DNA from: an uncultured Gammaproteobacteria bacterium | GTDB lineage: Bacteria > Patescibacteriota > Microgenomatia > Levybacterales > GWA1-39-11 | Reading direction: 5' to 3' | Assembly (NCBI GenBank): GCA_964425075.1 | Contig: CAYRKM010000001.1 | Coordinates: forward strand, 106,137 to 170,136 | Length of the DNA: 64,000 bases | Shown: in pieces, positions 1-64,000 of the stretch | How positions within the stretch are numbered: the stretch's first letter is position 1 | How the letters are laid out: the number at the start of each line of letters is the position of its first letter | The notes under the pieces: model-generated | The model's input: only the letters and a program-made list of their open reading frames with translations | Database searches by the model: none | What the model was told of the DNA's origin: nothing | Translations under genes and position numbers: made by a program

Positions 1-2
1 AT

Positions 3-614
3 ATTCTTATCACTCAAGACTTCAATGGTTTTTGCCTAACCGCAGTTGACTTCAAGCGAATTGGAGAATCAGAGGCATGTATTGATATCACAACCCCCAT
101 AACCGAAGACCTTTCATATAAGGACATTTTCCTACCACCAACCATAGGACTTTCCAAAAAAGTAATTAATGCAGGTGAAAACGCTGAGATTTATGGTTAT
201 ACAATGCCATTTGCCAAAGTTTATTTGAGCTTAAATGATGAAATTATTACGCTTACTGCTGACTCCACTGGATTTTATAGATATCTATTTAAAAATGTGC
301 CTGCAGGAAGTTATACATTTAGCGCAGCAGCCGAATTGAATGGTAAAAAATCATTGCCGCCCACGAAAAAAGTTACTCTAGAAGCGCGCTCCTTGGTTGG
401 AAGAATTTCTGAAATTCCTAAAGAAGCAGCCGCAAAATTGCCACTCTCTAATATTGGGCTTATTTTGTTGGCATTATTACTCCTAATTGCTATTGGGATT
501 TTGCTATATAAATTAAGATTTAAATTGTGGGTTATTATCGTTGATAAATTTAGAAAAAGACACCGAATGCACCACGATTGGTTCTTAGACGCATGGGATA
601 AAATGGGGAAATAG
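3..614 (+). CDS. 5'-partial CDS (runs off window start): C-terminally membrane-anchored surface-protein fragment
   Basis: Reading frame 3 is open from nt 3 through the ATG at 204 with no stop, so the listed 204..614 ORF is the tail of a longer gene. The C-terminus has a hydrophobic helix (LILLALLLLIAIGILLY) followed by a basic tail (KLRFK..KFRKRHRMHH), a positive-inside anchor. The preceding sequence is beta-rich and Ig-like. Confidence 0.5.
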   Translation: MLITQDFNGFCLTAVDFKRIGESEACIDITTPITEDLSYKDIFLPPTIGLSKKVINAGENAEIYGYTMPFAKVYLSLNDEIITLTADSTGFYRYLFKNVPAGSYTFSAAAELNGKKSLPPTKKVTLEARSLVGRISEIPKEAAAKLPLSNIGLILLALLLLIAIGILLYKLRFKLWVIIVDKFRKRHRMHHDWFLDAWDKMGK

Positions 615-810
615 AATTTAGAATATGGAATATTGAATTTAGAGAATGTGTTTTTGCAGTCAAACAATTTAACCATTTGCTTATAATTGTTCAAGAAAGC
701 CCCGACTGTGAAGTCGAGGATGAATTGAACGGTTACAGACTCGTCGAAGACGAAGTCTGAGAAAACCCCGACCGTAAGGTCGTGGGTTATTTATTTTCGA
801 ATTATGCTAA

Positions 811-2334
811 TTGCGTGAAAATATCTTGACATTAATCTTCAAATCTGGCTTAAATAGAAAAGACCATATCTTTATGTCTTTCTTATCAGGTGTGCAAAAA
901 ACGCTCTTTCCTGTTGTGCTTGTTGTTGGCGCATTATTTTTTTTGAGTGTAAAACAATCCGACGCCGCCTCATTTTCAAGCGCAAGTGCTACTCTTTCCA
1001 CCTCACGTCCTTCTGCCTCAAGCCCACTTAGTGCTGATGCAGCAAGTGGAGCATCTCAAGCTAGCATTTATAGTAATGGCTCAAGATATCTAGCTTCAGA
1101 CTCTGCCCAACTCTACAGAACCTCAAGTGGTGCGTATATTGATGCAGCGATTGTTGTAGCCTCTCAATCAGCAGCATTTACAACTGTTTACTTTGGTGAC
1201 ACAACTGGAGCAGCAGCTCAAAATGGAACAGATGTTCTCATGGTTCCGATCACTTCACTTCATACAATTCGATTTACTCTTACAACAGCACTTCCTGCAG
1301 GAGGCGATATTATTTTAAATTACCCAGGTAGCGCAAATAACACTGCGTCTCCTTCAGCAACTAGTTTTGCATTCAATAATTTAAATGGGACAGGAGGTTT
1401 ACCTGCAAATGTTGTCACAAATGGCATAACGTGTAACTCAAATTCCTATGTTACTTCTCCTCAAATTATGTGTGAAAGCACTGCTGGAGTAAGCGCCGGA
1501 ACAACTATTACTTTTCTTATTGGTTGTTCTGCCCAAAGCGGAGGTTCCTGTACAACCCAGGTTCCTAGAATGATAAATCCAACTAAATCAGCTGCTGCCG
1601 GAACTGCAGACGTTTGGAAAGTTGTTGTTCAATCTCGCGACTCTAGTGATGTGGTGCTAGATACTTCAACACTTGCTATGGGTGTTATTGAAACGGTTAC
1701 TATTCGAGCTACAGTTGACCCTAGTCTTACATTTACAATTGCAGGTATATCAAATGCCACTGCTGTAAATAATGGAAACACAACCGGATGTTTACAAACA
1801 GAAACTACAAATTCTGGTATTGCCTCAACTGCTACTGAGGTAGCATTAGGAGTTCTTGGACAAATTCCAGGCACTAATACCAAACTTCCAAATATTGCGG
1901 CCCAACTTCTGACAGTTAGTACAAATGGTGCGGCTGGATACTCACTTGTTGCAACATCAAGCGGAAAACTCAGAAATCCTGCAACAGGTTTTTCTATAAA
2001 TAGCTCAACTACCCCCCAAGCCTTCCCTGCTTCTACCCCCTTCTTTGGACTACATGCTTGTGGACTAGATAGTGACGTTACTTTCTGGAATTCTACGGGA
2101 AGCTCTGCGTGCAACAGCTATGTAACCGGCTCAACTGATCCAATTTGTCGTTATGGTTGGCCTACGACAACAGAACCAGTTCTTTTGTCTTCTGACTCTA
2201 CAGGACCAATTGGAAATAGCATTCTTGCAGGAAATGGGCTGACAAGCGTTTCATATGCATCTGCAATTGATGCAACCGTACCACCAGGCGAATACACGAC
2301 AGTTGTAACTTATGTTGCAACACCGTCATTTTAA
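811..2334 (+). CDS. secreted Ser/Thr/Gly-rich surface protein; paralog of 17819..18595 (shared C-terminal ...TYVATPS[FI] end); possibly a divergent WxL-like cell-wall-binding domain
   Basis: A signal peptide is visible if translation starts at the internal Met (MSFLSGVQKTLFPVVLVVGALFFLSVKQSDA, nt 874). The C-terminal half aligns by eye with 17819..18595 (LTVSTNGAAGYSLVATSSGKLRNPATG vs LTISNGSAYGYSVLASENHPLRVNPIG; ends TTVVTYVATPSF vs NVITYVATPSI). No TM anchor. Confidence 0.6.
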   Translation: MRENILTLIFKSGLNRKDHIFMSFLSGVQKTLFPVVLVVGALFFLSVKQSDAASFSSASATLSTSRPSASSPLSADAASGASQASIYSNGSRYLASDSAQLYRTSSGAYIDAAIVVASQSAAFTTVYFGDTTGAAAQNGTDVLMVPITSLHTIRFTLTTALPAGGDIILNYPGSANNTASPSATSFAFNNLNGTGGLPANVVTNGITCNSNSYVTSPQIMCESTAGVSAGTTITFLIGCSAQSGGSCTTQVPRMINPTKSAAAGTADVWKVVVQSRDSSDVVLDTSTLAMGVIETVTIRATVDPSLTFTIAGISNATAVNNGNTTGCLQTETTNSGIASTATEVALGVLGQIPGTNTKLPNIAAQLLTVSTNGAAGYSLVATSSGKLRNPATGFSINSSTTPQAFPASTPFFGLHACGLDSDVTFWNSTGSSACNSYVTGSTDPICRYGWPTTTEPVLLSSDSTGPIGNSILAGNGLTSVSYASAIDATVPPGEYTTVVTYVATPSF

Positions 2335-2429
2335 AAGAGTAGTAAGTATTAAGTAGCAAGTATTAAGGTTTGTCAGATGAAGACTGATATCTACTAGCTA
2401 CATACTACTTTCTACCCGATACCAAACAT

Positions 2430-3404
2430 ATGTCGACTGCCAAAATTTGTAAAACAAAATATTTTATAAAGTCATTCTTCATTACTTCTCTTTTTAGTTT
2501 GTTTTTGGTTTTAACTGCAAAATTTATATTTGCTCAGGAAAACCCCCGCACGATTACAATTGTACCCCCCACTGTTGAAAGAAGTGTGAATCCTGGAGAC
2601 AGGGCTGAAGGTACCCTAAAAATCGTAAATGATAGCAAGACTCCTATAACCTTTAAGGCATACGTGAGAGATTTTATAGTTGAGGATACAATTGGAACAC
2701 CAAAAATCTTAGCAGACGATATATTATCAAAAAAATATTCAGCCTCGTCCTGGATAGCCGTTGTTCCTGATGCTTTTATAGTTTCTCCAGGTACAAGCCA
2801 AACCCTTAATTACTACCTTCAAGTTCCACTTGATGCTCGTCCAGGCGGTAGATATGCAGCAGTTGTATACGAACCTCAAGAGTTAATAGGTGTTCAAGGC
2901 ACAGGTGCTGGTGTTGAAACTCGACTTGGTTCTCTTTTTATCCTAAGAGTGAGTGGAGATGTATTGGAAAACGCAACTGTCGAGAAATTTCAAGCTCCAG
3001 GTTTTGCCGAGTATGGTCCAGTGAGCTTAATAACAGAAATTAAGAACCTGAGCGATGTACACATAAAACCAAAGGGAATAATAACTATTAAAAATATGTT
3101 TGGACAAATTATGGAAACCCAACCTCTTCCTGAACATAATATTTTTCCTGAAGCGGTAAGAAAATTTGAAAATTCAGTTGGAAAAAAATATTTGGCCGGA
3201 AGGTATACTGCAGAGCTTCAAGCAACATATGGAATTAATAACAACCTTACTCTCTACGCAACGACTAACTTTTTTGTTTTTCCTTGGAAAATAGCCGGAA
3301 TTGTATTGCTTGCAGGAATTCTTGCCATTCTTCTTGTTCTTTATATCAAGAAAAGGAAGGAAGAAAAAAAGTCATCTTCAAGCCCCGACCACACAATACA
3401 ATAA
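2430..3404 (+). CDS. cell-surface protein with N-terminal signal peptide and C-terminal TM anchor + basic tail (CscA/DUF916-like architecture); paralog of 18996..19958
   Basis: N-terminal signal (FFITSLFSLFLVLTAKFIFAQ). C-terminal helix IAGIVLLAGILAILLVLYI followed by KKRKEEKK. Blocks of similarity to 18996..19958 (TITIVPPTVERSVNPG vs LSVSVYPPILEVQTTPP; the C-terminal anchors). Confidence 0.6.
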   Translation: MSTAKICKTKYFIKSFFITSLFSLFLVLTAKFIFAQENPRTITIVPPTVERSVNPGDRAEGTLKIVNDSKTPITFKAYVRDFIVEDTIGTPKILADDILSKKYSASSWIAVVPDAFIVSPGTSQTLNYYLQVPLDARPGGRYAAVVYEPQELIGVQGTGAGVETRLGSLFILRVSGDVLENATVEKFQAPGFAEYGPVSLITEIKNLSDVHIKPKGIITIKNMFGQIMETQPLPEHNIFPEAVRKFENSVGKKYLAGRYTAELQATYGINNNLTLYATTNFFVFPWKIAGIVLLAGILAILLVLYIKKRKEEKKSSSSPDHTIQ

Positions 3405-3479
3405 TATTACCAAAAAGTATTATAGTAATTTGACTGCTTAGATTTTTGCTGCTAAAATTCGTTGTGATTTGAACAGTTG

Positions 3480-4150
3480 AAGGTTGTTTGTGGGACCGAG
3501 AGTACTGCATTCTCGAACCCTTTATCCTTCTCTTTTCATCAGCCCATAAGCATTACTATTATGCTTTTGGTGCACATTGACAAATCCTGAGTGAAAATTC
3601 AGCTGCTCTTGAGCAGTTTTACCAACTAGAGGGGCTTGCCCCGCAAGATTTGGAGCGGCGAGGATGCCAAAAAGAAAACGGGCCAGGGGAAACCTAGGCA
3701 AACGGCTAACTACCGGGCAACTTGGGCTCTGGGAAAGCATGATGCGCGAGCCGGGTGTCCAACCGGACATCTACGAGGGCGTTATTGCCGATGTTGACGC
3801 CTCCGGGCGTCAGATCGTACCCCGTGACCGCGACGAGGAAGGAGAAGCGCATGTGGCAACTAATTAAATGGGTACCTGGAGGTCCCAACAAGGTTCTAGT
3901 CGAGGCTCTCGATGAACCAAGAGCTGCTTCTGCTTTCCGTAGCAGACGGGAGGGCCAGTACACCATACGGGTTATCCAGCCAACTGGAGAGGAAGTCCCA
4001 CTGGACTGGTACAATCTCGCGCTCGACCACGAGATCTAGCTCACTCAGGACGGGTGAAGAAAGAGAAACTACCCGCAAGGGAATTATTTGCCACGAATTG
4101 CTCGTGTCAACTGATTGGGCAGCGCCCTTTTCACTCTTTCTTCACCTTCG
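3480..4150. other. GC-rich ~670-bp island without a convincing CDS (only short mutually overlapping ORFs on both strands); candidate structured RNA or remnant of foreign DNA
   Basis: Abrupt composition shift relative to the AT-rich flanks. Several local hairpins (for example GGGGCTTGCCCC at ~3632, GTGTCCAACCGGACAT at ~3753). Six-frame ORFs are 60-100 aa and overlap each other. Confidence 0.3.
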
Positions 4151-4157
4151 TCCCAAA

Positions 4158-5882
4158 TTAATTTACAATTCTTTGGGACTTTTCTAAATCCACATTTCGA
4201 TCTTTTTTATTCTCAAGAATGCGAATAAATGGTAATGTGAACACAATTGATGTTCCTTCTCCAAATTTTGAATGAACAGAAATATTGCCTCCATGGCTCT
4301 CAATGATAGCTTTTGATATATATAGACCTAGTCCAGTTCCGCGTCTCCTATGAAGATTGGTTGCTTGAGAAAATGGTTGGAAAAGCTGTTTTATTTTTTC
4401 ATCCTCTATTCCTATTCCATTGTCTCTTACCTCAATTTCTATGTTATTTCCTTTTAATCTAGAAAAAATCTCAACTCTCCCTCCCCTATTTCCAAACTTA
4501 ATTCCATTAGACACCAAATTTGCCAAAACTTGCTCAATTCTAACGGGATCAAAGGCAAAGATGGGTACATCTACACCTTTGTACTTTTCTATCGTTATTC
4601 CCCTATTGTTGGCCTCGTACGTGAATGTTTGGACAAGCTTGTCGATAATTTCATTGATGTCTGACTGTTTGGGAATTATTTGCATTTTTCCTATATCGAT
4701 TTTGGCCGTGTCAAGAAGCTCTTGAATATCATTCAAAAGCCTTTCTGTTGAGTCATGAAGAATGTGCTTAAGCTTTAATTCATCATCTCTCTCTAATTTT
4801 TCTGCTAAAAGAAGCGAGGAAGCTCCCCTCATAGCTGTTAATGGCGCTCTAAGCTCATGAATGACCATATTTACAAATCCCTCACGTGTTTTATCAAGCT
4901 CTTTTTCAACAGTTATATCCTGCATCGTAACGGAAACCCCAATTATGGTTTCGTCATTTGAATCAAAAACAGGCGTAAGATAAATATTGAAGTGTTTTTC
5001 ACTTATCTCTACATTTCGGTAAAATGTACTTTTTTTCATAAGGATTACCTCTTTCATTTCGGTAATTAAGTTTGGGGAAAGTTTGAAGCTATTCAAAACC
5101 TGAACAAGCTCCAATTCTCCTGAAAGTTTCAAAAATCTTTTAGCTGCATTATTTATCGTAAACAGTTTCAAACTATTATTTTCTATAGTAAAAAGCATCG
5201 CTCCAGACGAAAGGCTTTTTATCAATGACTCAACTTTGCCCTTCTCTGTCTCAATTACATTCTCTAACCTACCGATTGCAAATTGAGCCTGATTTACGAT
5301 TTTATACAAAAGACTCATATCCTCGTCTTGATAAGCATGCGGAGTGCTTGATGATATATTTATAATTCCAATAAAGCGATTGTTAAGAACCAATGGAATA
5401 TTAAAATAAGACTGAGGAACCCCATCATAGGGAGTCAAACTATCAAGCAATGACTCATCTTCCTTGGAAATATGTGCTCCTGCGGACTTCTCAATAAGCG
5501 GAAAAGATTTTAGCGAATCATCTATTTCATAAACTGCCTGGAGCATGATTTGCTTAACACCCGAAAGATATGAAGGGCCCACCTTCTCTTTGGTTAAAGT
5601 TGTAAGTTCTAAATGCCCTTTATCAATTATCGTGAAAGAAACAGATGAAACTTTAAAAAGCTTTTCTATGGTTGAGGCCAAAGTTGTTGCTACATCTTTT
5701 ATGCTTAATGTGTATCCTGTTTTGTCTGAGATCTCCTTTAAAATGCTTAATTCAAATAGTTGCTGAGAATGTTTTTTTTCTTTTTTAAAAAGCTCTAGTT
5801 TGGTAGACTTGAGGCGAAAATACAAATAAACGGTCGTAAGACTCGTTATCAAAAATCCAAACATTGTAAAAGTCTCAAGCAT
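4158..5882 (-). CDS. sensor histidine kinase (N-terminal TM, GAF/PAS-like sensory region, HisKA + HATPase_c)
   Basis: H-box HELRAPLTAMRG. N/G1/G2 boxes (LVSNGIKFGNRGGRVEI.. DNGIGIEDEKIKQLFQPF.. GTGLGLYISKAIIESHGG). N-terminal hydrophobic segment. Confidence 0.85.
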   Translation of the reverse strand: MLETFTMFGFLITSLTTVYLYFRLKSTKLELFKKEKKHSQQLFELSILKEISDKTGYTLSIKDVATTLASTIEKLFKVSSVSFTIIDKGHLELTTLTKEKVGPSYLSGVKQIMLQAVYEIDDSLKSFPLIEKSAGAHISKEDESLLDSLTPYDGVPQSYFNIPLVLNNRFIGIINISSSTPHAYQDEDMSLLYKIVNQAQFAIGRLENVIETEKGKVESLIKSLSSGAMLFTIENNSLKLFTINNAAKRFLKLSGELELVQVLNSFKLSPNLITEMKEVILMKKSTFYRNVEISEKHFNIYLTPVFDSNDETIIGVSVTMQDITVEKELDKTREGFVNMVIHELRAPLTAMRGASSLLLAEKLERDDELKLKHILHDSTERLLNDIQELLDTAKIDIGKMQIIPKQSDINEIIDKLVQTFTYEANNRGITIEKYKGVDVPIFAFDPVRIEQVLANLVSNGIKFGNRGGRVEIFSRLKGNNIEIEVRDNGIGIEDEKIKQLFQPFSQATNLHRRRGTGLGLYISKAIIESHGGNISVHSKFGEGTSIVFTLPFIRILENKKDRNVDLEKSQRIVN

Positions 5883-6004
5883 AATTTAAGTATGAAATAA
5901 AAATTAACAGGTAGCAAGTAGTAGCGGACTTAAGGTATGGGGAATTATTAAGAGTGATTGGTGGGAGACGACGCGCGATGCGTCGCCCCCCACCGGTTGC
6001 AGAG

Positions 6005-6409
6005 CTACGAAGCAGCGAGTGCTTCCTCGACCTCGAACATGTCGCTGGATCGAAAGAAGAGGAATTTTTGTTTCCATGAGAGACGTTCCACATCAACTGC
6101 GTTGATGATTTCACGTCCCCGCTGGCTATCGTCCCGGACAATCCCTTGGATTTCCGAGAGGCTAATGGGCGCTCCTTCGATCTCGGCATCGTCAAGTTTG
6201 CCCGTGCGGGCATCCCTCAACCCTTCCGAGATGTTCTGGAGCTCTGCCATCAAGATGGCAAAAGCCCCCTCGTCGTACTCCCTGCGGGAGCAGACGACGA
6301 ACCCGAACAGTCGAACAGCCACGAAACACTTCCCTTCTCGGCATAGCCGAATTCGCTCTGCTATATGTCTTACCGAAAGTGACTTTTGAGAACGTGCAAC
6401 CGCGCTCAT
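6005..6409 (-). CDS. hypothetical protein encoded in a GC-rich island (likely horizontally acquired)
   Basis: 134-aa ORF that fills the GC-rich block ~5940-6410. Other-frame ORFs are shadows typical of GC-rich DNA. A CGACGC-GCGAT-GCGTCG hairpin lies just past its stop. Confidence 0.4.
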   Translation of the reverse strand: MSAVARSQKSLSVRHIAERIRLCREGKCFVAVRLFGFVVCSRREYDEGAFAILMAELQNISEGLRDARTGKLDDAEIEGAPISLSEIQGIVRDDSQRGREIINAVDVERLSWKQKFLFFRSSDMFEVEEALAAS

Positions 6410-6570
6410 ACATCACAAACAGTACCTACAATTTTACTCCTTTTGAACCCAAATGTCAAGCTATAGGATGTTTCTGCTACCCAGAAATAGGATAACTTTT
6501 TGAGCAATGACTAATGGTTAATAGCTAATAGTTTTTTTGTATTTCAAACTAATTTTTCTCTTTCGTCGTT

Positions 6571-6760
6571 TAGTACTGAACATATGAATAACCGAATGAA
6601 TGAGTGGCCGCGAAGCGGAAGAACTGAAAAGGCGAAGTCCGAGTTCTTAACGAATGAATGAGGTTTTGAATACGTGAAGGACTATTGACGAGAGCTTTTG
6701 CCTGCACTGAGTGAAACGAATGTGGTACTTTTCTCGGTAGAAAAGTACATGAGCTCGTTA
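6571..6760. repeat. intergenic repeat element, copy A (family shared with 43025..43130 and 61327..61510); contains a 9-bp-stem hairpin GTACTTTTC-tcggta-GAAAAGTAC
   Basis: Shared blocks with copy B: GTACYGAACATATGAA, CGAATGAG (x2), GAATACGTGARGRAC-ATTGACGAGAG-CTTTGC, then the hairpin followed by A(T/A)GAG. Confidence 0.6.
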
Positions 6761-7102
6761 TTTCGTGAGGCTTTCCAATCTATCCGCGGTTTTCTTACTC
6801 CCTATCACAATAATGTACGTTCCCAATACAAAACATACACCTTTTATCAAAAATACTCCAACGGAATAGACATTGCTATAACTTATCTGAAAATAGGAGT
6901 TAATTGCATCAATTATTATTCCCAAAGCCAAAAATAATACTCCTGTAGCAATTGTTTTAAAACCGTGAGCCAAAATTCCACTTCCAAATTTTTTTGTAAC
7001 CTGATACATAATAAGCGCGGCGGTAATTGCAGCAAATGCAGCCACAAAAGAAATTCCATTTACGATAATGGTTAAGAATTGAAGGTCATTAAATTCGTAC
7101 AT
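6758..7102 (-). CDS. small polytopic membrane protein (3-4 predicted TM helices), hypothetical
   Basis: Hydrophobic helices throughout (FLTIIVNGISFVAAFAAITAALIMY, ATGVLFLALGIIIDAI, VGVFLIKGVCFVLGTYIIVIG). Confidence 0.5.
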   Translation of the reverse strand: MYEFNDLQFLTIIVNGISFVAAFAAITAALIMYQVTKKFGSGILAHGFKTIATGVLFLALGIIIDAINSYFQISYSNVYSVGVFLIKGVCFVLGTYIIVIGSKKTADRLESLTK

Positions 7103-7155
7103 AATCTATTCTAGTCACAATAAAGATAAGATGTAAACCACCTATCTCAATTCAT

Positions 7156-7719
7156 TTACTTTTGAGCTGAATTCTCGGTTGATAATGGCGACTTTGAGAG
7201 TTCATCAAGAGCATGATTCAATTCGTCCAATTGGTTTTGAGAAAATTGTGGCGGCTCTATTTTTTCTTCAGTTTTATTTTCTTCTATAACTTGAGGTTGT
7301 GGATTTGCATTTATAATAGGTGGTTGATCCACTTTTATTGGAGTGGGTGAAAGAACTGAATTAAGAGGTACGGTTTCTTGGGGCATAACTTGAGGCTGAG
7401 ATGGAGAATACATGGGAGCTCCAAGGGTTACTGCAGACTGAGAAGCATTCCCCAATAACACTCCTGGATATGAAGTCAAAATCGACTCCATTGTCTTTTT
7501 CACAATCATTCCAGAAAGCTCAACGAATTGATTGATAAGTTGCTGCAAAAGTTGTTGAGGATCCCCCGTAATGGTTTGAACTACTCCCCCATTATCTACT
7601 GTAATCCCTTGTACGTTTTTGACCTTGGCAAGCGTAATATCGGGCCCCAAAACAAGCATTTGCTTTCGGATTAGCTCAGTAAAGATTGTTTTATAGTCTG
7701 TGTCGTTAGTGGGCAGCAT
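7156..7719 (-). CDS. hypothetical protein with low-complexity Pro/Gln-rich C-terminus, co-directional and immediately downstream of the response regulator
   Basis: ORF abuts 7726..8106. No recognisable motif. Confidence 0.4.
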   Translation of the reverse strand: MLPTNDTDYKTIFTELIRKQMLVLGPDITLAKVKNVQGITVDNGGVVQTITGDPQQLLQQLINQFVELSGMIVKKTMESILTSYPGVLLGNASQSAVTLGAPMYSPSQPQVMPQETVPLNSVLSPTPIKVDQPPIINANPQPQVIEENKTEEKIEPPQFSQNQLDELNHALDELSKSPLSTENSAQK

Positions 7720-7725
7720 ATGAAT

Positions 7726-8106
7726 TTATGATTGGTTATCTCCTAAAATTCCTTTTACCTTTTTCACCAAATCCTCATTTGAAATTTGATATTTCAAAAT
7801 ATAGTCAACTGCCCCAACTCCAAGGGACTCATTTACCATTTGGTCATTTGAAAAATTGGTTAGCATTGCAACTTTTACGTTATTCGTTAATGAATTACCT
7901 TTTAATTTCCTTAAAACCTCATTGCCAGATAAATCGGGCATCATTTGATCAAGCAAAACAAGGTCGTATGCAATATGTTGAGCCTTATCAAGCGCCTGTT
8001 GACCATTTTCCGCAATTGTTAACTCGTAGCCAGCTTGTTTTAAAACAGTTTCAAATACTGTCCGTGTCTCTGGCTCGTCATCAACCAACAAAATCTTTTT
8101 TGACAT
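7726..8106 (-). CDS. CheY-like single-domain response regulator (receiver domain only)
   Basis: KILLVDDEP..D..LLDQMMPDLSG..VAMLTN receiver signature (DD pair, phospho-acceptor Asp, conserved T and K). 126 aa, so no output domain. Confidence 0.8.
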   Translation of the reverse strand: MSKKILLVDDEPETRTVFETVLKQAGYELTIAENGQQALDKAQHIAYDLVLLDQMMPDLSGNEVLRKLKGNSLTNNVKVAMLTNFSNDQMVNESLGVGAVDYILKYQISNEDLVKKVKGILGDNQS

Positions 8107-8330
8107 AAAAACCTCCTAATATCAGGCTATCAACTCTGTAAAAAAATTGCAAGCCCTCCTACGTTAAAACTTCGGAGGGCACAGTCCACCTAAAATCATT
8201 CTTCAAACCGTGTTCAAAATTGAACTAAAAAAGTTTGAAGCAAGATATGGCGATCAAGGTTTCACCAACTTTCTTTTGAGGCTAATATAGTATAATTGCC
8301 AAACAAAAACTGTCATGCTAGTATGAATGC

Positions 8331-9245
8331 ATGAGTGAGAATATGAATGCAGAGATTGTAAATCCGGAAACGGTTCAAAAAAGTCCAGAAATTGCAGTCG
8401 TAACAGCCACATTCTATCCTCAGTGGCATGATACAAATACTGAAAGCGAGGCAACCTCTGATAAATTGAGGGGTGATTTGGCCCTTCAATCCGTTGATGC
8501 TGCCATAAACCAAGGATTTAGAGTGGCAATTGTAGATGGTGGGAGTTCTCAGGAATTTGTAGATACTTTAAAACTACGCGGTGTAGATTTTGAGGCACAA
8601 AAAGAACAAGGCGGGCAAGGACCCGCTCGGCGTCAGGCTCTAGAGATGGCAACTCGAGCTGAAGGAGTACAAGTAATTTGTCAAACTGAACCTGAAAAAG
8701 TTTCTATGGTCGCAGATTGTCTCCAAATCGCAGCCCAACCCATCTTAAATGGTGAAGCTGATATTGTGGTTCCAAAAAGAGGACCAGAAAGTTTTGCTAC
8801 TTACCCTGAGTATCAAGCTCTGCAAGAACAAAAATCTAATGCTTTATATAATAGGATTTTGCGCTCACGTGGACTATTAAAAGAGGAAGAACCTGATATT
8901 GATTTTTGGGTTGGTGTAAGGATATTTACCAATAAGCCTGAAGTTTTACAAGTTTTTACAGAAAAAGAAGAATTTGAACCCATTGATACAGAGCTGGATA
9001 AAAAGATAAGGATTGATATGTATTCAAATCCTCTTTTCTATCCTGTTGTAAAAGCTCTTTATAACGGTTTGCGAGTAAAATCAGTTGATGTGCCCTACGT
9101 TCATCCTGCCGCTCAAACCGAGCTGGAATCGGGAAATAAGGAGTTTGATAGAAAACGCGATACTCAAAGAAGAACTATTTTGACAGAATTAATACATCTT
9201 ATTCGAACAAAAGAAAACCCAAAAAAATCTCGCCTCAAACATTAA
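8331..9245 (+). CDS. hypothetical protein, possibly GT-A fold glycosyltransferase-like
   Basis: IAVVTATFYP ... RVAIVDGGSS loosely recalls the GT2 N-terminal and DxD region. Weak. Confidence 0.3.
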   Translation: MSENMNAEIVNPETVQKSPEIAVVTATFYPQWHDTNTESEATSDKLRGDLALQSVDAAINQGFRVAIVDGGSSQEFVDTLKLRGVDFEAQKEQGGQGPARRQALEMATRAEGVQVICQTEPEKVSMVADCLQIAAQPILNGEADIVVPKRGPESFATYPEYQALQEQKSNALYNRILRSRGLLKEEEPDIDFWVGVRIFTNKPEVLQVFTEKEEFEPIDTELDKKIRIDMYSNPLFYPVVKALYNGLRVKSVDVPYVHPAAQTELESGNKEFDRKRDTQRRTILTELIHLIRTKENPKKSRLKH

Positions 9246-9375
9246 TTCACCCAGAATTTAGCCCGTTCATTTAATATCCCAAATTAAATTGTAATAATTG
9301 ATCCCGTAGAAAAACAGTAAAAAAATGTCTTAGAACTTTCACTCACTTGAATTTGAAGATACTAAGCACTATTAT

Positions 9376-10110
9376 ATGGACATGAAAAAGATTGACGTAA
9401 TTATTCCTGCTGGAGGACCCGGTGGTGGTATGTATCCCTTCACTGCAGGAATGCCTAAATCTTTAATTCCAATTGATGATAAGCCGATGCTTATTCATAT
9501 ACTTGAAAATTTGGATCCAAACGTATTTAAGAGGATAATTATTGTTAGTGATAAGTTTTATCCAATGATAGTTGAATATGTAAATGCCTTTAAACACAAA
9601 ATCTCCATACCTATCGAGTTCAAGCAAATATTTCTACCCCCAACTCAAACCTTGCTAGAGCTTAGAGATGAACTTTCAGATGACTTTGCAATTCATTACT
9701 GCGATATCATAACAGGCAAGATAGCATGGAAAGATGCATATCAAAATTATTTAGATAAGAAAAAAACTGAGCCAGAACTAGCCGGAAATCTTTTTGTAAG
9801 CAAATACTACTATCTCCCTATTGGAATAGTAAGACAAGACTCAAAACAGCCTGAATATATCTCTGAATTTGTTGAAAAACCCGAAAGAATAATGCTCAAT
9901 TATGTAAATATGGCTGTTTCTATTTTTAGTAAAAAAATACTTGACGATATCAAACCATCACATATGAGTTTGTACGGAGAGTCAATTCCAAACTCAATAA
10001 CTAAAGGTAAAAAATTTATTTACGAGGAACATGGAAAATGGTATCACTTTCAAAGAATTGGAGAATGGTTTGATAACCAACACGATTTTTACGAAAACAG
10101 ATCTAAATAA
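9376..10110 (+). CDS. nucleotidyltransferase (sugar-phosphate nucleotidylyltransferase-like, NTP_transferase fold)
   Basis: N-terminal VIIPAGGPGGGMYPFTAGMPKSLIPIDDKPML resembles the G-x-G-x-R-L-x-P-L-T..PK..P-v motif of sugar nucleotidyltransferases, although GGMY replaces GTRL. Confidence 0.5.
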   Translation: MDMKKIDVIIPAGGPGGGMYPFTAGMPKSLIPIDDKPMLIHILENLDPNVFKRIIIVSDKFYPMIVEYVNAFKHKISIPIEFKQIFLPPTQTLLELRDELSDDFAIHYCDIITGKIAWKDAYQNYLDKKKTEPELAGNLFVSKYYYLPIGIVRQDSKQPEYISEFVEKPERIMLNYVNMAVSIFSKKILDDIKPSHMSLYGESIPNSITKGKKFIYEEHGKWYHFQRIGEWFDNQHDFYENRSK

Positions 10111-10112
10111 TC

Positions 10113-10955
10113 CTAATTCACCCAAAATTTAGTCCCGTCTGTAACAATTTCAATATCCCCTTTCTCATCAGTTCTTAAGTATTTTAGGTTATTTTGCTTT
10201 AAAACATCTAAAACTTCTTTATGGGGATGCCCATAGCGGTTGTTTTTGCCTGAAGAAATTATTGATAACTCCGGCTTTATGTGTGAGAAAGTTTCATTGT
10301 CCGTACCTGTATATGAGCCGTGATGGGAAAGTTTGAGAACATCAATATCTTTTTGAGTATCAATTATTGTATTCAAAATCTCTTTATCAAGATCTCCATC
10401 AAGTAGTAATTCAAAATTCCCAAACTTTACGATTTGAACTAAAGATAAATTGTTATCATCCGCCCCAACATTTTTTTCAAATTCCTTTGTTGGCCAAAGG
10501 GTAAGTATCTCGACTGAACTTGAGAATACAAATTTGTCTCCTTTGTAAATTATTTTATTTACAGAACCCTCTTTCTTGACTAATTCCTCCAAATACTCAT
10601 AGCTTTGGGCAGGAGAAGTATTGCTGCTTTTAGCATAATAAATTATTTTATAAGCCTCAAAAATACCACTTAAGCCACCATAATGATCAAGGTCAGCGTG
10701 AGTTGAGAAAACTATATCAATGGTTCTGTCCCAAAACGGCATGTGACGACTCAAGCACTCAAGCATTTTTTCATTTGCCCCTGCGTCCACTACAATATCT
10801 TTTTTGTCAGGAGTTCTTATGTAAATCCCGTCCCCCTGCCCCACGTCACAAAATACAATATGAAGCCTATTATCAGACGACTTTATGGCTTGATAAATAC
10901 TCATAGTCATTAAGACAAAAGTTGAAAATAATATTAATATGAGGTTTTTCTTCAT
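10113..10955 (-). CDS. ComEC C-terminal-type metallo-beta-lactamase-fold domain protein (separate ORF)
   Basis: HxHxDH motif (STHADLDHYGG), additional His/Asp ligands. ATGA start/stop overlap with the ComEC membrane ORF upstream. Confidence 0.7.
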   Translation of the reverse strand: MKKNLILILFSTFVLMTMSIYQAIKSSDNRLHIVFCDVGQGDGIYIRTPDKKDIVVDAGANEKMLECLSRHMPFWDRTIDIVFSTHADLDHYGGLSGIFEAYKIIYYAKSSNTSPAQSYEYLEELVKKEGSVNKIIYKGDKFVFSSSVEILTLWPTKEFEKNVGADDNNLSLVQIVKFGNFELLLDGDLDKEILNTIIDTQKDIDVLKLSHHGSYTGTDNETFSHIKPELSIISSGKNNRYGHPHKEVLDVLKQNNLKYLRTDEKGDIEIVTDGTKFWVN

Positions 10956-12142
10956 TTACCCTTTACTTTTATAATTACTGCAAGCAACAACAAATAGTAT
11001 CCTAACATCAATGGCAAAGGCAAATATGATGAATTTATACTCAAGTTTATACTGCTAAAAGTTTCGACAATTAGCCTGAAATAGAACAAAAATGGATAGG
11101 AAATTAAGAAAAACGGGTAGGAAAGCGCTGGAAATAGTAAGGAAATAAGACTACCAATCCCCGCTAGTCCCATAATCAACGGCACTGTCCATAGAATTAA
11201 AAAATTAACTGGAAAAGAAATTAGTGGAAAAGATCCAAAAGTACCAAGAAGAAGTGGAAATGTTGTGATTTGGGCAGAAACAGTTGTTGAAATATCATCT
11301 CTTATAATTGTAAACATAAAAAAGCGGTCTATGAGAGGTTTTATTACAAGAATTCCAAATGTTGCGGCAAATGAAAGTTGAAAAGAGATGTCCTCAATTA
11401 ATGTGGGTGAGAAAAGCACCATGAACCAACCTGAAAGGACCAGGAGCCAAACGCTCACCTGCTGTTTGCCCAAAAGCAATGCAGTATACGACAAAAATGC
11501 CATGATACTTGCCCTTACAATCGGCGGATCAAAACCTGCAAGAAGTGCGTAAAACAGTATAATTAAGCCTGTTGAGGCAACTGCAAACTTTCTTTTCATG
11601 AAGGATTGAAACACTGGCAACAAAAAGCCTGCAAGAATTGAAACATTTGCGCCGCTTGCCGCAACTACATGTAAAACCCCTACACTTCTAAGTTCCTCAT
11701 AATAACCTGGTGGGATTTTATCCCTAACCCCAAGTACGATTCCAAGTAATAATCCTGCTTCTTTTGCTGGCATTACTGCCATAACTGATGATGACACTCT
11801 CTGGCGGATGAATTTTGAGAGTGCTAGAAATGAACTTGAATTTTTGTATTTTGTAACCTTTGGGTTTTTTACCAACAAAAGGTCGCCATTTACTGACAAC
11901 TCTACTTCTCCTTCTAATTTTACCTTGTCTCCGTATTCAAATTTGGGAAATAGGGGTAAGGTTACCAAAACATTATCTGTGAAAAAGTATTGTGAAATAT
12001 CATTTTTTTTGGGTTCCTTAAGGAAAGTATAATCTTTAACAAAAGTCTCTCCAGGCTCAAATACGTGTCTTTCTGAATAAAAAAAGAGAAGTCTTATGGA
12101 AAGTACTATAAAAAGGATGATAAAAAGAAGAAATCGCTGCAT
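10952..12142 (-). CDS. comEC: DNA internalisation competence protein ComEC/Rec2, membrane (competence) domain
   Basis: Polytopic. LRSVGVLHVVAASGANVSILAGF matches the ComEC channel motif (..G..HL.A.SG.HV..L). Sits between comEA and the MBL-domain ORF. Confidence 0.7.
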   Translation of the reverse strand: MQRFLLFIILFIVLSIRLLFFYSERHVFEPGETFVKDYTFLKEPKKNDISQYFFTDNVLVTLPLFPKFEYGDKVKLEGEVELSVNGDLLLVKNPKVTKYKNSSSFLALSKFIRQRVSSSVMAVMPAKEAGLLLGIVLGVRDKIPPGYYEELRSVGVLHVVAASGANVSILAGFLLPVFQSFMKRKFAVASTGLIILFYALLAGFDPPIVRASIMAFLSYTALLLGKQQVSVWLLVLSGWFMVLFSPTLIEDISFQLSFAATFGILVIKPLIDRFFMFTIIRDDISTTVSAQITTFPLLLGTFGSFPLISFPVNFLILWTVPLIMGLAGIGSLISLLFPALSYPFFLISYPFLFYFRLIVETFSSINLSINSSYLPLPLMLGYYLLLLAVIIKVKGK

Positions 12143-12753
12143 TAAAAGGTGGAAATATTATCTTTTATAGCATCAAATGTTTTTTGGCCAAGCACTTTCT
12201 TCTCGATAAGCTCTTCAATTTTTACATATGGCCGATTATCTATTATTTTTTGAGCTGTAACAGGACCAATTTTTGGCAAACTTTCAAGTTGGGATGAGGA
12301 AGCTGAATTGATATTGATTAAACCCGAAAATGAGGTTGTGGAGTTCGAATTTGAGCCCGTAGAGACAATTCCAGCAACCTCCTCGCCCCTGGCTGGAATA
12401 TAAATTTTCAAACCATCGGTAACCGGTTGAGCTAGATTTAGGGCCTTTGAGATATATTCTCTATCAGCGTCAACCGAAAGTCCGCCCGCTGCAGATAAAG
12501 CATCTTGTATTCTTGAATTAGCTTTAAGCTCATAAACACCAGGTTTCTCTACACTACCTGCAACATCAATAAATATTTTTGAATTAGTATCATCTGCCTT
12601 AGCCTCTGAGGGAATAAATTCTATGTCATTTTTTGGAGGTGATAGATACTGAAATAATCCAAAAACTATTAAGATAATTGAAGCTGAAAAAAGACCAACG
12701 AAGAGAAGATTTTGACGGATAAATTTGAGTATGAATGGTTGTTCACCCTCCAT
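12142..12753 (-). CDS. comEA: ComEA-like DNA-binding competence protein (N-terminal TM anchor, C-terminal helix-hairpin-helix)
   Basis: C-terminal HhH region INSASSSQLESLPKIGPVTAQKIIDNRPY...LGQKTFDAIKD. N-terminal TM. Confidence 0.75.
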   Translation of the reverse strand: MEGEQPFILKFIRQNLLFVGLFSASIILIVFGLFQYLSPPKNDIEFIPSEAKADDTNSKIFIDVAGSVEKPGVYELKANSRIQDALSAAGGLSVDADREYISKALNLAQPVTDGLKIYIPARGEEVAGIVSTGSNSNSTTSFSGLININSASSSQLESLPKIGPVTAQKIIDNRPYVKIEELIEKKVLGQKTFDAIKDNISTF

Positions 12754-12869
12754 ACCACTAGACTAACAATAAATAGAAATGCTTGTAAAGAAGGAAAATA
12801 ACGATTTTCTTTTGCAGTTGAAACAAAAGCTTTTGGTACTTCTGGAGGTCAAAAAGACCAAATAGAAAA

Positions 12870-15869
12870 CTATTTAACCACTATATTGAGGATTTTTCCC
12901 TCTACGTATATAACTTTTACAACATCTTGCCCTTCTAAGTACTTTGAAAGTTGCTCTCTTGCCATTTTTTCTATCTTTTCCTTATCCTTTGCCTCAAGAG
13001 ACTTAACCTCAATAATAAGCCTCTTTTTACCGTTAACCTGCACTACAATATCAGCAGTTTCACTCTGAAGCATTGCGCTATCAAAGTCTGGCCATGAGCT
13101 TATGTGAATTGAGTTAGTATTTCCTAATTTCTGCCACAGCTCCTCTGTCATGTGAGGCGCAAATGGGGCCAAAAGCTTTAAATATGTCTCTTTTTCTTCT
13201 CTCATCAACCCTTCTTGAGTAGAAAGAAAGTTATACCATTCCATTAGTGAGGCTAAAGCAGTATTGTTTGTAAACTCTTCTACCTGTTTTGTTACCTTTT
13301 GAATTGTTCTGTGCATAAATCTTTTTGCTTCAATTGAAGCTTCGTTTGTCTCAGGTTTCTCGCTTATGAGTTTCCAAACTTTCTTAAGGAATCTATTCAT
13401 TCCCTCAATTCCACTATCTCTAAAGTCTCCACCCTCAGATAAAGGTGCGATAAACATTAAATAAGAGCGCAAAGTATCAGCCCCATATTTAGAGATATAT
13501 GCATCAGGAACTACCACATTGCCCTTAGACTTTGACATTTTCGCCCCATCTTTTATCACAAGGCCATTAGCAAAAAATCTGGAAAATGGTTCTTCGAAGT
13601 TCAAATATTTCAAATCGTGAAGCGCCATCGTGATAAAACGCGCATACAAAAGATGTAGCACTGAATGTTCAGCTCCGCCAATATACATATTCACAGGAAG
13701 CCATTTTTTAGTAATTTCTGTATCAAAAGGTGCGGTTTGTATATCAATTGATGGGTATCTTAAGAAATACCATGCGCTATCAAGAAACGTATCACTAACA
13801 TCAGTCTCGCGTTTAGCTGGCTTACCACACTTAGGACAATCAACTTCAAAAAACTCAGGATGGTTATCAAGGGGAGCTTTTCCTGTGCCCATTGGTTTCC
13901 AATCTTCTACATCCGGAAGCAAAACAGGCAATTTATCATCAGAAACACAATACCATCCGGGCATGTCATTACGCTCACCCTTATTGTTTGTTGCACAATT
14001 CTCACAATAAATCATCGGAATTGGTGGTCCCCAATAACGTTGTCTAGAGATAAGCCAATCTCTAAGGTGATACTGTATCTTTCTTTTGCCAATTTTCTTT
14101 GCCTCAAGCGAGCTCAAAATTTTATCAGCGTCTTCCGGCATGTGAAAACCATTCCATTCATCAGATCCTATAATTTCTCCTTTTCCCTCAAACGCTTCAC
14201 TTAATTCTCCATTCTTAATTCTTGACTCTTTATCTTGAATTACTTGGACAATCGGTAGATCATATTTCTTAGCAAACTCGAAGTCTCTCTGGTCATGAGC
14301 TGGAACTGCCATAATTGCACCCGTCCCATAGCCTGAAAGAACATAGTCTGCTACAAAAATTCGTATTTTTTTCTGATTGAGTGGATTTATGGCAAAAAGA
14401 CCAGTATCTACTCCAGTTTTTTCTTTTCCTTCTGCAGTACGCTCAATATCCGTCTTGCTCTTCGCCATTTCTATATACTCTTTAACTTCTTGACCATTGT
14501 TATTATTTGCTACTTGCTCCGCAAGCGGGTGCTCTGGTGCAATTACCATAAAAGTTGCCCCATATAATGTATCAGGCCTAGTTGTAAAGACTTTTAGGCT
14601 ATTTAGCAAAACTTCAAGTACCTTTGGCTCAATTTCTCCACAGATGTGATCATCTTTGGACTCAAAATCTATGATTTCTCCACCAATTTGTTCCTTTATG
14701 TAGTCTGCTCTCTCTTTTGGTACAGCAGTATCATTTTTAGCTCTTAACAGTACTATATTCGCCACATTTTTCTTTATGGTTTGTGTATCAAACTGTCCGA
14801 TTTGTTCCTCAAATGACTTATCATGATCTAAAAATCCTGGCTGCATAAATCCGGCTCCTAAAACTAAATTTTTAATAGGCTTTTCCAGCTTTTCAAGAAC
14901 TTTTAAGGCAACGACTGAACCAAGGCTATGCCCTAAAATTACCGTATTTTCATCAATTTGAGCATTTTTTAAAACAAATTCAGCCTGTTCATCTATATTA
15001 GGATTATCAGTATTGGGCAGGTTTTGAGCCCAAACTTTATTGCCCCTCTTTTCTAGTTCTTTCTTAAGCCATGGAAAGAAATTAGCCTCAACTGACCCAG
15101 TATATCCATGCAAAAGAACATAATTAGACTTTTCATCTACTTCAAACTCCACTTCTGCTCCTTCGCTTTTTCCTATCCAATTTCTTTGGGCAATTTTGAC
15201 CTTTTCAGTCCAATTGAGACTCTCAATATTATTTAAAAGTCTCTCAGCGTAATTTGTAATCCTAAAAAACCACTGCTCAAGCTCTTTCTTCTCCACTTTG
15301 CTTCCACATCTCTCACACTCTCCTGCTATAACCTGCTCGTCAGATAACACTGTTTGATCCTGAGGACACCAATTTACGGTCGCCTTTTTACGGTAAGCAA
15401 GGCCATTTTTAAAGAGTTGTGTGAAAAGCCATTGTGTCCATTTATAATATTCAGGGTCATAAGTTTCAATTGTCCTATTCCAATCAAATGAATTTCCAAT
15501 ACTTTTAAGTTGGCGGTAGAAGTTAGACTCTGCTATTTCAGCCTGAACTTTTGGATGACGGCCCACTTTCATGGCATAGTTTTCACTATGGATTCCAAAT
15601 CCATCAAGCCCAATTGGCTCGAAAACATCATTTCCCTTCATTCTCTGGTAACGCCCATATACATCAGCGCCTGTAAAAGCGTACATATTACCCACGTGAA
15701 GACCCTCAGCTGAAGGGTACAGGAACATCATGAGGTTGAAAAAAGGTTTTTTTGCGTTGATTATATTTGGAGAATACAATTTATCACTCTCCCAAACTTC
15801 CTGCCATTTGGCTTCAATTTCTGAGTGGTTATACTCCTTTTTTGAACTGTTTTGTTTATCTTGTGCCAT
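12870..15869 (-). CDS. leuS: leucyl-tRNA synthetase with an inserted alpha/beta-hydrolase (RBBP9/YdeN-type serine hydrolase) domain preceding the CP1 editing domain
   Basis: HIGH-type motif LHVGNMYAFTGADVYGRY. KMSKS motif (KMSKSKGN). CP1 editing signature TTRPDTLYGATFMVIAPEHP...GTGAIMAVPAHDQRD. Anticodon-binding and C-terminal domains present. About 175 extra residues (aa ~250-426) carry GHSLG plus Asp and His. Confidence 0.9.
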   Translation of the reverse strand: MAQDKQNSSKKEYNHSEIEAKWQEVWESDKLYSPNIINAKKPFFNLMMFLYPSAEGLHVGNMYAFTGADVYGRYQRMKGNDVFEPIGLDGFGIHSENYAMKVGRHPKVQAEIAESNFYRQLKSIGNSFDWNRTIETYDPEYYKWTQWLFTQLFKNGLAYRKKATVNWCPQDQTVLSDEQVIAGECERCGSKVEKKELEQWFFRITNYAERLLNNIESLNWTEKVKIAQRNWIGKSEGAEVEFEVDEKSNYVLLHGYTGSVEANFFPWLKKELEKRGNKVWAQNLPNTDNPNIDEQAEFVLKNAQIDENTVILGHSLGSVVALKVLEKLEKPIKNLVLGAGFMQPGFLDHDKSFEEQIGQFDTQTIKKNVANIVLLRAKNDTAVPKERADYIKEQIGGEIIDFESKDDHICGEIEPKVLEVLLNSLKVFTTRPDTLYGATFMVIAPEHPLAEQVANNNNGQEVKEYIEMAKSKTDIERTAEGKEKTGVDTGLFAINPLNQKKIRIFVADYVLSGYGTGAIMAVPAHDQRDFEFAKKYDLPIVQVIQDKESRIKNGELSEAFEGKGEIIGSDEWNGFHMPEDADKILSSLEAKKIGKRKIQYHLRDWLISRQRYWGPPIPMIYCENCATNNKGERNDMPGWYCVSDDKLPVLLPDVEDWKPMGTGKAPLDNHPEFFEVDCPKCGKPAKRETDVSDTFLDSAWYFLRYPSIDIQTAPFDTEITKKWLPVNMYIGGAEHSVLHLLYARFITMALHDLKYLNFEEPFSRFFANGLVIKDGAKMSKSKGNVVVPDAYISKYGADTLRSYLMFIAPLSEGGDFRDSGIEGMNRFLKKVWKLISEKPETNEASIEAKRFMHRTIQKVTKQVEEFTNNTALASLMEWYNFLSTQEGLMREEKETYLKLLAPFAPHMTEELWQKLGNTNSIHISSWPDFDSAMLQSETADIVVQVNGKKRLIIEVKSLEAKDKEKIEKMAREQLSKYLEGQDVVKVIYVEGKILNIVVK

Positions 15870-16216
15870 GTTTTAATTGTAAATTGCCCCCCTGGCGAGC
15901 CTCGCCTTTGGCGGGAAAACTGTGAATTAGCTTCGAAATTCAATACGACTTTATAATCGTTATATCCGACATTACTTTATTATAAGGCATATTTCATTGA
16001 AAATTGAAAATTGAAAAATGAAAATTGCACTCTAGTATACCAAATGAGGCTAAAAAAACACCATGCAATTTACTCCAGGATATATAATTATGGTATAATT
16101 ACTTCCTTAGCAACCCGGTTCTGACACGCAAAAAGCTTGCGCTTATTAGGACTGTGGATGCAGTTCTTTGACAGCGTAGGTTAACACCAACGATAACTCG
16201 CTATAGGAGGTAAAAC

Positions 16217-16489
16217 ATGCCGCTCCTGATTGCTCTGTGGCTGATGTCCTGCATCGGCATTGGAGTACGAACGTACTCCAATCCGAAGGACATTAAGGGC
16301 ATCGCAATTGCGTTTGGACTTTGTGCTGTCCCACTCACGTGGGCATTCGGCAACGGTCCGGCCGCAATCATCATTGCGGTCTCTTTCCTCGTCTGTATTC
16401 TCTTTGGAGCCTGGCTTCGAAGATATTACGGCGAGGAGATCAACCAGTTCTTGTGCAGGCTCGAGGAGAAATTCTACGAGCTGAAATAA
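16217..16489 (+). CDS. small membrane protein in a GC-rich island (hypothetical)
   Basis: Strong SD (TAGGAGGTAAAACATG). Two to three TM helices. GC-rich relative to flanks. Confidence 0.5.
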   Translation: MPLLIALWLMSCIGIGVRTYSNPKDIKGIAIAFGLCAVPLTWAFGNGPAAIIIAVSFLVCILFGAWLRRYYGEEINQFLCRLEEKFYELK

Positions 16490-16544
16490 TGCAGACTAGA
16501 AAACCCAGCGACCAATACCCAACCTGAAAGGAAGGGATGAACAG

Positions 16545-17084
16545 ATGCGACCAGGAAAAGAAACCGTCAAGAACGCAGGCTTTGTTACTATCGTGGCAAC
16601 GTTTACGATCATGATTGGGGTACTCTTTGTGGCTTCTGGAGAGAAACCAGAACCTGCAACGAGCTCCAGGGCCAAAGTTGACCTCCAGTTGTTGGCCTCG
16701 CCAACAACTGTACCAACACTGCTTCCTGCAGCTTCTCGCTGTTCTGAAGCAATATACATATACCCTCAAGGCGTAATTCTATTCCACAACTTGGATCCAT
16801 ATCCTGTCGATGGATTCGATTTCCAAGTCTGCACAACAGACAGGATGACGCCGATAACAGCTGCTGATATGATGGTCGCAGCTAACGAGGGGCAACTCGC
16901 AATGGAGGAAAGTCTCCTCTGGGATCCAGACCTTCTAATGAGAGTATTCTTAGAAGCGGCTGTCCCAAGGATATCGCAACTCCATCCCGAGCTAAGAGGG
17001 CTGCTTCTGGAGACATACTTCCAGTTCATACCTAAAGGAGGAGTCATCCCCACAGCGACAGCAACATCAAGACCCTCTACATAG
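16545..17084 (+). CDS. hypothetical N-terminally TM-anchored protein in a GC-rich island
   Basis: N-terminal TM (FVTIVATFTIMIGVLFVASG). Same GC-rich block as 16217..16489. Overlapping ORFs in other frames are treated as GC shadows. Confidence 0.45.
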   Translation: MRPGKETVKNAGFVTIVATFTIMIGVLFVASGEKPEPATSSRAKVDLQLLASPTTVPTLLPAASRCSEAIYIYPQGVILFHNLDPYPVDGFDFQVCTTDRMTPITAADMMVAANEGQLAMEESLLWDPDLLMRVFLEAAVPRISQLHPELRGLLLETYFQFIPKGGVIPTATATSRPST

Positions 17085-17124
17085 GGGCGGCACATCGATT
17101 GGCTAAGAAACCTACGCGACTAGA

Positions 17125-17165
17125 CTCCCGCTTTGCCCTAACCGGCTGAGCGGGAGAAACCCTTT
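17125..17165 (+). terminator. stem-loop (CTCCCGCT ... AGCGGGAG, 8-bp stem) followed by a short T-run; terminator-like, closes the GC-rich island
   Basis: Perfect 8-bp inverted repeat 17125-17132/17149-17156, then AAACCCTTTT. Confidence 0.35.
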
Positions 17166-17213
17166 TAAAGCCCCAAACTTGAACTTTCTATATAAATCCA
17201 CTACGATTAAATT

Positions 17214-17822
17214 ATGCCGCTACTCTTTCAATCAATATCAATTCTCTCATCCATATTCTTTGTTTATTTAGTACAAAACTCTGTATTTAGCAGTTATTCT
17301 TCGTATCTGCTAGCCCTCCTAATTATCTTTTCAATTATCTATACTACGCTCAAAAAACGCTCAAAATCAGCTAATACTCTTTTTTCTGGCACTCCTATGG
17401 AGTTGTTTGCTAGTAGCAGCATAATTCTTTTGATAATTAGCCTTACAGGCAATATTTCCTCCCCTCTCTTCTTCTTTCTATACTTTTTATTAATAATGCT
17501 TGTTTTTCTTTCAGGCCCAATTAGCACTCTCATATTTGCTTTGGGATTAACTCTATACTTTTTACCTGAAACCTTAAATAATCCTGTCCCTGAAAACATT
17601 GTAAAACTAGCTTCATTTATTCTTTTAGCTCCAATCGGATACTTTATAGGGCGGGAATTTGAAAACAGAAAGGTGCTTGATGAAAAAATTGAAGCTAAAA
17701 CTGAGGAAATTATACAAGAAGCTCAAAATCTTAAAGAAGCGTCAAAGCAGCCTGATGAAGAAGAAGCTTTGGACGAAATTATCGAAGAGGCAGAAAGTTT
17801 GAGGCAAGACAGTGAAAAATGA
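17214..17822 (+). CDS. polytopic membrane protein with acidic coiled-coil C-terminal tail, hypothetical; ATGA-overlaps the next gene
   Basis: Four to five hydrophobic helices. C-terminus EEEALDEIIEEAESLRQDSEK. Stop overlaps the start of 17819..18595. Confidence 0.5.
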   Translation: MPLLFQSISILSSIFFVYLVQNSVFSSYSSYLLALLIIFSIIYTTLKKRSKSANTLFSGTPMELFASSSIILLIISLTGNISSPLFFFLYFLLIMLVFLSGPISTLIFALGLTLYFLPETLNNPVPENIVKLASFILLAPIGYFIGREFENRKVLDEKIEAKTEEIIQEAQNLKEASKQPDEEEALDEIIEEAESLRQDSEK

Positions 17823-18595
17823 ATATGAAAACTGCTATTAAACACCTCTATTCTCCCATGGGCACAATTGCTTTCTTAAGCATAAACTTTGCCCTTTTTG
17901 CTCTATTTTATGCTCAGACTATTGATGCTCAAAGTCGAATGTCAAACGATAGGTTCATTATTAGGTTCGGAAATCTTAACACCGCAGCTGGAAATTCTTC
18001 CAATTCACAATATGGCTTGGGACAAACTGTTGGACAAATAGCCCCAGGCCTTTATAGTGGCACAAATTACAAGGTTCGCGCGGGTTTCCAGTACATACAT
18101 AGCATCATACCCTTTGCCTTCTCTATTTCGTCACAATTTGTTGATTTTGGGCCAATTACACCAGGCGCTGCAATTACCCGTACAAATGTACTTACAATTT
18201 CAAATGGCTCAGCTTATGGATACTCAGTTCTTGCTTCAGAAAACCATCCTTTGAGGGTAAATCCGATAGGCGTAGATATTCCCGACACAACGTGTGACTC
18301 TGGAACTTGTAACGAACAAACAGCCTCAGCCTGGACAAGTGTACTCACTTATGGCTTTGGCTACCGCTGCGATAACTTAGTCGGGGCTGACTGCCAATCT
18401 GGATTTTCATCAAGTGATAATTATCGTCAGTTTGCCTCAAGTAGTTCTGGAGAATTAGCATTTCCTGTAATGCGTGGTGTAAATGTAGGCAGAAACATCC
18501 AGTCACAGATTACATATAAGGTAAATATTTCCTCAACTCAGCCTGCGGGATTATATGAAAATGTCATTACATACGTAGCTACTCCCTCTATCTAA
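17819..18595 (+). CDS. secreted surface protein, paralog of 811..2334 (C-terminus ...ITYVATPSI); possibly a divergent WxL-like domain
   Basis: Signal peptide (IAFLSINFALFALFYAQTIDAQS). C-terminal half aligns with 811..2334, see above. Confidence 0.6.
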   Translation: MNMKTAIKHLYSPMGTIAFLSINFALFALFYAQTIDAQSRMSNDRFIIRFGNLNTAAGNSSNSQYGLGQTVGQIAPGLYSGTNYKVRAGFQYIHSIIPFAFSISSQFVDFGPITPGAAITRTNVLTISNGSAYGYSVLASENHPLRVNPIGVDIPDTTCDSGTCNEQTASAWTSVLTYGFGYRCDNLVGADCQSGFSSSDNYRQFASSSSGELAFPVMRGVNVGRNIQSQITYKVNISSTQPAGLYENVITYVATPSI

Positions 18596-18995
18596 ATTTA
18601 TAAGTGAAAAGTTGCATCTTCGGAGTTAAAAGTCGCAATTTGAGCTTGGATTTGTATAATTGTAGTATATTTTGTGCGTAGTAAAGGCTAGGAATTTAAA
18701 AAACGTTGATATATCAATCCAAAGTCTATACTCTACTTGTTATCACTTTGACCATCTTTTTGCCATTTGCAATTTTGAAAACCAAGCAAACTAAATGATA
18801 TACTTTGATATATATATTTTCACAGAGTGCTTTTCACACTTAATCTCGGAAGTAAAATAAATCTATTACCGCATAACTCGAAAAATAATACAAACTTGGG
18901 CTTATATATAACTCCGCTAGAATACTACTTCTGTGAAACATAAACCCGGGAACATAAAACTTTAACTTTTAGATTATTTACAGTAGTATGAATAT

Positions 18996-19958
18996 ATGAA
19001 GCGGTTGTTTTTTATTCTTTCTTTAAGCTTATTCTTTTGCATCATTTCTTCGCAAAATGTTAGCGCCCAAGCTCTTTCTGTTAGTGTTTATCCACCCATT
19101 CTTGAAGTTCAAACTACACCTCCATCCTCACCAACGGCTCCAATTACAATTCAAAACCTAGGGGAAACAGATATTGCACTTTCAATTCAACTAATTCCCC
19201 TCAAAATGAACCCAAACGGAACAGGGGACGTTTTATTTTTCCCCGATGCACTAAATCAAGGCTTTTATGGCTACTACAAGGGTAGGATTCAATTCTTAGT
19301 TGATGACGTAAAAACTGAAAAAGTAACACTTCAAGCTCAAGAATCTAAGCAAGTAACCCTTAACATTAATCTTAAAAAGGGAGATCCTCCAGGAGACTAT
19401 TACTATGGAATTGTTTTCCTTAGCGAAGGAAAAACACTTGAGGACACATCTTTAACCTCACTTCCTGCAGGGATTTCTACCAATCTTCTACTCTCAGTTG
19501 GACCCAAAAAACCGTCGGTTGGAGGCATAACTGAATTCAGTACTTCAGCTTTTAAGAACAATGGACCGGTTGAATTTACTCTAAAGCTTCATAACGGCAG
19601 CGAGCACCTTATCAGTCCAACTGGAAAAGTATCAATAAATAATATGCTTGGTAAAAAGGTTGCCTCAATTGACATTCTACCCCAATATATTCTTGCTCAA
19701 AGCGATCGTTACTTAATAAATCAATCTTCATCAACCTCTGCTACTTTAAGCACAAATGAGACTCCAAAGGTTATTTGGAATGAAAAATTTCTTTTAGGAT
19801 TTTATACTGCAACAGCCAATATAAGGCTTGAAGAAAATGGAAATATCTTAACAGAAAAAACCTACTTCTTTGCTTTTCCTATTTATCTCTTCTTTGGTGT
19901 CGCAATTGTATTCTTTGTTCTTGCTGGAATTTATCTTAGAGTGAAGAAAAAGATGTAA
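18996..19958 (+). CDS. cell-surface protein with signal peptide and C-terminal TM anchor (CscA/DUF916-like architecture); paralog of 2430..3404
   Basis: Signal LFFILSLSLFFCIISSQNVSAQA. C-terminal FAFPIYLFFGVAIVFFVLAGIYL followed by RVKKKM. Confidence 0.6.
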   Translation: MKRLFFILSLSLFFCIISSQNVSAQALSVSVYPPILEVQTTPPSSPTAPITIQNLGETDIALSIQLIPLKMNPNGTGDVLFFPDALNQGFYGYYKGRIQFLVDDVKTEKVTLQAQESKQVTLNINLKKGDPPGDYYYGIVFLSEGKTLEDTSLTSLPAGISTNLLLSVGPKKPSVGGITEFSTSAFKNNGPVEFTLKLHNGSEHLISPTGKVSINNMLGKKVASIDILPQYILAQSDRYLINQSSSTSATLSTNETPKVIWNEKFLLGFYTATANIRLEENGNILTEKTYFFAFPIYLFFGVAIVFFVLAGIYLRVKKKM

Positions 19959-20613
19959 AGCCCCCAATACTCTTTTGCATCTTTATAGTTTCCTCGAATA
20001 ATCCTGTGTCATCTCTCAATATTCTCCAATGTATTAATTTATCCTTACATAATATGACTAAATTTAAATGGACAATTCTGTCACATCTCAATTTAATTTG
20101 CTAATATACGTCCTATAAATGATGAGTAAGCCATTTCTACTCCAGGATTTTTGGAATATATAGTAAATTAAGACACTCTACTCCTCCTTTTTTTGTAATT
20201 ATTTTACACGGGAATACAATTTATCTCCGCATAATATCAAAGTGTATCAACAATAAAAAGAACAGTTTGTTATATTTTGATATATTATTTTTTGAGCAAA
20301 ATATTTTTTTTATATATATAGGAAATTGTGAAAATTTAAAAATTAGATTTTCGCAGGATTTTGGTCAAAATTGCTAATGATGTAATCAGTATCTTAATGC
20401 ATCAAAGAAGTGCTTCCTTTTCACACACCTATTGACACCAATTACCTACTTTATTTACGCTTAGTATTAGCTATGTATAATCGATATAATCAGTATAATT
20501 TTGAGCTTATCTTCTTATCTTTCGGTAATAGTTTTTTGGCACTTTCACACACCCAAAAAATATCACATGAAAATAATATTTCTTGTTTTTCACACCCTTT
20601 CTAATATTTCACC

Positions 20614-23600
20614 ATGGAATTCCTTGAACTATTCAAAAGACAACTTACACAAACTTCAAATGGTATTTCAAAAATAAGCCTGAAGAACTATCTTTCTGAT
20701 ATTCGTCACTTTATTAACTGGTTTGAGTACACCACAGGGAACACTTTTTCACCAAAAAATATTACCGCAGAGGTAATTGAGCTATATATTGCATCCCAGG
20801 GAGCAGTAATTTCAGACGGAAACCTTTCAACCCAAGACAAACTTTCGCCAAGCTCTATGAAAAGACATCTTTCCTCGCTTCGAAAGTTTGTCTCGGTGCT
20901 CAAAAAAGAAAACCTACTTGAAGAAAATCCGTTTGAGGAAATTAACCAGACAAATGAAGAACAGAATTACGATTATTGGCACTTTGATTCATTTAAAGAT
21001 TATTTGCTCCAAAATAATGCCTCAAAATTAACCGTAAAAAATTATCTTTCTGATATAAAAGGTTTTGCAAGTTGGTACGAACAGGCAATATTACCTACGC
21101 TTATTTCCCCTCTCACCTCAACTAATGGTGCTTATCGGATCTCTCAAGAAATAGTTCAGGAATATAAAGACAGATTGTTTAATATACAATCATCAGCTCC
21201 ACGCACAATTAACCGCAAACTGTCTTCACTCCGCCGATATTTGGAGTTTGGAACGAATAAGGGCTTTATTAATCCTGGAGAAATAGTTCTACCTTCTATC
21301 CAAATAGGGAAAGAGGAGGCAGAACCTGTAAAGATTCAGCTAAAAGATCTTAATCAAACTCAAACTTTAGAAACAAAAAGCTATTCTTCCTTTCCTCCAG
21401 CAAGACTTCTTCAAAAGCTAGTTATTTTCCCTTATTTACTTCTTGAAGATGCCGTTGCCTCAAAAGTCGCAACAATTATGACTGGAAAAGAAATGATTGC
21501 AGGAATTGCACTTTCTCAATTAGATAAAGTGAAAATGAGCACTCGCGCTATAGTCAATGCTCAAAATCAATCAATTGACGCGATTTTGGGCGTAAGAAAT
21601 GTAAAAAAGGAATTCTATGCTCCTCACCAAGTACAATTATCTGGACTCCCTTTCCACAAAAAATTACTTTATCATGCACGATATACTAGACCAAAATGGT
21701 ATAAAACATATCATAGTTATCCATTTGTACATTATGCCCATTTTGCACTCCTTATAATCTTTGCAGTTGGAGTTGGGGTTGCAGCTTATCAGAATTTGGT
21801 AGGAAAAAATCAAAGACCAACCTTTGCCGCCCCCACGGCTCCACCGAGAATACTTTCATTTCAGGGAAGACTAACTGACGCAAGTGATAACCCAATTACA
21901 AGTGCAACGGATATCCGGTTTGCAATTTATAATGATCTTTCAGCATCAGGCGCTGCTCTTTTGTGGCAAGAAGTTCACTACGTTGTAACCCCTGACCAAG
22001 ATGGAATATTCTCCGTACTTTTGGGAACAAATGATGCAATACCTTCAACTGTATTTTCAGATAATGCAGGAACTTATCTTGGTGTTACAATCAACCAAAC
22101 ATCAGAACTTACGCCACGTCAAAGAATTGCCGCAGTTGCATACGCTACTAATTCTGAACAGCTTCAAGGAATGCCTCCTATTACCGCAGGTGGGGCTGGA
22201 ACCTCAAATGTTGTACTAGCACTTGATTCATCAGGTAATCTAACCATTGGTGGAAGCGCAGCTCCAACCTTTACAGCCTCGGGGGGTCAATTCAGACTAT
22301 CGGGTCAGCCTCTTGTTCTAAATACAAATTCAAGTTCAAATGGAAATATCGTTCTTGCTCCTGATGGACTTGGAAGGATAGATCTTCAAAAACCACTAGT
22401 AAATAGTGGAACTTCAGGGAACATTACTCCAGGGGGAGTTGAGGTAAATGATAAATTTGGAGTTCTTGCAACAGAATCGGGAGTCGCATCATTTGTTATC
22501 AACAACAATGGTTCAAGCGACATTTTTACAGCCTCATCATCGGGATCTCCTCGCTTTACTATCTCAACAACAGGCGCTCTTACTATTCCAACATATAACA
22601 CAAATGGTGGAATCTTCTATGCAAATGGTTCGGGAGTTGTTGCACAGACAACTGCAGGAAGCTCGGGGGAATGTTTGCAGTCAATTGGAGGAGGAACACC
22701 AACTTGGGGATCTTGCGGAAGCGGCAGCGGAAGTCTTTGGAGATTATCAAGTGGCGCTTTATCTCCCATAAATGATACTGCGGATGTATTGATTGGAAGT
22801 AATGCTACAGCAAGCGCGAAATTCGCATTCATAAATGTTGCTGGGGGAACACCAACAGCTTCAATCTCTGCAAGTAGCGGAAACAATTGGACAACATTAA
22901 GCGGAGATGGAATTTTGGGAACAACAAACAAACAAACACTTTCTATAGGAAACAGCTCGACAGGAATTATTGCAATTAATTCTCCCGAGAACAGTAAAAC
23001 CTCAATTGGAACAGGCTCAACACTTGGAACACTTAAGATTTCAGGTCAGTCTCCGGGAAAAGCTTTAGTAAACCTCCAATATCTAGGGTCTGGTCAAAAT
23101 ATTTTGGTTGCATCAAATTCCGCCGGAACCAATGTCTTTACTATCGAGGAGGACGGAGACATTATTGTGGGAAATGCGGGTGCAGGCAAATTGACAGCTG
23201 CAATAATTGACCCTTATCTAATCCAAAATCAATACACGTCAGTTACTCCCGAACTTATTTTCCAAACAATGGCAGCTACAAGTGGAGACTTTATATATAA
23301 AAACCAATCAACCGAGCTTGCACGCCTTGCCCAAGCCGGACAATTTCAACTTCCAATAACAGGCTCTTCAGGAGGACTTGTAATTGGAGCTGACACACAG
23401 CTTTTTAGAGGCTCTGCCGATAGGCTTGATTTAGCATCAGGCGACTCATTTAATCTTGTTTCGGGTAGCATTCAAATTGGCGGAACTACGGTTATTGACT
23501 CCTCACAAAATGCAACATTCAGCAGCCTAACTGTTACTGGTGGATGTACGGGTTGTGTAAGCGCATCAGATTCACCTTTTAAGGTATTAAGTGGTGCAAT

Positions 23601-26600
23601 TGTACCACTCAACTCAACGCTTGACTTCACTCTTGGTGGTCAATCAAGCGCATCAGCAAAATTTGCAGTACTTAATATCGGCACAGGAACACCCACAGCT
23701 TCAATCTCTGCAAATTCTGGAGATAATGCTCTATATATAACAGGAGACGGTTCTCTTGCAACAACCAATAGACAAAGCCTAACAATTGGAAATTCATCAA
23801 CATATAACACAACGGGAAATGTGCTGATAAATTCTAATGCAACCGGCAATGTTGGGTTAAGAACCGCAACGCCTACAAGTTTCAACGTAGAATTTGCGGG
23901 AAGCCTTGGACCAGCAGTAGATAATTCCTCTGTTCTTGGATCTGCATCAAGGAGATTAAATTCTATATATTTAGGTGACGGTGGTCTCCAAGCTGTAGGC
24001 AATGCCGGAACTTCCGGATCTGTAAATATCAATACAGCTGCAAGTGCTGTTACGGTCACTAGATACGGACAAAGGATATTGAATAATACGTTAAATACTA
24101 CAACAGACGGAATTGATAAATATGGACTTTATATCAACAACACAGGTTCTTTTACAGGACTGACAGGAACTTCTACCAATAACTACTCTTTATACATCTC
24201 TACACCTTCAGGTGCTGATAACAATTATTCTATATATTCAGCGGGTGGAACAAATTACCTTGCAGGAAATACAGGACTTGGTACAACAACACCGACAGCT
24301 CTTCTTGATGTAGCAGGTACTGCTTCTGTTTCAGGGGCTTTGAAGCTATATGGAACTCCTACCATCCAATCTACTGCAAATCAAACATTGACACTAGGTG
24401 GAGATACAACTGGAAGTATTGTGCTTTCACCTCTCAATGGTTCGGGGACAATTCAACTTACAAATTTTACTACAAACGGTGGCTTAATATATACTAATGG
24501 ATCAGGTGTACTGGCTCAAACCGGTGCAGGAAGCGCTACTCAATGTTTGCTTGGAGGCACTACTCCTACTTATGGCAGTTGTGCAACTGGAACAACCGTA
24601 ACACCTTTCCAAGAATTAACTGGTGCAATAGTACCAAATAATTCAACTCTGGACTTCCTAATTGGAGGGCAAGCAACAGCAAGTGCTAAATTTGGAATAT
24701 TAAATATAGCCGGAGGAACACCAACCGCCTCAATTAGTGCAAATAATGGGAATATAGCAACTTACCTTGCCGGTGACGGGACTCTTGCAACTACAAATAG
24801 GCAAACTTTAACTATTGGTAATTCCTCTACATACAACACAACGGGAGAAGTACTAATAAATCCTAATGGAACTGGAAATGTAGGCGTCGGGACAACAAGC
24901 GCAAGGTCAAAATTCCATGTTGCCAATGCTTACTCAGGCCAAGCAACACCTAATGCCTCTTCTATCTTAACAATTGAAAACAATGCTAATGCATATTTAA
25001 GTTTTCTTACACCGGCCAATGTTCAGAGCGGTATCCTTTTTGGAAGTCCTACAAATTCAGCTCAAGGACAAATTACCTACAATCATTCTTCAAATTATTT
25101 AAATTTTTATACAGGAGGAGCTGATAGGGCTAGAATTACAAGCACGGGTTTTGGAATCGGCATGACTTCACCAATATCTCAACTTCATGTTTCAAGAAGT
25201 GCAGCGGCTACGGGCAAAGCATTGGCTGTTTTTGATCAAACGGAAAGTCAAGATATAATAACAGCTTCTGCTTCTGGTATTACAAAGTTTGCAATTACAA
25301 ACAGTGGGGTTTTGCAACTTGTTGGTGGACAAACTTCAGATATTGATACTTTAACAAATGCTACTCTAAATATTGGGGCGACAAATGCCACCACTATTTC
25401 TATTGGTCGATCAAGCCAAGGTATTACACTTCCTGGATTTACTGGTCAAAATGGAATACTTTATGGAACTTCAGGAACTGGAGTATTAGCTCAAGCGACT
25501 ACTGCCTCTACTGGTCTTTGTCTACTCTCAGGAGCCGCAAATCCAGCTTGGGGAACTTGTCCAACAACAGGAAATTCAAGCTCAAACTGGACACTGAACT
25601 CAACAGATGGAACTCTTTATCCAATAAATAGTACTCTTGATGTATTAATAGGTAATACTGCATCAACTTCTGCCAAATTTGCATTCTTAAATGTTGCTGG
25701 AGGAGTACCCACAGCTTCAATTTCTGCAAATACAGCTGATAACAATACTTTCTTAACAGGAGCTGGTAACCTTGCAACAACCAACAAACAAACCCTAACA
25801 CTTGGGGGCAGCACAACAGGAGGAATAGTTATTGATTCAGGAAGCTCCTCAATAAATCTTGCGGATGATACCTCTATAACAGGTAATATTACTGGCTCAG
25901 GTACAACTGGACTTACTCTCACGGGTGCTGGAGCTGGAATTACCTTCTCAGGAAGTGGACTTCATGAAATAGGTGCCTCATCAGGAACTCTTCGAATTGG
26001 AACACACACACTAACCGGCGCAATAACCGGAGGAAATCAAAATATCAGCTCAATTGGTAACATCTCAGCGAATTCTTCCTCAAATACATTAACTGGTTTT
26101 GGAACAATTGGAACTTCTGGAACTACTGCTTTCGTTGGCACCAACCTAACCCTAGCAGGTGCTGCAACTGATATAACTTCAGGTGCCAATCAAGACTTGG
26201 CAATAACTGCAAATGGTACAGGAAACCTAATACTTACCACAGATTTTGATACTAGCGTAAAAGTTGGTACATCAAATAATATCATGGCACCTCTTTCGGT
26301 ATCTGGAGGTATCGGATCTAATGCTGGATTTATCCTAGATCAACTTAATGATGGGGACTTATTCACTGCCTCTGCTGCTGGGGTTACTAAATTTACTTTC
26401 ACAAACGGCGGGTCGCTTAACCTTACAGGTGGTCAAACAATAGATACTTTAGCTTCCGGAACTCTAGGAATTGGCACTACAACAGCTACTACTCTTACGT
26501 TGGGCAGAAGTGGACAAGGGATTACACTTCCAGGCTTTACGGGTCAAAATGGAATACTTTATGGAACTTCAGGAACTGGAGTACTTGCACAGGCCACGAC

Positions 26601-29577
26601 TGGCACTCCTAGTCTTTGTCTTCTCTCAGGAGCCTCAAATCCAACCTGGAGCACTTGCCCAACCTCAGGAAGTTCTAATTGGACTCTTGATACAGCTGCT
26701 GGTGTGATACGTCCAAACAACAATACAGTTGATTTTCTATTAGGTGGAACAGCAACTGCAAGCGCTAAATTTGCAGTTCTAGGGATTAATGGAGCTACAG
26801 TTCCAACTGCATCACTTTCTGCAACAACCGCTTCCGGCGGCGATGGAAATGGTATTACTCTAAGTGGAGATGGATCAATACAAAGCTTGAGAAATAATAC
26901 ATTAACGCTAGGAGGAGCCACAACTGGAAGTATCCAATTCAAACCAGGCAATATTTCAACTCCTTCACTCTACCTTGCAACCGGCGGAAATGTGGGAATT
27001 GGAATAGCAGCTCCAACAGAACTTCTTCATTTGTATAAAACAACTGGTAATTATGCAACATTACGGTTTGATTCAGGAACTACCCAAGGATATGCCTTCT
27101 CATATGACGGAGATAATAGTGTAAATATAGGAGCAAATAGTAGCAGTCTATTGCACTTAAGAACGAGTAATGCAGCAAGAGCAACAATCCTTGCAAGCGG
27201 AGAATTCGGTATTGGTACTACGACCCCTGTCTCTCAATTACATGTAACAAGGGCGCTCTCCCTTGGAGCAACTGGAAAAGCCTTGGGGATATTTGACCAG
27301 ATAGAGAACCAGGACATCTTTACGGCCTCCTCTGCAGGTATCACGAAGTTTGTTATGGGAAATGATGGAAGAATTGGCATAAATACTGCTGCCTCACCTA
27401 CAGGAGTTAACCCACTTGCAATGCTTCAGGTTTACTCAAGTCTTGGCACTACTCCAGCAGCTTCAATTTCAGCTACAACTGCTAACGCTGTCCTTAGAGT
27501 AGACCAGAATGGAGTTGGGGATTTCATAGTTGCTTCAAAAGCTGGTCAAACATATTTCAAGATAACTGCAAGTGGAGATGCAGAAATTGGAGTTAATGCG
27601 GGTGGAAAACTTAATGCAGGAACCGTTGACCCTCCTTATACTATTGATGGAGAAGGATATGCTACTTATATGCCTTCAATGATAGGTGTAAAGGAAGAAT
27701 ATGCAGGAAAAGCCGTCCTTTCTTATGATTCTCGTGCAGGTGCTTACGTATATAAATTAGACTTCAATAACTTTGAGAGACAATCTGACCAGTGGGTTTA
27801 TAACCGCATTATCGATCCTGATATTTCCAATGTTTCGGTTTTGATGACTCCAAATTCAGCAGCGCGCACATGGTACAAAAAAGATGGTACAAATCGCACC
27901 ATAACTCTATATGCAGATAGACCTGTTGAAATTTCTTATAGATTAACTGCTCCAAGATTTGATCATGATAAATGGAAAACTTATACAGGTATTCCAAAGG
28001 GACATATTGCTCCACCGCCAACAATTAACGGTAGTTCAGAAAACGACAACAACATGGAGGTTGATCCTTACTTTGCAACTCTTTCTATAAATGAAGAAAA
28101 CGGACAATATGTTCTAAAAGATTCATACAATAACAAAGTGAATCATATTGATGCATTCTCAAAAACAATTTCTGCCAAGATTGAGGCGGGATGGGTACAA
28201 GCCAAAAAGATAACTTCTGACACAATTTCTGCAGGAAGTGCTAATTTCAACAACCTTACAGCCTCAACTCTTGCGCTAACGAGTGACTCAATAACAATTA
28301 GTGGCCAAAATCTTCGCGACTTTATAGTTGCGACAGTTCAAAATGCAGGCTTAACTCAAAATGGCAATGAAATTATCTCCCCTCTTGCATCAATTGACAT
28401 GATAAAAACAAATGTAATTTCACCACTTGCTGAAGAAGGTTCAGTTGCTCTTCACATAAATCCAAACGACCTTACTCTTAAAAATACGCAGACAGGTGAA
28501 ACGGTTGCAAAGATTGATAATCAGGGTAATTTAAATGCCCGAAGCGCGAGCTTCTCAGGAACACTTGAATCAGAAGTTGCCTTATTTGACAGTGCAAGCG
28601 TATCAGGCAATTTAGCAACCAACACTCTTCAAGCCAATAATGCTTCAGTTGCTGGAACTTTGAGGGCTGACAAGATTATCGCAAATGATATTGAAGGCAT
28701 TGATAACCGCATCTCATCAATTGCAAACAACCTCATCAATACAGCCTCAGGCTCAGGCAGCTTTACAGATGGAGGCAATTTGGCAGTTGGTTCTCTTAAT
28801 GCCCAATTTGGATTATTTGAGCAAGGAATAGTATCTCTTGGTTCAGGAACATTTACTCAACTTACTGCAATGGACTCTATCTCTATTGGTCAAGGATTTA
28901 TTTTAGGCAATAATTCAATTAATACATTGGGTGCAGATCTAGAAATCCAACCGCTTCGCCAGGGAAATATTTCATTCATGGCGGGACGAGTCACGATTGA
29001 CACCGATGGAAATATGGCGGTAGACGGAAATATTAGCATACAGGGTAATTTGGCTGCCGCACGCGGAATATTTAGCGACACTATAGAATCCCGTGCATTA
29101 GTTACTAACATAATCTCACCACTTGCTGATAAAGATTTGGTGTTCAAGCTTAATGGTGAAAGTTTTGCCTCAAATTCAGGTAAACTTCAAATTCAAAATA
29201 CCCAAGGAAACCAGGTATTGGCAATTAATAACAAGGGAGATATTATCTCTTCCGGATCTGCAAGGTTTGGCAAGCTTAACCTTTCCCTAGTGGGTAAGGC
29301 TGAGGCTATAAATGAAAACGAAGCAGTTGCAACAGGAAGCGCAGGATTTGCAACCCTAAAGAGAGGAAGAACTGAGCTTACTATCATTAATCCAAATGTT
29401 ACTAAGGACTCACTTATTTACGTTACTCCATTTGGGGACACAAGCAACAAGGTCATATATTTATTGCGCCAAACTCCAAATGAACCTGAGAATGGTATAC
29501 AAGGATCATTTACGGTCGGGGTTTCGGGAACTACTACGACACAGGACTTACAATTTAACTGGCTTGTTGTGAATTAA
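20614..29577 (+). CDS. giant (2987 aa) single-pass membrane protein: cytoplasmic N-terminus with two tandem tyrosine-recombinase N-terminal SAM-like (core-binding) domains, one TM helix (~aa 374-396), huge extracellular region with >=5 tandem ~130-aa Cys-pair repeat modules and a C-terminal Gly/Asn/Ser-rich fibre-like region
   Basis: aa ~15-110 and ~135-225 each match the integrase SAM-like/core-binding pattern (LKNYLSDIRHFINWFE..ITAEVIELYIA..MKRHLSSLRKFVSVLKKENLLEENPFEEI; and LTVKNYLSDIKGFASWYE..ISQEIVQEYKDRL..RKLSSLRRYLEFGTNKGFINPGEI). TM is YAHFALLIIFAVGVGVAAYQNLV, preceded by the basic stretch HARYTRPKWYKTYH. Repeat consensus ..NG(I/L)(L/F)YxxGSGVLAQ(A/T)T(A/T)GSxxxCLLSG..NP.WG.CP...(N)WTL....G.(I/L).P.N.T.D.L(I/L)GG.A(T/S)ASAKFA.LN(V/I)AGGTPTASISAN.(G/A)(D/N)N....(L/T)G.G.LATTN(K/R)Q(T/S)LT(I/L)G.S(T/S)T. 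Confidence 0.8.
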   Translation: MEFLELFKRQLTQTSNGISKISLKNYLSDIRHFINWFEYTTGNTFSPKNITAEVIELYIASQGAVISDGNLSTQDKLSPSSMKRHLSSLRKFVSVLKKENLLEENPFEEINQTNEEQNYDYWHFDSFKDYLLQNNASKLTVKNYLSDIKGFASWYEQAILPTLISPLTSTNGAYRISQEIVQEYKDRLFNIQSSAPRTINRKLSSLRRYLEFGTNKGFINPGEIVLPSIQIGKEEAEPVKIQLKDLNQTQTLETKSYSSFPPARLLQKLVIFPYLLLEDAVASKVATIMTGKEMIAGIALSQLDKVKMSTRAIVNAQNQSIDAILGVRNVKKEFYAPHQVQLSGLPFHKKLLYHARYTRPKWYKTYHSYPFVHYAHFALLIIFAVGVGVAAYQNLVGKNQRPTFAAPTAPPRILSFQGRLTDASDNPITSATDIRFAIYNDLSASGAALLWQEVHYVVTPDQDGIFSVLLGTNDAIPSTVFSDNAGTYLGVTINQTSELTPRQRIAAVAYATNSEQLQGMPPITAGGAGTSNVVLALDSSGNLTIGGSAAPTFTASGGQFRLSGQPLVLNTNSSSNGNIVLAPDGLGRIDLQKPLVNSGTSGNITPGGVEVNDKFGVLATESGVASFVINNNGSSDIFTASSSGSPRFTISTTGALTIPTYNTNGGIFYANGSGVVAQTTAGSSGECLQSIGGGTPTWGSCGSGSGSLWRLSSGALSPINDTADVLIGSNATASAKFAFINVAGGTPTASISASSGNNWTTLSGDGILGTTNKQTLSIGNSSTGIIAINSPENSKTSIGTGSTLGTLKISGQSPGKALVNLQYLGSGQNILVASNSAGTNVFTIEEDGDIIVGNAGAGKLTAAIIDPYLIQNQYTSVTPELIFQTMAATSGDFIYKNQSTELARLAQAGQFQLPITGSSGGLVIGADTQLFRGSADRLDLASGDSFNLVSGSIQIGGTTVIDSSQNATFSSLTVTGGCTGCVSASDSPFKVLSGAIVPLNSTLDFTLGGQSSASAKFAVLNIGTGTPTASISANSGDNALYITGDGSLATTNRQSLTIGNSSTYNTTGNVLINSNATGNVGLRTATPTSFNVEFAGSLGPAVDNSSVLGSASRRLNSIYLGDGGLQAVGNAGTSGSVNINTAASAVTVTRYGQRILNNTLNTTTDGIDKYGLYINNTGSFTGLTGTSTNNYSLYISTPSGADNNYSIYSAGGTNYLAGNTGLGTTTPTALLDVAGTASVSGALKLYGTPTIQSTANQTLTLGGDTTGSIVLSPLNGSGTIQLTNFTTNGGLIYTNGSGVLAQTGAGSATQCLLGGTTPTYGSCATGTTVTPFQELTGAIVPNNSTLDFLIGGQATASAKFGILNIAGGTPTASISANNGNIATYLAGDGTLATTNRQTLTIGNSSTYNTTGEVLINPNGTGNVGVGTTSARSKFHVANAYSGQATPNASSILTIENNANAYLSFLTPANVQSGILFGSPTNSAQGQITYNHSSNYLNFYTGGADRARITSTGFGIGMTSPISQLHVSRSAAATGKALAVFDQTESQDIITASASGITKFAITNSGVLQLVGGQTSDIDTLTNATLNIGATNATTISIGRSSQGITLPGFTGQNGILYGTSGTGVLAQATTASTGLCLLSGAANPAWGTCPTTGNSSSNWTLNSTDGTLYPINSTLDVLIGNTASTSAKFAFLNVAGGVPTASISANTADNNTFLTGAGNLATTNKQTLTLGGSTTGGIVIDSGSSSINLADDTSITGNITGSGTTGLTLTGAGAGITFSGSGLHEIGASSGTLRIGTHTLTGAITGGNQNISSIGNISANSSSNTLTGFGTIGTSGTTAFVGTNLTLAGAATDITSGANQDLAITANGTGNLILTTDFDTSVKVGTSNNIMAPLSVSGGIGSNAGFILDQLNDGDLFTASAAGVTKFTFTNGGSLNLTGGQTIDTLASGTLGIGTTTATTLTLGRSGQGITLPGFTGQNGILYGTSGTGVLAQATTGTPSLCLLSGASNPTWSTCPTSGSSNWTLDTAAGVIRPNNNTVDFLLGGTATASAKFAVLGINGATVPTASLSATTASGGDGNGITLSGDGSIQSLRNNTLTLGGATTGSIQFKPGNISTPSLYLATGGNVGIGIAAPTELLHLYKTTGNYATLRFDSGTTQGYAFSYDGDNSVNIGANSSSLLHLRTSNAARATILASGEFGIGTTTPVSQLHVTRALSLGATGKALGIFDQIENQDIFTASSAGITKFVMGNDGRIGINTAASPTGVNPLAMLQVYSSLGTTPAASISATTANAVLRVDQNGVGDFIVASKAGQTYFKITASGDAEIGVNAGGKLNAGTVDPPYTIDGEGYATYMPSMIGVKEEYAGKAVLSYDSRAGAYVYKLDFNNFERQSDQWVYNRIIDPDISNVSVLMTPNSAARTWYKKDGTNRTITLYADRPVEISYRLTAPRFDHDKWKTYTGIPKGHIAPPPTINGSSENDNNMEVDPYFATLSINEENGQYVLKDSYNNKVNHIDAFSKTISAKIEAGWVQAKKITSDTISAGSANFNNLTASTLALTSDSITISGQNLRDFIVATVQNAGLTQNGNEIISPLASIDMIKTNVISPLAEEGSVALHINPNDLTLKNTQTGETVAKIDNQGNLNARSASFSGTLESEVALFDSASVSGNLATNTLQANNASVAGTLRADKIIANDIEGIDNRISSIANNLINTASGSGSFTDGGNLAVGSLNAQFGLFEQGIVSLGSGTFTQLTAMDSISIGQGFILGNNSINTLGADLEIQPLRQGNISFMAGRVTIDTDGNMAVDGNISIQGNLAAARGIFSDTIESRALVTNIISPLADKDLVFKLNGESFASNSGKLQIQNTQGNQVLAINNKGDIISSGSARFGKLNLSLVGKAEAINENEAVATGSAGFATLKRGRTELTIINPNVTKDSLIYVTPFGDTSNKVIYLLRQTPNEPENGIQGSFTVGVSGTTTTQDLQFNWLVVN

Positions 29578-29611
29578 CGAAGTCAATTTAATGATAAATG
29601 CTAAATGATAT

Positions 29612-29995
29612 ATGGTAAACAATAATACAAACAAGTATGCAAATGTAGAGGAATTACCTGTATGGCAAAAGGCTCATGAATTTACTCTCCTAATCTATAA
29701 GCATTCCTCCGTGTTTCCTTCTTCTGAAGTATATGGTCTCACATCTCAAATCAGAAGATCTACCTCATCCATTCCTGCAAATATAAGCGAAGGATTTTAT
29801 AGAAAAAGTACCAAAGAACTTATTCAATTTATTTATAATGCACGTGGCTCTCTTGGAGAGACTCTTTATCACATTCGATTGGCGAAAGATCTAAAATATT
29901 TAGATGAAAAAACATTTTTATTACTTCGTTCAGAAGCTGAAGATATCAGCAAGCAAATGAACGGCTGGTTAAAAAGCTTAAAATCCAAACTCTAA
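29612..29995 (+). CDS. four-helix-bundle protein of the 23S-rRNA-intervening-sequence / Avd (DGR accessory variability determinant)-like family
   Basis: LPVWQKAHEFTLLIYKHSSVFPSSEVYGLTSQIRRSTSSIPANISEGFYRKSTKELIQFIYNARGSLGETLYHIRLAKDLKYL matches the family signature as I recall it (VWQKAH.L.L.IYK....FPK.E.YGLTSQ(I/L)RRAA.SI.(A/S)NIAEG..R.S.KE...FL.IA.GS..E...). 127 aa. Confidence 0.75.
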   Translation: MVNNNTNKYANVEELPVWQKAHEFTLLIYKHSSVFPSSEVYGLTSQIRRSTSSIPANISEGFYRKSTKELIQFIYNARGSLGETLYHIRLAKDLKYLDEKTFLLLRSEAEDISKQMNGWLKSLKSKL

Positions 29996-30052
29996 TTTTA
30001 CTCCTTCATTTACCATCCACCCACTTATTTACCATTCACCATCAACCATTTA

Positions 30053-32185
30053 TCATTTAATTATGTAGCTTATTTCAATTGCTGTAAAACCAGAGCGTAC
30101 AATGGGGTCAAAAACAGGTGGTTTGGGTGAAAGGCTTGGCTTAGTTTCAAACTGTTCAATGTAAAAAACGATGTTTCGGTAAGTATCGGGTTGACGACTA
30201 AAATAAATCGGTAAAATTTGTTTTGATAAACTGTTGTCATAAAAAGATAAAAATACATAAGGCGAATTAATATGATTTTTAGCGAAATTCACGGCGTCTT
30301 CAGTTTCTCTTTGATTTAAACCAAAATTTATTGCATATTCACGAATTGTTTTATCAATACTTGAGGCATCTATAACTTTTCCATATGCAGGCCGCTCAAG
30401 TTTCATATCTGGATTGTAGTTAAAAGATATATTCTCAACGGATTTTCCGTTTGCAACAAAGGAGCCATTATTGCCTAAAGTAATTTTGAAACCTTCCTCA
30501 GGATTGTAGGCAGTATTTACGGAATAAATTGGTATTCCAACGGACACCTTCAAATTTGTTCCCTCTTCTCCGTACAAATATAACGGGCATGTTCCTGAGC
30601 ACATATTTGTAGCATTGTTTACGCAAGAAGCTTGCTCAGCACCATCAGTAAGAGTTCCACAGGCTTGTGCTGCTGCTGTTTGTGTACAGTCCAATTGAGA
30701 AGTATTATTTGCGTTCGTTGATGAAGGGAAATTATTCCTTGCGATTCTTACAGGTGCAAGCGTTGGTTTTACAACAAATGTATCAAGTTGCAATTGTTCT
30801 CTTTGCGGTTTGACTGCGTTTCTACCCAAAACTGCTGAATCAAAAAAATTTGCATCTGTTAGTGCTATGAATTGTATAAAAGAATCATTATGATTTACAG
30901 CTACACGCTCACCTGTTTTTTGGTCAAAAATGGATACCGCACTAAGAGACTGTTCGTATCTTGCTCCAAGATTTCCCATAGCAGATTGACCGGTAGCAAC
31001 GCTTGTTAGTAAGAGTTTTCCGTTAGATAAAGAGGTTTTAATGGTGTTTACAGATGTTTTAGATGAATCATCATACGCAATGTCAAAATCTATCTTTTTT
31101 GAAGAATTTTGACTAAATGAATAGCTGTGTGTTTCAAGAGATTTCGTTGTAGAGTTTACAACTTGGTATAGAATGTCTCCTGTTGTTAAATCAAAAGTAG
31201 CTGAAGTAAAGACATCATCTCCTTGAGCTGTTATTAATTTTGTCCTGCTTTTTGTTGTAACATCTAATGTTTCTATGGTATTTGCAACCGAAAATACTCT
31301 TTTTGCTCCATTCACAATTTGAGTTCCGTCACCTCTCGCCCCATCATAACCCACAAAAACAAATTTTGATTCATCCTCTGAAAGCGTGGGTTGATTAGCA
31401 TAGGTCCCATCTTGCATAGAAGTAAGATCCCCCCTGCTTGTTCCTGTAAAATTAGAAACGCTCATGCCATATGACCATCCCATGCCAGCGTTTGGTATAA
31501 ATTTATTAACATAAATTTCACCACTACTTGTAATTGCAATGGGATAGCGAATTGTGTTTCCGGGAGTTGCAACCTCGTCATAAATTAAGTTTTTTTGTCC
31601 AGGATTTTGTATATCAATGCTATAAATCCTTGATTTTGCGTCTATAAGCTGAGGGGAATCTGAGGCTAGACTTAATTCCCAGGTTGTTATATATCTACCG
31701 TTTTTAGACACAAAGTAGTCATCTATTCCAAAATTCTCTTCTGCAGTTACAATCACTGTTTCTTTTTTAGAAGAAATATCATAAAGAACAAGAGACTTTG
31801 CATAGTCTCGCGCATCTGTATCTTTTAGAAATAAAAGCTCGTTATTCGATAGAACTTTTACGTTCTTAATATTGGTTGGTAGAGTTGCAAGTGTGGCAGC
31901 TGTATTTGTTGAAAGATCCGTAACTTCAATCACAGAGGAGCTTCCTGCCCAATATCCATACACTAAAGCATTATCGGACAAAAATTTTTTTTCAACTGTC
32001 TGTTTTTGTTGGTTTTGAGAAGACTTGCTATTGTTTTGACGGGCTGAATTCCATGCAAACGCGCCTCCAAATAAAATAATCACAACTAGCAAAACCACTA
32101 CTCCTTTTATATTGGTTCTAGGATCTACTTTCTGAAACCAAGAACTTTGGTTGACTTGTACCTGGGGCTGATTATTTTCTTCCAC
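30053..32185 (-). CDS. N-terminally TM-anchored beta-propeller (TolB/WD40-like) protein with Cys-containing conserved C-terminal domain; tandem paralog of 32235..34370
   Basis: N-terminal TM (GVVVLLVVIILFGGAFAW). Repeated propeller-blade-like segments. C-terminal ~110 aa nearly identical to the paralog. Confidence 0.55.
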   Translation of the reverse strand: MEENNQPQVQVNQSSWFQKVDPRTNIKGVVVLLVVIILFGGAFAWNSARQNNSKSSQNQQKQTVEKKFLSDNALVYGYWAGSSSVIEVTDLSTNTAATLATLPTNIKNVKVLSNNELLFLKDTDARDYAKSLVLYDISSKKETVIVTAEENFGIDDYFVSKNGRYITTWELSLASDSPQLIDAKSRIYSIDIQNPGQKNLIYDEVATPGNTIRYPIAITSSGEIYVNKFIPNAGMGWSYGMSVSNFTGTSRGDLTSMQDGTYANQPTLSEDESKFVFVGYDGARGDGTQIVNGAKRVFSVANTIETLDVTTKSRTKLITAQGDDVFTSATFDLTTGDILYQVVNSTTKSLETHSYSFSQNSSKKIDFDIAYDDSSKTSVNTIKTSLSNGKLLLTSVATGQSAMGNLGARYEQSLSAVSIFDQKTGERVAVNHNDSFIQFIALTDANFFDSAVLGRNAVKPQREQLQLDTFVVKPTLAPVRIARNNFPSSTNANNTSQLDCTQTAAAQACGTLTDGAEQASCVNNATNMCSGTCPLYLYGEEGTNLKVSVGIPIYSVNTAYNPEEGFKITLGNNGSFVANGKSVENISFNYNPDMKLERPAYGKVIDASSIDKTIREYAINFGLNQRETEDAVNFAKNHINSPYVFLSFYDNSLSKQILPIYFSRQPDTYRNIVFYIEQFETKPSLSPKPPVFDPIVRSGFTAIEISYIIK

Positions 32186-32234
32186 AGTTAAATAGTAGAC
32201 TTAAAGATATATTCATGTCAAGAAAATTTAATGA

Positions 32235-34370
32235 TTACCTAACGATGGAGCTTATCTCGATTGCTGTAAAACCAAAACGCACAATGGGGTCAAAGACAGG
32301 AGGTTTGGGTGAAAGGTTTGGCTTAGTTTCAAACTGTTCAAAATAGAACACAATGTTTCGATATGTATCAGGATGTATCGAAAAGTATAGAGGTAGGATT
32401 TGTTTTGAGAGATTATCATCATAAAATGAAACGTACACATAGGGGCTTGTAATTTCTTTTGCAAACATCACACTATCTTCTGTTTCCTTTTGATTAAATC
32501 CTAATTTTTCAGAATATTCCTTAATGGTTTGCTTGAGATCTGAAAGTTTTACAATTTTTCCGTAAGAAGGTCTAGATAATTTTCTGATGGCAGATGTGTA
32601 ATCAAAGGAGATACTTTCAACTACACTTCCATTTGCCCGAAACTTCCCATCCGATAAAAGCGTAATATCAAATCCATTTTGAGGTAAATATAAAACATTT
32701 GTAGAAAAAATTGGAGTACCTACAGATACATTTAAACTAACTCCCTGTTGTCCATATAAATATAACGGGCTTCTATAACACGACCCCGATGTTCCATCTG
32801 CATCTGTCCATGATTGAATAAAACACCCGTCTTTTGTGTCAAGACCCGCACACTGCTGCTGCAAAAGATCACTTCCACAACCCCTGTCTATTGGGGTATT
32901 TTGTATAGGACCTTGTTGAGGCGGTTGACTTTGGTTTATTTCTCGCACTGGAGCAAGTGTAGGTTTTACTGCAAATGTTTCCAATTGAAGCTGCTTTCCC
33001 TGAGAATTAATTGATTTATTTGCCTGCTTGTTTGCATTTAAATTAGAAGTTTTAAAGTATTTAGAACCTTTTAAGGCTATAAATTGCACGTACCCACCAT
33101 TTAGGCTAACTCGTTCACTGCTTCCTGATTTTGGAGTAAAAACTGACAAACTACTTATTGATGGTTCATAACTAAAACCTAGATTCCCAAGCGCTGAGTC
33201 CGAAAGAACACTTTCTGATAACAATAAACTCCCTCCCTGAAGAGATGACCGCACCGATCCTCTATTACCTTCCGGAAGGTCAACTTTTTTAGAGGAATGA
33301 GTGTCAAAATAATATTTATTTATGTCCCTGCCAGTTTTATCATCATAAGAAGCGTAAATTATATTTCCGTCTTGTAAATCCCATTGCGCCTTCTGGTAAA
33401 TTCCGTCAATACCCGAAACCAATTTGGTTCTGATTTTTGTATTTGTATCAAAAACTTCAATAGTATTAGGAGTAACAGACGCTCTTCTGTAACCATTCAC
33501 AATTTCCACACCATCCCCTTTACTACCATCATAGCCTATAAAAAGTATTTTTCCCCCGTCCGGTGATATTATTGGTTGGCTTGAATATGTTCCGTTGGCC
33601 ATTGAAGCAATTTCTGACTTAACTGAACCTGTAAAATTGCTCATACTCATACCATAAGCCCAACCCACACCCGAATTTGGCAAAAATTTATCCATAAAAA
33701 TCTCACCATTATCCGTTATTCCAACAGGATAATGCACTGCAATACCTACGGGCGCAGCCTCATCATAAATTAAATTTTTACTTCCTGGTTTTGAAATATC
33801 AACACTATAAACTCTTGAACGACCTCCCGATAGTATTGATGAATTTGGTGCTGGGCTTATTTCCCATATGGCAATATATTTACCATTTGGTGAAACCACA
33901 TATAAATCAATTCCATACCCTGAATCTGTAGTGGATATAACATTCTCAGTACTATCACTAATCCTATAACTAACAACGCTCTTCCCATAGTCAGATGCGT
34001 CAGTATCTTTTATAAAAATTAAATTGTCATCTGAAACAACACTAACCTGCTTGATGTTATTTGGCAAAACGGCAAGTGTGCTGTTTGTGCTTGTTGATAG
34101 ATCTACTGACTCAATAACTGAATTTTTATCAACCCAATAACCATATACTACTGAATTGTCTGCAAGAAATTTTGTCTCTGTAGACTGCTTTTGTTGTTCT
34201 GTCTCTTTTTTTGAAGAATTTCTCTCAGAATTCCATGCAATCGCACCTCCAAACAAAATAATCACAACTAGCAAAACCACTACTCCTTTTATATTGGTTC
34301 TAGGATCTACTTTCTGAAACCAAGAACTTTGGTTCACCTGAACCTGATGAGGCTGATTATTTTCTTCCAT
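32235..34370 (-). CDS. N-terminally TM-anchored beta-propeller protein; tandem paralog of 30053..32185
   Basis: Same architecture. The first ~45 aa and last ~80 aa are nearly identical to the paralog at protein and DNA level. Confidence 0.55.
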   Translation of the reverse strand: MEENNQPHQVQVNQSSWFQKVDPRTNIKGVVVLLVVIILFGGAIAWNSERNSSKKETEQQKQSTETKFLADNSVVYGYWVDKNSVIESVDLSTSTNSTLAVLPNNIKQVSVVSDDNLIFIKDTDASDYGKSVVSYRISDSTENVISTTDSGYGIDLYVVSPNGKYIAIWEISPAPNSSILSGGRSRVYSVDISKPGSKNLIYDEAAPVGIAVHYPVGITDNGEIFMDKFLPNSGVGWAYGMSMSNFTGSVKSEIASMANGTYSSQPIISPDGGKILFIGYDGSKGDGVEIVNGYRRASVTPNTIEVFDTNTKIRTKLVSGIDGIYQKAQWDLQDGNIIYASYDDKTGRDINKYYFDTHSSKKVDLPEGNRGSVRSSLQGGSLLLSESVLSDSALGNLGFSYEPSISSLSVFTPKSGSSERVSLNGGYVQFIALKGSKYFKTSNLNANKQANKSINSQGKQLQLETFAVKPTLAPVREINQSQPPQQGPIQNTPIDRGCGSDLLQQQCAGLDTKDGCFIQSWTDADGTSGSCYRSPLYLYGQQGVSLNVSVGTPIFSTNVLYLPQNGFDITLLSDGKFRANGSVVESISFDYTSAIRKLSRPSYGKIVKLSDLKQTIKEYSEKLGFNQKETEDSVMFAKEITSPYVYVSFYDDNLSKQILPLYFSIHPDTYRNIVFYFEQFETKPNLSPKPPVFDPIVRFGFTAIEISSIVR

Positions 34371-34501
34371 ACTTCTATACTAGAAGTTTTTAACCTATTG
34401 TGTCAACTTTTTGACTTTACCCCGACTAGATCGTGGTTGACCCCGTTAGAAATTTTGAGAAATATTTCCTTTGATTTTTCAAACCAGTTTTTTTAACGGG
34501 G

Positions 34502-35089
34502 TTGACAAATATATTTACCTCCTTCTACTATATATGTATGGAACAGAACGTTGAAGTGCCCACAACTGCTAGCTCCACATCATTCCTCTCACGATATGTA
34601 ATGATTACATCTATTCTTGTTATCATCGGCGTTGCAGGAATTGCTATTTATTTACTTTTAAATAAAGGATCAATAAAACCTACCTCAAATAATCAAACTC
34701 TCGCCTCCTCCCCAAATTGCACGAATGAAAAAATTTATACTGATGTAAAAGAAGCGTTGCTTTTAGAAGGGCAAAAAATTTGCTACATTGATGCAAAAGC
34801 CCCAGACAAAGAATATGTTTTTCCTAGTGATATTGTCAAACATGCAAATACCCGAAATCTAGTCTATCTTTCACTTGATGGATATAACTTATCAGCTATG
34901 AGAGATTCACTTGAAGTTTTACAGGATTTAGAAGTTCTTAAACTCAAAAATGCACATTTGTCCGCACTTCCAAGGGGAATAGACAAACTTACAAAACTTA
35001 AAGAGCTCGATCTTTCAGGTAACGAATTCACTGAAACAGGAAAAAACGAAATCCACCAGAAATTCCCAAATGTAAAAATCAGCTTCTAA
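34502..35089 (+). CDS. TM-anchored leucine-rich-repeat (LRR) protein
   Basis: TM ITSILVIIGVAGIAIYLLL. LRR units LVYLSLDGYNLSAM / LEVLKLKNAHLSALPRGIDKLTKLKELDLSGNEF. The true start may be the internal Met (MEQNV.., nt 34538). Confidence 0.55.
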   Translation: MTNIFTSFYYICMEQNVEVPTTASSTSFLSRYVMITSILVIIGVAGIAIYLLLNKGSIKPTSNNQTLASSPNCTNEKIYTDVKEALLLEGQKICYIDAKAPDKEYVFPSDIVKHANTRNLVYLSLDGYNLSAMRDSLEVLQDLEVLKLKNAHLSALPRGIDKLTKLKELDLSGNEFTETGKNEIHQKFPNVKISF

Positions 35090-35202
35090 AGGAATCCGCA
35101 TTAAGTATTAAGATAGGTATTGAGTTTTGGTTTCAGGGATTCGGCTTGAACTTTTTTTAAACCCCACCGGACATACTACATACAATATACTTATATACCA
35201 AC

Positions 35203-38200
35203 CTATCTGCAGCCCAACAATTCTGTAGTTCCAACACTATCGCTGAAGCGGTATTTTACCGGAGAAAGCGCTTGTGAACAATTAGAGCTGCTGTAAAGAG
35301 TTCTAACAACTGTAGAACCACATGTTGTTGAAGTTGTTACATCACCGGTTACACTTCCAACATACGTATCCCCCCCCCAACAATTTGTAAGTGACTGATT
35401 TGAATATGCAGTGCAAGAGGCGCTGTAATCTTTGTAATACCATCCCTGACAACTTCCCGTTGTAGTACCGTTGGTTGCAGAAGTATATGAACTCTGATCA
35501 TTTACAACGGTAGAATCTCTTGTATAGCTTGAGCCGCCAACGCAATCATAGTCAAAACTACCATCTCCCCTATTAGTCGAGAAGTATGCCGTCTGTCCGG
35601 GTTTTGCATTTGAATTACTGTCATAACAATCTGCTGTACTTTGTGTTCCTCGAGAATTTGCAGCACCACAGTAAGTATAGGAAGTAGCAGAAGCTAAATA
35701 ACCATCTCCATCTGCATCAGCTCCTGTATATCCTGAGCTTGTAGTTGAATTCGTAGAATTACTATCTGCATCGTTACAATCAGTTGTGTTACTTGCATAC
35801 CCTGCAGGAGGACTGCCGGCCCCACATACAGAACTTGACCCATCCCCTGAATAAATTGTTATCTTGATTCCATCAATGCTTGCCGTTCTTGATGATCCAC
35901 TTGTATTCTTATAAGAAACAACAACTCCAAAGCCAGATGCATTTACGTCACTTGAAGTTAGTGTTGTTCCCCACAAATCATTTGCCCTACCATACACCTT
36001 ATTAGTATCAGAACCTGTTAATCTAGAACTTCCTACATCAGCCCTCTCCTCACCTACGATAGACCCACCCTTTACTAACTTTACGCTGTAATCACCTATA
36101 CTACTCGTAGCACTCGCTTTACTCTCAACTTCAACTATTACACCATTTATAGTGCCACTTACATTAAATCCAAAATTGGTAGCTTTTAAGTATCGTGATA
36201 ATGAACCTGCACCAATAGAAGCTGTTGCATATATATTATCTGATGCTCCAACATTTGTTGCATTTGTCCAGCTAACAGAACCTACGCTGTTATCGGTTGC
36301 CGCGGTCTGTGGGAAGGTTGCACTTGATATATTTGATGCAACTCCTTTAGTATCAGCATCACTGTCGGGATAATAAGTGTCAGAAGTCCAACAAGTTGAA
36401 GAGGCCGATACTCCATCGCTACAAAGCCCAGTATCAGCACAATCAGTTGAACCTCCTCCAAGAACAGCAGCCGAAGCTAGTCTAGTATAAGCTCCTGCTG
36501 AATCTTTATAGTAAGTTCTTGTATTTATAACAGAGGTTGCTCCAACACACTGGTCTGAAGCCGCAGCTGAAGTTTTGTACCCATCATTATCACTATCTGT
36601 TACAAGACTTGTAATTGTTTGATAAATATTTGCATTTGCGCTATTACAATCAAATGTATTTACTGCGCGAAGAAGTGAATAATAAGGATATGTACTTGAA
36701 AAACCATTTCTTCTTACAAATCCTGCACCCGGAGAAGTCGCACTCACTGCTCTTGTACCGTCATCAACTACTCCATCTGCATCTGCATCTTTTACCCAAA
36801 CCCCACCCCTAATAAGACTTCCACCACTTGCAAGAATAAGAGTACCACCACTTAATGCAATACTTCCTCTTCCAATTTTTTGGCCTGAATTCAGAGTAAG
36901 AGATGCGCCTGTGCTAAGAGTAAGACTTGCAGTATTTGAAGTTCCAGCTCCTAAATCAACTCCATCATTATCATCATCAAAACTACATGATTCAGAGATT
37001 GTTAGATTGCCAGATGTAGCCGGATCGCAAGGACTTACTTGTCCTGAAGTCGTAGTAAATGCTTGCGGAGTTGTAGAAGTGGTAGTTCCTGCTGAATTCG
37101 TAGCATAAGTACAATACCAATAATTTGTGCTTGGTGTAAGCCAGCTTGGATTCCCATAACCGGTAGTTATGCTTTTCTGTTGTGTTACAGCATTAGTAGT
37201 AAGAGCTATATCGTTTCCGGACAAAAGAGGGACTCTCGTTCCTCCTGTATCATTAGTTGCACAGGTTCCGGGGTCTGACGTAAGTACTCTAAAATGCATT
37301 GTAGTGGCCAAACTATTAGGATTTGCGCTTCCGTTAAGAGTTACCTTGAAGGAGCCTACATTTGTCTCTGCATCTGCAGTAACTGAGTTTGGGGCATTTG
37401 AGGCAGTTGTAAAAGTATCATCCGTTGTATAGCTCGTACCAACTGCATTTGTCGCATATGCTCTATAGTGATATAAAGTGTCTGCGTTTAAGCCAGTTGC
37501 ACTGACTGTAAATACACCTGTTGTTCCAGTTGTACTAAAACATGTTCCTCCAAGAGCAGGATTGGAACTAGTACCAACACATACCCCTCTTCCGGTTATG
37601 CTTGAGCCTCCATTTGAGGTCACATTACCACCTAGGGTTGCGCCACTTGAAGTAATACTTGTGTTGGTAGGGGTTGTAATTGTTGGAGCATCAGGAGGTG
37701 GTACTACAATAGTAAATGCGCGAGATGTCTGAATAGCTCCACTTAACGTAAATGCTCCTGGATTTTCAGAGGAAGCATTCAGCTGTCTGTATGCAGAACC
37801 TGCCAATTGTTGAGAGATACCTCCGGTCTGATTTGAAGGTGTTGTGCTTGTATAGTCAGTTGGATATGTTGAGATAGTACGTGTAGTACCAAAAAGATGA
37901 CCATGTAAATCATAAGCTATCCAAAGCCAATCTTTTGCACCCCCAGTAGGAGTAAACGTTCCGGGATCAACAGAGGAAGTATTAGATCCACTTACTATAC
38001 TACTAACCTGGCTAGCAGATGAAGGATGAGAACCGGTAATAAGATATACCTGGGTTGCCCAACCACCACTCGTGTCTTGGGTAAAGGTTACCGAACCAGA
38101 GCTTTCACTCCCTGAAGCTATTTTTTCATAAACAGAAACATATTGGTTATCATCATATATTCGAGTCCAACCAGAGGGAGCTGAACCCCCACCTCCTCCA

Positions 38201-38829
38201 CCCGATGTAAAAAATGCGGCAACAAGACGGTCACCCGCAGTAACTGCAGGAACTGAAACAGAAAGAGAGGTTTGACTTGAGTTGCTACCATTATTCGTTA
38301 CTGAAGACACAGCAGGAAAAGAAGAACTATCATGAAGTTCAAAAGTATAAATTTGGGTACCGCAATTTCCTGCACTTCCAAGACCGGTTATTTTCCAATA
38401 TTGTGCAGAGGCTGATGTCAGACTTACCAAACCAGTATCTCCCCCTGTTAAATTAGTGGGACTTGTGTAACGGTTTGTCCAATTGCTATCGTCTGTACTT
38501 GATTCAATTTTATACTGAGTCATCCTATGACATTCATTTGATGGCTCTAGCAATCTAAAACCTGTAATAGTTCTTGCTGACCCAAGATTTACTTTTAACC
38601 ATGGAGATGCATTCGTCAATGTAGTAGACATCCAGGCTGTTGAATCATTTACATCAATCGCATCAGCTGGTGTGCCAGAGTAATTATCAATTCCCGTAGC
38701 CGATGCTCCATTTGCAGATGTTGCCCGATTTGCAGCATGTACATTATTTGTAAAAGCAATTTGAAGAAAAATTACAAAAAACAAAATAGCTATACTTTTT
38801 GTAATGTATGATTTTATATATCTATCCAT
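35203..38829 (-). CDS. large (1208 aa) secreted adhesin-like protein: signal peptide, F5/8 type C (discoidin)-like domain, at least two FN3-like modules, Cys-rich C-terminal region
   Basis: Signal AILFFVIFLQIAFTNNVHA. Discoidin-like GIDNYSGTPADAIDVNDSTAWMS..ASPWLKVNLGSARTITGFRLL...YKIESSTDDSNW. FN3-like TGLNADTLYHYRAYATNAVGTSY and NYWYCTYATNSAGTT. Confidence 0.6.
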   Translation of the reverse strand: MDRYIKSYITKSIAILFFVIFLQIAFTNNVHAANRATSANGASATGIDNYSGTPADAIDVNDSTAWMSTTLTNASPWLKVNLGSARTITGFRLLEPSNECHRMTQYKIESSTDDSNWTNRYTSPTNLTGGDTGLVSLTSASAQYWKITGLGSAGNCGTQIYTFELHDSSSFPAVSSVTNNGSNSSQTSLSVSVPAVTAGDRLVAAFFTSGGGGGGSAPSGWTRIYDDNQYVSVYEKIASGSESSGSVTFTQDTSGGWATQVYLITGSHPSSASQVSSIVSGSNTSSVDPGTFTPTGGAKDWLWIAYDLHGHLFGTTRTISTYPTDYTSTTPSNQTGGISQQLAGSAYRQLNASSENPGAFTLSGAIQTSRAFTIVVPPPDAPTITTPTNTSITSSGATLGGNVTSNGGSSITGRGVCVGTSSNPALGGTCFSTTGTTGVFTVSATGLNADTLYHYRAYATNAVGTSYTTDDTFTTASNAPNSVTADAETNVGSFKVTLNGSANPNSLATTMHFRVLTSDPGTCATNDTGGTRVPLLSGNDIALTTNAVTQQKSITTGYGNPSWLTPSTNYWYCTYATNSAGTTTSTTPQAFTTTSGQVSPCDPATSGNLTISESCSFDDDNDGVDLGAGTSNTASLTLSTGASLTLNSGQKIGRGSIALSGGTLILASGGSLIRGGVWVKDADADGVVDDGTRAVSATSPGAGFVRRNGFSSTYPYYSLLRAVNTFDCNSANANIYQTITSLVTDSDNDGYKTSAAASDQCVGATSVINTRTYYKDSAGAYTRLASAAVLGGGSTDCADTGLCSDGVSASSTCWTSDTYYPDSDADTKGVASNISSATFPQTAATDNSVGSVSWTNATNVGASDNIYATASIGAGSLSRYLKATNFGFNVSGTINGVIVEVESKASATSSIGDYSVKLVKGGSIVGEERADVGSSRLTGSDTNKVYGRANDLWGTTLTSSDVNASGFGVVVSYKNTSGSSRTASIDGIKITIYSGDGSSSVCGAGSPPAGYASNTTDCNDADSNSTNSTTSSGYTGADADGDGYLASATSYTYCGAANSRGTQSTADCYDSNSNAKPGQTAYFSTNRGDGSFDYDCVGGSSYTRDSTVVNDQSSYTSATNGTTTGSCQGWYYKDYSASCTAYSNQSLTNCWGGDTYVGSVTGDVTTSTTCGSTVVRTLYSSSNCSQALSPVKYRFSDSVGTTELLGCR

Positions 38830-38840
38830 ATATTAATATG

Positions 38841-39839
38841 TCATCTAACTGTTAACCTTTTAGTTAATGTGTTTCCCGCACTGTCATTTGCTGTTATATC
38901 CATCCCGTATTGTGTGTTGTAAGTATCAGTTACTTGCCATGTTCCGGTCCATATTCCGCTTGTTTCCGTTCCGCTTGTCCTAGTCAACGTAAATTCTCTT
39001 GCTTCATTATCAGAATACAAAACCAAAGAGACATTTGCAGAAATTGGGGCTTCTGTATCATCAATCTTTACTTGAACTTGCTGAGCATTTCCAATAGTCT
39101 GCCACAATGGCATCATGGTTAATTCATAGATGTCAGGATTGGTACCTGCTGGATTTCCAATCGCGTAAGTGACTGAACCATCAGGAAGTGGAGTTGGTGT
39201 TGGTGTTCCCGTTAAACCAATTGTTGGAGCAGCTGAGGTGGGAGTTGGCGTTGTTGTTTGGTATGTCTCCTCTCCTCCAAGCAAACTTGAGGCCGAAAGA
39301 CTACTACAATTTACAGAACCTGAAAGTGTACAAGCCCAATTTCCTTCCGAATAGCCTTCGGGAGCACAGTTGGAAAGAGACGAAAGCGGACAAGCGTTAG
39401 TTATTTGCGTTTCACTGGATAATTTGGCAAAAACCACATTCCACTGAGGACAAGTAGTTCCACTTTCTGTTCTATAGCGATAACAACTCCCACTTCCACC
39501 ATCACAGGTTGGATCCTGGGGCACTTTTTTCATATACACAGTGTTTCCAACTCTCCATTCATCTCCAAAAGGAAGTTGAGTTGGATAGCAATGAGTATCG
39601 TTATAATAAGCATCAGCTGCTATTCGGATTTGGGAAATGTCTGATTGTCTCTGAGCATCTCTGCTTTTATTAATTTGTCTTATTGGATTTAGGGTCAAAA
39701 TTACTCCACCACCAAGAGTCGCAAGAATTGTAACTGCAATAAGAACCTCAACAAGAGTAAAGCCTCTTTCTCTTCCTATATATATGCGGGCAGTTCTCAT
39801 TTTTATAAAATAATTTCTATTGAATAATAATTGTTCCAA
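38841..39839 (-). CDS. type IV pilin / pseudopilin-like protein with prepilin (class III) signal peptide; unusually large (about 320 aa mature)
   Basis: RERG|FTLVEVLIAVTILAT is a canonical prepilin peptidase site (G followed by F-T-L-V-E plus a hydrophobic helix). The start is probably the internal Met (MRTARIYIGRERG, nt ~39800). Cys pairs in the C-terminal region. Confidence 0.7.
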   Translation of the reverse strand: MEQLLFNRNYFIKMRTARIYIGRERGFTLVEVLIAVTILATLGGGVILTLNPIRQINKSRDAQRQSDISQIRIAADAYYNDTHCYPTQLPFGDEWRVGNTVYMKKVPQDPTCDGGSGSCYRYRTESGTTCPQWNVVFAKLSSETQITNACPLSSLSNCAPEGYSEGNWACTLSGSVNCSSLSASSLLGGEETYQTTTPTPTSAAPTIGLTGTPTPTPLPDGSVTYAIGNPAGTNPDIYELTMMPLWQTIGNAQQVQVKIDDTEAPISANVSLVLYSDNEAREFTLTRTSGTETSGIWTGTWQVTDTYNTQYGMDITANDSAGNTLTKRLTVR

Positions 39840-40332
39840 CCAAATTTGTACCTTTTACTTTATATGTATAAGTTCCAGGATTGGTAAATTTAACGTCCTT
39901 TGCATCAGCTACAGCAACTGTAAAATTCAAAAAACTACTTTTTGAGTCTGCTCCTTCAATTACAACTGAATCAGTTCCTATATTAAAAAAGCTAATATTA
40001 TTCCCTGCCTTAATTGTGACGCTTTGGGGATTTAGTCTTCTTGCGTTAATCATTACAGTCATATCCTTTATGGGTGGAATTGTGGGATATGGAGTTGTGT
40101 TTACTCTTTGTGTGGGAAGTGTTGTTACGGGGGTGGATGGTGAAGTCACTTGACTCCCTTTTCCAAAAAGCAAAATAACTGAAAGAATAAGAAAAATTAC
40201 TATTCCGCCTACGAGAACACCCATAATTATCTTTTCATTTCTACTCATAATTCTTTTGAGGTCTGTTGATATGTACCCTTGCTCATCTGCATGAGCATGT
40301 TTTTTGTGGGCATTTTTTCTGTGAGCTTTCAT
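39817..40332 (-). CDS. membrane-anchored protein with a cupredoxin-like beta-sandwich domain lacking copper ligands
   Basis: N-terminal His/Lys-rich stretch, TM (IIMGVLVGGIVIFLILSVILLF), then SVTIKAGNNISFFNIG..VVIEG...FTNPGTYTYKVKG resembling the cupredoxin fold. No Cys/His/Met ligand set. Confidence 0.4.
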   Translation of the reverse strand: MKAHRKNAHKKHAHADEQGYISTDLKRIMSRNEKIIMGVLVGGIVIFLILSVILLFGKGSQVTSPSTPVTTLPTQRVNTTPYPTIPPIKDMTVMINARRLNPQSVTIKAGNNISFFNIGTDSVVIEGADSKSSFLNFTVAVADAKDVKFTNPGTYTYKVKGTNLVGTIIIQ

Positions 40333-40648
40333 TTTTCATTCAAACTAATCACAGAGCAATAAAAAGCTCTTTAACCCAGTATAGATATATCTGAAAAATA
40401 ATGTCAATACCTCAAATGAAGCTACTAAATTTGTCTAGAAAATTTAACCACCCTACTAATAATTTTAAAATATTCTTGCATTGTCCTTAATTAGTGCTTA
40501 ATGTATCAATCTATAAAACAATATCATATTACCTAACAAAAAAATATCCTCCTTCCTATATATACTCTATTTTTCTCAACAGTTTGTTGACAGGAACTTT
40601 AAAACTTTGTTACAGTAAACTATATCCTAATTTGAATTTTGATTCGAT

Positions 40649-42769
40649 ATGAAGAACAACGGAGCTACTACATACATAAATTCAGTTGCAACGATACTAA
40701 TCGCTACAACCTACCTCCTTTTGCCTGTTTTCTTTTTAAATGTTACAACTGACTTTTTTACATTTCCCAAACAAGCTCTTATTGTTGGTTCTTCTCTGCT
40801 TTTATTTGTGTTATGGGGAATACGTAGTTTGGTTGAACGCAAGGTAACCTTACTCCTCAACCCACTAAATCTTCCTGTATTATTATTTGGAGTTGTTACA
40901 ATTCTATCAACTGCTTTCTCTGTTTCTTTTCAAGATTCAATTATTCTCTCTGTGCCCATTGCTCTTCTTTGTCTATTTTTCTTTCTTACGGTAAATTTTG
41001 TACAAGAAAAATCTACTTTTTCAGTTGTTCTGGTCTCTCTTATAATAGGAAGCGCTATTTCTACCGCAATAAGTATTCTTTCCTACTTCAAGATTTATAT
41101 ATTACCTATTGTTCAAACTCACTCTCCAGAATTTAATACCTTTGGAGCACCCATCCAATATATTGCTTTTCTTACCCCTCTTTTTGTAATTTCCACGGCG
41201 TCCCTTGCTACCATTCTAAAAAGTGGCAAATTAGGCTCAATCACACGCAACTATAATAATCTTCTTGAAAGTGCAACAACCCTTATTTTTGGAGGGGGAC
41301 TTATTCTTGCTGCGATCCAAATAATAAATTTGCCTCAAAAACCTATTCTTTTACCCTTCAACTATGGTTTTCAAATTGCGTTTGCAACTATAAGCCAAGA
41401 ATCGACCCGACTCGTGCAAAACTTATTATTGGGTTCTGGATACGGCACTTTTGCGCATGATTTTACTAGATATATAACACCAAGCTTTAATTCATATCCA
41501 TTCTGGAGTTTGCCATTCTCATTTTCATCATCATATGTACTTGAGATTCTTGCAACAACTGGAGTTTTGGGACTTTTTGCTTTTGCTTTTATATTTGTGA
41601 ATTTCCTTCGCACTCGCCGCTCATTTACCAATCCTATCTTTTTAGGAGTTCTTTCAACCTTTATCCTTTCTCTTATTATTCCTTTCTCCTTTGCCTTGAG
41701 CTTCCTTCTTTTTGGACTTCTTGCTTTATATGTTTCACAGCTTACTATCTTAAGAAGTCGCCACACTGACAATGTATCAATCAACTTTATGGCTACTAAC
41801 CAAGGGCTCTTCTCGGTTGCTGATGAATCAAAAAGAACCAGAGAAAACATTGTCCTTCCGTTAACAGTATTTCTTCTAAGCGTTGCTGTTGCAGTTTTTG
41901 TTCTATTTTTCCTTACTGGTGGAGCTGGGGGCACAAGGAAAGGATATATAGCACTTATCAGCTCTGATATTAAATTTGCAAAGTCATTCGCTCCTACTTC
42001 TCTTCAAAGTGGGGTTGAAACTTACAATCTCCAAACACAAGCTATAGCAGAATATCCATACAGAAGCGACTACTACCGAGTCTTCTCTCAAGTGAATCTT
42101 GCGCTTGCATCAAACATTTTGCAGGCTCAACAACCAAATACTCAACCCACTCAAGAAGTTCAACAAAATATCCTAGGACTTTTACAGCAAAGCATAAATA
42201 GTGCCCGACAGGCTGTAACTCTTTCCCCAATGACCTCAGCAAATTGGCAGAATTTAGGTCAAATTTACAGAAATCTTATAGGTGTTGGGGAGAATGCTGA
42301 ACAGTTCGCTATTGCGTCCTACAATCAGGCAATTACCCTGAACCCCTCAAATCCAGGACTTAGGGTTGAACTTGGAGGTATTTATTACCAACTAAAACAG
42401 TGGGATATGGCACAACAACAATTCTTAATCGCTTCTCAGCTTAAGAATGACTATGCAAATGCTTATTACAATTTAGGTAAATCATTTGAGCAAAAAGGTG
42501 AGCTTACCACTGCCCTTCAGCAATTCCAAATCGTAAAACAATTGGTAGCCAATGACAAAAACAATCTTGATATTATCAGTAAAGAAATAGCTGCACTTGA
42601 ATCTAAAATTGGTGAGCAAGCAAAGGTAACTGAGGAAAATCGAACCCCAACTGATGACAAAAGCCCACTTGAAGTACCTCAACCAGCAGCCGATTTTCCA
42701 GACCAGGATCCAAAAATTACAATTCCCAAACCTCCAGTAGATGAAAGCGCCACCAAATCTGCACAGTAA
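40649..42769 (+). CDS. O-antigen ligase (Wzy_C)-like polytopic membrane protein with C-terminal TPR repeats
   Basis: At least ten hydrophobic helices, then TPR-like units (AYYNLGKSFEQKGELTTALQQFQIVKQL; ASYNQAITLNPSNPGLRVELGGIYYQLKQWDMAQQQF). Confidence 0.5.
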   Translation: MKNNGATTYINSVATILIATTYLLLPVFFLNVTTDFFTFPKQALIVGSSLLLFVLWGIRSLVERKVTLLLNPLNLPVLLFGVVTILSTAFSVSFQDSIILSVPIALLCLFFFLTVNFVQEKSTFSVVLVSLIIGSAISTAISILSYFKIYILPIVQTHSPEFNTFGAPIQYIAFLTPLFVISTASLATILKSGKLGSITRNYNNLLESATTLIFGGGLILAAIQIINLPQKPILLPFNYGFQIAFATISQESTRLVQNLLLGSGYGTFAHDFTRYITPSFNSYPFWSLPFSFSSSYVLEILATTGVLGLFAFAFIFVNFLRTRRSFTNPIFLGVLSTFILSLIIPFSFALSFLLFGLLALYVSQLTILRSRHTDNVSINFMATNQGLFSVADESKRTRENIVLPLTVFLLSVAVAVFVLFFLTGGAGGTRKGYIALISSDIKFAKSFAPTSLQSGVETYNLQTQAIAEYPYRSDYYRVFSQVNLALASNILQAQQPNTQPTQEVQQNILGLLQQSINSARQAVTLSPMTSANWQNLGQIYRNLIGVGENAEQFAIASYNQAITLNPSNPGLRVELGGIYYQLKQWDMAQQQFLIASQLKNDYANAYYNLGKSFEQKGELTTALQQFQIVKQLVANDKNNLDIISKEIAALESKIGEQAKVTEENRTPTDDKSPLEVPQPAADFPDQDPKITIPKPPVDESATKSAQ

Positions 42770-42934
42770 AGAGAAGAATTAAAAAGAAAGTATTAAATTG
42801 GAATTTTGCATTAGAAAAGCTCCCTCTTCCTCATTTTGGAAATCAAGCATGAAGTTTCTTTTCTTTTTAAGCTTTTATTTTGCAATTGAAACAAAGAGCG
42901 TAAAGATTTTGTGACCGAAGCACAGCCGGGGGAA

Positions 42935-43130
42935 TCCTCGTCCCGATGCATATCGGGATCGAGGAGGGGGTGATATCCCACACTGTGCGAGGGAACAAAA
43001 TTAGCTCGACTTTCATTGCAAATTCTTTTTGGTACTTTTGTTAAGACAAAAGTACAAGAGTAAACATTGACCAGAGCTTTTGGTACTTTTGGCGGTTCAA
43101 AAGTACAAGAGAAAACAGCGACAAAAAAAC
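42935..43130. repeat. intergenic structured repeats: perfect palindrome CCTCGTCCCGAT-gcat-ATCGGGATCGAGG plus two tandem copies of the family hairpin (GTACTTTTG-n6-CAAAAGTAC-AAGAG)
   Basis: 43025-43063 and 43073-43112 each hold a 9-bp stem/6-nt loop hairpin. The second is preceded by ATTGACCAGAGCTTTTGG and followed by AAGAGAAAAC, as in copy B at 61468. Confidence 0.55.
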
Positions 43131-43190
43131 AAGCCACAAGTAAGTATAAAATTGCAAAATAAATCGCCCTTTGCTAAACTGTAACCTCTT

Positions 43191-44339
43191 ATGCGGCATC
43201 ACAAAGCTTCTTTTGTAGTGGCAAAAAAATACATTTCAGCAATTAACCAAGCACATATTTTCCTCAAAAAAGAATTCGCAAGTTTTTTAATTTTTCTATC
43301 AACATATCTTAAAGATAAGATTATGTTCTTCTCCACTAAATTCGAAAAAAATAAAAATGTTGTGGTTAAGTCTGTTCTTATAAAAAGAGGTAAAAGGAAT
43401 CGCTTCTTTCTTCATGTTAGCGCTATGGCTGTACTTAGCATAGGAGTCCTCATATCTCCCTTCATTACTGAATCAAACCCCTTTACACACCAAGAAAACC
43501 TTCTGACCTTTGCTCAAGAGTTATCTGAAGAAAATCAAAGCCTTGCACCAAATGACGTATTTGAGACCCAATTATCCGATAAGCCTAGAGCAGAAATTAT
43601 TGAATATACTGTACAAAAGGGAGATACAGTGTCTGGAATTGCAAAGAGATTTGGAATATCAGATGACACAATCCGTTGGGAAAATGGCCTTAGAGGCGAC
43701 AATATAACTGTTGGGGATACTCTAAAAATCCTACCGGTTACGGGTATTGCTCACAAAGTAAGTTCTGGAGACACAATTTATACAATTGCTAAAAAATATG
43801 ACTCAAATGCTCAGGCTATCGTTGATTTTCCCTTTAACGACTTTGCAGACCCTCAAACCTTCTCACTTGTTACCGGTCAAACAGTTATTGTGCCAGATGG
43901 GGTTAAACCTGAAGTTCAGCCAACATATATAAGACGCCAACCCTTTATTGCAACAGGGCCGACAGTTGTTTCGGGTGCTGGGTTTACTTGGCCAGTTAGA
44001 GGTAGCCTCAATCAGTACTTCTCTTGGTATCATAGAGCAATTGACATAGGTGCACCAGTTGGTACCCCAATCGTTTCAGCTCAAAGCGGCGTTGTTTCTC
44101 AGGTGTATGTAGGTGGATGGAATGGTGGATATGGAACCCACGTTATTATTTCTGGCGACAATGGCTATTCTACTCTTTATGCTCACATGTCAGGCGTTAA
44201 TGTTTCCCCTGGTCAAAAAGTAAGCGCAGGCTCAAGCCTTGTGGGTTGGGTGGGGCTAACAGGAAGAACTACAGGTGCACATCTTCACTTTGAAATTCGA
44301 GGCTCAGGCGGACTATATAATCCACTTAGTTTCTTATAG
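43191..44339 (+). CDS. LysM-domain M23 family peptidoglycan endopeptidase
   Basis: Two LysM motifs (YTVQKGDTVSGIAKRFGISDDTIRWENGL; HKVSSGDTIYTIAKKYDSNAQAI). M23 catalytic HRAIDIGAPVGTPIVSA ... GYGTHVII ... GAHLHFEI. Confidence 0.85.
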   Translation: MRHHKASFVVAKKYISAINQAHIFLKKEFASFLIFLSTYLKDKIMFFSTKFEKNKNVVVKSVLIKRGKRNRFFLHVSAMAVLSIGVLISPFITESNPFTHQENLLTFAQELSEENQSLAPNDVFETQLSDKPRAEIIEYTVQKGDTVSGIAKRFGISDDTIRWENGLRGDNITVGDTLKILPVTGIAHKVSSGDTIYTIAKKYDSNAQAIVDFPFNDFADPQTFSLVTGQTVIVPDGVKPEVQPTYIRRQPFIATGPTVVSGAGFTWPVRGSLNQYFSWYHRAIDIGAPVGTPIVSAQSGVVSQVYVGGWNGGYGTHVIISGDNGYSTLYAHMSGVNVSPGQKVSAGSSLVGWVGLTGRTTGAHLHFEIRGSGGLYNPLSFL

Positions 44340-44395
44340 GAAAATCTATCATTTGAGGCTAATTTCTATTTTCTGCTTTCTAACTCTCTAAAACC

Positions 44396-45616
44396 CTATT
44401 CCTTCCCCAATCCATTGAGGAATTCTTCGTTAGTCTCAGTCTGTGAGATACGTTCAATTAGAATTTGGGTACGCTCATCTGGACCCAAAACGTCCATCAT
44501 GCGTCTCATGGTGGCAATCTTCCTATATGTAGTCTCTCCCAACAATAATTCCTCTTTTCGAGTACCAGAACGCTCAATATTTATTGAAGGGAATATTCTT
44601 CTCTCAGCAAGTCTTCTATCAAGATGAAGCTCCATGTTTCCTGTTCCCTTGAATTCCTCATAAATAAGATCGTCCATTCTTGAACCTGTATCAACCAAAG
44701 CTGTTCCGATTACTGTCAAAGATCCACCCTCTTCACAATTTCTTGCAGCTCCAAAAAAACGTTTTGCAGGATAAAGAGCTGCAGGATCAAAACCTCCAGA
44801 CAATGTCCTTCCCGAAGGATCAATAGCCAAATTGTAAGCGCGGGCAAGACGAGTAATTGAGTCTAGAAGAATAACAACATCCTCCCCATTTTCAACCAAT
44901 CTCTTAGCTCTATCTAGAGCAATTTCGGCTGCATTTGTTTGAGCTTCAGGTGGTTCATCAAAGTTTGAAGCCACTACTTCACCCTTAACAGAACGCGAAA
45001 TATCAGTTACCTCCTCAGGCCTCTCTCCTATAAGAACAGCCATCAAATGAACTTTAGGGAAATTAGCTGCAATTCCAGCTGCCAAATCTTTAAGAATAGT
45101 CGTTTTTCCTGCTTTTGGAGGGGATACAATCATTCCTCTTTGTCCAAATCCAATTGGTGAGGCGATATCAATGATTCTAGTTGAAAGGGGTGTTTTCTTG
45201 GTTGAAAGAACTAATTGCTTATCTGGGTAAATTGAAGTGAGATCTTCAAAATAAACTCTTTTAGTTGCCTCTTCTGCTTTTTTACCATTTACTTTCTCTA
45301 TCTTTAAAAGTCCATAGTAACGCTCATTATCTTTCGGAGGGCGACCCTGTCCCTCAACAAAATCACCATTTCTAAGCCAAAATCTACGGATTTGGGATGA
45401 AGAAATGTAAATATCTTTCTCAGAAGGTCTAAATTTTGGTCTTAAAAATCCATGGCCTTCGGGTTTTATGTCCAAAATTCCTGCAACTTCCTCGGTTGCT
45501 TGATCATCACGTTGCATACGACCTTGCTCGTATGAATTAGATTCGGCCACATGAGTACTCTCCTCCTGCTCGGAAGCTAAATCCATATCTGTCTGAGATT
45601 TACGAATTGGGCTCAT
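44396..45616 (-). CDS. rho: transcription termination factor Rho
   Basis: Walker A GQRGMIVSPPKAGKTTIL. LIGERPEEV. Q- and R-loop regions. N-terminal RNA-binding domain. Confidence 0.9.
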   Translation of the reverse strand: MSPIRKSQTDMDLASEQEESTHVAESNSYEQGRMQRDDQATEEVAGILDIKPEGHGFLRPKFRPSEKDIYISSSQIRRFWLRNGDFVEGQGRPPKDNERYYGLLKIEKVNGKKAEEATKRVYFEDLTSIYPDKQLVLSTKKTPLSTRIIDIASPIGFGQRGMIVSPPKAGKTTILKDLAAGIAANFPKVHLMAVLIGERPEEVTDISRSVKGEVVASNFDEPPEAQTNAAEIALDRAKRLVENGEDVVILLDSITRLARAYNLAIDPSGRTLSGGFDPAALYPAKRFFGAARNCEEGGSLTVIGTALVDTGSRMDDLIYEEFKGTGNMELHLDRRLAERRIFPSINIERSGTRKEELLLGETTYRKIATMRRMMDVLGPDERTQILIERISQTETNEEFLNGLGKE

Positions 45617-45867
45617 ATTTTCCTCTTATTGAGGCGACTTTTAGTGTATTCTGGAAAATGAGAACGAAGCTTTGAAGTTGTCACTTTTTTGCGTTCGTTT
45701 TCCTAATTAAACCACTCACCAATACAAAAGTCAAGGACTCTTTACGCATAAAACTTTCAATATACAACCAAACACATCTTATAAGAAACTGCATCTAATC
45801 ATTACTATGAGTTTTATATATTTGATAATCACACCTTCCTAATCGTTACCAATGCGTCCTATAGCAC

Positions 45868-45896
45868 TTGACATCGAATGATTGCATTGATATAAT
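45868..45896 (+). promoter_or_regulatory. near-consensus sigma70-type promoter (TTGACA-17 bp-TATAAT) giving a very short leader for 45909..46607
   Basis: TTGACA at 45868-45873, a 17-nt spacer, TATAAT at 45891-45896. The ATG at 45909 lies only ~12 nt past the -10 box. Confidence 0.45.
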
Positions 45897-45908
45897 GCTC
45901 ATCAATAT

Positions 45909-46607
45909 ATGAAAAAGTCAGTAATTGCACTTTGTGCATCACTTCTTTTCGCAACAAGTACAGCAATGGCAAGCGCCGCTGGTACCGGATATGGACAAAG
46001 TAATTGTCAAATGATCTACGGTGGGGGAGAAGTTTGTAGCGATAAAATAGAATTTACTATTGATAAGAAAGTACTTACTCCAAACAATAGCGGTTTCGTC
46101 GACAATCTTGGTTCAAACGACGCAAAATTTCAACCTGGACAGCAAGTTACATTTAAAATCATTGTTAAAAATACCGGAAACAAGAAAATTGAAAGGCTTG
46201 ATGTAAGAGATACTCTTCCATCATATATAACATTTGTTTCAGGCGTTGGTACATATGATAAAAACGCAAATGTTATAAGTTACACTATTTCAAACCTTGA
46301 AAAAGGAGCAACCAATGAGCAGTCTTTTATTGGAGCAATTGCTTCAGCTGATAAGCTTCCACAAAATCAAAACGTTGTATGTCTTACAAACCATGCACAG
46401 GCAACCGACAATAATGGCATAGTTGCGAAGGACGATGCAGGTCTTTGTGTGGAAAAAGGAATTATCGTAAAAAAACCAACTCCACAAGTATTTGAAAGTG
46501 TTCCTGTGAAGAAAATTCCTGAAACAGGACCTGAAGCACTCTCTCTTATCGCATTAATTCCTGCAGGACTTGCAGGATTTGCACTACGAAAGAAAAAATT
46601 TAATTAA
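45909..46607 (+). CDS. secreted DUF11-like repeat-domain protein with LPXTG-type sortase sorting signal (IPETG + hydrophobic + RKKK)
   Basis: Signal peptide (VIALCASLLFATSTAMASAA). KIIVKNTGNKKIERLDVRDTLPSYITFVSGVG resembles the DUF11 repeat. C-terminal KKIPETGPEALSLIALIPAGLAGFALRKKKFN. Confidence 0.6.
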   Translation: MKKSVIALCASLLFATSTAMASAAGTGYGQSNCQMIYGGGEVCSDKIEFTIDKKVLTPNNSGFVDNLGSNDAKFQPGQQVTFKIIVKNTGNKKIERLDVRDTLPSYITFVSGVGTYDKNANVISYTISNLEKGATNEQSFIGAIASADKLPQNQNVVCLTNHAQATDNNGIVAKDDAGLCVEKGIIVKKPTPQVFESVPVKKIPETGPEALSLIALIPAGLAGFALRKKKFN

Positions 46608-46699
46608 CTTATATACAATTGAGGTTAGAGAAGGCAGCTTTTCTCACACACTCTTCTATTCTTCCCAAGTTTTAGACCTCACCCCAAAAAAGCTCCCTT

Positions 46700-46730
46700 C
46701 CCTAACTTTAAGTTAGGGGTTTTTGTTTGG
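46700..46730 (+). terminator. rho-independent terminator (CCCTAAC-tttaa-GTTAGGG then GTTTTTGTTTGG)
   Basis: Perfect 7-9 bp inverted repeat followed by a T-run, ~90 nt after the stop of 45909..46607. Confidence 0.6.
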
Positions 46731-47181
46731 AAACATCGCCGTTTTGCATGGCAAATATCCAACTCACAAAAACCTTGTTCTTTGACAAGGTAACAGGAAA
46801 AAGGCATTTTTGGTGCCGGGCACAGCGTACCATATTGAACCAAAAGGTTCATATGTCCGATTTCACAATCGGTCATAACAAGCTGCTACGAAGGGGTAAA
46901 ACCTGACGTATAAATATGGTGCGCGCTGTCCGGCGCCAAATGAGCGTGGAAAAACGGGTTTAGAGAAAGGAGGCCAATAATGGCCTATTGCTTGAACTTC
47001 TGCATACTCCTGCTCGACTCCCTTTGGGGAGCGAACAGGATCCGTGCAGGCCCGTTTATTTGAAACGGAAACATCAACCCAGTAGCATAGTAATGACTAA
47101 GCCTTCGCGCAAGCGGAGAGGCAGGTAACTCTGCTAAACCATGCATGCCGGCAAAGTCCGGTTAGCAAAAGGGAGATCACC

Positions 47182-47913
47182 GTGAGGTGGTATTCGTACA
47201 TTGGCCTGGGAGCCGCCGTGATCTTCATGGCTGGATTCTTCAGTGCCTGCTCGGACGACAGTGGAGCCACTGCTGACGAGATCGCTGCTGCGATCATCGC
47301 CGCCCAAGCGACTGCAACCCCAGCAGCAACGGCGGCAGCAACGGCAACGGCTAGCGCACTCACGCCCGACCAAATTCGCCAGATCGTTCTGGACGAAATG
47401 GCCAAGGCGGGGCTGCCAGAGCCGACCAGCGCACAGCTGCAAGAGATCCTCAAGAGCCTCACTGAGGCCCTGAAGGGCTCGACCCAGACTGCAGATCAGT
47501 TCCGCGGTGCCGTCAAGGTCTGGCTGACTTCTAACCAGAAGGTCCAGGCTGGCGTCGTGCCCGCCTATAACCCAGCAGCGTTCCCCAAGAGCGCCGCTGA
47601 GGCAGCAGCCATCTTCGGAGGCGACGCTTCCCGTTGGGAGCCGACGGCTGACTGCTGTGGTTGGCATCTGCGCGAGGAGGCGTTCACCACTCTCATCCAG
47701 CCGAAAGGTTTCCTGGGTGAGGGCTACAACGACACCAAGCCTGGGAAGAATCCGGACTGCTACACGTTCGTTGCGCCAACTTCGGTCCAGGGCGCCACGA
47801 TCTGGCAAGAGGCCGGCACCTACCCGAACGCCGTCGCGCTTCAGAAGAAGATGGCCATCCCCGTCTGGGATGATGGCAAGCAGCACGCTTGCCAGGTACT
47901 CGCAACGCCATAA
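47182..47913 (+). CDS. putative lipoprotein (GTG start) encoded in a GC-rich island; likely horizontally acquired
   Basis: GGGAG SD 7 nt before the GTG. Signal plus lipobox-like AGFFSAC. Ala/Thr-rich linker. Strongly GC-rich versus flanks. A ~280-bp GC-rich leader lies upstream. Confidence 0.55.
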   Translation: MRWYSYIGLGAAVIFMAGFFSACSDDSGATADEIAAAIIAAQATATPAATAAATATASALTPDQIRQIVLDEMAKAGLPEPTSAQLQEILKSLTEALKGSTQTADQFRGAVKVWLTSNQKVQAGVVPAYNPAAFPKSAAEAAAIFGGDASRWEPTADCCGWHLREEAFTTLIQPKGFLGEGYNDTKPGKNPDCYTFVAPTSVQGATIWQEAGTYPNAVALQKKMAIPVWDDGKQHACQVLATP

Positions 47914-48008
47914 GCGCTTAGCTTCTCGCATGGGAGGGGGGTCCGATACGTCGGCCCCCCTCAAATACTTTCACTGGGACATTCCTGTTACCTTGTCCCC
48001 TTTGCCCG

Positions 48009-49382
48009 ATGTGTATCGGGCCTGATGAGTCCAAAAGGACGAAAAGGAAAATGAAGAATTTATTCAAAAAATACAATACACTTGACACTTTGATAGTTAT
48101 CTCTAGCTACCCAAAAAAACAGGAGATATATAGCAAGGGTGTATGCGCTGTGGCCTCATTTACCAAAAACACCATTAGGCCACTTATTAAGAAAGGTCAA
48201 TATAAAAAAATTGTTGTTCTGACAATGATTGTTGATAAAGAAGAAGTCTACGAAGAGGATGGTATTTTAGTAGTAAGATGTTTTAAACGCAATAACCCTC
48301 TGTCTTATTTTTCCCTTTTAAAAAAACTTTTACATTTCTCTCTTGCAAAAAGAGTGCTTATAGAATTTGAGTTTGCCTCTTTTGGAGATACAAAAGCTAC
48401 TCTTGCCATTCTTCCTCTAATTTGGTCGCTTTTTTTCTTGGGAAAAAATGTAACTCTTGTTATTCACCAAGTCGTTATCGACCTTCAAAAATTAAGTGGG
48501 CATATCGGAATAAATTCAAAGGAACTTATCTCACTACTCTTCAATCCAGGACTAAAACTTTATTACAAACTATTATCTTTTCCTGTCTCGTCAATTATAG
48601 TTCTCGAAGATAGCCTTAAAGAATCGCTTTCAACCATCGTAAATAAAGACAAAATAACTGTTATTCCTCATGGTGTACCAATTGTTAATAAAATATTTTC
48701 AAAAAATAAAGCCAAACAGAAATTGGGTGCAAAAAATGAAGTTGTGATTTTGTATTTTGGCTACCTTACATGGTATAAAGGCGTTGATTTCCTTATAAAG
48801 TCGCTTCTTAACCAAAAAACTTTTAAAGGTAAAAAAATTCGCTTGATAATTGCAGGTGGACCAAGTTTTACTCAGGAAGAGAAGTCTCACTACAAGAAAT
48901 TTCTTGCAAAAATCTATAACCTTATAAATAAAGCCCCCGATAGAATAACTATTACTGGATTTGTGAAGGAAGAAGACATACCAGTCTATTTTGCCGCTGC
49001 TGACCTTGTCGTATTTCCATATCGTACTTTTATTTCCTCTTCTGGTCCTCTCTCATTTGCTCTTGCTTACAACAAACCTTTTCTTATTTCCTCTAGATTA
49101 GAAACCATTTTGGACAGCATTGACGCAAAAAAATCGCTGCAAAGAGCGGGAATTACTAAAAATGATGTTGTGTTTAACTTTAACTCAAAAGATTTATTGA
49201 CAAAAATATCAAACTCTCTATCAAAAGAACAATTAAAGAAACTTGAAAGATTCAGCTTATATTTATCAAAAGAAAGGTCATTTGGCAATTTGTCTGCATC
49301 TTATCAAGAAGTACTCTCAAGAAATGTTACGAGAAAAATTCCTTTAATTCCATATCCTACATATCAGTTCCACCATGAATAA
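48009..49382 (+). CDS. glycosyltransferase family 1 (GT-B, GT4-like)
   Basis: C-terminal GT1 signature region ..ITITGFVKEEDIPVYFAAADLVVFPYR... Probable true start MKNLFKK at nt 48051. Confidence 0.65.
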   Translation: MCIGPDESKRTKRKMKNLFKKYNTLDTLIVISSYPKKQEIYSKGVCAVASFTKNTIRPLIKKGQYKKIVVLTMIVDKEEVYEEDGILVVRCFKRNNPLSYFSLLKKLLHFSLAKRVLIEFEFASFGDTKATLAILPLIWSLFFLGKNVTLVIHQVVIDLQKLSGHIGINSKELISLLFNPGLKLYYKLLSFPVSSIIVLEDSLKESLSTIVNKDKITVIPHGVPIVNKIFSKNKAKQKLGAKNEVVILYFGYLTWYKGVDFLIKSLLNQKTFKGKKIRLIIAGGPSFTQEEKSHYKKFLAKIYNLINKAPDRITITGFVKEEDIPVYFAAADLVVFPYRTFISSSGPLSFALAYNKPFLISSRLETILDSIDAKKSLQRAGITKNDVVFNFNSKDLLTKISNSLSKEQLKKLERFSLYLSKERSFGNLSASYQEVLSRNVTRKIPLIPYPTYQFHHE

Positions 49383-52300
49383 AAAACACTTCCTTCCCTT
49401 ATTAACAATTGCACTAGCATTTGTTGTTGTTTTTATTACAAATGTTTCGTTTGGAAAATTTCTAGTTGGTTGGGACAATTTATTGCCTGAGTTAGACTTC
49501 GGACTCAATATCAAACGCTCTATTTTTTCTGTCTGGGAAGAATACCAAAGCTTTGGACTACTTGCAGGCAATGGCCATGGTGCTAATATTATCCATCAAA
49601 TATTTCTTTACATAACCTCACTAATCATCCCTACAAACTTTCTAAGGCAAATCTATGTTTTCCTTACGCTCTTAGTAGGCACTCTGGGGGCCTATGCCCT
49701 GTGTTATTTTGTCCTAAATTATCATTCAAAAAAAATACCTACGCTTGAATCTAGAAATATACTTGCAAGTATTTCAGCTTCACTTTTCTATTTACTTAAC
49801 CTTGCCACAGTACAGAATTATTTTGTCCCATTCGAGCCTTTTGTAACTCACTTTGCCTTCTTGCCTTGGCTACTTTTTAGTGCCCTTTATTATATTTACA
49901 ATAGGTCGAAAAAAGCCCTGTTATTGCTTATTGGAATAAATATTCTTTCCCTTGGACAAGGACAAGTACCTACAGTATTTATAGTTTATTTTTGTGCCTT
50001 GGCAATGATTCTTCTCTTTACGGGTTTTAGAACTAAACAACTAAAAGCAAACGTAAAAGTACTTCTTTTAACACTAATTATTAATGCTTTTTGGTTACTT
50101 CCCTTTCTCTACTTTGCAATTACAAATTCCTCTATTGCGCTTACTGCAAAAATAAATCAGATGTCGACAGAAACAGTAATCGCTCAAAACAAGGAATTTG
50201 GAAATCTGCTTGACGTTATTCTCCTAAGGGGATTTTGGTTCAATAATCTTGATCCCGATATGTCGGGAAGGTTTAGATTCATGCTTGAACCATTTAGAGA
50301 ACATTTACAAAATCCGTTAGCTGTAGTTACCGGCATATCTCTTTTCAGTGTAATTTTGCTAGGTGTAATTGTAAGCTTTCTAAAGCGAAGTAGATTATCG
50401 GGCGCATTTTTTTTACTTTTCTTAAGTGTTTTTTCATTACTTGCTCTTAATGTATTCCCATTTTCATTCTTTGACAGTGTCTTGCGAAAACTTCCCCTTA
50501 TCAATGAAGTGCTTCGTTTTCCCTTTACAAAATTCTCAATATTGGCTGCCCTTATCTATTCTGTCTTTTTTGCCTTCGGGATACGGTTTTTAATTGCATG
50601 GGTATCATTGTACTCAAAAAAGGCAATATACGCTGTGCCAACAATATTTATCGCTTTGCTTATATTTTTTGTTTGGCCAATTTTTAAAGGAAATCTTATT
50701 TACGAAAATGAAAAGATTGTAATTCCCAATGAGTATCATCAAACCTTTGATTTCTTTAAAAATCAGGACAAAAACACACGCATAGCTACTCTTCCACTCC
50801 AATCATTTTGGGGATGGAATTATTATGAATGGGGATATGGAGGCTCAGGATTTTTGTGGTATGGAATAAAACAACCAATCGTTGACCGAGCATTTGATGT
50901 ATGGTCTAAAAATTCTGAAGGAAGTTATTATGAACTCTCCAATGCTCTCTACTCTAACAACGCATTGGCCTTTGAGAAGACTTTAAATAAATTTGATATC
51001 ACATGGCTAATTTTGGATAAAAATGTTTACTCCCCCTCTTCTCCAAAGTCTTTACGCTTTGAAGAAACAGAAGAACTCTTGAAAAAAGTCCCATCTATAA
51101 AAAAGGCTGCAGAATATGGAAATATTGTAATTTATAAAACCTCAATAAATGATGCTACTAAAAATTACTTGGACTCAAAACCAATTCTTCCAAGTGTAAA
51201 TTCCTACAACTATTCAACAGCGGATCTTCATTATGAAAATTTTGGAGATTATAAATCAAACTCGCAAAATTCATATTTCTATCCTTTCAGAACCCTTTTT
51301 TCAAATAAAAAACAGGTGGACAAAGAATTTGTAGTTTTTAAAAGTGGAAAATCATATATTTTTGAGAGAGAGATTCAAAACATCAAAGAGGACGATGAAC
51401 TTACAATACCAAGCTTGCTTAAGGAAAATATCATACCAGTTGAAATAGTTTCTGAAAAAGGAGCTGATGAGACTGTAATTATCTCAGCTAAGATTCTTAC
51501 TCCTAAGGTCATTATTAATAATAATGTCGTGTACGGCAACACACCCATTTATTTTCCTTTATTTGTAATTCCCAATGGAATTATAGAAGATTTAAGCATA
51601 AGTCTTAATGGAAATATTATTTCAAATATTACATCCCCATCATCTACATTTATTTCAACTCAAAATTCAAATTACTTTGTGCTTGAGAATAAAGCAAAAA
51701 CAATACTTGCATCACAAAGCATTGAGCCTGATTATCTTGCCACTCTACCTGAACTTAGTGAGAAAAAAATAAAAGTTGAAAAAGAAAATATTAAAATTAG
51801 CATCCAAGTTCCTGAAGTATTTGATAATACCAATAGTATTGCTTTTAAACCTAGTCAACTTAATACTACTGAAAAATGTAATCTCTTTAAGCAAGGTTCT
51901 TCAAAAAATATATTAAAAGATGGTTACAAAGAATTAAGCTCTATTAATTCCACATTATGTACGTCAGTATACGCAGGAGAATTAGCTCACAGCCAAGGAT
52001 ATCTGATTGCGGCAAACGTAAAGAACATAAAAGGACGTGGAATCCATTTCTGGGTCTTAAATGAAAATCAGGGCCAAGCACCAATTGATACATATTTTGA
52101 GAAGGAAGACACAAGCATTAACATAATCCTTCCTCCTCAAGAATCATATGCCAAAGGCTATTCTCTTCATTTTGACAACATTTCAATTGGCAATGATGAG
52201 GTAAAAAATCAACTTGGAGATTTTTCAATTTCTGTAATCCCCTATAAGTTTCTGACAAATATTGTAGCCAAAAATGATAATTCTAACTTACCTAATAAGT

Positions 52301-52743
52301 TTACCTTTACTTCAACTCATCCAAATGAAAGCTTATATCGTATATCAGATATAGTTTCACAAAACGCCAATCAAGCAACACTTACATTATCTCAAAGCTA
52401 CGATAAAGGCTGGGCTGCATATGTGGTCAACAGAGACAGCAAGTTTGCTTCATTTCTTCCATTTGTTTTTGGAAAAAAACTTAATGAACATGTAAAGATT
52501 AATAACTGGGCTAACGGATGGGAAGTATCCCCTTCTGAAGTTGAAGGTAAAGATGTAGTTATTGTTTTTCTACCTCAATATCTCCAATATTTTGGGTTCC
52601 TGCTTCTTGGCATATTGCTTTCTATTTTATTGCTTCGTCCTCTTCATCCTGCTTTTGCAAGTATATACAAAACAATCAACAATTACTTTGAGACAAAGTC
52701 TTTACATATGAAACATAAAGTATCAACTCTTCTAACAACCTAA
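49375..52743 (+). CDS. large (1122 aa) polytopic membrane protein, putative GT-C/YfhO-like membrane glycosyltransferase with big extracytoplasmic domain and C-terminal TM
   Basis: At least ten N-terminal TM helices, a ~600-aa soluble domain, and a final TM (FGFLLLGILLSILLL). 8-nt overlap with the GT1 gene. Confidence 0.35.
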   Translation: MNKKHFLPLLTIALAFVVVFITNVSFGKFLVGWDNLLPELDFGLNIKRSIFSVWEEYQSFGLLAGNGHGANIIHQIFLYITSLIIPTNFLRQIYVFLTLLVGTLGAYALCYFVLNYHSKKIPTLESRNILASISASLFYLLNLATVQNYFVPFEPFVTHFAFLPWLLFSALYYIYNRSKKALLLLIGINILSLGQGQVPTVFIVYFCALAMILLFTGFRTKQLKANVKVLLLTLIINAFWLLPFLYFAITNSSIALTAKINQMSTETVIAQNKEFGNLLDVILLRGFWFNNLDPDMSGRFRFMLEPFREHLQNPLAVVTGISLFSVILLGVIVSFLKRSRLSGAFFLLFLSVFSLLALNVFPFSFFDSVLRKLPLINEVLRFPFTKFSILAALIYSVFFAFGIRFLIAWVSLYSKKAIYAVPTIFIALLIFFVWPIFKGNLIYENEKIVIPNEYHQTFDFFKNQDKNTRIATLPLQSFWGWNYYEWGYGGSGFLWYGIKQPIVDRAFDVWSKNSEGSYYELSNALYSNNALAFEKTLNKFDITWLILDKNVYSPSSPKSLRFEETEELLKKVPSIKKAAEYGNIVIYKTSINDATKNYLDSKPILPSVNSYNYSTADLHYENFGDYKSNSQNSYFYPFRTLFSNKKQVDKEFVVFKSGKSYIFEREIQNIKEDDELTIPSLLKENIIPVEIVSEKGADETVIISAKILTPKVIINNNVVYGNTPIYFPLFVIPNGIIEDLSISLNGNIISNITSPSSTFISTQNSNYFVLENKAKTILASQSIEPDYLATLPELSEKKIKVEKENIKISIQVPEVFDNTNSIAFKPSQLNTTEKCNLFKQGSSKNILKDGYKELSSINSTLCTSVYAGELAHSQGYLIAANVKNIKGRGIHFWVLNENQGQAPIDTYFEKEDTSINIILPPQESYAKGYSLHFDNISIGNDEVKNQLGDFSISVIPYKFLTNIVAKNDNSNLPNKFTFTSTHPNESLYRISDIVSQNANQATLTLSQSYDKGWAAYVVNRDSKFASFLPFVFGKKLNEHVKINNWANGWEVSPSEVEGKDVVIVFLPQYLQYFGFLLLGILLSILLLRPLHPAFASIYKTINNYFETKSLHMKHKVSTLLTT

Positions 52744-52779
52744 TTTTTACACAACATCCAAAACACGTATAATGAAATC

Positions 52780-53781
52780 GTGTCTTTAAAACGTATCACC
52801 AAACAACACATCCAAATTGTAATTATTGCCCTTTTAAGCATTCTTATTATTGTTTTGGGGGGAATTTATCTTACTCAAAAAAGAAACTTACCATCAGTAA
52901 AACTTACGGCCGAAGAACTCATTTGGAGTAATAAAATCAAAGAACTGGGTGGAAAGAAAGCCTATCAAGAATTAAGTAAAAAAATAAAAAATCTCAATCC
53001 CATAGATCAGCATCTTCAGGCTCATAATTTTGGAAAAGCACTTTATCAAAGCCTAGGAATTGAAGGTGTTGTTGTGTGTGATTCCAAATTTAGCTATGGC
53101 TGCTATCATGAATTTTTAGGAACTGCAATTTTCCATGAAGGCATCGGTGTAGCAAAAAAACTTAATGAATATTGCAAAAAAGAGGATAAAAACCAAACTT
53201 TAGCCTGTCAACACGGAATTGGACATGGAATTGTAAGTTATTCTGGGTATACATATGAACATCTTCTGAACTCCCTTGATATCTGTAGCACCCTATCAAA
53301 CAGCGATGCAATTGGTGGCTGCCCCGGCGGTGTTTTTATGGAATACAACTTCCAAACTATGCTTGCAGAAAATGGCAAGATACGAATATTTGACGAGAAA
53401 AACCCTTATTACCCTTGCAATATAATTCCTGAAAAATATAAAAAATCCTGCTATTATTGGCAAAATCAGTGGTGGAGAACAGCCCTACCCGGTAGTGAGG
53501 AAGAAAAATTCAAACAAATGGGAATTCTCTGCTCTACTCTTAAAGAAAAGAGAGAATGCTATAAAGGAACTGGAAATATCGTAGCGCAAGCCTCAGATTA
53601 TAATGTCAATAAAAGTATTCTATTGTGTAACAAGCTCAATAGTATGGAAGGTGAATTGTACTGCAGGTCTACAGCAGTAGTTACCTTTCTTTCAATTCCC
53701 CAATATGAAAGTTCTGCCTGGGATATATGTAATTACCCAACAGAAAAACAAACAATATCATGCGTAAGCCTAGTTAGATAA
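52780..53781 (+). CDS. N-terminally TM-anchored Cys-rich extracellular protein, hypothetical
   Basis: TM IVIIALLSILIIVLGGIYL. About 18 Cys, many in CxxC-like spacing. Confidence 0.4.
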   Translation: MSLKRITKQHIQIVIIALLSILIIVLGGIYLTQKRNLPSVKLTAEELIWSNKIKELGGKKAYQELSKKIKNLNPIDQHLQAHNFGKALYQSLGIEGVVVCDSKFSYGCYHEFLGTAIFHEGIGVAKKLNEYCKKEDKNQTLACQHGIGHGIVSYSGYTYEHLLNSLDICSTLSNSDAIGGCPGGVFMEYNFQTMLAENGKIRIFDEKNPYYPCNIIPEKYKKSCYYWQNQWWRTALPGSEEEKFKQMGILCSTLKEKRECYKGTGNIVAQASDYNVNKSILLCNKLNSMEGELYCRSTAVVTFLSIPQYESSAWDICNYPTEKQTISCVSLVR

Positions 53782-54499
53782 ATAACCCACGACCCTTACG
53801 ATCAGGGCTTTCTTGAACAATTGTAAGTATTTAATCCCCACCAAGTTAATACATTTCCCTCATACCCCTCTTACGCTACCTCTCCACACTATAGTTGTCT
53901 TTGAAGTGCACTTTGGACATTAAAATTTCAATAATCGAAAAATAGTGTTTTAAGAAAAAAGTTGTAGACATGGTTATCCACATTTTTTATTTATTTTAAA
54001 AAACGTTGATATATCAATCTATTTTGTTAATCCAAAAACTCTAGGGTTATATAAAACCATATCAGTTTTGTTATAGGTTGAAGATGTTGACAGCATGTGC
54101 TATACTTTTCTTTAACTTGTATTTTGGATGTTTTATAAACATCCTCATATATGGGCATACAACATGAAACTTTTCTCTTTCACTAAGAAATCACAACAAA
54201 AGAGTCTTCGTAGAAGAAGAATTATCTCCGATTATTATCAAGAATCCATTAACACTTACGGGAAAAAGCAATTGATATCACTCATTGACAGAGGCCTTAA
54301 CCCTCAGTGGTAAATAGTACTTACCATAGGGTTGGATCTTTTGAGTTCATGAGGATCTTTTACAAGAAGTTACAGAAAAATTCCTGGCTATGCTAGGAGA
54401 AAGAAAAAGAGCATCGCTTTCGCTACTACAAAGATAAGTTCAAGTACGAAAAGCAATGCTCTTTTAACTGTTAGCTTTTAGTCTTTTAGGCAGGGTAAG

Positions 54500-55017
54500 A
54501 CTATGCTATAGAACAAAGTAGCAAAAGTAATTTCTCTTGTCAAGAAAACTATGTGAGGCAAATTTTGGCGGTTTGGACTGTCGGATAGGCCTTTTTTTAG
54601 AAAAAAAACTAGATTCTTTGGAAGCTCGTTCTGTCGGTTTGTTTGTAGGTTTTGTTGAGGTAGTAGTGTTGGGCACCATGCCCGCTTTGCCTTTAACCGG
54701 CGGAGTTTGTAAGTTTACTTGGAGGTAGGAGTGTTGGGCAGGCATTCTTACTTCCAATTAAGCATATAAATTTTCGGTGCTTAATTGGAAGGAAGCTCGT
54801 CTTACCTTCAATTAAGAATAGAAGCTTTGGCAGGCGGGGGCATTATTACCTCTATAAAGTTTATAAGCATAGCTTGCGGACTTTGTTCCTAAAGCAAAGC
54901 TTCATTTTCTCGTTCTACTTCAAAAATAGGCAAAGCTTGCGGACTTTGTTCCTAAAGCAAAGCTTGCGAACTTCGTTCTAAAGCAAATTTTCAGTCATTT
55001 GGGCAGAACCCTAACTA
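54500..55017. repeat. hairpin-dense repeat tract downstream of pyruvate kinase: 14-bp perfect inverted repeat CTTCCAATTAAGCA..TGCTTAATTGGAAG and three copies of AGCTTGCG(G/A)ACTT(T/C)GTTC(C)TAAAGCAA
   Basis: Direct repeats at ~54868, ~54928 and ~54958. The 14-bp inverted repeat is at ~54757-54797. The overlapping 83-aa ORF is not credible. Confidence 0.5.
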
Positions 55018-56499
55018 TTAATTACTTGGGGGAATTACCTTAACTGTTGAAACGTGACCCTCTTCCATCCAGTTATCTCCGTATAGAAGAATATAATATT
55101 TATCCGCATCAAAATACTTTTCTTCTCGAAGATAGGAAATGGCATTTTGCATATCCTCAAGTCTCACAGGTTGCCCTTTTTTGAAGATTTTCGGTTGCAA
55201 GAGCGGTACTACTCCGTAATTTACGGTTAGACTGTCTCTCACTCTCTCATTTGGTGCAAAAACATAAATTGGAGCTTTTGGACGATATCTAGAAAGTTTC
55301 CTTGCTGTTCTGCCTGTTTCTGTAAATACAACAAAGCCACCGAAGTTAAAGTCTTTTTTCTTGAACTGATTGAAAAGATTGTAGGCAGTATCACAAAGCA
55401 TTTCCTCAGCGTCCACTATGTCAAAGTTGAAAAGTGTTCGTGTATCTTGAGGTAAAACGTGCTTCTCATTGAAAACAATCGTTCGTTTCATTGCCTCAAC
55501 TGCCTCAACAGGATACTGTCCTGCTGCGGACTCTTCGGAAAGCATTACCATATCAGTCATGTCATATGTTGCGTTGGCAATATCTGAAATCTCAGCTCTT
55601 GTTGGATATGGCTTATCAAGCATTGATTGAATCATCTGAGTAGCAGTAATTACGGGAAAACCTCGTTCGAGGCATTTTTTTATCATGATTTTTTGGTAAT
55701 GTGGCACTTGCTCCAAAGGCAGCTCTACTCCAAGGTCACCTCGTGCCACCATAATTCCTTCTGAAACATCAATAATTTCGTCTAAATTATCTATTGCTAG
55801 TTTGGTTTCAATTTTTGAAATAACTCTTGAGGTAAAATTCACTTTTGACATGTATTTCTTTAGATCCAAAACATCCTGAGCAGTCCTAACAAATGAAAGC
55901 GCAACAAAATCAACCTGAGAATCCGATAATCCTCGAATTGCATCTTTATCTCTTTCAGTTATTGCGTCAAGTGGAAAATATACTCCGGGGACATTGAAAG
56001 TTTTTCGGGTTTTAAGAATTCCATTTGAATTTGAAATTAAAACAGCTCCAGAACTTGATGAATTCTTAACTTCAAACTGGAATTTTCCATCATCGACTAC
56101 TATTTTTTGTCCCGACCTAAGATATTCAAGAACTTTATCATTTGTTAAATAAAATCTCTCGCTGTCCTTTTTTACACCAATGTTTATTTCCTGACCCTTG
56201 GTAAGAGTTATGTCTTGCGTTTGAGGCGTAATAAGCCTAATTTCGGGTCCTTGAAGATCAATCAGCGTTCCAATTGCTTTGTCTAATTTAGATGCCACAT
56301 CCTTAACTCTTTGAATTCTTTCCTTGTGCCATGAAAGTTCATTGTGCTTTAGGTTAAAACGAAAAACATCAACTCCGGTCTCTATAAGTTTCTTTATCAT
56401 CTCCTCACTCTCAGAAGATGGGCCAATTGTGGCAATAATCTTTGTATGGTCTGTATGGTGCATAAACAAAAAAAACCGGTACCAAAATGATACCGCCAA
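55018..56499 (-). CDS. pyk: pyruvate kinase
   Basis: N-terminal TKIIATIGPSS..E.....G.DV.RFN.SH. MVARGDLGVE. C-terminal regulatory domain. Probable start at the internal Met (MHHTDHTKII, nt 56463). Confidence 0.85.
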   Translation of the reverse strand: MAVSFWYRFFLFMHHTDHTKIIATIGPSSESEEMIKKLIETGVDVFRFNLKHNELSWHKERIQRVKDVASKLDKAIGTLIDLQGPEIRLITPQTQDITLTKGQEINIGVKKDSERFYLTNDKVLEYLRSGQKIVVDDGKFQFEVKNSSSSGAVLISNSNGILKTRKTFNVPGVYFPLDAITERDKDAIRGLSDSQVDFVALSFVRTAQDVLDLKKYMSKVNFTSRVISKIETKLAIDNLDEIIDVSEGIMVARGDLGVELPLEQVPHYQKIMIKKCLERGFPVITATQMIQSMLDKPYPTRAEISDIANATYDMTDMVMLSEESAAGQYPVEAVEAMKRTIVFNEKHVLPQDTRTLFNFDIVDAEEMLCDTAYNLFNQFKKKDFNFGGFVVFTETGRTARKLSRYRPKAPIYVFAPNERVRDSLTVNYGVVPLLQPKIFKKGQPVRLEDMQNAISYLREEKYFDADKYYILLYGDNWMEEGHVSTVKVIPPSN

Positions 56500-56540
56500 G
56501 TGAATATTTTACTATAAATGAAGCTATTTGTGAAGAGGAA

Positions 56541-57335
56541 TTAATTTACTACTTTTCCAAAAAAGATACGGCCAACGTCGGTTTGAATAACTCGCGAAAC
56601 AAGAACCTTCACGGTTCTACCGATTAGAACTTCCCCATCCTCTACCACAATCATTGTTCCGTCGGGCAAATAACCTACCCCTTGATTCTCCCCTTTCCCC
56701 TTCTGAACCACCTTTATAAAAAACACCTCACCTGGAAGCGCTGTAGTTTTTAGCACATTGGCCACCTCATACATATCAATTGCAGTGACTTTTGAAATTT
56801 GGGCTTTTTTTGCGAGATTGAAGTCGCAAGTTATAATTTTTCCCTTATTTTTCTTAGCTGATGCAATTATCCTCTCGTCCACTGGTTTTTTAATGGAGGA
56901 ATCATCATATGTTTCAAACTTTATCCCTTTTTCGCGTCGCAATGTCTCTAGCTGAGTAAGCCCCTTTCGTCCACGTTCCTTCTTAATCTCATCTTTGGAA
57001 TCAGCTATGTGCTTTAGCTCATCCAAAACACCTTCAATTGCAATAAATGTTCCCGTAAATATTCCAAGTTTTATTAGCTCAAACACACGGCCGTCAATAA
57101 TTGCCGAGGTATCCAAAAATAATGGGTTTTCAAGCTTTTGAGCTGGCTTAGATTTTTTTCTTCCAGTACCCCTTCTCAATTGCTTAGTTACCATACTGGC
57201 AACTTCTTCTGCTATTTGGCTTACTACCCTTTGCGGAAGCCTTATTTGCTCAAGAAGTCTTCTTGCTTCATGTTCTGGATGTGATCTAACAACAGTTAGG
57301 GCAGGTTGTTTTTTTTCTGTGGATTTTTTTGCCAT
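56541..57335 (-). CDS. PIN/TRAM-domain protein (YacL-like), downstream of radA as in Firmicutes
   Basis: PIN core FLDTSAIIDGRV. C-terminal TRAM-like GEVLIGRTVKVLVSRVIQTDVGRIFFGKVV. Confidence 0.6.
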   Translation of the reverse strand: MAKKSTEKKQPALTVVRSHPEHEARRLLEQIRLPQRVVSQIAEEVASMVTKQLRRGTGRKKSKPAQKLENPLFLDTSAIIDGRVFELIKLGIFTGTFIAIEGVLDELKHIADSKDEIKKERGRKGLTQLETLRREKGIKFETYDDSSIKKPVDERIIASAKKNKGKIITCDFNLAKKAQISKVTAIDMYEVANVLKTTALPGEVFFIKVVQKGKGENQGVGYLPDGTMIVVEDGEVLIGRTVKVLVSRVIQTDVGRIFFGKVVN

Positions 57336-57342
57336 AATTTGT

Positions 57343-58731
57343 TTATCGCTTATTCAATAATCGTAATGCCTCTTTTAGATATGGAGCATTTTTTGCTGAA
57401 AGTAGGTTTGTATATCCTAGTTTTTTGGCTTCTTTGAGGCGTTTTTCAAGGTTTATGACAGTTTTTGTTTCACCCAAGAGGCCAACTTCAGCAATTGCAA
57501 CAGCAGAATTTAATGGAATATCCCTAATGCTTGATGCGACAGCAAGACATACTGCCAAGTCCGATGCTGTTTCTGTAATTTTCAATCCGCCTACAATATT
57601 TACAAAAATATCGTATTTATCTACAGGTATTGTACCATGGCGCTTCAGGACTGCCAAGAGAAGCTCCATTCTTTTCTCTACAATCCCAGACGAAACGCGT
57701 CTTGGAAACGCAAGAGTGGATGGAACTGATAAAGCTTGAACCTCAACCAAAAGAGGACGGGAACCCTCCATAACAACAGTCACACATGAACCGGGAACAT
57801 TTTTCCCACTGTTTCCCAAGAAAAAGTCTTTAACATTGGATATTTCAACCAACCCCTTTTCCTGCATTATAAAAATTCCAACTTCATTAGTATCCCCAAA
57901 CCTATTCTTAAGAGAACGTAGAATTCTTGTCCCAGTAAGTGCCTCCCCTTCAAGATATAATACGCAATCAACCATATGAGCCAACAGCTGAGGACCCGCA
58001 ACCGAACCCTCTTTCGTAACGTGCCCAATGAAGAAAACCGGAACATTATTTCCTTTTGCAAAATTTACCAACTTCATCGTGGAGTATCTTATTTGAGGAA
58101 GAGAACCTGCAAACCCTGTTGCGTCATTTGACGCCATTGTTTGTATCGAATCAATTATTAAAAGATCAACTTTCTCCTTCTCAGCAACTTGCACAGCCTG
58201 ATCAATATCTGTACTTGAAAATACAATTAATTCAGACTGGGAAAGTATTTTTTCACTTACAATTCTCTCAGCCCTTATCTTAATTTGGGATTCACTTTCC
58301 TCTCCTGAAACATAAAGCACTTTTTTCTTTTTCAAAGAAATCGCAAGTCCTATCTGAAGACATATGGTGGACTTTCCAATTCCGGGGTCGCCTGATATTA
58401 AAATTACTTCTCCAGGAACTATACCCTGATACCCCTCTTCCCCACCAAGAACTCTATCAAATTCTACAATTGTTGTTGAGTAACGCTGTAAAGAAGCACT
58501 CTTTACCTGGCCAATTTTTTTTATTTGAGTAGGTAATTCAGTCTGTGAAGTACTGCCTCCAAAGCCTTTTTTAGGCTTATCAGGGATTATCATCTCCTGA
58601 AATGTATTCCAATTTTGACACTCAGGACATAATCCCATCCATTTTGCAGATTCATTTCCACAGTTATTACATACGAATATTTTCTTTGACATCTCGGATT
58701 TCACTGTACCATTGAAAGGGCTAAAATTCAA
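57343..58731 (-). CDS. radA: DNA repair protein RadA/Sms
   Basis: N-terminal C4 zinc finger (CNNCGN..CPECQNW). Walker A GDPGIGKSTI. KNRFG motif. Lon-protease-like C-terminal domain. Confidence 0.9.
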   Translation of the reverse strand: MNFSPFNGTVKSEMSKKIFVCNNCGNESAKWMGLCPECQNWNTFQEMIIPDKPKKGFGGSTSQTELPTQIKKIGQVKSASLQRYSTTIVEFDRVLGGEEGYQGIVPGEVILISGDPGIGKSTICLQIGLAISLKKKKVLYVSGEESESQIKIRAERIVSEKILSQSELIVFSSTDIDQAVQVAEKEKVDLLIIDSIQTMASNDATGFAGSLPQIRYSTMKLVNFAKGNNVPVFFIGHVTKEGSVAGPQLLAHMVDCVLYLEGEALTGTRILRSLKNRFGDTNEVGIFIMQEKGLVEISNVKDFFLGNSGKNVPGSCVTVVMEGSRPLLVEVQALSVPSTLAFPRRVSSGIVEKRMELLLAVLKRHGTIPVDKYDIFVNIVGGLKITETASDLAVCLAVASSIRDIPLNSAVAIAEVGLLGETKTVINLEKRLKEAKKLGYTNLLSAKNAPYLKEALRLLNKR

Positions 58732-58752
58732 TGAACTTGGAAGAATTTATGG

Positions 58753-59817
58753 CTATCGGTAGCCGATGAATTTACTTTTTAGAACTGGGGAAACATTTAT
58801 GAGTCGTTTTCTTGAATCAAAATCAACAACTTCAACCTCAACTGAATCATCAACTGCATAAGTTGTTCCTGTTGGGATTTTTGAAGAATTAATAAATGCC
58901 ATTACACCGGGCTCAATTTCTAGGGTAATTCCTCTAGTCTTTACGTCTTTAACGACTGCTTTTACAACTTGCTCTGCTTTGTATTTCTCTTTTACCTCAT
59001 CGAATGTATCTTTTTCAAGGCGCTTCAATGAAACATTTACTCTCTTGTTTTCTCTATCAATATCAATAATCTCAGCTTCCAAAGTCTGACCAATTGAGAA
59101 TTTACCTTCAAGTCCCTCTACTCTTTGATGAGAAACTTCTGAGATATGAATAAATGCCTCAGCAAGTTTTCCTTTTTCAAGCTCAATTTCTCCGTACATT
59201 CCATATGAAGTTACAAATTTCACAGTAACTTTTACTTTGGCATTTTTCTTTGCCAGTTTTTCAAGTTCTGAAACATTCATTACATATTTCGTAGCTTTTT
59301 GGGAAATTATTACCCTCTTTTTCTCCCTGTCATACTCAATAACTTTTACCTCAATTGTGTCTCCAATATTTGGTTTGTCATTTAATAGTTGTGAGTTTGG
59401 TAAAAATCCCTTAATTCCCTCAGCGGTTTGAATGAAATATCCACCTCGAGTGGACTCTACGATTTGTGCTCTGAAGGTTTCGTTCCCCTCATAAAATTTA
59501 TCAAGTGAGGTATATACCTTGTCTTCAAGCATTCTTCGCAATGAAACTACAGGAAAACCATCTTCACTTTCAGGGGAAATTACGCTTGCAGTTACACTAT
59601 CTCCTACTTTTAGAATACTTAAAAGATTCTCAAGATTTTGCTTGTCATACTCAATTACTAAAGCGTCGGACTTATATCCAATGTCAAGTAAAATTTCTTG
59701 AGGTGTGAGTTTTTTGACCGTGCCTTTTACTGCCTGGCCCTTTTTCAATGACTCAAACTGAGTTGATTGGCGAGCCATTAGCTCGGCCATGCTAGTTGCT
59801 TTCGATGCGGTTGGCAC
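58753..59817 (-). CDS. ribosomal protein S1-like protein with four S1 RNA-binding domains
   Basis: Four repeated S1 OB-fold units (G..V.G.V.........V.L..G..GF(L/I)...). 354 aa, shorter than E. coli S1. Confidence 0.65.
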   Translation of the reverse strand: MPTASKATSMAELMARQSTQFESLKKGQAVKGTVKKLTPQEILLDIGYKSDALVIEYDKQNLENLLSILKVGDSVTASVISPESEDGFPVVSLRRMLEDKVYTSLDKFYEGNETFRAQIVESTRGGYFIQTAEGIKGFLPNSQLLNDKPNIGDTIEVKVIEYDREKKRVIISQKATKYVMNVSELEKLAKKNAKVKVTVKFVTSYGMYGEIELEKGKLAEAFIHISEVSHQRVEGLEGKFSIGQTLEAEIIDIDRENKRVNVSLKRLEKDTFDEVKEKYKAEQVVKAVVKDVKTRGITLEIEPGVMAFINSSKIPTGTTYAVDDSVEVEVVDFDSRKRLINVSPVLKSKFIGYR

Positions 59818-59908
59818 AATTATTAGATCCTTTCATAGTAGATTGATCAATTTTACCAAATTTTAGGCTAACTTGCAAAGTGAGAGTACATATGAGTAGA
59901 ATTAAGGA

Positions 59909-60514
59909 ATGGAAACAGAAAACCCACAACAACCAACATCTACGCCACAGCCCTCTAATCCCACCCCAGTAGCACCAAATCCAGCAAAGAATTCTAGTAA
60001 AATTATAATTATTCTTCTATTTGTTATTATCACACTGCTTTTGGGCGTAATTGGCTATTTTTATTTCATGAATAACACCAAAGAAACAGCCACAACAACT
60101 CCTACCCCAACAGTAACTCAGGCCATTGCAACTCCTTCTCCCTCTATTTCCCCTACTCAAGCTATAAATATTGATGAAAATACACAGGCTGCAATTGAAA
60201 GCAAAAATTATGCTGCTCTTGAAGGATACATGACTCCTTCAGTAAGTGTTCTTCTATATGCTTCTGAATGTTGTGGTCCCCAAACACCAACGCAAGCATT
60301 AGCCCAGCTTGACTACTTTAATGAAGCAAAAGCACCATGGAATTGGAACCAGGAAAGCGAAACAATAAAACAAATCAAAGCTGAGCACCCTACAACTTTT
60401 GGTAAAGGTACTATTGGTATAGCTGACAACGAATATACAGTGTCATACGAAGTTGTGAATGGGAAAATTAACGCTCTTTATATCTCTGCAAGCTACAAGC
60501 TACTTATTCCCTAA
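59909..60514 (+). CDS. N-terminally TM-anchored hypothetical protein (Pro/Thr-rich linker)
   Basis: TM IIIILLFVIITLLLGVIGYFYF followed by a Thr/Pro-rich linker. Confidence 0.4.
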   Translation: METENPQQPTSTPQPSNPTPVAPNPAKNSSKIIIILLFVIITLLLGVIGYFYFMNNTKETATTTPTPTVTQAIATPSPSISPTQAINIDENTQAAIESKNYAALEGYMTPSVSVLLYASECCGPQTPTQALAQLDYFNEAKAPWNWNQESETIKQIKAEHPTTFGKGTIGIADNEYTVSYEVVNGKINALYISASYKLLIP

Positions 60515-60672
60515 CGTCCGTCTCGAGGAATTCTTCTCATTGAACGCCTAATAATATGTTGCTGCACCTTGGATAAACCCTGCTCTCAGAGGCAAAAACA
60601 AGGCGCAATACGCAATTTAGAAAGTTTTTTTATCATCTGGTATGATACTATAACTACTAATAAAACAGCTCA

Positions 60673-61278
60673 ATGGAACATTTGCTCTTAGGAATCATCG
60701 TTCTTCTTTTCTCAGCTATACTGCATGAAATTGCACATGGCTATGTTGCCGATAGGCTCGGCGACCCAACTGCTCGCCATGCAGGACGACTAACCCTAAA
60801 TCCTATTCCTCACATTGACCCAATTATGAGTATCGCAGTCCCTGCAATTCTCATTATTTCAGGCTCACCAATCATATTCGGAGCGGCAAAACCGGTACCG
60901 GTTAATCCGATTATGCTAAAGGAAGGAAGAAAAGATCTTGCGCTTGTAGCTCTTGCAGGGCCATTAACTAATATACTACTAGCTCTTTTAGCTTCAGGGA
61001 TTTTAAAAGCATTCTCACTTGACTCAACTATAACTACATTTTTAGCGTTGGTAGTTTTTTATAATTTAGCTTTAGGATTTCTTAACTTAATCCCTATCCC
61101 CCCACTTGATGGTTCTAAGTTTTTCTCCATTATTCTACCTGAAAGAATTGCTCAGCAATACTTCATGCTTGCCCCATTTGGTATTTTTATTCTATTTTTC
61201 CTTCTTCTTACCTCCCCACTTGGAGATATTCTTTCCTCATTGATATTTAACACTATTACCCTTCTGGGATTAAGATAA
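60673..61278 (+). CDS. site-2-protease family (peptidase M50) membrane metalloprotease
   Basis: HEIAHG (HExxH) in the first TM. NLIPIPPLDGSK matches the M50 NxxPxxxLDG motif. Four TM helices. Confidence 0.7.
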   Translation: MEHLLLGIIVLLFSAILHEIAHGYVADRLGDPTARHAGRLTLNPIPHIDPIMSIAVPAILIISGSPIIFGAAKPVPVNPIMLKEGRKDLALVALAGPLTNILLALLASGILKAFSLDSTITTFLALVVFYNLALGFLNLIPIPPLDGSKFFSIILPERIAQQYFMLAPFGIFILFFLLLTSPLGDILSSLIFNTITLLGLR

Positions 61279-61326
61279 GAACTTCTATAATTCTGAATGA
61301 TTAATTTCGCCATTTTGTACCGAACA

Positions 61327-61510
61327 TATGAACCAGTAAGCGAATGAGGGATTCTGAGCTTTGTGAAGAAGAAAGATGTAAAGGCTGAACGAAGTGAACT
61401 GCCGAATCTTTCAGCGAATGAGCGAAACCGGTGAATACGTGAGGAACAATTGACGAGAGGCTTTGCTACTTTCGCCGGTACGAAAGTAGAAAGAGAAAAC
61501 CTGCTGTTGA
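61327..61510. repeat. intergenic repeat element, copy B (same family as 6571..6760); hairpin CTACTTTCG-ccggta-CGAAAGTAG then AAAGAGAAAAC
   Basis: See copy A. Relative to A and C the stem is changed on both arms (GTACTTTTC/GAAAAGTAC to CTACTTTCG/CGAAAGTAG), which preserves pairing. Confidence 0.6.
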
Positions 61511-61549
61511 ATTTTAGTTCTCTAAACTCTAGTTTCCAGCCTCAAGCTA

Positions 61550-62806
61550 GTGTATACTAGTTCTATGAAAATCAAAGATATTAAAGCTTTAGAAATCCTT
61601 GATTCCCGCGGCAATCCAACTATTCGCACATTCGTAACTCTAGAGGACGGCTCTATTCACTCCGCCTCTGTGCCATCTGGCGCTTCAACTGGTAGCCATG
61701 AAGCAACAGAACTTAGAGATGGAGATAAATCTCGATATATGGGAAAAGGGGTTATGAAGGCAGTTGAGAATGTGAATACGGTTATTAAAAATGCTCTTGT
61801 TGGAATGACTGCTGATCCTACTACTATCGACTCGAAACTTCTCGAACTTGATGGGACCCCAAATAAAACCAGTCTAGGAGCCAACTCTATCCTTTCAGTA
61901 AGCATGGCTGTAGTCAGGGCTGCAGCTCACTCTAAAAAACAGCCTCTCTGGAAATTTATGAATGATTATTTCTTTGAAGGTAAATCTGCTGGTTTTCCTC
62001 GATTATTAGTAAATATTATTAACGGCGGCAAACATGCTTCCTGGAATTTTGACATTCAGGAATTTATGATAGTACCAAATGCAACACAACCCTCTGAGGC
62101 TATAAGAGTTGCTTCTGAAATTTTTCATTCTTTAGAAAATCTTTTAAAAGAAAAAGGGTTTTCCACTCTTTTGGGTGATGAAGGGGGTTATTCTCCAAAT
62201 TTAGGCTCAAATGAGGATGTTTTGGACAATATAATTGAAGCCGCAAAGAAAGCCGGATACGAAAATGTAAAAGACTATCGTCTCTCTCTGGATGTTGCCT
62301 CCACTGAATTTTACAAAGACGGAAAATATGAATTTAAAAAGCAAAACAAATGGCTTACTCCAGAAGAATTAACGCAATACTACTCGGAAATTGGCCAGAA
62401 ATACTTCATTCTATCTTTTGAGGATGCTTTTGCTGAAGATGATTGGGAATCTTGGAAAAACTTTTCTGATATGGCAGACCGTTTCCAATTCATTACAATC
62501 GGGGACGACCTTTTTGTGACAAACCCTGAACGTATTAAGCGTGGGATTGATGAAAAAGCAGCTAACGCAGTGCTTATTAAGCCAAACCAAATTGGTACTA
62601 TTAAAGAAACCGTTGAGGCAATAAATATGACACATAAGGCCGGATGGAAAACAGCTATCTCGCACCGCTCAGGTGAAACAGAAGACTCATTTATCGCAGA
62701 CCTTGCCTATGCTTGTGGCAGTGAATTTATTAAAACGGGCAGCATGGCCCGATCCGAACGCCTTTCAAAATATAATAGATTGCTAGAGATTGAACACAAT
62801 CTCTAA
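61550..62806 (+). CDS. eno: enolase (phosphopyruvate hydratase)
   Basis: IKALEILDSRGNPT. SHRSGETED. IKPNQIGT(I/V). KYNRLLEIE. Confidence 0.9.
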   Translation: MYTSSMKIKDIKALEILDSRGNPTIRTFVTLEDGSIHSASVPSGASTGSHEATELRDGDKSRYMGKGVMKAVENVNTVIKNALVGMTADPTTIDSKLLELDGTPNKTSLGANSILSVSMAVVRAAAHSKKQPLWKFMNDYFFEGKSAGFPRLLVNIINGGKHASWNFDIQEFMIVPNATQPSEAIRVASEIFHSLENLLKEKGFSTLLGDEGGYSPNLGSNEDVLDNIIEAAKKAGYENVKDYRLSLDVASTEFYKDGKYEFKKQNKWLTPEELTQYYSEIGQKYFILSFEDAFAEDDWESWKNFSDMADRFQFITIGDDLFVTNPERIKRGIDEKAANAVLIKPNQIGTIKETVEAINMTHKAGWKTAISHRSGETEDSFIADLAYACGSEFIKTGSMARSERLSKYNRLLEIEHNL

Positions 62807-62904
62807 ATTACTAATTGAACTAATTTCTAATTTCTAAAAAATTAGAGAGTTAGGATTTGATTAGATTAATTAGGTTAATTAGAATAATTAGAAATTAATT
62901 TAAT

Positions 62905-63534
62905 ATGGCAACACTAGTTTTAGTCAGACATGGAAAAAGTGAATGGAATGAATTGAATCTTTGGACTGGCTGGCGAGATATTCCGCTTGCTCAAAGCGGT
63001 TATGAGGAAGCAAAAGTAACAGGCGAACAGCTTAAAGACATTCACTTTGACTTTGCTTATACCTCTGCTCTTTCTCGTGCTCAGCAAACATTGGATGAGA
63101 TACTAAAAGTAATTGACCAAAATCCTCCAATTATTCGCGATAAAGCTCTTGATGAGCGTGATTATGGTGACTACACCGAAAAGAACAAGTGGGATATCAA
63201 AAGAGAAGTTGGTGAGGAAGAGTTCCAGAAAATACGAAGAAGCTGGGATTACCCTCCTCCAAACGGTGAAAGTCTGAAAATGGTATACGAGCGGGTTTTA
63301 CCCTATTATGAATCTGAGATTCTTCCAAAGCTTAAAGAGGGAAAAAATATATTAGTCTCTGCTCATGGCAATAGCCTTCGTGCTCTTGTTAAATACCTTG
63401 AAAATATTTCAGATGAGAACATTGCTCTTCTTGAAATTGGTACAGGCGAGGCGTACGTGTATCAAATTGATGAAAATGGGAATATAACAAATAAAGAAGT
63501 GAGAGGAAATAACCCCAATACTGGCAAAAAGTAA
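62905..63534 (+). CDS. gpmA: phosphoglycerate mutase, histidine-phosphatase superfamily (dPGM-like)
   Basis: LVLVRHGKSEWNELNLWTGWRDIPL (RHG.SEWN..N.FTGW.D). C-terminal HGNSLRAL. Adjacent to eno. Confidence 0.7.
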   Translation: MATLVLVRHGKSEWNELNLWTGWRDIPLAQSGYEEAKVTGEQLKDIHFDFAYTSALSRAQQTLDEILKVIDQNPPIIRDKALDERDYGDYTEKNKWDIKREVGEEEFQKIRRSWDYPPPNGESLKMVYERVLPYYESEILPKLKEGKNILVSAHGNSLRALVKYLENISDENIALLEIGTGEAYVYQIDENGNITNKEVRGNNPNTGKK

Positions 63535-63535
63535 C

Positions 63536-64000
63536 CTATCTTGATTGATCCGATGTCTTTGGTAAAGGCTTGTAAGTCAACCCTGACACATAAACATCAA
63601 TAGGCTTTCCATTCTCCATTCCTTGCATTTTAAGCCACGTACTTAATTCTAGTCCATCTACTGCGCTTTCCCCACCCACATGACCACCATATACTACAAT
63701 TCCTTTTACCTTTTTCGGGTCTATATTAACATCCTTAAGCTCTTTTCTTTCCCCGCCCTGAGAAGGTTCAGTTCTAACAAATATCGGCATTTCGTTTCCT
63801 TTGGAATCTATAACCGGAATTAACTCTGCTTCTATTATTTCCCCATCATTAATTGGCTTTCCCATAAGAGACCTTTCTTTCCATCCTTCCTGCGCTTCCT
63901 CTGAAAAGAGTGCATCTTTAACTGTTTCTGCGGCATCTTCACCAGCATCTTTAATTTTACCTGCAACTCCCTCTGCAGCATCATTTATGCCTCCTGCTAC
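63536..64000 (-). CDS. 5'-partial CDS (start lies beyond window end), hypothetical protein
   Basis: The minus-strand frame is open from nt 64000 through the listed Met at 63865 with no stop (..AGGINDAAEGVAGKIKDAGEDAAETVKDALFSEEAQEGWKERSLMGKPINDGE..). Confidence 0.45.
   Translation of the reverse strand, partial: VAGGINDAAEGVAGKIKDAGEDAAETVKDALFSEEAQEGWKERSLMGKPINDGEIIEAELIPVIDSKGNEMPIFVRTEPSQGGERKELKDVNIDPKKVKGIVVYGGHVGGESAVDGLELSTWLKMQGMENGKPIDVYVSGLTYKPLPKTSDQSR

Follow-up and report, generated by a model that had tools for sequence, protein, structure and literature searches.

The window, that is, the whole 64-kb stretch of DNA analysed here, carries two pairs of surface-protein genes which are probably the two halves of a single conserved pilus cluster of the Pam type. 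There is a good probability that this cluster is a distant Microgenomatia-type Pam pilus operon, the products of which would be assembled by chaperone-assisted donor-strand exchange. The explanation builds on the homology of the secreted proteins to the Pam pilin domain, on the fold and the WxLIP/PapD-like homology of their membrane-anchored partners, and on conservation of the operon; the link to Pam was drawn through NCBIfam models and the published description of the Pam pili of Candidatus Mycosynbacter amalyticus. The earlier note had expected such a system to be a novelty among organisms of this kind, an expectation now overtaken by the 2026 preprint describing Pam pili (Troman et al. 2026, 10.64898/2026.03.03.709456) and by the NCBIfam models derived from it. 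Homology between Pam chaperones and WxLIP proteins is mentioned neither in that preprint nor in the literature searched.

All features described here lie on the forward strand. The pairs (ORFs 811..2334 and 2430..3404, and ORFs 17819..18595 and 18996..19958) have the same order and orientation, as the earlier note reported, and all four proteins begin with a signal-peptide-like hydrophobic segment. In agreement with that note, the first member of each pair (type 1) appears to be secreted, ends in TYVATPSF or TYVATPSI and has no anchor; residues S, T, G, N and A make up 54% and 45% of the two type-1 proteins. Hydropathy and an AlphaFold2 (AF2) model likewise agree with the architecture proposed for the second member (type 2): a signal peptide, a beta-rich ectodomain, a C-terminal transmembrane (TM) helix and a K/R tail. 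The pairs had been called duplicated. They are indeed paralogous by BLASTP, but the duplication is not recent, since 24-25% identity marks ancient paralogues: the type-1 proteins share 25% identity (E 6e-8) restricted to their C-terminal ~146 aa, and the type-2 proteins 24% identity (E 1e-10) over their full length.

The ORF of the large pilin opens at 811, and the ATG at 874 is a more probable start than the TTG at 811, as it was picked in gene calling on two independent assemblies of this strain and all homologues are ~485 aa long; the resulting gene (874..2334) encodes 486 aa. The two type-1 proteins match the model NF058581 (Pam_pilin_C) with E-values of 4e-5 (large pilin, residues 335-486) and 8e-5, and the same model is matched by 24 of the 51 large-pilin family members (best 2e-8). 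The AF2 model of the large pilin has a pLDDT of 83.7, exceeding 90 in the C-terminal domain (CTD), and four of its eight cysteines (C218, C226, C306 and C396) are invariant. Its most conserved segment is a linker strand, ATVDPSLTFTIAG (1708..1746, residues 279-291), with a mean information of 3.6 versus 2.9 in the N-terminal domain and 3.2 in the CTD, and with A279, D282, L285, F287, I289 and G291 invariant. Together with the C-terminal strand, this linker is the best-conserved part of the protein, as reported for PamA and PamB, in which the strand that is donated is the linker between the domains (10.64898/2026.03.03.709456); the linker strand found here is a candidate donor.

In the small pilin (17819..18595, 258 aa), a signal peptide and a short N-terminal stretch precede a CTD of the Pam type. 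Residues 23-256 align with positions 10-239 of the 241-position PamT model NF058579 (37.9 bits, E 1.3e-9), and the protein is homologous to PamT although its score lies far under the equivalog threshold of 240 bits. Almost the entire small-pilin family (34 of 35 members) matches both PamT (best 2e-15) and Pam_pilin_C (best 6e-10), and four of its cysteines are invariant. The common CTD, detected by BLASTP and by HHalign (97%, E 1e-10), ties the small and large pilins together.

PamT and Pam_pilin_C were the sole consistent matches of type 1 among 18,950 NCBIfam models. The scores of 23-40 bits all fall below the respective cut-offs (240 bits for the PamT equivalog and 55 bits for Pam_pilin_C), and by sequence the type-1 proteins are best regarded as remote Pam-pilin homologues, short of naming at the NCBI level. 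The pilins of two loci labelled 'Saccharibacteria' (L080 and L082), tried as a bridge to bona fide Pam proteins, gave no match to the NCBIfam Pam models. Searches of PDB sequences with single pilin sequences and with profiles returned nothing useful, and fold searches with whole pilins found generic Ig-like matches alone.

The earlier note considered type 1 to be WxL-domain-like, and this identity was rejected at the sequence level. The WxL alignments consisted of real sequences from Enterococcus, Lactococcus and Lactiplantibacillus plasmids, and a broader profile of the C-terminal domain superfamily led to the same rejection. The Pfam model PF13731 (WxL) matched none of the 51 large-pilin family members scanned one by one; HHalign of type 1 against the small, large and combined WxL alignments gave probabilities of at most 1.8%, the level of the negative controls; column shuffling gave z between -0.3 and 0.3; and a WxL HMM found nothing among the 1978 ORFs of 80 related CPR loci. 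On the structural side, the fold matches of type 1 are generically Ig-like, and the WxL chain of PDB 9i25 is absent from the top ones. A collinear likeness of motifs (FG / GY-x-L / TYVATP versus FG / GW-x-L / LTWxL..P) is given as a lead, without statistical support.

For the type-2 proteins, by comparison, distant homology to CscA/WxLIP, the protein of DUF916-DUF3324-TM architecture in WxL clusters, is supported, as the earlier note had suggested. Chaperone-like protein 1 (2430..3404, 324 aa) has a signal peptide, two beta-sandwich domains, a C-terminal TM helix (3285..3374, predicted helix 286-315, hydropathy maximum 3.0) and a K/R tail. In Foldseek searches its AF2 model (pLDDT 85.9; two beta-sandwiches and a C-terminal TM helix) was closest to the WxLIP structures 9i1y and 9i25 (E 3e-12), followed by CfaA (5e-10) and then Caf1M, CsuC and FimC; the matches to CfaA, Caf1M, CsuC, FimC and EcpB (E 5e-10 to 1e-7) cover both domains. 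Chaperone-like protein 2 (18996..19958, 320 aa, TM segment 288-318), the paralogue of the first, matches PF06030 (WxLIP_PGBD) with E 0.008 and is 34% identical to a 332-aa protein located behind the small pilin in a related locus, L005. PF06030 is matched below threshold (16.6 bits against a cut-off of 27.3) by 26 of the 53 type-2 family members, and none of them matches PF11797 (DUF3324); the proteins are supported as homologues, but not as members of these Pfam families. The profile of the type-2 family finds the solved EfmWxLIP1 of E. faecium with both domains in order (E 2e-4). HHalign against eight real Firmicute WxLIPs gave 97.7% (E 2e-12), and 86.5% (E 4.6e-6) after removal of the signal peptide and TM helix; domain 1 alone gave 91%, and domain 2 alone E 0.011. 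Gene order agrees with the same assignment. The type-2 family is large, with about 14,000 clusters at 50% identity.

PamC and PamD have been described as PapD/FimC-like chaperones that carry a signal peptide and, at the C-terminus, a TM helix, and their chaperone function was proposed in the preprint from AlphaFold models (10.64898/2026.03.03.709456). Compared with this description, the type-2 proteins combine the same features, a predicted PapD/FimC-like fold included. The highest conservation peak of the family is a hairpin in domain 1 of chaperone 1, LDARPGGRYAAVVY...GTGAGVETRLGSLF (2829..2951, residues 134-174), a candidate strand-donating element in which loop 154-163 is modelled with low confidence (pLDDT <50).

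The type-2 proteins could instead be permanent structural bases or adhesins that stay bound to the fibre or subunit and connect the pilus with the cell, perhaps also with a host. Retention at the membrane by the TM helix agrees with such a role, as do the presence of two paralogues, one per pilin type, and the description of WxLIP as a stable partner bridging bacterial and host surfaces. We regard it as improbable, since both domains match the chaperones of chaperone-usher systems in fold, and an anchor role better suits another TM-anchored protein, whose linkage is even tighter and whose N-terminal strand is linker-like.

The gene for this protein is truncated at the window start (3..614), leaving the C-terminal 203 aa of a protein of ~292 aa in relatives. 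The product (TM segment 142-180) is 41-56% identical to 292-aa proteins of L005 and a second locus (L003), and shows weak Ig-like matches to CarboxypepD_reg and Ca_tandemer. It had been listed as a third C-terminally anchored protein; the anchor is there, but the protein belongs to a family other than type 2. Its orthologues have a signal peptide, and their conserved N-terminal strand, A-[ST]-V-G-x-F-x-L-x-V-S-G, resembles the pilin linker; their gene adjoins that of the chaperone in 74 of the 80 related loci. PamR is a membrane-anchored, RbmA-like terminator with an N-terminal donor strand (10.64898/2026.03.03.709456), and by its sequence features the protein is a candidate pilus terminator and membrane anchor of PamR-like architecture, PamR having been compared by description.

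Two other neighbours of the pairs recur in relatives. A polytopic membrane protein with an acidic C-terminal tail (17214..17822, 202 aa), whose stop codon overlaps the small pilin start, is 37% identical to a 211-aa protein in the same position in L005, precedes the small pilin in 24 loci, and is a candidate accessory component. A giant surface protein (20614..29577, 2987 aa) has two N-terminal Phage_int_SAM domains (Pfam), one TM segment and long repeats. Its N-terminal part is kept beside the cluster in 26 of the 80 loci, and the protein is a conserved neighbour and a putative member of the pilus system; a 'tail fibre-like protein' has been reported as a central neighbour of pam operons (10.64898/2026.03.03.709456).

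In about 25 related Microgenomatia genomes or loci the full cluster is found in the order membrane protein, small pilin, chaperone, large pilin, chaperone, TM-anchored Ig-like protein, giant surface protein, with one of the two type-2 paralogues behind each pilin gene; the co-occurrence of the pair in related genomes, which the earlier note had proposed to examine, is borne out. Some relatives have two large pilins, compared with one here. In this genome the halves of the cluster are split by a HisK-ComEC-ComEA-LeuRS block. With hundreds to thousands of homologues per family and the conserved gene order, the observed pairs are far beyond chance. It is very improbable that type 1 represents unrelated secreted glycoproteins or S-layer-like wall proteins that are chance neighbours of TM-anchored Ig-like proteins: their S/T/G/N-rich composition and generic fold matches would agree with this, but the order is strict over about 60 loci, the Pam matches are specific, and the linker and C-terminus are conserved. 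All loci examined come from CPR MAGs, chiefly of Levy-, Shapiro-, Woese- and Beckwithbacteria, which fits the distribution of Pam in Microgenomatia reported in the preprint (10.64898/2026.03.03.709456). Judged by the nearest loci, the window comes from a Levybacteria-like CPR bacterium.

Promoter and terminator scans of the window were uninformative, and Rfam and tRNA scans of it were empty. A guess that ATP synthase genes lay at 55-59 kb was wrong; pyruvate kinase, PIN-TRAM and RadA-like ATPase genes are found there, and the 64-kb window contains no ATP synthase genes.

A possible mechanism can be drawn by homology to the Pam pili of Ca. Mycosynbacter amalyticus and to the chaperone-usher and WxL systems, with strand complementation, polymerisation, and the tip and anchor roles assigned by analogy. 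All components would be exported by Sec. The CTD of the pilins, presumably an incomplete Ig-like fold, would first receive its missing strand from the conserved hairpin in a dedicated two-domain chaperone, held in the cytoplasmic membrane via the C-terminal helix. The linker strand of the next pilin would then displace the chaperone strand, and a linear filament would grow with no usher involved. At the tip, the fibre may begin with the small PamT-like pilin, served by chaperone 2, and the large pilin with chaperone 1 may form the shaft; the tip role is uncertain because a linker-like strand, IPFAFSIS, is present in the small pilin, and PamT is described as lacking one (10.64898/2026.03.03.709456). 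Finally, the TM-anchored Ig-like protein might donate its N-terminal strand, terminating and tethering the fibre.

A different arrangement would be a surface complex of the WxL/Csc type, with type 1 held non-covalently by the WxLIP-like protein and displaying adhesive N-terminal domains, in which no long filaments are formed. The homology of type 2 to WxLIP speaks for it, and so does the layout shared with Firmicutes, a small domain-only protein, a WxLIP-like protein and a large protein with the same CTD. It is nevertheless unlikely, given that type 1 matches Pam_pilin_C and has no WxL domain detectable in any test, and that the cluster contains no LPXTG protein. Moreover, Pam homologues have been observed as filaments by cryo-EM (10.64898/2026.03.03.709456), and the conserved linker strand appears better explained by polymerisation than by such a complex.

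Returning to the Pam-type operon, a bolder unification may be considered, in which Pam pili of CPR and WxL/Csc clusters of Bacillota are two offshoots of a single ancient system that has no usher and belongs to monoderm-type envelopes. A two-domain chaperone tethered to the membrane (PamC/D being equivalent to WxLIP) would complete the strand-deficient CTD of a small and a large secreted partner, and the Pam CTD would be a WxL domain that has diverged, GYxLxA / ITYVATP replacing GWxLxV / LTWxLxxxP. We put this forward as a doubtful, if conceivable, proposal: its chaperone half is supported here, and its partner-domain half failed every sequence test. If it is true, WxL proteins may also perform donor-strand exchange or polymerise.

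The present analysis assigns a likely function, that of a host-contact pilus, to four "hypothetical" gene families very common in Microgenomatia, and reveals the full conserved cluster, including the membrane protein and the anchor protein, which are set apart in the window. Evidence from sequence and structure also speaks for homology between the Pam-type chaperones and the WxL-interacting proteins of enterococci, listeriae and lactobacilli. Through this link, the WxL clusters for virulence and adhesion, which are poorly understood, could be connected with strand-exchange chemistry like that of pili; the link also has a bearing on how chaperone-usher assembly arose in evolution.

Among known systems, sortase-dependent pili differ from the cluster: the type-1 proteins, ending in TYVATPSF/I, have no sorting signal or hydrophobic tail, and no sortase was seen among the neighbours scanned. 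The TLP-1a/b environmental fibrils (CryoSeek, PDB 9ikj and 9ikk), whose nearest predicted homologue belongs to a Flavobacteriales bacterium, differ in being tubules of single-domain protomers with the N-terminal strand of protomer n+4 as the donor, and the sequence identity is 15%. The likeness to chaperone-usher pili (PapD/FimC/Caf1M/CfaA chaperones with Pap, Fim and CFA-I pilins) comprises the two-domain Ig-like chaperone fold (the Foldseek matches given above), pilins with an incomplete Ig-like domain and an invariant extreme C-terminus, and presumed donor-strand complementation and exchange. Here, however, usher and outer membrane are both lacking, the chaperone is tethered to the membrane where theirs is periplasmic, and the candidate donor is an internal linker instead of an N-terminal extension; Pfam matches to the usher (PF00577), PapD (PF00345/PF02753) or fimbrial families are absent from the cluster and window, and the resemblance is one of fold alone.

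With the WxL/Csc clusters of Bacillota (small WxL, WxLIP [DUF916-DUF3324-TM, CscA] and large WxL proteins; PDB 9i1y and 9i25) the cluster shares a WxLIP homologue in fold, domain 1 sequence, domain order and TM anchor, a CTD common to the small and large secreted proteins, and the predicted completion of a partner's beta-sandwich by a WxLIP strand. The order small, WxLIP-like, large, also seen in Enterococcus and Lactococcus plasmids, is an architectural parallel alone. In contrast to WxL/Csc, the cluster belongs to CPR, has two chaperone paralogues instead of one and no LPXTG protein, and its partner domain lacks Trp-x-Leu motifs, with Tyr at superficially similar positions; polymerisation into filaments, known for its Pam relatives, is unreported for WxL proteins.

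From Pam pili of Ca. Mycosynbacter amalyticus (10.64898/2026.03.03.709456; NF058579 and NF058581) the cluster differs in its remote similarity, below the NCBIfam cut-offs, in having one large pilin versus PamA, PamB and PamE, in being split in two in this genome, in the additional conserved polytopic membrane protein upstream of the small pilin, in the linker-like strand retained by that pilin unlike PamT, and in the lack of nearby ATP synthase genes, which belong to the reported pam neighbourhood. Both are restricted to CPR, and in both a small domain-only pilin is accompanied by larger pilins in which an N-terminal beta-sandwich is joined by a conserved linker. Both have two chaperone-like paralogues, each built of a signal peptide, two beta domains and a TM helix at the C-terminus; their operons include an Ig-like protein with a TM anchor, a large fibre-like gene is found nearby, and cysteine pairs are conserved.

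The four genes proposed in the earlier note were confirmed on the plus strand at 811..2334, 2430..3404, 17819..18595, and 18996..19958; the first most likely starts at ATG 874 (486 aa) and not at TTG 811, since the former start was called in two separate assemblies of this strain and the homologues are about 485 aa long. Hydropathy analysis revealed a signal-peptide-like N-terminal segment in all four proteins. The type 1 proteins, the large pilin (874..2334) and the small pilin (17819..18595), have no anchor, consist of S, T, G, N and A for 54% and 45% of their residues, and end in TYVATPSF and TYVATPSI, respectively, whereas both type 2 proteins, chaperone 1 (2430..3404) and chaperone 2 (18996..19958), carry, by the same analysis, a TM helix at the C-terminus and a K/R tail after it. 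The two pairs are indeed paralogous, but the duplication is old, with identities of just 24% over the full length of type 2 (E 1e-10) and 25% in type 1 (E 6e-8), confined to the C-terminal ~146 aa. The truncated ORF 3..614 is TM-anchored, as had been noted, but belongs to a family different from type 2, the Ig-like anchor.

Comparison with related genomes shows the two "cassettes" to be halves of a single cluster. In L005, a locus from a Levybacteria MAG, the genes after the leucyl-tRNA synthetase gene LeuRS encode, in this order, a membrane protein (37% identity to 17214..17822), the small pilin (61% identity), a first chaperone (34%, to 18996..), the large pilin (49% identity), a second chaperone (56%, to 2430..), an Ig-like protein of 292 aa with a TM anchor (41%, to 3..614), and a giant protein that carries Phage_int_SAM domains and is homologous to 20614... 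Our HMM census covered 80 loci that the chaperone profile had retrieved; they come from MAGs of Levy-, Shapiro-, Woese-, Beckwith-, Berkelbacteria and other CPR bacteria. The chaperone is present in 80/80, the anchor in 74, the large pilin in 44, and the small pilin in 37. The full cluster order was found in about 25 loci, and a window-like partial order, anchor > large pilin > chaperone (> second pilin), in about 17 of the closest relatives. Within the window, the two halves lie on either side of a HisK...ComEC-ComEA-LeuRS block. The small pilin gene and chaperone 2 are separated by a 400-bp AT-rich gap without ORF (18596..18995; 26 bp in L005), which contains a promoter-like site with an extended -10 at 18775-18804.

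No Pfam family matches the type 1 proteins, and in NCBIfam they match only two models, both made for the newly described Pam pilus of CPR bacteria, in which the PamA/PamB filaments were solved by cryo-EM and PamT is a domain-only tip pilin (Troman et al. 2026, 10.64898/2026.03.03.709456). NF058581 (Pam pilus system pilin subunit) matches both proteins and NF058579 (CPR-type pilus protein PamT) the small pilin over near-full length, all under the curated cut-offs. Despite these scores the signal is specific and family-wide: 34 of the 35 small-pilin homologues match PamT (best 2e-15) and Pam_pilin_C (best 6e-10), and 24/51 large-pilin homologues match Pam_pilin_C (best 2e-8), with no rival family. 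Pam homologues have been reported in Saccharimonadia and Microgenomatia, where the divergence is such that finding them took a language-model search (Troman et al. 2026). HHalign relates the large-pilin C-terminal domain to the small pilin (97%, E 1e-10), cysteine pairs are conserved in the pilin families, and the large pilin, modelled with AF2 (pLDDT 83.7; >90 in the C-terminal domain), has the layout of Pam pilins. Among its most conserved segments are the strand between the domains, ATVDPSLTFTIAG, and the strand at the C-terminus, TVVTYVATPSF, the same segments reported as conserved in PamA/PamB (Troman et al. 2026). A 1560-aa protein of a Berkelbacteria MAG (L084, 41..4723), whose gene precedes those of a 390-aa pilin and a chaperone, shares the type 1 C-terminal motif (…YTTEVLYILTGTF); this suggests that some Pam-type subunits are very large and have long N-terminal extensions, in analogy to the large WxL proteins.

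The earlier proposal of a WxL/CscA-like complex proved half right. PF13731 (WxL) matches 0/51 type 1 family members; HHalign of the small-pilin, large-pilin C-terminal and broader C-terminal-domain profiles against small, large, and combined WxL alignments gave at most 1.8% probability, equal to the negative controls (positive controls 97-99.5%). Column-shuffle z-scores were about 0, a WxL HMM found no match in 1978 CPR ORFs, and the 9i25 WxL chain was absent among the top structural matches of the pilin models. The identification of type 1 as WxL proteins is therefore unsupported by the Pfam, HHalign, shuffle, HMM, and structural searches. A collinear motif likeness (FG; GY-x-L versus GW-x-L; ITYVATP versus LTWxL..P), which has no statistical support, is only a lead.

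The relationship to CscA, i.e. the WxL-interacting protein WxLIP (DUF916-DUF3324-TM) of Bacillota, is supported for type 2 as a distant homology. The AF2 model of the chaperone (pLDDT 85.9) comprises a signal helix, two beta-sandwich domains (aa 42-174 and aa 182-283), and, at aa 286-315, a TM helix. The top-ranked Foldseek matches in the PDB are the E. faecium WxLIP structures 9i1y (E 3e-12) and 9i25 ("bound to long WxL"); the chaperone-usher chaperones CfaA, Caf1M, CsuC, FimC, and EcpB come next, and then RbmA. The family profile matches EfmWxLIP1 (E 2e-4) with both domains in order, and PF06030 is the top-ranked family, with sub-threshold matches in 26/53 members. For comparison we used eight genuine WxLIP genes, together with the WxL genes next to them, from plasmids of Enterococcus, Lactococcus, and Lactiplantibacillus. 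HHalign aligned the CPR chaperone family with these WxLIPs over 288 columns (97.7%, E 2e-12; 86.5%, E 4.6e-6 without signal peptide and TM helix); domain 1 alone gave 91%, and domain 2 alone was weak but collinear. The Firmicute WxLIP HMM recovered 57 ORFs in CPR loci, the best matches listed being chaperone-sized at the matched position. Conservation is highest in the hairpin PGG[HR]YAAVVY...GTGAGV.T..G.LF, which contains a low-confidence loop and would correspond in function to PapD's G1 donor strand. The superfamily comprises 14,039 50%-identity clusters at E<=1e-3, and the same PapD/FimC-like architecture with a C-terminal TM helix has been assigned to PamC/PamD (Troman et al. 2026).

Best supported is a model in which donor-strand exchange proceeds with the help of chaperones but without an usher. 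Homology and architecture are established here; strand insertion, polymerisation, and subunit order would follow the preprint and the chaperone-usher and WxL precedents. Fibre growth would be initiated by the small pilin with chaperone 2 and continued by the large pilin with chaperone 1, and the anchor would terminate and tether the fibre. A tip-only role of the small pilin is uncertain because it keeps the linker-like strand IPFAFSIS. The anchor is a candidate PamR-like terminator: its orthologues conserve an N-terminal strand A-[ST]-V-G-x-F-x-L-x-V-S-G resembling the pilin linker.

Two further genes accompany the cluster. The polytopic membrane protein 17214..17822 (+; 5898..6533 in L005) has a highly acidic C-terminal tail and overlaps the small pilin gene start, a place conserved in 24 loci; there are weak matches to TIGR04561 (membrane protein with charged tail), and no such component is listed for Pam (Troman et al. 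2026). In the giant 2987-aa protein 20614..29577 (+), two Phage_int_SAM domains on the cytoplasmic side and a single TM segment near aa 385 precede ~2600 aa of repeats rich in Gly, Thr, and Ser. The N-terminal region is found beside the pilus cluster in 26/80 loci, and the protein may be the "tail fibre-like" neighbour of the preprint.

Elsewhere, the 999-aa LeuRS (12870..15869, minus strand) has an alpha/beta-hydrolase domain (Ser_hydrolase PF06821, E 1.4e-11) inserted at aa 250-404, directly ahead of its editing domain; its 766-aa L005 orthologue lacks the insert. Islands of 50-57% G+C in this 38% G+C genome (3501-4100, 5901-6400, 16101-17100, and 46901-48100) contain ORFs that overlap on the two strands, match nothing in Rfam, and lack counterparts in related loci; the stretch 3480-4120 has a folding z of -3.6, and ORF 47182..47913 a lipoprotein-like N-terminus. 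The DUF11 surface protein 45909..46607 (+) ends in ...KKIPETGPEALSLIALIPAGLAGFALRKKKFN, an LPXTG-like (IPETG) sorting signal with hydrophobic segment and basic tail, which suggests a sortase substrate in this CPR genome. A second surface-appendage neighbourhood, 30053..40332 (-), includes the gene of a type IV pilin-like protein bearing an N_methyl motif (38841..39839); with it lie a 171-aa ORF and genes for an F5/8 type C (discoidin) protein of 1208 aa and for two proteins of ~710 aa that match no family.

Taken together, these genes most likely encode a distant Pam pilus of a Microgenomatia type. As pili of this kind are known from the 2026 preprint and from the NCBIfam models, the system is not a new one. 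The preprint does not mention WxL or DUF916, and no paper combining DUF916/DUF3324 with PapD, chaperone-usher, or CPR was found in the literature searched. WxL clusters of Firmicute plasmids (L087-L093; Enterococcus, Lactococcus, Lactiplantibacillus) are ordered LPXTG protein > small WxL > WxLIP > large WxL, and share with the CPR cluster the order small / chaperone-like / large. The homology of Pam-type chaperones and WxLIPs, together with this parallel gene order, thus appears to be an unreported link, which merits structural testing.

Follow-up and report, generated by a model that had tools for sequence, protein, structure and literature searches.

A GC-rich island in an AT-rich bacterial genome is likely an unannotated two-gene operon whose alleles are exchanged by recombination

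The window analyzed here is a stretch of 64 kb with a mean GC fraction of 0.384, in which the GC content rises to 0.54-0.575 at ~3600-4100 as compared with 0.34-0.37 in the flanks. The profile climbs from 0.35 at 3401-3600 to 0.57 at 3601-3900 and is back to 0.37 by 4101-4300 (all in 200-nt windows). Delimited by 150-nt windows with GC >= 0.5, the island is 3561-4150, 590 bp in length, with a GC fraction of 0.541. The initial annotation, which drew the island from 3480 to 4150, correctly recognized the compositional anomaly, yet placed its left edge about 80-100 nt too far to the left; the edge lies nearer 3560, as 3405-3480 has 28% GC and the leader 3481-3663 has 46%. Its description of short ORFs overlapping on both strands holds, the largest ORF of the island being 102 aa long. 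The features of the island and its two neighbors are given below, with differences counted against L026, a 603-bp metagenome contig that shares the left flank and aligns to the window from 3377 to ~3980.

2430-3404, + strand: left neighbor gene, 324 aa, no Pfam match
3430-3458, + strand: promoter-like site, TTGACT, 17-nt spacer, TAAAAT and TG extension; a consensus match only, at 10 of 12 positions
3465-3663, + strand: putative 5' leader, ~200 nt, 46% GC, its extent set by the promoter-like site
3652-3655, + strand: putative Shine-Dalgarno sequence of ORF A, GGAG, 8 nt before the ATG; identical in L026
3664-3867, + strand: ORF A, 67 aa; its stop lies 17 nt past the ORF B start
3682-3736, + strand: variable patch 1, ORF A codons 7-25; 13 substitutions in 55 nt
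3737-3839, + strand: invariant core, ORF A codons 25-59, REPGVQPDIYEGVIADVDASGRQIVPRDRDEE; no differences in 103 nt
3839-3844, + strand: putative Shine-Dalgarno sequence of ORF B, AAGGAG, 6 nt before the ATG
3851-4039, + strand: ORF B, 62 aa, acidic (pI 5.2), beta-rich according to a low-confidence model
4048-4153, no strand assigned: 3' structured element, 106 nt, branched, with an 18-bp outer stem that closes a multiloop with three hairpins
4158-5882, - strand: right neighbor, a histidine kinase gene (GAF-HisKA-HATPase), convergent with the cassette

A response regulator gene (7726-8106) lies upstream of the kinase gene on the same strand, and the remaining window is made of chromosomal genes (LeuRS, ComEC/ComEA, Rho, pyruvate kinase, enolase, RadA, S1). 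The leucyl-tRNA synthetase (999 aa, 12870-15869, - strand) is unusual in carrying an inserted alpha/beta-hydrolase domain (PF06821 Ser_hydrolase, residues 250-404) between its N-terminal catalytic part and its editing domain. In the NCBI record, an 835,411-bp contig, ORF A and ORF B are uncalled while the ORFs of islands 2 and 3, described next, are called; on Logan contigs ORF A is called as a gene.

Four GC islands of at least 500 bp are found in the 64-kb window, 3561-4150 and three more:

5891-6430: GC island 2, 52% GC
16191-17200: GC island 3, 50% GC
46881-48060: GC island 4, 58% GC

Comparing the four by blastn and tblastx revealed no mutual similarity, and the notion that they are copies of one element was rejected on this ground. 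Island 2 holds a 134-aa ORF (6005-6409, - strand) lacking a family match, inside the string of genes from response regulator to kinase, and island 3 holds two membrane-type ORFs of 90 aa (16217-16489) and 179 aa (16545-17084), both on the + strand and lacking a family match. A 243-aa lipoprotein-like ORF with the lipobox FFSAC is found in island 4 (47182-47913, + strand), with a weak match (E = 0.025) to a Corynebacterium lipoprotein family. Sub-segments of islands 2-4 gave folding z-scores of -2.4 to -6.9, the best-strand values being -4.0 to -6.9. A protein search with the ORFs of these islands concatenated into a 646-aa query returned at least 8000 candidates and was uninformative.

The sequence of the locus is reproduced in other data. 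A Logan contig of run SRR14271372 is 100% identical to window 2117-6153, a range that takes in the island together with the gene on either side. Logan contigs from two runs encode the exact kinase and ORF A products, and in the independent ENA assembly ERZ27247828, from which L026 is taken, the end of the AT-rich host gene is joined to the island. In run SRR14271365, a Logan contig matches window 760-4035, its first 743 nt being unmatched upstream of 760, and a second contig starts at 4071; the break (L013 end 4035, L025 start 4071) falls after the ORF B stop and before the 3' hairpin. The mismatch and the break may reflect strain-level structural variation or unitig artefacts. The Logan look-ups returned only contigs 100% identical to the window and no new alleles, and a literature search on the run and assembly accessions found no publication.

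ORF B starts at an ATG inside a 94-aa GTG frame. Its product and that of L026 473-601 are 47% identical over 30 aa (E = 6e-8, pairwise), and this similarity is specific to one frame; among all same-strand frame pairs of the divergent segments it alone scores high, at 72, compared with 40 for the next pair, and 300 shuffles reached no more than 43 (mean 28, sd 3.7). In the aligned block synonymous sites are saturated (pS 0.88), pN is 0.38, identity at codon positions 1/2/3 is 53/70/23% and different codons are used at 12 of the 14 conserved residues. As the similarity is frame-specific and synonymous sites are saturated at a pN of 0.38, ORF B is, judging by the way its sequence evolves, a real protein-coding gene under purifying selection that is hypervariable between strains. 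The L026 counterpart is preceded by its own Shine-Dalgarno-type motif, GGAGG, 7 nt before the ATG. GC at codon positions 1/2/3 is 0.65/0.41/0.54 in ORF B and 0.69/0.46/0.57 in ORF A, both with the order GC1>GC3>GC2, a pattern that other frames of the island exhibit less strongly.

The product of ORF A is basic in its N-terminal 27 residues (pI 12) and acidic in the remainder (pI 4.3). Besides the GGAG, a GAGG directly abuts the ATG. With A and B as query, phmmer was run exhaustively against 1.84 billion cluster representatives and returned a single true relative, P0007, a protein of 62 aa encoded on L026 that is 85% identical to ORF A over residues 1-59; two other matches were repeat proteins. 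A profile built from both alleles retrieved the two known A sequences and nothing else. A word-indexed single-sequence protein search with A and B returned nothing, and as it missed both the query's own entry P0001 and the 85% identical P0007, its negatives are weak. The claim that the island holds no convincing coding sequence thus does not stand, given the frame-specific conservation of ORF B with L026 and the 85% identical homolog of ORF A; a clear protein signal in one frame, which the initial annotation had set against its own reading, is found in ORF B, whose score of 72 exceeds the null maximum of 43.

The coding test for ORF A gives a mixed picture. The frame, the Shine-Dalgarno sequence and the overlap with ORF B are intact at 85% protein identity; in codons 1-26 dN and dS are about equal (0.19 each), and codons 27-59 are almost unchanged. 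Substitutions in the variable patch fall at codon positions 1/2/3 as 6/3/4, or 6/3/5 if position 3840 is included. Because the patch has dN ~ dS and no third-position bias, translation of ORF A is not demonstrated; as the same coupled start/stop arrangement is found in L026 and in the window, we consider ORF A a probable gene. Other stop-free frames, on both strands, are also kept in L026, which is due to the high GC content.

Comparing the window with L026 reveals, at the level of the DNA, a mosaic of divergence between two closely related strains. The segment 3377-3681, which includes the end of the upstream host gene, the AT-rich spacer with the same promoter-like sequence, the leader and the start of ORF A, carries 6 differences and is ~98% identical; the patch 3682-3736 that follows is ~25% diverged in 55 nt, and beyond the invariant core, from 3840 onward, DNA identity drops to ~49%. 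This comparison is one of two alleles, and as L026 ends inside ORF B (473-601, 43 aa) the right boundary of the variable region is not seen. At the protein level, the basic head of A and B vary between strains and the acidic core of A is fixed. The stop/start overlap of A and B is 17 nt in the window and 4 nt (ATGA) in L026. Between the ORF B alleles there are indels, and substitutions affect all bases; both alleles are GC-rich (0.53 and 0.50). Since synonymous sites are saturated, both alleles are GC-rich in a genome whose mutational equilibrium lies on the AT-rich side and the flanks are only ~2% different, we infer that the two versions of ORF B were swapped in by recombination from a broader pool rather than having diverged at this locus.

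The initial annotation had pointed to frequent hairpins, and these are borne out; relative to dinucleotide shuffles, 3570-4160 folds with z = -4.9 on the + strand and z = -2.3 on the - strand. Most of the excess comes from the 3' element (4040-4160, z ~ -5.9 on both strands), which at the DNA level is a palindrome. The ORF part by itself has z = -1.9, with five control coding regions ranging from -1.3 to +1.2, the + strand core folds with z = -3.6 and the leader with z = -1.7; z-scores of segments of mixed composition are biased towards negative values, as shuffling dilutes the GC-rich core. Two leader hairpins are CUGCUC-UU-GAGCAG at 3603-3616 and GGGG-CUUG-CCCC at 3631-3642, and the invariant core forms two strong hairpins, one of them GACGCC-UCCG-GGCGUC. 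The minimum free energy structure is closed by a 10-bp inverted repeat, 3585-3594/4041-4050, and since a perfect 10-bp repeat occurs in 33% of block shuffles, we rejected this stem as the closure of an RNA domain or as terminal inverted repeats. RNAalifold on the two alleles found one compensatory pair, two sequences being too few for covariation. The absence of tRNA, tmRNA and other known RNA motifs, already noted in the initial annotation, holds at both Rfam thresholds and in ARAGORN. Rfam 15 at gathering thresholds gave 0 matches in the whole 64-kb window, the families without a match including OLE, ROOL, GOLLD, HEARO, raiA, RNase P, tmRNA and group I/II introns; a permissive scan of 3300-4300 (E<=10) gave only four noise matches of 14-17 bits, and ARAGORN found 0 tRNA or tmRNA genes in the window.

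The 3' structured element is flanked by two stop codons, that of ORF B (4039) and that of the convergent histidine kinase gene (4158). It folds at -47.4 kcal/mol (z = -5.3), the minimum free energy structure making up 35% of the ensemble, and one of its hairpins is CCC-GCAA-GGG. Its 13-bp perfect arms, 4053-4065/4134-4146, are significant, such arms occurring in 0.6% of shuffles, and its outer stem of 18 bp is unlike an acceptor stem. No second copy of the element was found in the window. It probably serves as a bidirectional terminator or as a 3' stabilizer between the convergent transcripts; as a U-tract after the element is absent, the role of terminator can only be proposed. The genome encodes Rho, its gene being in the window.

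The cassette stands out from the genes around it. GC at third codon positions is 0.54-0.57 in the island ORFs versus 0.23-0.32 in host genes, and a Shine-Dalgarno-type motif (GGAG, GAGG or AGGA, 4-18 nt upstream) precedes both island ORFs compared with 4 of 38 long host ORFs, the host genome seeming to use such sites rarely. From the GC3 contrast with the host and the atypical Shine-Dalgarno usage we infer that the cassette is of foreign origin and was probably acquired horizontally. Thus, of the earlier proposal of a foreign, degraded remnant, the foreign part is supported by composition, whereas the degraded part is contradicted by genes that are intact in both alleles. Neither A nor B matched Pfam, PHROGs, NCBIfam or PADLOC (E<=1), and a PDB profile search was not significant. 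Searches of 50,697 phage and 72,556 plasmid records at the DNA and protein level found no similarity, the two tblastn matches (E = 0.06 and 0.8) being non-significant, and viral contigs gave no match to the island; the prophage or plasmid fragment that had been suggested is therefore not supported by phage, plasmid or viral collections. One scan each of genome and metagenome contigs found only two orthologs of the kinase (L001 and L014, ~50% identity), and beside both a short AT-rich spacer takes the place of the island; these relatives are too distant to define the boundaries of the insertion. Upstream of the kinase ortholog in L001 (6000-9900) there is a run of small to mid-size same-strand ORFs of 42-50% GC, an arrangement not shared by the window. 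In this lineage, variable insertions seem to have a hot spot at the two-component locus.

No transposase, reverse transcriptase or integron integrase is found among the 39 annotated ORFs of the window, the only integrase-related match being an N-terminal SAM-like domain. It belongs to a 2987-aa ORF (20614-29995, + strand) whose sole Pfam match is this phage-integrase domain, and directly after it lies a 127-aa gene of the 23S rRNA-IVS/Avd-like four-helix family; there is no reverse transcriptase in the window. A diversity-generating retroelement was considered and rejected, as the window contains no template repeat of 3600-4050 (word size 7) and no reverse transcriptase, the Avd-like gene is 25 kb away and the indels and substitutions at all bases in ORF B depart from the pattern of such copies, which differ mainly at adenines. 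A MITE, REP, IS or transposon was likewise rejected, since the island is single-copy in the window, its bracketing 10-bp repeat is at chance level and phage, plasmid and viral collections are unmatched.

Several other readings of the island have to be weighed against a protein-coding operon, and two of them are RNA-based. A GC-rich island in an AT-rich genome is a classical signature of a non-coding RNA, reportedly since Klein, Misulovin and Eddy in 2002 and in the GC-IGR screens of the Breaker laboratory. The whole GC-rich core could accordingly be a large novel structured RNA, for which the strand asymmetry in folding (-4.9 versus -2.3) and the stable tetraloop hairpins also speak. However, an RNA constrained by structure would be expected to differ from what is seen in ORF B, where DNA that is 49% identical has randomized third positions and a 3-codon indel; in addition, the folding excess of the ORF region is modest, the long-range closing stem is at chance level and Rfam is unmatched even at E<=10. 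For 3851-4039 this reading is largely refuted, and the non-coding RNA put forward in the initial annotation does not withstand the finding that ORF B evolves as a protein; for the core as a whole we regard it as very improbable. It is more difficult to dismiss the narrower proposal that only ORF B is a gene, and that 3664-3850 together with the leader forms a structured regulatory 5' UTR of ~385 nt in which ORF A is a chance frame. The equal dN and dS and the lack of codon-position bias in the patch are compatible with it, at 57% GC a frame is often free of stops and L026 keeps several such frames, the A region contains hairpins with UNCG, GNRA and CUUG loops, the + strand core folds with z = -3.6 and the NCBI annotation omits ORF A. 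Yet the ATG of ORF A and its properly spaced Shine-Dalgarno sequence are conserved in both alleles, the ORF A stop and ORF B start overlap in both despite the differing sequence, as is usual for coupled genes, the GC1>GC2 periodicity of ORF A is, with that of ORF B, the strongest among the frames of the island, Rfam has no leader or riboswitch match and only a single compensatory pair is seen. On balance we consider a long structured leader unlikely.

The other two readings deny the island a function or an existence. It is conceivable that the island is a decaying, functionless fragment of phage or plasmid DNA, in agreement with its atypical GC content, the lack of homologs in the family libraries and its absence beside the kinase ortholog in L001 and L014. 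Decay, however, is difficult to reconcile with purifying selection on ORF B across saturated divergence or with start codons, Shine-Dalgarno motifs and overlap architecture that are intact in both alleles, nor is there phage, plasmid or viral similarity or an adjacent gene for an integrase, transposase or reverse transcriptase, and we hold this reading to be improbable. An assembly artefact or contamination of the metagenome bin, also raised in the initial annotation, could be suspected from the abrupt change in composition and from the Logan contigs of SRR14271365 that break at 4035/4071. Against this, the SRR14271372 contig covers 2117-6153 without one difference and ERZ27247828 independently links the end of the host gene to the island, L026 crossing the left junction; together these exclude misassembly and contamination for practical purposes, and we attach next to no probability to an artefact.

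Based on these data we propose, as the likely though by no means certain explanation, that the island is an unannotated, foreign-looking bicistronic operon on the + strand that encodes two small proteins and whose alleles are exchanged by recombination. In this operon, the sigma-70-like promoter at 3430-3458 would drive transcription from a start near 3465-3470, yielding the ~200-nt leader followed by ORF A and ORF B. The two ORFs are probably coupled in translation, since ORF B begins before ORF A has ended. The branched 3' hairpin (4048-4153) would end or protect the transcript and probably shields the convergent histidine kinase gene. Alleles would be drawn from a larger gene pool by recombination anchored in the conserved leader and the core of ORF A, and the variable head of A and B may co-diversify, thereby keeping the specificity of the partners for each other. 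The AlphaFold single-sequence models of A and B are poor (pLDDT 55 and 64), and Foldseek searches of the PDB with these models gave no credible match. As the models are poor and the fold searches empty, it is purely by reasoning from the arrangement that we arrive at a best guess of function, namely that A and B, both small and cytoplasmic, would interact as a pair in the manner of addiction, immunity or regulator-and-partner systems.

The findings bear on screens that take GC-rich intergenic blocks in AT-rich genomes as candidates for non-coding RNA, and call for caution there, as the block described here appears to be a small-protein operon overlooked by the annotation, and one divergent allele sufficed to reveal this. 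They add two orphan families of small proteins, with two sequences among 5.8 billion clusters. Allele replacement inside a locus of 600 bp, between near-identical strains of a bacterium with a small genome, would suggest that there is a gene pool yet to be sampled and that diversity is selected for. A bolder reading, which we regard as quite unlikely, is that the cassette is the first-seen member of a new kind of recombination-shuffled two-protein specificity module, of the addiction, immunity or anti-defence type, in ultra-small AT-rich bacteria; the four islands of the window would then sample a circulating pool of GC-rich micro-cassettes, possibly acquired from GC-rich host bacteria, with the leader and the core of A as the anchor. 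If true, such a module would be a point of interest in the biology of organisms that are poorly understood. On present evidence, the locus is an unremarkable example of orphan genes that were acquired horizontally and left unannotated.

Several known systems resemble the island in part. In being an apparently intergenic, hairpin-rich and GC-rich block of ~600 nt in a genome of 38% GC, it is similar to the RNAs found in GC-rich intergenic regions (OLE, ROOL, GOLLD, raiA, HEARO); unlike these, it has no covariance-model match, it evolves as codons and its folding excess resides mainly in the 3' hairpin, not the core. With an imperfect palindrome of ~100 nt behind a short cassette, the locus is reminiscent of integron cassettes with attC sites. 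This candidate was rejected, as the attC core motifs (RYYYAAC/GTTRRRY) are absent from the ends of the hairpin at 4048-4153, no integrase (intI) and no array are found in the window and, in contrast to integron cassettes, the cassette has a promoter-like site of its own.

With polymorphic toxin/immunity and pherotype loci (cdiA-CT/cdiI, agrBDC) the island shares the switch from near-identical to highly divergent sequence between close strains, a variable part that takes in the end of one gene and all of the partner gene downstream, and a position next to a sensor kinase gene. It differs from them in that A and B are tiny and are devoid of signal peptides, transmembrane segments and toxin or processing domains, and in that the cassette is convergent with the kinase gene and not co-transcribed with it, the sensor of the kinase being a cytoplasmic GAF domain. 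The likeness would thus be one of evolutionary pattern only. As in type II toxin-antitoxin systems, two small co-directional genes lie in one operon with stop and start overlapping (17 nt in the window, ATGA in L026), the composition is foreign, the presence patchy and the allelic diversity strong, and the first product, A, is charged and of largely disordered character. Unlike these systems, A and B have no similarity to toxin or antitoxin families (Pfam, NCBIfam, PADLOC) and no recognizable DNA-binding fold, and at the promoter no palindrome was identified that could be an operator. With its 62 aa and acidic character, ORF B also bears little resemblance to a classical type II toxin. Membership of the family is not borne out by homology, and it is as a functional analogy, the nearest one available, that a toxin-antitoxin-like or immunity-like pair may describe the two proteins.

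Follow-up and report, generated by a model that had tools for sequence, protein, structure and literature searches.

The window, i.e. the whole stretch of 64 kb that was analysed, contains four perfect hairpins with a 9-bp stem and a 6-nt loop, all located on the + strand (6725-6748, 43032-43055, 43083-43106 and 61466-61489). Protein similarity places the organism in the candidate phyla radiation (CPR), the closest named relative protein coming from Candidatus Levybacteria. The number and nature of the hairpins are as claimed in a preliminary description of this DNA, and the degenerate hairpin pattern by which they were retrieved yields an expectation of 0.00 matches in 100 shuffles. Such hairpins form the 3' modules either of elements of about 180 nt (copies A, B and C1) or of minimal cores (C2 and a further copy, D). 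The written strand of all copies is the + strand, although A and D are flanked by minus-strand genes and B and C by plus-strand genes. Applied to the window, a core model of the element recovers the known copies only, C2 being the top match with 62 bits, followed by B (56 bits), C1 (47 bits), A (36 bits) and D (8 bits).

Copy A is a full-length element of subtype t3 spanning 6563-6748 (+ strand), which aligns end to end with metagenomic t2/t3 elements. Its 5' end, P1a (6563-6568, TCGTCG), pairs with P1b (6686-6691, TGACGA) under inclusion of one G.U pair. P1b is followed by the trinucleotide GAG (6692-6694), the U-rich linker CTTTTGC (6695-6701), a 23-nt insert (6702-6724) and the hairpin GTACTTTTC-TCGGTA-GAAAAGTAC (6725-6748), which is recognised both by the pattern and by the core model. 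The score of 36 bits refers to this hairpin, and the separated piece harbouring P1b and the linker (6684-6716) obtains 14 bits. In correction of the preliminary description, the insert parts GAG-CUUUUGC from the stem in copy A. A minus-strand ORF (6758-7102) has its stop codon 9 nt from the end of the hairpin. Copy B, likewise full-length and of subtype t3, extends from 61306 to 61489 (+ strand). Here, P1a (61306-61311, TCGCCA) and P1b (61451-61456, TGACGA) pair with one C.A mismatch, and GAG (61457-61459) and the linker GCTTTG (61460-61465) precede the hairpin CTACTTTCG-CCGGTA-CGAAAGTAG (61466-61489), the linker C agreeing with the C-G pair of the stem. Copies A and B can be aligned over about 160 nt with 66% identity (blastn E value 1e-10). 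The ordered blocks formerly described for this pair are indeed shared, except that blocks given as CGAATGAG read CGAATGAATGAG in A. Similarly, the A(A/T)GAG motif said to follow the hairpins is preceded in B by one additional A ahead of AAGAG.

Copies C1 and C2 reside in a lineage-specific insertion block (42770-43135, + strand) which is delimited by alignment to the empty sites of two related loci, L176 and L178, and which separates the TPR gene's stop codon from the conserved, promoter-like stretch ahead of an M23 peptidase gene. C1 (42880-43055, + strand) is a full-length element of CPR subtype 1 and was aligned with 19 metagenomic type-1 elements. It comprises P1a (42880-42885) and P1b (43017-43022; TTGCAA/TTGCAA), the helix P3 (42896-42899, GAGC, with 43004-43007, GCTC), which is backed by the type-1 alignment, a GC-rich variable hairpin region at about 42923-42992, the linker (43026-43031) and the terminal hairpin (43032-43055). 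C1 is in part degenerate as ATTC replaces GAG and the loop, TTAAGA, is atypical. C2 (43066-43106, + strand) is a minimal core composed of ATTGACC-AGAG-CTTTTG and the hairpin GTACTTTTG-GCGGTT-CAAAAGTAC (43083-43106), after which AAGAGAAAAC follows; the stem arms GTACTTTTG/CAAAAGTAC are present in both C hairpins. Copy D (about 12812-12866, + strand) is decayed and internally deleted. Its type-1 5' end TTGCAGTTGAAACAAA is fused straight to AGCTTTTGG, and the degenerate hairpin GGTACTTCTG-GAGGT-CAAAAAGACC is succeeded by AAATAGAAAAC, the copy ending just 5' of the LeuRS stop codon (12870).

The earlier view that the hairpins are not simple intrinsic terminators is borne out, as no U-tract or terminator-like site is located 3' of any copy. 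Around A, B and C, 0 terminator-like sites were detected and a U-tract is absent from either strand. Unlike a terminator, which combines a G+C-rich hairpin with a U-tract, the element possesses an A/U-rich stem which is followed by A-rich sequence. ARAGORN reports no tRNA or tmRNA in the window.

Spread, architecture and helices of the family

Pattern scans locate the core in more than 200 places in CPR bacteria, Balneolaceae, Bacteroidales, Chloroflexota, Clostridia and phage contigs; the repeat family proposed earlier is real and very large. A scan for hairpin plus tail in one genome per species led to 53 loci, about 40 of which carry the additional, unselected context (GAG)CTTTTG(G/C) just 5' of the hairpin. 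About 11-14 of the 53 appear chance-like, being situated in coding sequence such as metK without the flanking context, which agrees with a chance expectation of about 9 that we roughly estimated ourselves. The context-bearing loci stem from Balneolaceae, Bacteroidales, Crocinitomicaceae, Chloroflexota (Ardenticatenaceae, Leptofilum and Promineifilaceae), Clostridia, uncultured Gammaproteobacteria and Saccharimonadia. At least 120 loci emerged from a metagenome scan requiring GAG, linker and hairpin, and 39 stretches from a scan of viral contigs, some of which contain two to five copies within less than 10 kb. A BLAST search of three full elements against plasmid and phage records returned 0 matches, though the viral pattern scan did find cores. 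Rfam 15 was searched with the window, with 18 loci and with four elements in isolation; at the gathering threshold it matches only tRNAs elsewhere in the loci, and at permissive thresholds no family is added beyond weak hits to archaeal C/D-box sRNAs and to preQ1-II, which are at chance level. A literature search with sequence words and keywords also retrieved no description of the element family, which is apparently uncatalogued.

Full elements measure about 170-230 nt and have sharp ends in within-group alignments. They follow the common plan 5'-P1a ... interior ... P1b-GAG-YUUUG(G/C)-[UACUUUYS-N6-SRAAAGUA]S-3', in which a lineage-specific interior is combined with an invariant 3' module of about 45 nt, which opens with P1b, or a short segment X in its place, and continues through (GAG) and YUUUG to the hairpin. 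The hairpin's final 3' base marks the exact limit of conservation, and beyond it an A-rich flank diverges at once; these 3' flanks are low in complexity and, in some cases, conserved between copies. Four subtypes can be distinguished: CPR type 1 from groundwater CPR metagenomes, to which C1 aligns end to end; CPR t2/t3 from CPR metagenomes, to which A and B belong; a marine type of about 230 nt, represented by marine metagenome loci similar to copies of a Balneola genome; and a GC-rich type of about 330 nt from Bacteroidales, the latter two having no copy in the window. Minimal cores composed of X, linker and hairpin alone are found not only as C2 and D but also in phage intergenic regions and in the IS21 copies of three Chloroflexota genomes, where they lie past the istB stop and ahead of the terminal repeats. 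The segment X of full-length elements has the remote 5' end, not the loop, as its pairing partner.

The compensatory changes of the stem, formerly put down to selection for structure, were assessed in 192 non-identical contexts from public collections, three stem positions having been left free in the search patterns. The free pairs are complementary in 192/192, 192/192 and 191/192 contexts, the sole exception being one C.A, with G-C and C-G occurring 159 and 33 times at the first position, U-A and C-G 177 and 14 times at the second and G-C and C-G 178 and 14 times at the third. By pair counting, 100% of the cells are paired and double changes affect 34 of them, compared to 6.6 in shuffles, and variants collected by covariance model also swap pairs fixed in the pattern (UAC/GUA to UUC/GAA). 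The compensatory stem changes are far above chance, and the claim of selection on structure is upheld.

Further helices are evident outside the hairpin. For P1, the 7 nt before GAG were matched to sequence 100-170 nt upstream, where their mean best complementarity is 5.81 as opposed to 5.44 ± 0.04 with permuted partners, a far better fit. Many compensated variants of this helix exist, such as TCATCAA/TTGATGA, TTGTCAC/GTGACAA, TCGTCAC/GTGACGA and CCGCCAA/TTGGCGG. The type-1 interior contains 39 pairs in seven helices, of which P4 crosses P3 to create a pseudoknot. As many as 88.6% of its cells are paired, compared to 36-48% in slid alignments, and 13 pairs show double changes, with 0/500 shuffles scoring as high; P3, for example, occurs as GCGC/GCGC, GAGC/GCUC, GGCC/GGCC and GGAC/GUCC. 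In A and B the loop could also reach back to pair with the 5' end (UACUGA/UACCG), but this long-range helix was rejected as it fits these two copies and a few relatives and not the subtype in general. Whole-element fold energies of the single sequences A and B (z = -0.8 and -1.9) are not clearly beyond those of shuffles, and covariation was therefore used as structural evidence; the closeness of these energies to shuffles counts against the interpretation favoured below.

Linker-stem register and loop pairing

Within the 3' module the U-rich linker (YUUU) changes in step with the 3' hairpin arm (RAAA), in parallel orientation. Where the second stem pair, counted from the loop, is C-G, linker base -6 (situated four positions 5' of the linker G) is C in 9/9 copies; where this pair is U-A, the base is U in 115/116 copies (Fisher test for C/U versus C-G/U-A, 6e-13). 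The C-G variants are drawn from at least three subtypes. In locus L158, whose stem contains a C.A mismatch, the linker agrees with the purine strand, and in L150 (1319-1363) a second, different triple position is C where the stem has G-C, again in the parallel register. The alternative that the linker joins the 3' arm by antiparallel Watson-Crick pairing was considered and discarded as the C variant is placed at the wrong end; since the changed linker base is situated at the end opposite to that needed for antiparallel pairing, the register is parallel to the purine arm. This is the register of U.A-U and C+.G-C major-groove triplexes, and the covariation, as read from the sequences, fits a triple-helix hairpin or pseudoknot. 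The feature by which major-groove triples are classified, isosteric covariation of third-strand pyrimidines with the purine strand of the stem (U with A-U, C with G-C) in parallel orientation, is thus present at the sequence level. The three-way covariation also fits a reading of the complementary strand, in which an A/G-rich strand contacts the stem, an observation counting against an RNA of the written strand.

In minimal and type-2 cores the loop additionally pairs with X, a pairing matched by permutation in 2/2000 trials. It is compensated within a single Balneolaceae genome (GGCGAC/GUCGUU and GGCGGUU/AACGCU), in Chloroflexota (CUCGC/GCGAG and UGGC/GCCA) and in phages (CCGCC/GGCGG and GCGCC/GGCGC). 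Together, the triple register and the loop-X pairing result in the strand order of H-type pseudoknots of the telomerase and SAM-II type. As in the telomerase pseudoknot, SAM-II/SAM-V and preQ1-II, the minimal cores are arranged as X, U-rich L1, stem 5' arm, X' and stem 3' arm, L1 matching the A-U pairs beside the junction. In contrast to the telomerase and riboswitch pseudoknots, X of the full-length elements pairs with the distant 5' end, and SAM-II, SAM-V and preQ1-II differ further in that the present elements are multi-copy and mobile, occur in a random gene context unrelated to any ligand and reach no significant Rfam score. The core hence shares the topology of triple-helix pseudoknots but is not a member of the riboswitch or telomerase families. 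A Bacteroidales copy threads weakly on preQ1-II in cmscan, with 17 bits compared to a threshold of 47.

Insertion sites, neighbouring genes and strand

The spacer between the TPR gene and the M23 peptidase gene, which accommodates C1 and C2, has a length of 421 nt in the window compared to 61 nt in L176 (77% protein identity) and about 45 nt in L178 (75%). Likewise, the spacer between the genes of an M50 protease and enolase, which accommodates B, measures 286 nt in the window and 47 nt in L180, L181 and L182 (81-85% identity). As these syntenic relatives lack copies B and C, the copies represent insertions. Scanned with the core model, the four related loci at the TPR-M23 spacer (33 kb) yield no core. 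Terminal inverted repeats are absent: the 5' ends of the elements (e.g. TTCGCCATTT or GCGAGCGCTGAAAC) do not repeat the 3' hairpin end in inverted form, and the complementarity of the ends is that of P1, which lies internal to the hairpin. A target-site duplication, proposed earlier as a check of a MITE nature, could not be found as a fixed-length repeat in the flanks of A and B. C is flanked only by an imperfect duplication of the native spacer, about 45 bp in length, and 58/2000 shuffles reach its score. The former comparison with REP/MITE-type elements or small RNAs stands as far as the repeat family, the stem covariation, the missing U-tract and the empty sites of B and C in relatives are concerned. 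It fails with respect to terminal inverted repeats and target-site duplications, and no REP-associated transposase was seen among the families listed for the window and the 115 ORFs flanking other copies.

No protein partner recurs beside the copies. In 115 ORFs flanking other copies 134 Pfam families are represented, each in at most three ORFs, and the 25 commonest of these families include no transposase, reverse transcriptase or nuclease. Within the window, neither transposase, reverse transcriptase, TnpB nor Y1 transposase is among the listed Pfam matches of the ORFs, and a cis-encoded protein is absent. It is established that the family is real, abundant and insertion-polymorphic and has a selected multi-helix fold.

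As previously proposed, the copies prefer gene ends: 17 of the metagenome spacers are convergent, 31 tandem and 6 divergent, with gene 3' ends and convergent spacers enriched among the loci. The gene adjoining the hairpin end is convergent in 58 versus 25 metagenome cases, its stop codon often being 3-11 nt away. In tandem metagenome spacers, 12 copies lie on the strand of the genes and 19 on the opposite one. Of the tandem spacers on phage contigs, 11/12 (from about three independent families) have the written strand antisense to their genes, and in the Chloroflexota IS21 copies it is antisense to istB, the core starting 7 nt past the istB stop. The + strand of the window is C-rich throughout, and the written strand coincides with the C-rich strand at 51/77 metagenome loci (66%, p = 0.006) and 25/35 viral loci. 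Copies a few kb apart share the same strand, as is the case for pairs or triplets in L040, L029, L065, L110, L191 and L221, the exception being tail-to-tail doublets of type 1 and type 2 in marine genomes. Orientation accordingly follows the chromosome strand rather than the genes, which suits a process linked to replication and single-stranded DNA better than an mRNA element. Counts of G.U versus A.C (15 versus 28 in alignment A7, partly due to misalignment) do not favour the written strand. These counts, the antisense orientation in phages and IS21 and the adherence to the chromosome strand count against an RNA of the written strand. Convincing sigma-70 promoters were not found at the copies, and none is evident upstream of most of them. 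This paucity of evident promoters likewise counts against the explanation preferred below.

Interpretation and comparison with known systems

The family is best explained, with a probability of roughly 0.45 in our estimation, as a widespread set of non-autonomous, insertion-polymorphic structured elements which fold in the RNA transcribed from the written strand (the + strand of the window) and carry a protective end module. In this RNA the pyrimidine linker would run along the hairpin's major groove in parallel with the purine 3' arm and form U.A-U and C+.G-C triples, and in minimal cores the loop would also pair with X to give an H-type pseudoknot of the telomerase or SAM-II kind. The triple-helical hairpin may thereby constitute a compact, nuclease-resistant end module that defines or protects the 3' end of the element transcript or of an upstream message. 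By analogy with REP hairpins and with ENE/MALAT1, it might block 3'-to-5' exonucleases or set transcript ends, and the same fold might serve as a cis-signal for propagation of the element. We infer RNA of the written strand since several covarying interior helices together with a pseudoknot are typical of functional RNAs, since the pyrimidine-motif reading is the isosteric one and since conservation ends exactly at the hairpin, as it would for a protected 3' end. A multi-helix, pseudoknotted interior is not known for the ends of transposons.

Whether the fold forms in RNA or in DNA has, however, to be weighed with regard to orientation, for which a REP/REPIN-like DNA element offers the best account. 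The structure would then form in single-stranded DNA, either on the lagging-strand template or in a transposition intermediate, and would be acted on in trans by a transposase of the HUH/Y1 type or another one, effects in RNA being incidental. Such an element, the main rival explanation, which we regard as possible but rather doubtful, readily explains why neighbouring copies are co-oriented whatever the strand of the genes, both in the window and in the loci with pairs and triplets mentioned above, and why the written strand is so often C-rich. It also suits the insertion polymorphism, the decayed and internally deleted copies, the marine tail-to-tail doublets and the position of cores within IS21 and beside IS3 ends, and T.A-T and C+.G-C triples are classical in DNA. 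Yet no Y1/RAYT, HUH or other transposase is present in the window or among the families listed for the 115 flanking ORFs, a conserved GTAG-type flank is missing, the 5' end has no similar hairpin, and the interior of about 150 nt with its covarying helices and pseudoknot greatly exceeds in complexity all known ends to which transposases bind. Phages and IS21 point in yet another direction, as their orientation is best accounted for if the complementary strand acts within mRNAs. The hairpin would there be succeeded by an A-rich stretch pairing back to the loop in an H-type pseudoknot and would serve, just after stop codons, as an intergenic or 3'-UTR signal for processing, stabilisation or termination. 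The phage tandem spacers and the IS21 cores indeed show the required orientation, and both the excess of convergent genes at the hairpin end in metagenomes and the distance of 9 nt between copies A and D and stop codons comply with it. Copies B and C of the window and 12 of the 31 tandem cases are, however, oppositely oriented and neither strand offers a U-tract; moreover, no minor-groove rule is known by which an A/G strand would covary with stem identity, whereas the pyrimidine-motif reading is isosteric. We consider this mRNA signal improbable.

Two further explanations seem very unlikely to us. Divergence of the 3' flank directly past the hairpin would be expected if this flank were a guide and the element an orphan guide-RNA scaffold related to TnpB/Cas12-type omega RNA, the nuclease being encoded elsewhere, and type-1 elements presumably share the short stretch ACGAAUGAA with the Cas12f repeat. 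The 3' flanks are, however, A-rich, low in complexity and sometimes conserved between copies, none of the copies overlaps a tnpB or cas gene or lies next to one, and an Rfam match is lacking. The omega RNA of TnpB does contain a triple-helix stem-loop whose apical loop makes a pseudoknot (PMC10097598, PMC10711439), and like the present family TnpB/Cas12f scaffolds are carried by mobile elements across phyla (PMC10097598). The order of parts, though, differs: in omega RNA the last approximately 5 nt before the guide pair with the apical loop of a 5' triplex stem-loop (PMC10097598), whereas here the triplex hairpin is 3'-terminal, its loop partner, if present, lies upstream and no guide is evident. 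As the neighbours are, in addition, unrelated housekeeping genes, whereas an omega RNA overlaps with, or lies just past, the 3' end of tnpB, a link to TnpB/Cas12 was rejected on grounds of topology and gene context, and the likeness is limited to the triplex stem-loop with its loop pseudoknot. The widely conserved 9-6-9 palindrome with its variable centre is also reminiscent of a double-stranded DNA site bound by a conserved protein, be it a palindromic operator or a recombination site of the dif/lox-like 11-6-11 type. Arm variants within one genome are, however, always self-complementary, the gene context is inconsistent, and the covariation of P1, of loop and X and of linker and stem would have no role in the recognition of a duplex.

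The family behaves like REP/MITE-type repeats yet fails defining tests of these, namely those of the GTAG flank, terminal inverted repeats and target-site duplication. With REP/REPIN elements and BIMEs it shares multi-copy intergenic hairpins at gene 3' ends, inverted doublets in some genomes, a possible double nature as mobile DNA and as stabiliser of RNA 3' ends and, as is characteristic of the REP type, intergenic repeated palindromes kept by compensatory change. In contrast to REP, the hairpin makes up no more than the 3' module here, the element as a whole being far longer (170-230 nt) and possessing a closing helix, an interior with a pseudoknot and the linker-stem triple register. Its stems begin with (G/C)TAC, are flanked by YTTTG(G/C) on the 5' side and by A-rich sequence on the 3' side instead of a GTAG-type motif, and no RAYT (Y1 transposase) gene, which in REP systems typically has REPs on its flanks, is found in the 64 kb or among the families listed for the 115 flanking ORFs. 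Moreover, REP families are species-specific, whereas the same core sequence here spans phyla and phages. Bcr1 of Bacillus cereus, Correia of Neisseria and the enterobacterial ERIC are similarly non-autonomous, insertion-polymorphic and modular, with decayed copies and a conserved predicted fold; the present elements differ from these in lacking terminal inverted repeats and a consistent target-site duplication, in their cross-phylum range and in the 3' module of the triple-helix type.

A parallel to the putative end module is provided by ENE/MALAT1/PAN, in which the conserved RNA terminates in an A-rich strand held between two U-rich ones, a C+.G-C interruption is tolerated and a protective role has been proposed. 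Those RNAs are, however, eukaryotic or viral and clamp poly(A) or a genomic A-tract across an internal loop, while here the Hoogsteen strand would directly precede the hairpin, whose protective function is putative. A more ambitious reading, which we put forward tentatively and deem rather unlikely, is that of a hitherto unrecognised cross-phylum class of structured RNA in bacteria and phages, with a 3' pyrimidine-motif triple-helix pseudoknot as counterpart of the ENE/MALAT1 caps, residing on SINE-like non-autonomous elements that would have spread without a cis-encoded protein through CPR bacteria, Bacteroidota, Chloroflexota, Clostridia and phages.

Triple-helix end motifs have so far been seen mainly in eukaryotic and viral long RNAs, in telomerase and in a few riboswitches, and the smallest bacterial genomes are thought to be poor in repetitive DNA. 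If the fold forms in RNA, the family would provide a natural bacterial and phage triple-helix end-cap, borne by a mobile element that is abundant in the smallest bacterial genomes known. Folding in DNA would instead point to an undescribed mobilisation system common to several phyla and dependent on hairpin and triplex. In either case hundreds of natural variants of a compact triplex module are at hand, with a testable model in at least one isolate of the genome collection, the Balneola strain EhC07 (NZ_LXYG01000019.1, locus L051). In many metagenome-assembled genomes the family also accounts for breaks in the assembly and for intergenic insertions that lack annotation, and a Logan contig from another sample carries copy B and breaks within its hairpin.

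Surroundings of the elements in the window

The insertion comprising copies C1 and C2 of the structured repeat is flanked on both sides by native spacer sequence, duplicated as an imperfect direct repeat of about 45 bp (42770-42876 versus 43107-43193); an equally high score is reached by 58 of 2000 shuffled sequences. The flanks of copies A and B are devoid of any duplication comparable to that around C1 and C2.

Four islands of the window (3600-4000, 5950-6410, 16400-17200 and 47100-47960) are rich in G+C, amounting to 50-63% versus a background of about 38%. None of their ORFs gives a Pfam match, and this includes the ORF at 6005-6409 (minus strand, 134 amino acids) within the island beside copy A, which is not assignable to any Pfam family. 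A near-consensus sigma-70-like promoter (TTGACA-17-TAAAAT, 11/12) at 6431-6459 of the minus strand is directed into this island. The ORF at 47182-47913 (plus strand), located within the island 47100-47960, has the appearance of a genuine lipoprotein-type gene whose composition is foreign.

A core resembling a type III hammerhead is present at about 47990-48050 (plus strand), immediately upstream of a glycosyltransferase gene. It consists of helix I (GCCCGAU-GUGU-AUCGGGC) followed by CUGAUGA-GUCC-AAAA-GGAC-GAAA and scores only 18.8 bits in a 121-nt scan (E 0.065), compared with the 48.5 bits that Rfam sets as its threshold. A hairpin similar to its helix I, CCCGAU-GCAU-AUCGGG, is found within copy C1 at about 42953-42968. 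Elsewhere in the window, the leucyl-tRNA synthetase gene (12870-15869, minus strand) harbours an inserted alpha/beta (serine) hydrolase domain at residues ~250-404, and two intergenic regions that lie far apart share a direct repeat of 25 nt without any mismatch (18695-18719 and 53995-54019).

Variation of P1 and an adjoining hairpin

Among the loci from public collections (L-numbers), some elements of type 1, the CPR subtype to which C1 belongs, carry as P1b the sequence GCGAGC or GCGAAC (L068, L122, L147 and also L076, L085, L126, L155). Since P1b is thus identical instead of complementary to P1a, the long-range closing helix P1 of the other copies cannot form in these elements.

In CPR metagenome contigs as well as marine contigs the elements are repeatedly accompanied by another small hairpin of the form (G)AUCCUGAA-N-UUCAGGAU(GACA), either 15-40 nt downstream (L076, L093, L110, L113, L122) or upstream (L084, L116). 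It may constitute another cross-lineage repeat.

Cores in mobile and viral DNA

In Chloroflexota (L013, L021, L046) the minimal core, which comprises segment X, the U-rich linker and the terminal hairpin, resides within IS21 copies, where the istB stop codon is followed by the core, an intrinsic terminator and the GGTGACATTTT terminal repeats. In L036 and L006 it adjoins IS3-family transposase genes, one of which is inserted in an RHS gene.

The phage contigs L221 (8.3 kb, viral, with terminase and portal genes) and L191/L192/L209 contain three to five intergenic cores, every one of them antisense to the genes, with the stem variants GUCCUUUUG/CAAAAGGAC among them. One conserved intergenic block with a core is common to about 17 viral contigs.

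In the Bacteroidales-type loci L040 (1-3200) and L047 an element of about 330 nt stands ahead of small cassettes which, according to ORF translations, encode HEPN and nucleotidyltransferase, followed by a Fic protein. This layout is reminiscent of cassette arrays.

Follow-up and report, generated by a model that had tools for sequence, protein, structure and literature searches.

The leuS gene of the window, a stretch of 64,000 nucleotides, raises the question of what a serine hydrolase is doing inside a leucyl-tRNA synthetase (LeuRS) that already has an editing domain of its own. LeuRS is among the best-studied enzymes of translation, and its CP1 domain is a model for amino-acid proofreading. 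The gene (12870-15869, on the minus strand, as are all features described below) appears in the list of open reading frames as a single, unbroken frame of 999 amino acids. Its product matches the bacterial LeuRS profile TIGR00396 (leuS_bact) with 910.8 bits against a cut-off of 548.4, in two stretches that flank the insert, and the archaeal LeuRS model TIGR00395 with 181 bits only. The LeuRS structures of T. thermophilus (hereafter Tt; 1H3N) and E. coli (4AQ7) match the host at E<=1e-180. The host is collinear with these bacterial-type enzymes over its full length and has all of their motifs; it differs from them in an extra enzyme domain of 177 amino acids and in the lack of the leucine-specific domain, Tt residues 579-634 being unpaired in the alignment.

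The N-terminal part of the synthetase (aa 1-247; 15129-15869), which pairs with Tt 3-239, comprises the first Rossmann half, the ZN1/CP1-hairpin region and the N-terminal beta-strand linker EGAEVEFEV. It contains the class I HIGH motif as HVGN (aa 58-61; 15687-15698), and the KMSKS loop of the synthetic site is present as well (aa 777-781; 13527-13541). The core of the CP1 editing domain (aa 425-605; 14055-14597) is matched by PF13603 with 223 bits (aa 423-588 on profile positions 21-184). The editing motifs TTRPDT (aa 429-434; 14568-14585) and AHDQRD (aa 524-529; 14283-14300), the latter containing the HDxRD aspartates, are both intact, and the editing domain is therefore as complete as a first-pass annotation of this DNA had held it to be. 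The same CP1 motifs are intact in every relative compared, whether or not it bears the insert. Judged by the complete set of synthetic and editing motifs, no LeuRS activity is replaced by the hydrolase. Directly downstream of leuS, Pfam identifies comEA (12142-12753) and a split comEC (10113-12142, with Competence at 10952-12142 and Lactamase_B at 10113-10955); the order leuS-comEA-comEC is also seen at the filled and empty allele loci L037-L039.

The flanking halves of the host pair with Tt 3-239 (aa 12-247) and Tt 243-578 (aa 425-772), so that the extra piece corresponds to aa 248-424 (14598-15128). Its length had been estimated closely beforehand (about 175 residues, 177 in the Tt alignment) and its location recognised, but with the ends off by two codons (14592-15122). 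When the insert alone was compared with Pfam, a check proposed in the first-pass annotation, the expected match to PF06821 (Ser_hydrolase) was obtained at 49.9 bits, above the cut-off of 22; within the whole protein the score was 45 bits. The best sequence matches in the PDB were to YdeN (1UXO, E=1.4e-13) and RBBP9 (2QS9/9FCR, E~2e-6). The AF2 model of the insert alone has a pLDDT of 93.4 and a pTM of 0.91, and the top PDB structures returned for it by Foldseek were again RBBP9 and YdeN (9FCR, 1UXO, 2QS9 and 7OEX; TM 0.80-0.85, E~1e-13, probability 1.0), at 22-26% identity in the Foldseek alignments. The full-length AF2 model, likewise suggested earlier, places the folded hydrolase at the CP1 hairpin with a pLDDT of 81-95, mostly ~90, and the insert is the best-modelled section of the protein. 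It is like the known family members in fold, size (~180 aa) and motif order, and it belongs to a distinct CPR/DPANN subfamily with the signature FFPWLKKELE ... LPNT..P ... EP.vL; free-standing homologues carry the NCBI name 'RBBP9/YdeN family alpha/beta hydrolase'. No YbaK-type homology was found for it among Pfam and TIGRFAM profiles, neither PF04073 nor TIGR00011 giving a match. By profile match and predicted fold, the insert is a complete, self-contained RBBP9/YdeN-family serine hydrolase. Known members of this family are free proteins, whereas the insert is internal to another enzyme.

The insert had been placed directly before CP1. It does adjoin the editing core, but the insertion point falls within the PF13603 model, where it separates profile positions 20 and 21. 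The position corresponds to the tip of the first beta-hairpin of CP1 (Tt 240-242), where the insert takes the place of the loop in the hairpin EVEFEV-EGSDVV-LKVFTT of the nearest insert-less relative, P0278. The junctions read ...EVDEK/SNYVLL... and ...LLNS/LKVFTT..., with linkers to LeuRS of ~3 and ~2 residues. Strand E249-253 and helix H415-421 of the insert adjoin LeuRS strands E234-245 and E424-429 in the full-length AF2 model, and the hydrolase as modelled is grafted rigidly onto the hairpin tip. An 8-nt repeat, AAAAGTCT, flanks the insert in the window (p=0.03); junction repeats beyond chance were found at 0 of the 23 other loci. Insertion of the transposon or IS type was rejected, as no target-site duplication or terminal repeats are consistent across loci.

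The active-site elements follow one another in the order HG, G-x-S-x-G, Asp and His, which is canonical for the family. The HG motif of the oxyanion hole (H254-G255; 15105-15110) is invariant in alignments A1 and A2, and is followed by the nucleophile elbow G-H-S315-L-G (14919-14933), the catalytic acid Asp380 (14730-14732) and the catalytic His408 (14646-14648). Asp380, invariant in alignment A2, is aligned with the RBBP9 segment STDDPFLP and pairs with RBBP9 Asp138. In the alignment of free-standing homologues, the HG, Ser, Asp and His columns of the insert are invariant. Among LeuRS copies at the position seen in the window (site 1), the Ser nucleophile is present in 56/56, as it is in 73/74 free-standing homologues, and the catalytic His in 56/56, with a further 10/10 at a second LeuRS site (site 2); the acid of the site-1 copies is Asp in 45 and Glu in 7 of the 56. 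The catalytic Asp is often substituted in site-2 copies, a point against a hydrolase role coupled to LeuRS. As the alignments show, the family signature is as strong in embedded copies as in free-standing enzymes. The intact triad reported initially is thus present (Ser315, Asp380, His408) and conserved among embedded copies, and from these residues we infer that the insert is apparently catalytically competent. Many of the copies have an acidic residue close to where RBBP9 has Glu108, in a loop where the alignment is uncertain. The charge and pI of the insert gave no pointer to function.

In the survey of related LeuRS sequences that had been recommended, 72 of the 120 nearest LeuRS clusters proved to carry this insert at this position, as did at least 26 GTDB species genomes with a CPR or DPANN label. 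Its presence is patchy on the host tree, requiring at least 12 Fitch changes, and close LeuRS relatives without it exist. P0274 and P0308 are 98.9% identical over host columns, and the insert is present in only one of them; over 7.2 kb, their loci share ~98% identity and are set apart only by the insert, ~577 nt in one against 34 nt in the other, with the breakpoints of the swap inside conserved host codons. The insert is an optional accessory cassette that has been gained and lost. Since CP1 is intact in every relative and close relatives manage without the insert, its role would be conditional. Host clades with a bootstrap of 100% in the host tree receive 0% in the insert tree. Moreover, the window insert is 13 points closer to DPANN inserts (CI 8-18), and the window host LeuRS is 13 points farther from DPANN (CI -16 to -10). 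Sequence comparison thus indicates that CPR bacteria and DPANN archaea have exchanged the cassette between their LeuRS genes. Homologous recombination within the strongly conserved codons on either side (WIGKSEGAE ... VFTTRPDT) appears to be the means of exchange.

Close free-standing relatives of the insert are genomically linked to leuS. On an archaeal contig, 25 nt separate P0005 from the bacterial-type leuS downstream of it; for P0020 and P0007, leuS follows at 1.3-1.4 kb. P0003 belongs to a tightly packed array of hydrolase, hydrolase, YbaK-like deacylase, Ham1 and archaeal-type leuS. No leuS linkage was found for the more distant family members P0013, P0214 and P0264. Among 142 full-length copies of the domain, drawn from the searches to that point and mostly from the best 150 matches of one of them, ~53 are embedded, and LeuRS is the host of 44 of these. 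A second LeuRS site, independent of the first, is found in the ZN2 zinc module of other LeuRS; its location away from CP1 speaks against a function tied to LeuRS quality control. Rare embedded copies occur in ValRS, AlaRS, TsaD, Der, SecA, UvrA and Fmt, each a singleton host, and the hydrolase is also fused C-terminally to a GatA-like amidase. SecA, UvrA, Der and TsaD handle no aminoacyl esters, which again argues against coupling to LeuRS. The wider family forms end-to-end fusions with NUDIX, HD, IMPase, S51 (P0092, a YdeN-S51 peptidase fusion), methyltransferase, riboflavin kinase and ANT domains. The LeuRS of P0077 carries GNAT and hydrolase domains in tandem at site 1, and many LeuRS relatives contain a NUDIX domain inside CP1, with an intact NUDIX box in 25/25. 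These co-inserted NUDIX and GNAT domains suit small-molecule detoxification at least as well as tRNA editing. Beyond what was noted in the first pass, then, the insert is widespread, optional and exchanged between lineages, its relatives adjoin leuS, and there are sister domains, a second site and other hosts.

Human RBBP9, the one family member for which such activity is known, hydrolyses aminoacyl-X substrates, with a strict requirement for a free alpha-amine, and takes a single such amino acid off its leaving group (PMC8866121). It has also been reported as the enzyme that activates valacyclovir, a valyl-nucleoside ester (Shenoy 2020, as cited in PMC7730578). The first-pass annotation had considered an additional deacylase or a moonlighting fusion. 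With somewhat less than even confidence, but as the likeliest reading, we suggest that the insert may serve LeuRS quality control as an auxiliary hydrolase that would act on aminoacyl esters or amides. Amino acids with a free alpha-amine would be stripped from their ribose or nucleotide carrier. Candidate substrates are the 3' end of mischarged tRNA-Leu that is poorly handled by CP1, or aminoacyl-nucleosides or aminoacyl-nucleotides that arise free as by-products at the synthetic site. By hydrolysing such species, the insert would provide an extra clean-up step in LeuRS quality control. The dominance of LeuRS among the hosts, the linkage to leuS and the aminoacyl chemistry of RBBP9 are counted in favour of this reading.

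The hydrolase could conceivably have a function unrelated to LeuRS, for example as a generic esterase or aminopeptidase, and reside where surface loops of highly conserved genes tolerate it, since the conserved sequence on either side would serve as homology arms, which would allow transfer across distant lineages and guarantee expression in tiny genomes. The embedding of the subfamily in hosts as diverse as ValRS, AlaRS, TsaD, Der, SecA, UvrA and Fmt, its fusion to the amidase, and the end-to-end fusions of the wider family with many enzyme domains fit such a passenger, as do the discordant insert and host trees, the crossing of the CPR-DPANN divide, the swap breakpoints within conserved codons, the close relatives that dispense with the insert and the DNA-uptake genes comEA and comEC next to leuS. 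We nevertheless place it on the unlikely side, as LeuRS is far ahead as host, with two independent sites where the others are single clusters, and close free-standing copies adjoin both bacterial- and archaeal-type leuS, once with a YbaK-like deacylase. This adjacency is not decisive, since the same route of transfer could have produced it too. A role in resistance, by which the hydrolase would cleave non-hydrolysable aminoacyl-adenylate mimics aimed at LeuRS (microcin-C-like or agrocin-84/TM84-like 'Trojan horse' compounds), is rather unlikely: a natural LeuRS-directed inhibitor is not documented for these habitats, a soluble enzyme would be equally effective and fusion to the target unnecessary, NUDIX enzymes cut pyrophosphate bonds that monophosphate adenylate mimics lack, and the YbaK-like neighbour suggests aminoacyl-tRNA rather than small molecules. 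Such a module would, however, cast the NUDIX and GNAT domains of sister LeuRS as alternative detoxifiers and the cassette as a spreading resistance determinant, and there are precedents. Immunity to aminoacyl-nucleotide antibiotics is conferred by the GNAT MccE, the serine peptidases MccF and S51 MccG, and the nucleotide phosphoramidase MccH (PMC9239234), and a Parcubacteria MccH homologue shielded E. coli from McC (preprint 10.1101/2020.03.04.977132). The GNAT-hydrolase tandem of P0077, the intact NUDIX domains in CP1, the fusion P0092, the presence/absence polymorphism at strain level and the cleavage by RBBP9 of aminoacyl amides bearing a free alpha-amine point the same way.

A non-catalytic, structural or regulatory contribution, in which a vestigial hydrolase would influence tRNA binding or how the editing domain swings, receives some encouragement from the position of the insert next to the CP1 beta-strand linker, at a neck treated as critical for CP1 movement (PMC4138327), and from the very short linkers, which imply rigid coupling. 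It is very improbable all the same, given that Ser and His are kept in all 56 site-1 and all 10 site-2 copies, that HG is conserved, that the family signature is no weaker than in free-standing enzymes and that site 2 is elsewhere in LeuRS. Like an intein, the insert sits in frame where an essential gene is conserved, is patchy in its presence and absence, and has a phylogeny at odds with that of the host, but it lacks the Hint fold, the splicing residues and a homing endonuclease. No intein, Hint or endonuclease family of Pfam matches the protein, in agreement with the absence of intein signatures claimed at the outset, and across 24 loci no splicing residues are conserved at the junctions, neither Cys/Ser at the N-junction nor His-Asn plus a nucleophile at the C-junction. 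The uninterrupted frame and the recurrence of the architecture in dozens of independent assemblies dispel the earlier concern about a frameshifted or chimeric assembly. Since the insert has an alpha/beta hydrolase fold and is the best-modelled section of the protein, it is scarcely credible as a self-excising intein-like element, a product of misassembly or frameshift, or a pseudogene in decay; as modelled, the hydrolase is evidently retained in mature LeuRS as a folded enzyme.

An auxiliary hydrolase coupled to LeuRS quality control would be comparable to the trans-editing factors (YbaK/ProX PF04073, AlaX, DTD), which are also optional and patchy add-ons to aaRS quality control and hydrolyse aminoacyl esters. 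They are not homologous to the insert, however, and differ in fold and in mechanism from the Ser-His-Asp covalent catalysis predicted for it. With its intact active site, a second hydrolase grafted onto CP1, joined in relatives by a third in the form of NUDIX, would add to aaRS quality control or self-defence a layer that has gone unrecognised; such LeuRS add-ons occur in the most gene-poor cells known. The Mcc immunity enzymes (MccE, MccF, MccG, MccH) act on aminoacyl-nucleotide conjugates that poison aaRS, are patchy and often stand-alone, and fall into the same classes as those decorating these LeuRS, but they are not homologous to YdeN/RBBP9. To our knowledge, no Mcc immunity enzyme is fused into its target synthetase, and the present case implicates no inhibitor of LeuRS. 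The NCBIfam entry NF040702, 'isoleucine--tRNA ligase, N-acetyltransferase domain-containing', is a class Ia synthetase with a small-molecule enzyme domain, although both the synthetase and the inserted domain differ from the present case. Our literature search found no publication on the NF040702 architecture or on a LeuRS with a hydrolase insert, in keeping with the initial impression that the fusion is undescribed.

It is possible, though we put it well short of even, that complete, active YdeN-type hydrolase, NUDIX and GNAT domains within conserved CPR/DPANN genes constitute a new kind of mobile domain cassette. Such cassettes would place enzyme domains in frame within surface loops of universally conserved genes and would spread across lineages, and even domains of life, via homologous recombination at conserved host codons; theirs would be an intein-like lifestyle without splicing or homing endonuclease, and those in LeuRS would add new proofreading or detoxifying chemistry. 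Cassette exchange, also where it links bacterial with archaeal episymbionts, is relevant to how accessory functions are gained in minimal genomes, and to the reliability of aaRS genes as CPR/DPANN phylogenetic markers. The filled P0274 and the empty P0308 form a natural allele pair and as such a ready-made experiment.

The leuS gene of the window is a single, unbroken open reading frame (positions 12870–15869, minus strand) of 999 codons' worth of amino acids, and its predicted product is a leucyl-tRNA synthetase (LeuRS) of the bacterial type, scoring 910.8 bits against TIGR00396 (cut-off 548.4) with the match broken in two around an extra segment. In an alignment with T. thermophilus LeuRS (Tt), window residues 12–247 correspond to Tt 3–239 and residues 425–772 to Tt 243–578, so the extra piece comprises residues 248–424 (14598–15128, minus strand) and replaces only Tt 240–242. 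A first-pass annotation had located an insert at 14592–15122; the insert stands, with its limits corrected by two codons. Its placement immediately before the CP1 editing domain needs refining: the exact point is the loop of the first CP1 beta-hairpin (site 1), where the insert interrupts the Pfam editing-domain model between its positions 20 and 21. The nearest insert-less relative, P0278, reads EVEFEV-EGSDVV-LKVFTT at the same loop. The HVGN, TTRPDT, AHDQRD and KMSKS motifs are all found, the middle two in keeping with the earlier description of the editing domain as complete. The leucine-specific domain (Tt 579–634) is missing from the window protein (13530–13562, residues 770–780), in which LVIKDGAKMSK leads directly to the KMSKS loop. 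This recalls the GKDG replacement of that domain reportedly described for Mycoplasma mobile LeuRS.

The proposal that the insert is a serine hydrolase of the RBBP9/YdeN type was confirmed. It matches PF06821 (Ser_hydrolase), the Pfam family that had been anticipated, with 49.9 bits (cut-off 22), and its best solved relatives by sequence are YdeN from B. subtilis (1UXO, E=1.4e-13) and human RBBP9 (E ~2e-6). An AF2 model of the insert (pLDDT 93.4, pTM 0.91) superposes best on RBBP9 and YdeN, with TM scores of 0.80–0.85. The predicted catalytic set is complete (H254-G255, G-H-S315-L-G, D380 and H408), and the triad of Ser315, D380 and H408 is intact as claimed. AF2 models the insert better than any other region of the full-length protein (pLDDT mostly ~90, range 81–95), with linkers of only 3 and 2 residues tethering it to the LeuRS strands. 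An intein was rejected, in agreement with the initial reading, as the fold is that of an alpha/beta hydrolase, no Hint or endonuclease family was matched and splicing residues are absent from the junctions. An assembly artefact or frameshift was rejected on the unbroken frame and on the recurrence of the same architecture in dozens of independent assemblies. We regard a splicing element or artefact as practically dismissed.

The same insertion recurs widely in related LeuRS. Scanning a single genome for each GTDB species recovered 29 loci, 26 of them with a LeuRS that bears the domain at the identical position. When 1.8 billion representatives were searched exhaustively, 1625 relatives of the insert emerged, and LeuRS-embedded copies make up 44 of 142 full-length domain copies, mostly drawn from the best 150 hits. 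The 120 LeuRS clusters nearest to the window protein comprise 53 with the hydrolase, 19 with hydrolase and NUDIX, 4 with NUDIX only and 44 with neither. All 56 site-1 copies keep both Ser and His, and the acidic position is taken by Asp in 45 of them and by Glu in 7; across 72 carriers, mean pairwise identity is 47% for the insert, 56% for CP1 and 62% for the whole host. Judged from these sequences, the putative hydrolase is under selection. The CP1 motifs are intact in relatives both with and without the insert; this rules out a hydrolase making up for a degenerate CP1, and the domain would therefore supplement editing and not replace it.

A second position (site 2) lies directly behind the first CxxC of the ZN2 module (Tt C439/C442; TIGR00396 position ~440), equivalent to window residues ~627–636 (~13962–13991), and is occupied in P0033, P0057, P0065, P0072, P0108 and L026. 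These copies retain Ser and His, with the catalytic Asp often replaced, and the position is an insertion site independent of the first. Convergence of the two sites at the neck of CP1 found no support, as site 2 falls in the ZN2 module and not in the C-terminal CP1 linker. Many related LeuRS carry a NUDIX domain within CP1, with or without the hydrolase (for example L012:3188-6949, L019:3353-6958, L007:3212-6748, L014:3359-6901 and L031:5533-8403), and the NUDIX box GX5EX7REUXEEXGU is intact in all 25 LeuRS examined. The window LeuRS has no NUDIX domain, the equivalent position being residues 545–558 (14196–14237). In one LeuRS of 1318 residues (P0077), site 1 is filled by a tandem of GNAT (residues 306–396) and hydrolase (437–603) domains.

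The same hydrolase subfamily is also embedded in ValRS (P0062 and P0142), AlaRS (P0058), TsaD (P0064), Der/EngA (P0091), a SecA fragment (P0044), UvrA (P0093) and Fmt (P0111), each host being represented by one 50%-identity cluster and ValRS by two; in a GatA-like amidase (P0105) it is C-terminal. This survey covers copies from the sequence search, and a separate profile search gave almost only free-standing YdeN proteins. P0093 and P0111 show Trp at conserved Gly positions (e.g. WHSLWW for GHSLGG), which suggests that their hosts may read UGA as Gly (code 25) and that the genes were translated with UGA as Trp.

The domain behaves as an optional, exchangeable cassette, its presence requiring at least 12 changes when mapped onto a tree of the 120 LeuRS built from host columns alone. 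A pair of alleles documents this most clearly: P0274 (1011 residues, with insert) and P0308 (830 residues, without) are 98.9% identical over host columns. Their loci come from separate sequencing runs, share the order NDK, leuS, 182-aa gene, glyoxalase, comEA, comEC and are ~98% identical across 7.2 kb of aligned DNA. The alleles match at ~98% as far as GGGGCAGAA (the EGAE codons) and resume that match at TCAGAGTTTTTACAACC (RVFTT). In the intervening stretch the empty allele holds 34 nt (IEFRIDNSEIS) and the filled allele ~577 nt (VDFEVEDNSN, the hydrolase and LVTTL). The beta-strand codons immediately 5' of the insert were therefore also exchanged. The empty patch resembles that of phylogenetic neighbours and the filled patch that of other insert-bearing LeuRS, which points to a putative gain through replacement by a donor segment with breakpoints within conserved flanking codons. 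The patch replaced beside the polymorphic cassette is only ~25–35 nt, and SNP density within 100–500 nt of the junctions (1.4–4%) does not stand out clearly from the 1.85% background, giving no clear sign of a longer co-conversion tract. In the window, both junctions carry one exact repeat of 8 nt (coding strand AAAAGTCT; 14588–14604 and 15126–15142; p ~0.03 within leuS). No such junction repeat or target-site duplication was reproduced in 23 other loci, and the repeat is therefore probably due to chance.

Insert and host have conflicting histories. In host trees, the LeuRS of DPANN-labelled genomes form a single clade and the window clusters with L002, L008, L012 and L018, both at 100% bootstrap; in insert trees both clades receive 0%, and the inserts of the window and L002 are nested among DPANN inserts. 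The details of these trees are uncertain, since they were built by neighbour joining on 175 positions. DPANN inserts exceed those of the nearest host relatives by 13 points in similarity to the window insert (95% CI 8–18). For the host part the difference runs the other way, with DPANN 13 points lower (CI -16 to -10), and this reversal of sign is robust. The window itself is bacterial (Rho, ComEA/ComEC, histidine kinase). At least one relative's contig, L031, can be assigned to the archaea from its ribosomal proteins (a score above cut-off for L13_A_E, uS9_arch as best match; S9 at 2594–3016, L13 at 3019–3420) and encodes a bacterial-type LeuRS at 5533–8403. Such LeuRS, with 862–927 bits to TIGR00396, are seen on archaeal-type (L031) or DPANN-labelled contigs (e.g. 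L003:3362-6349), implying that leuS was transferred across domains; on L030, another contig from Pacearchaeota, an archaeal-type LeuRS has been kept.

The closest free-standing relatives (42–52% identity to the insert) adjoin leuS, a linkage that was not seen for more distant members of the hydrolase family. P0005 lies 25 nt upstream of a gene for a LeuRS without hydrolase but with NUDIX in CP1, and P0020 and P0007 lie 1.3–1.4 kb upstream of leuS. P0003 lies in a tightly packed co-directional cluster (L030:5001-9882) of hydrolase, second Ser_hydrolase paralogue, YbaK-like deacylase (tRNA_edit), Ham1-like NTP pyrophosphatase and LeuRS, the last of archaeal type (TIGR00395, 784 bits). Across the wider free-standing family there are end-to-end fusions with NUDIX, HD, IMPase, S51 peptidase, methyltransferase, riboflavin kinase and ANT.

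RBBP9 is alone in the family in having been characterised. Its serine takes up the aminoacyl group to give an aminoacyl-enzyme, and the protein frees a single amino acid from aminoacyl-AMC or peptides, with a strict requirement for a free alpha-amine (PMC8866121). It has also been reported as an activating enzyme for valacyclovir, a valyl ester of a nucleoside analogue (Shenoy 2020, as cited in PMC7730578). Deacylation of an aminoacyl-ribose ester belongs to the same class of chemistry. Our preferred, still tentative, reading is that the insert may be an auxiliary aminoacyl ester/amide hydrolase coupled to LeuRS quality control, acting on the mischarged tRNA-Leu end or on free aminoacyl-nucleoside or aminoacyl-nucleotide by-products. 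It is favoured because of fusion at two sites, the conserved leuS neighbourhood with its YbaK-like gene and the predominance of LeuRS as host; the net charge and pI of the insert gave no clue to tRNA binding.

SecA, UvrA, Der and TsaD as hosts are best accounted for by a hitch-hiking enzyme for which conserved genes serve as landing pads in recombination, an explanation we consider unlikely overall but worth keeping in view. Detoxification of adenylate-mimic aaRS inhibitors is a somewhat doubtful candidate, and an unlikely one, with several parallels to recommend it: the known immunity enzymes are GNAT proteins, serine peptidases including S51 and a nucleotide phosphoramidase (PMC9239234), a set that parallels the GNAT/hydrolase/NUDIX decoration and the YdeN-S51 fusion found here, and an MccH homologue from Parcubacteria acts against McC (10.1101/2020.03.04.977132). 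That the insert serves a purely structural role seems very improbable.

The first-pass view that this architecture was undescribed is borne out by a full-text literature search, in which no account turned up of a LeuRS harbouring a hydrolase, NUDIX or similar domain. A 2026 survey of domain insertions enters the LeuRS editing domain as an insert only, never as a host (PMC13114784). Insert-bearing sequences are already public, labelled merely 'leucine--tRNA ligase' or 'alpha/beta fold hydrolase'. An NCBIfam model exists for IleRS with a GNAT domain, likewise an accessory domain in a class Ia synthetase, so such additions are not unprecedented, and the window LeuRS belongs with the aminoacyl-tRNA synthetases that bear an appended catalytic domain. 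A more novel reading, also credible, would be a mobile domain cassette of a non-splicing kind.

Scans of the whole 64 kb found no tRNA gene and no Rfam family at the gathering threshold. Downstream of leuS, comEC is present as two adjoining minus-strand ORFs (10113–12142), with Competence at 10952–12142 and metallo-beta-lactamase at 10113–10955; the split is also seen in the filled and empty allele loci L037–L039. Upstream of leuS, an island of 46–51% G+C (16050–17250; background ~35%) is probably foreign DNA. It gave no Pfam or Rfam matches and holds two plus-strand ORFs, each with a Shine-Dalgarno-like site, of 90 residues (16217–16489, membrane-like) and 179 residues (16545–17084). A giant plus-strand ORF of 2987 residues (20614–29577) has an N-terminal phage-integrase SAM-like domain as its sole Pfam signal.
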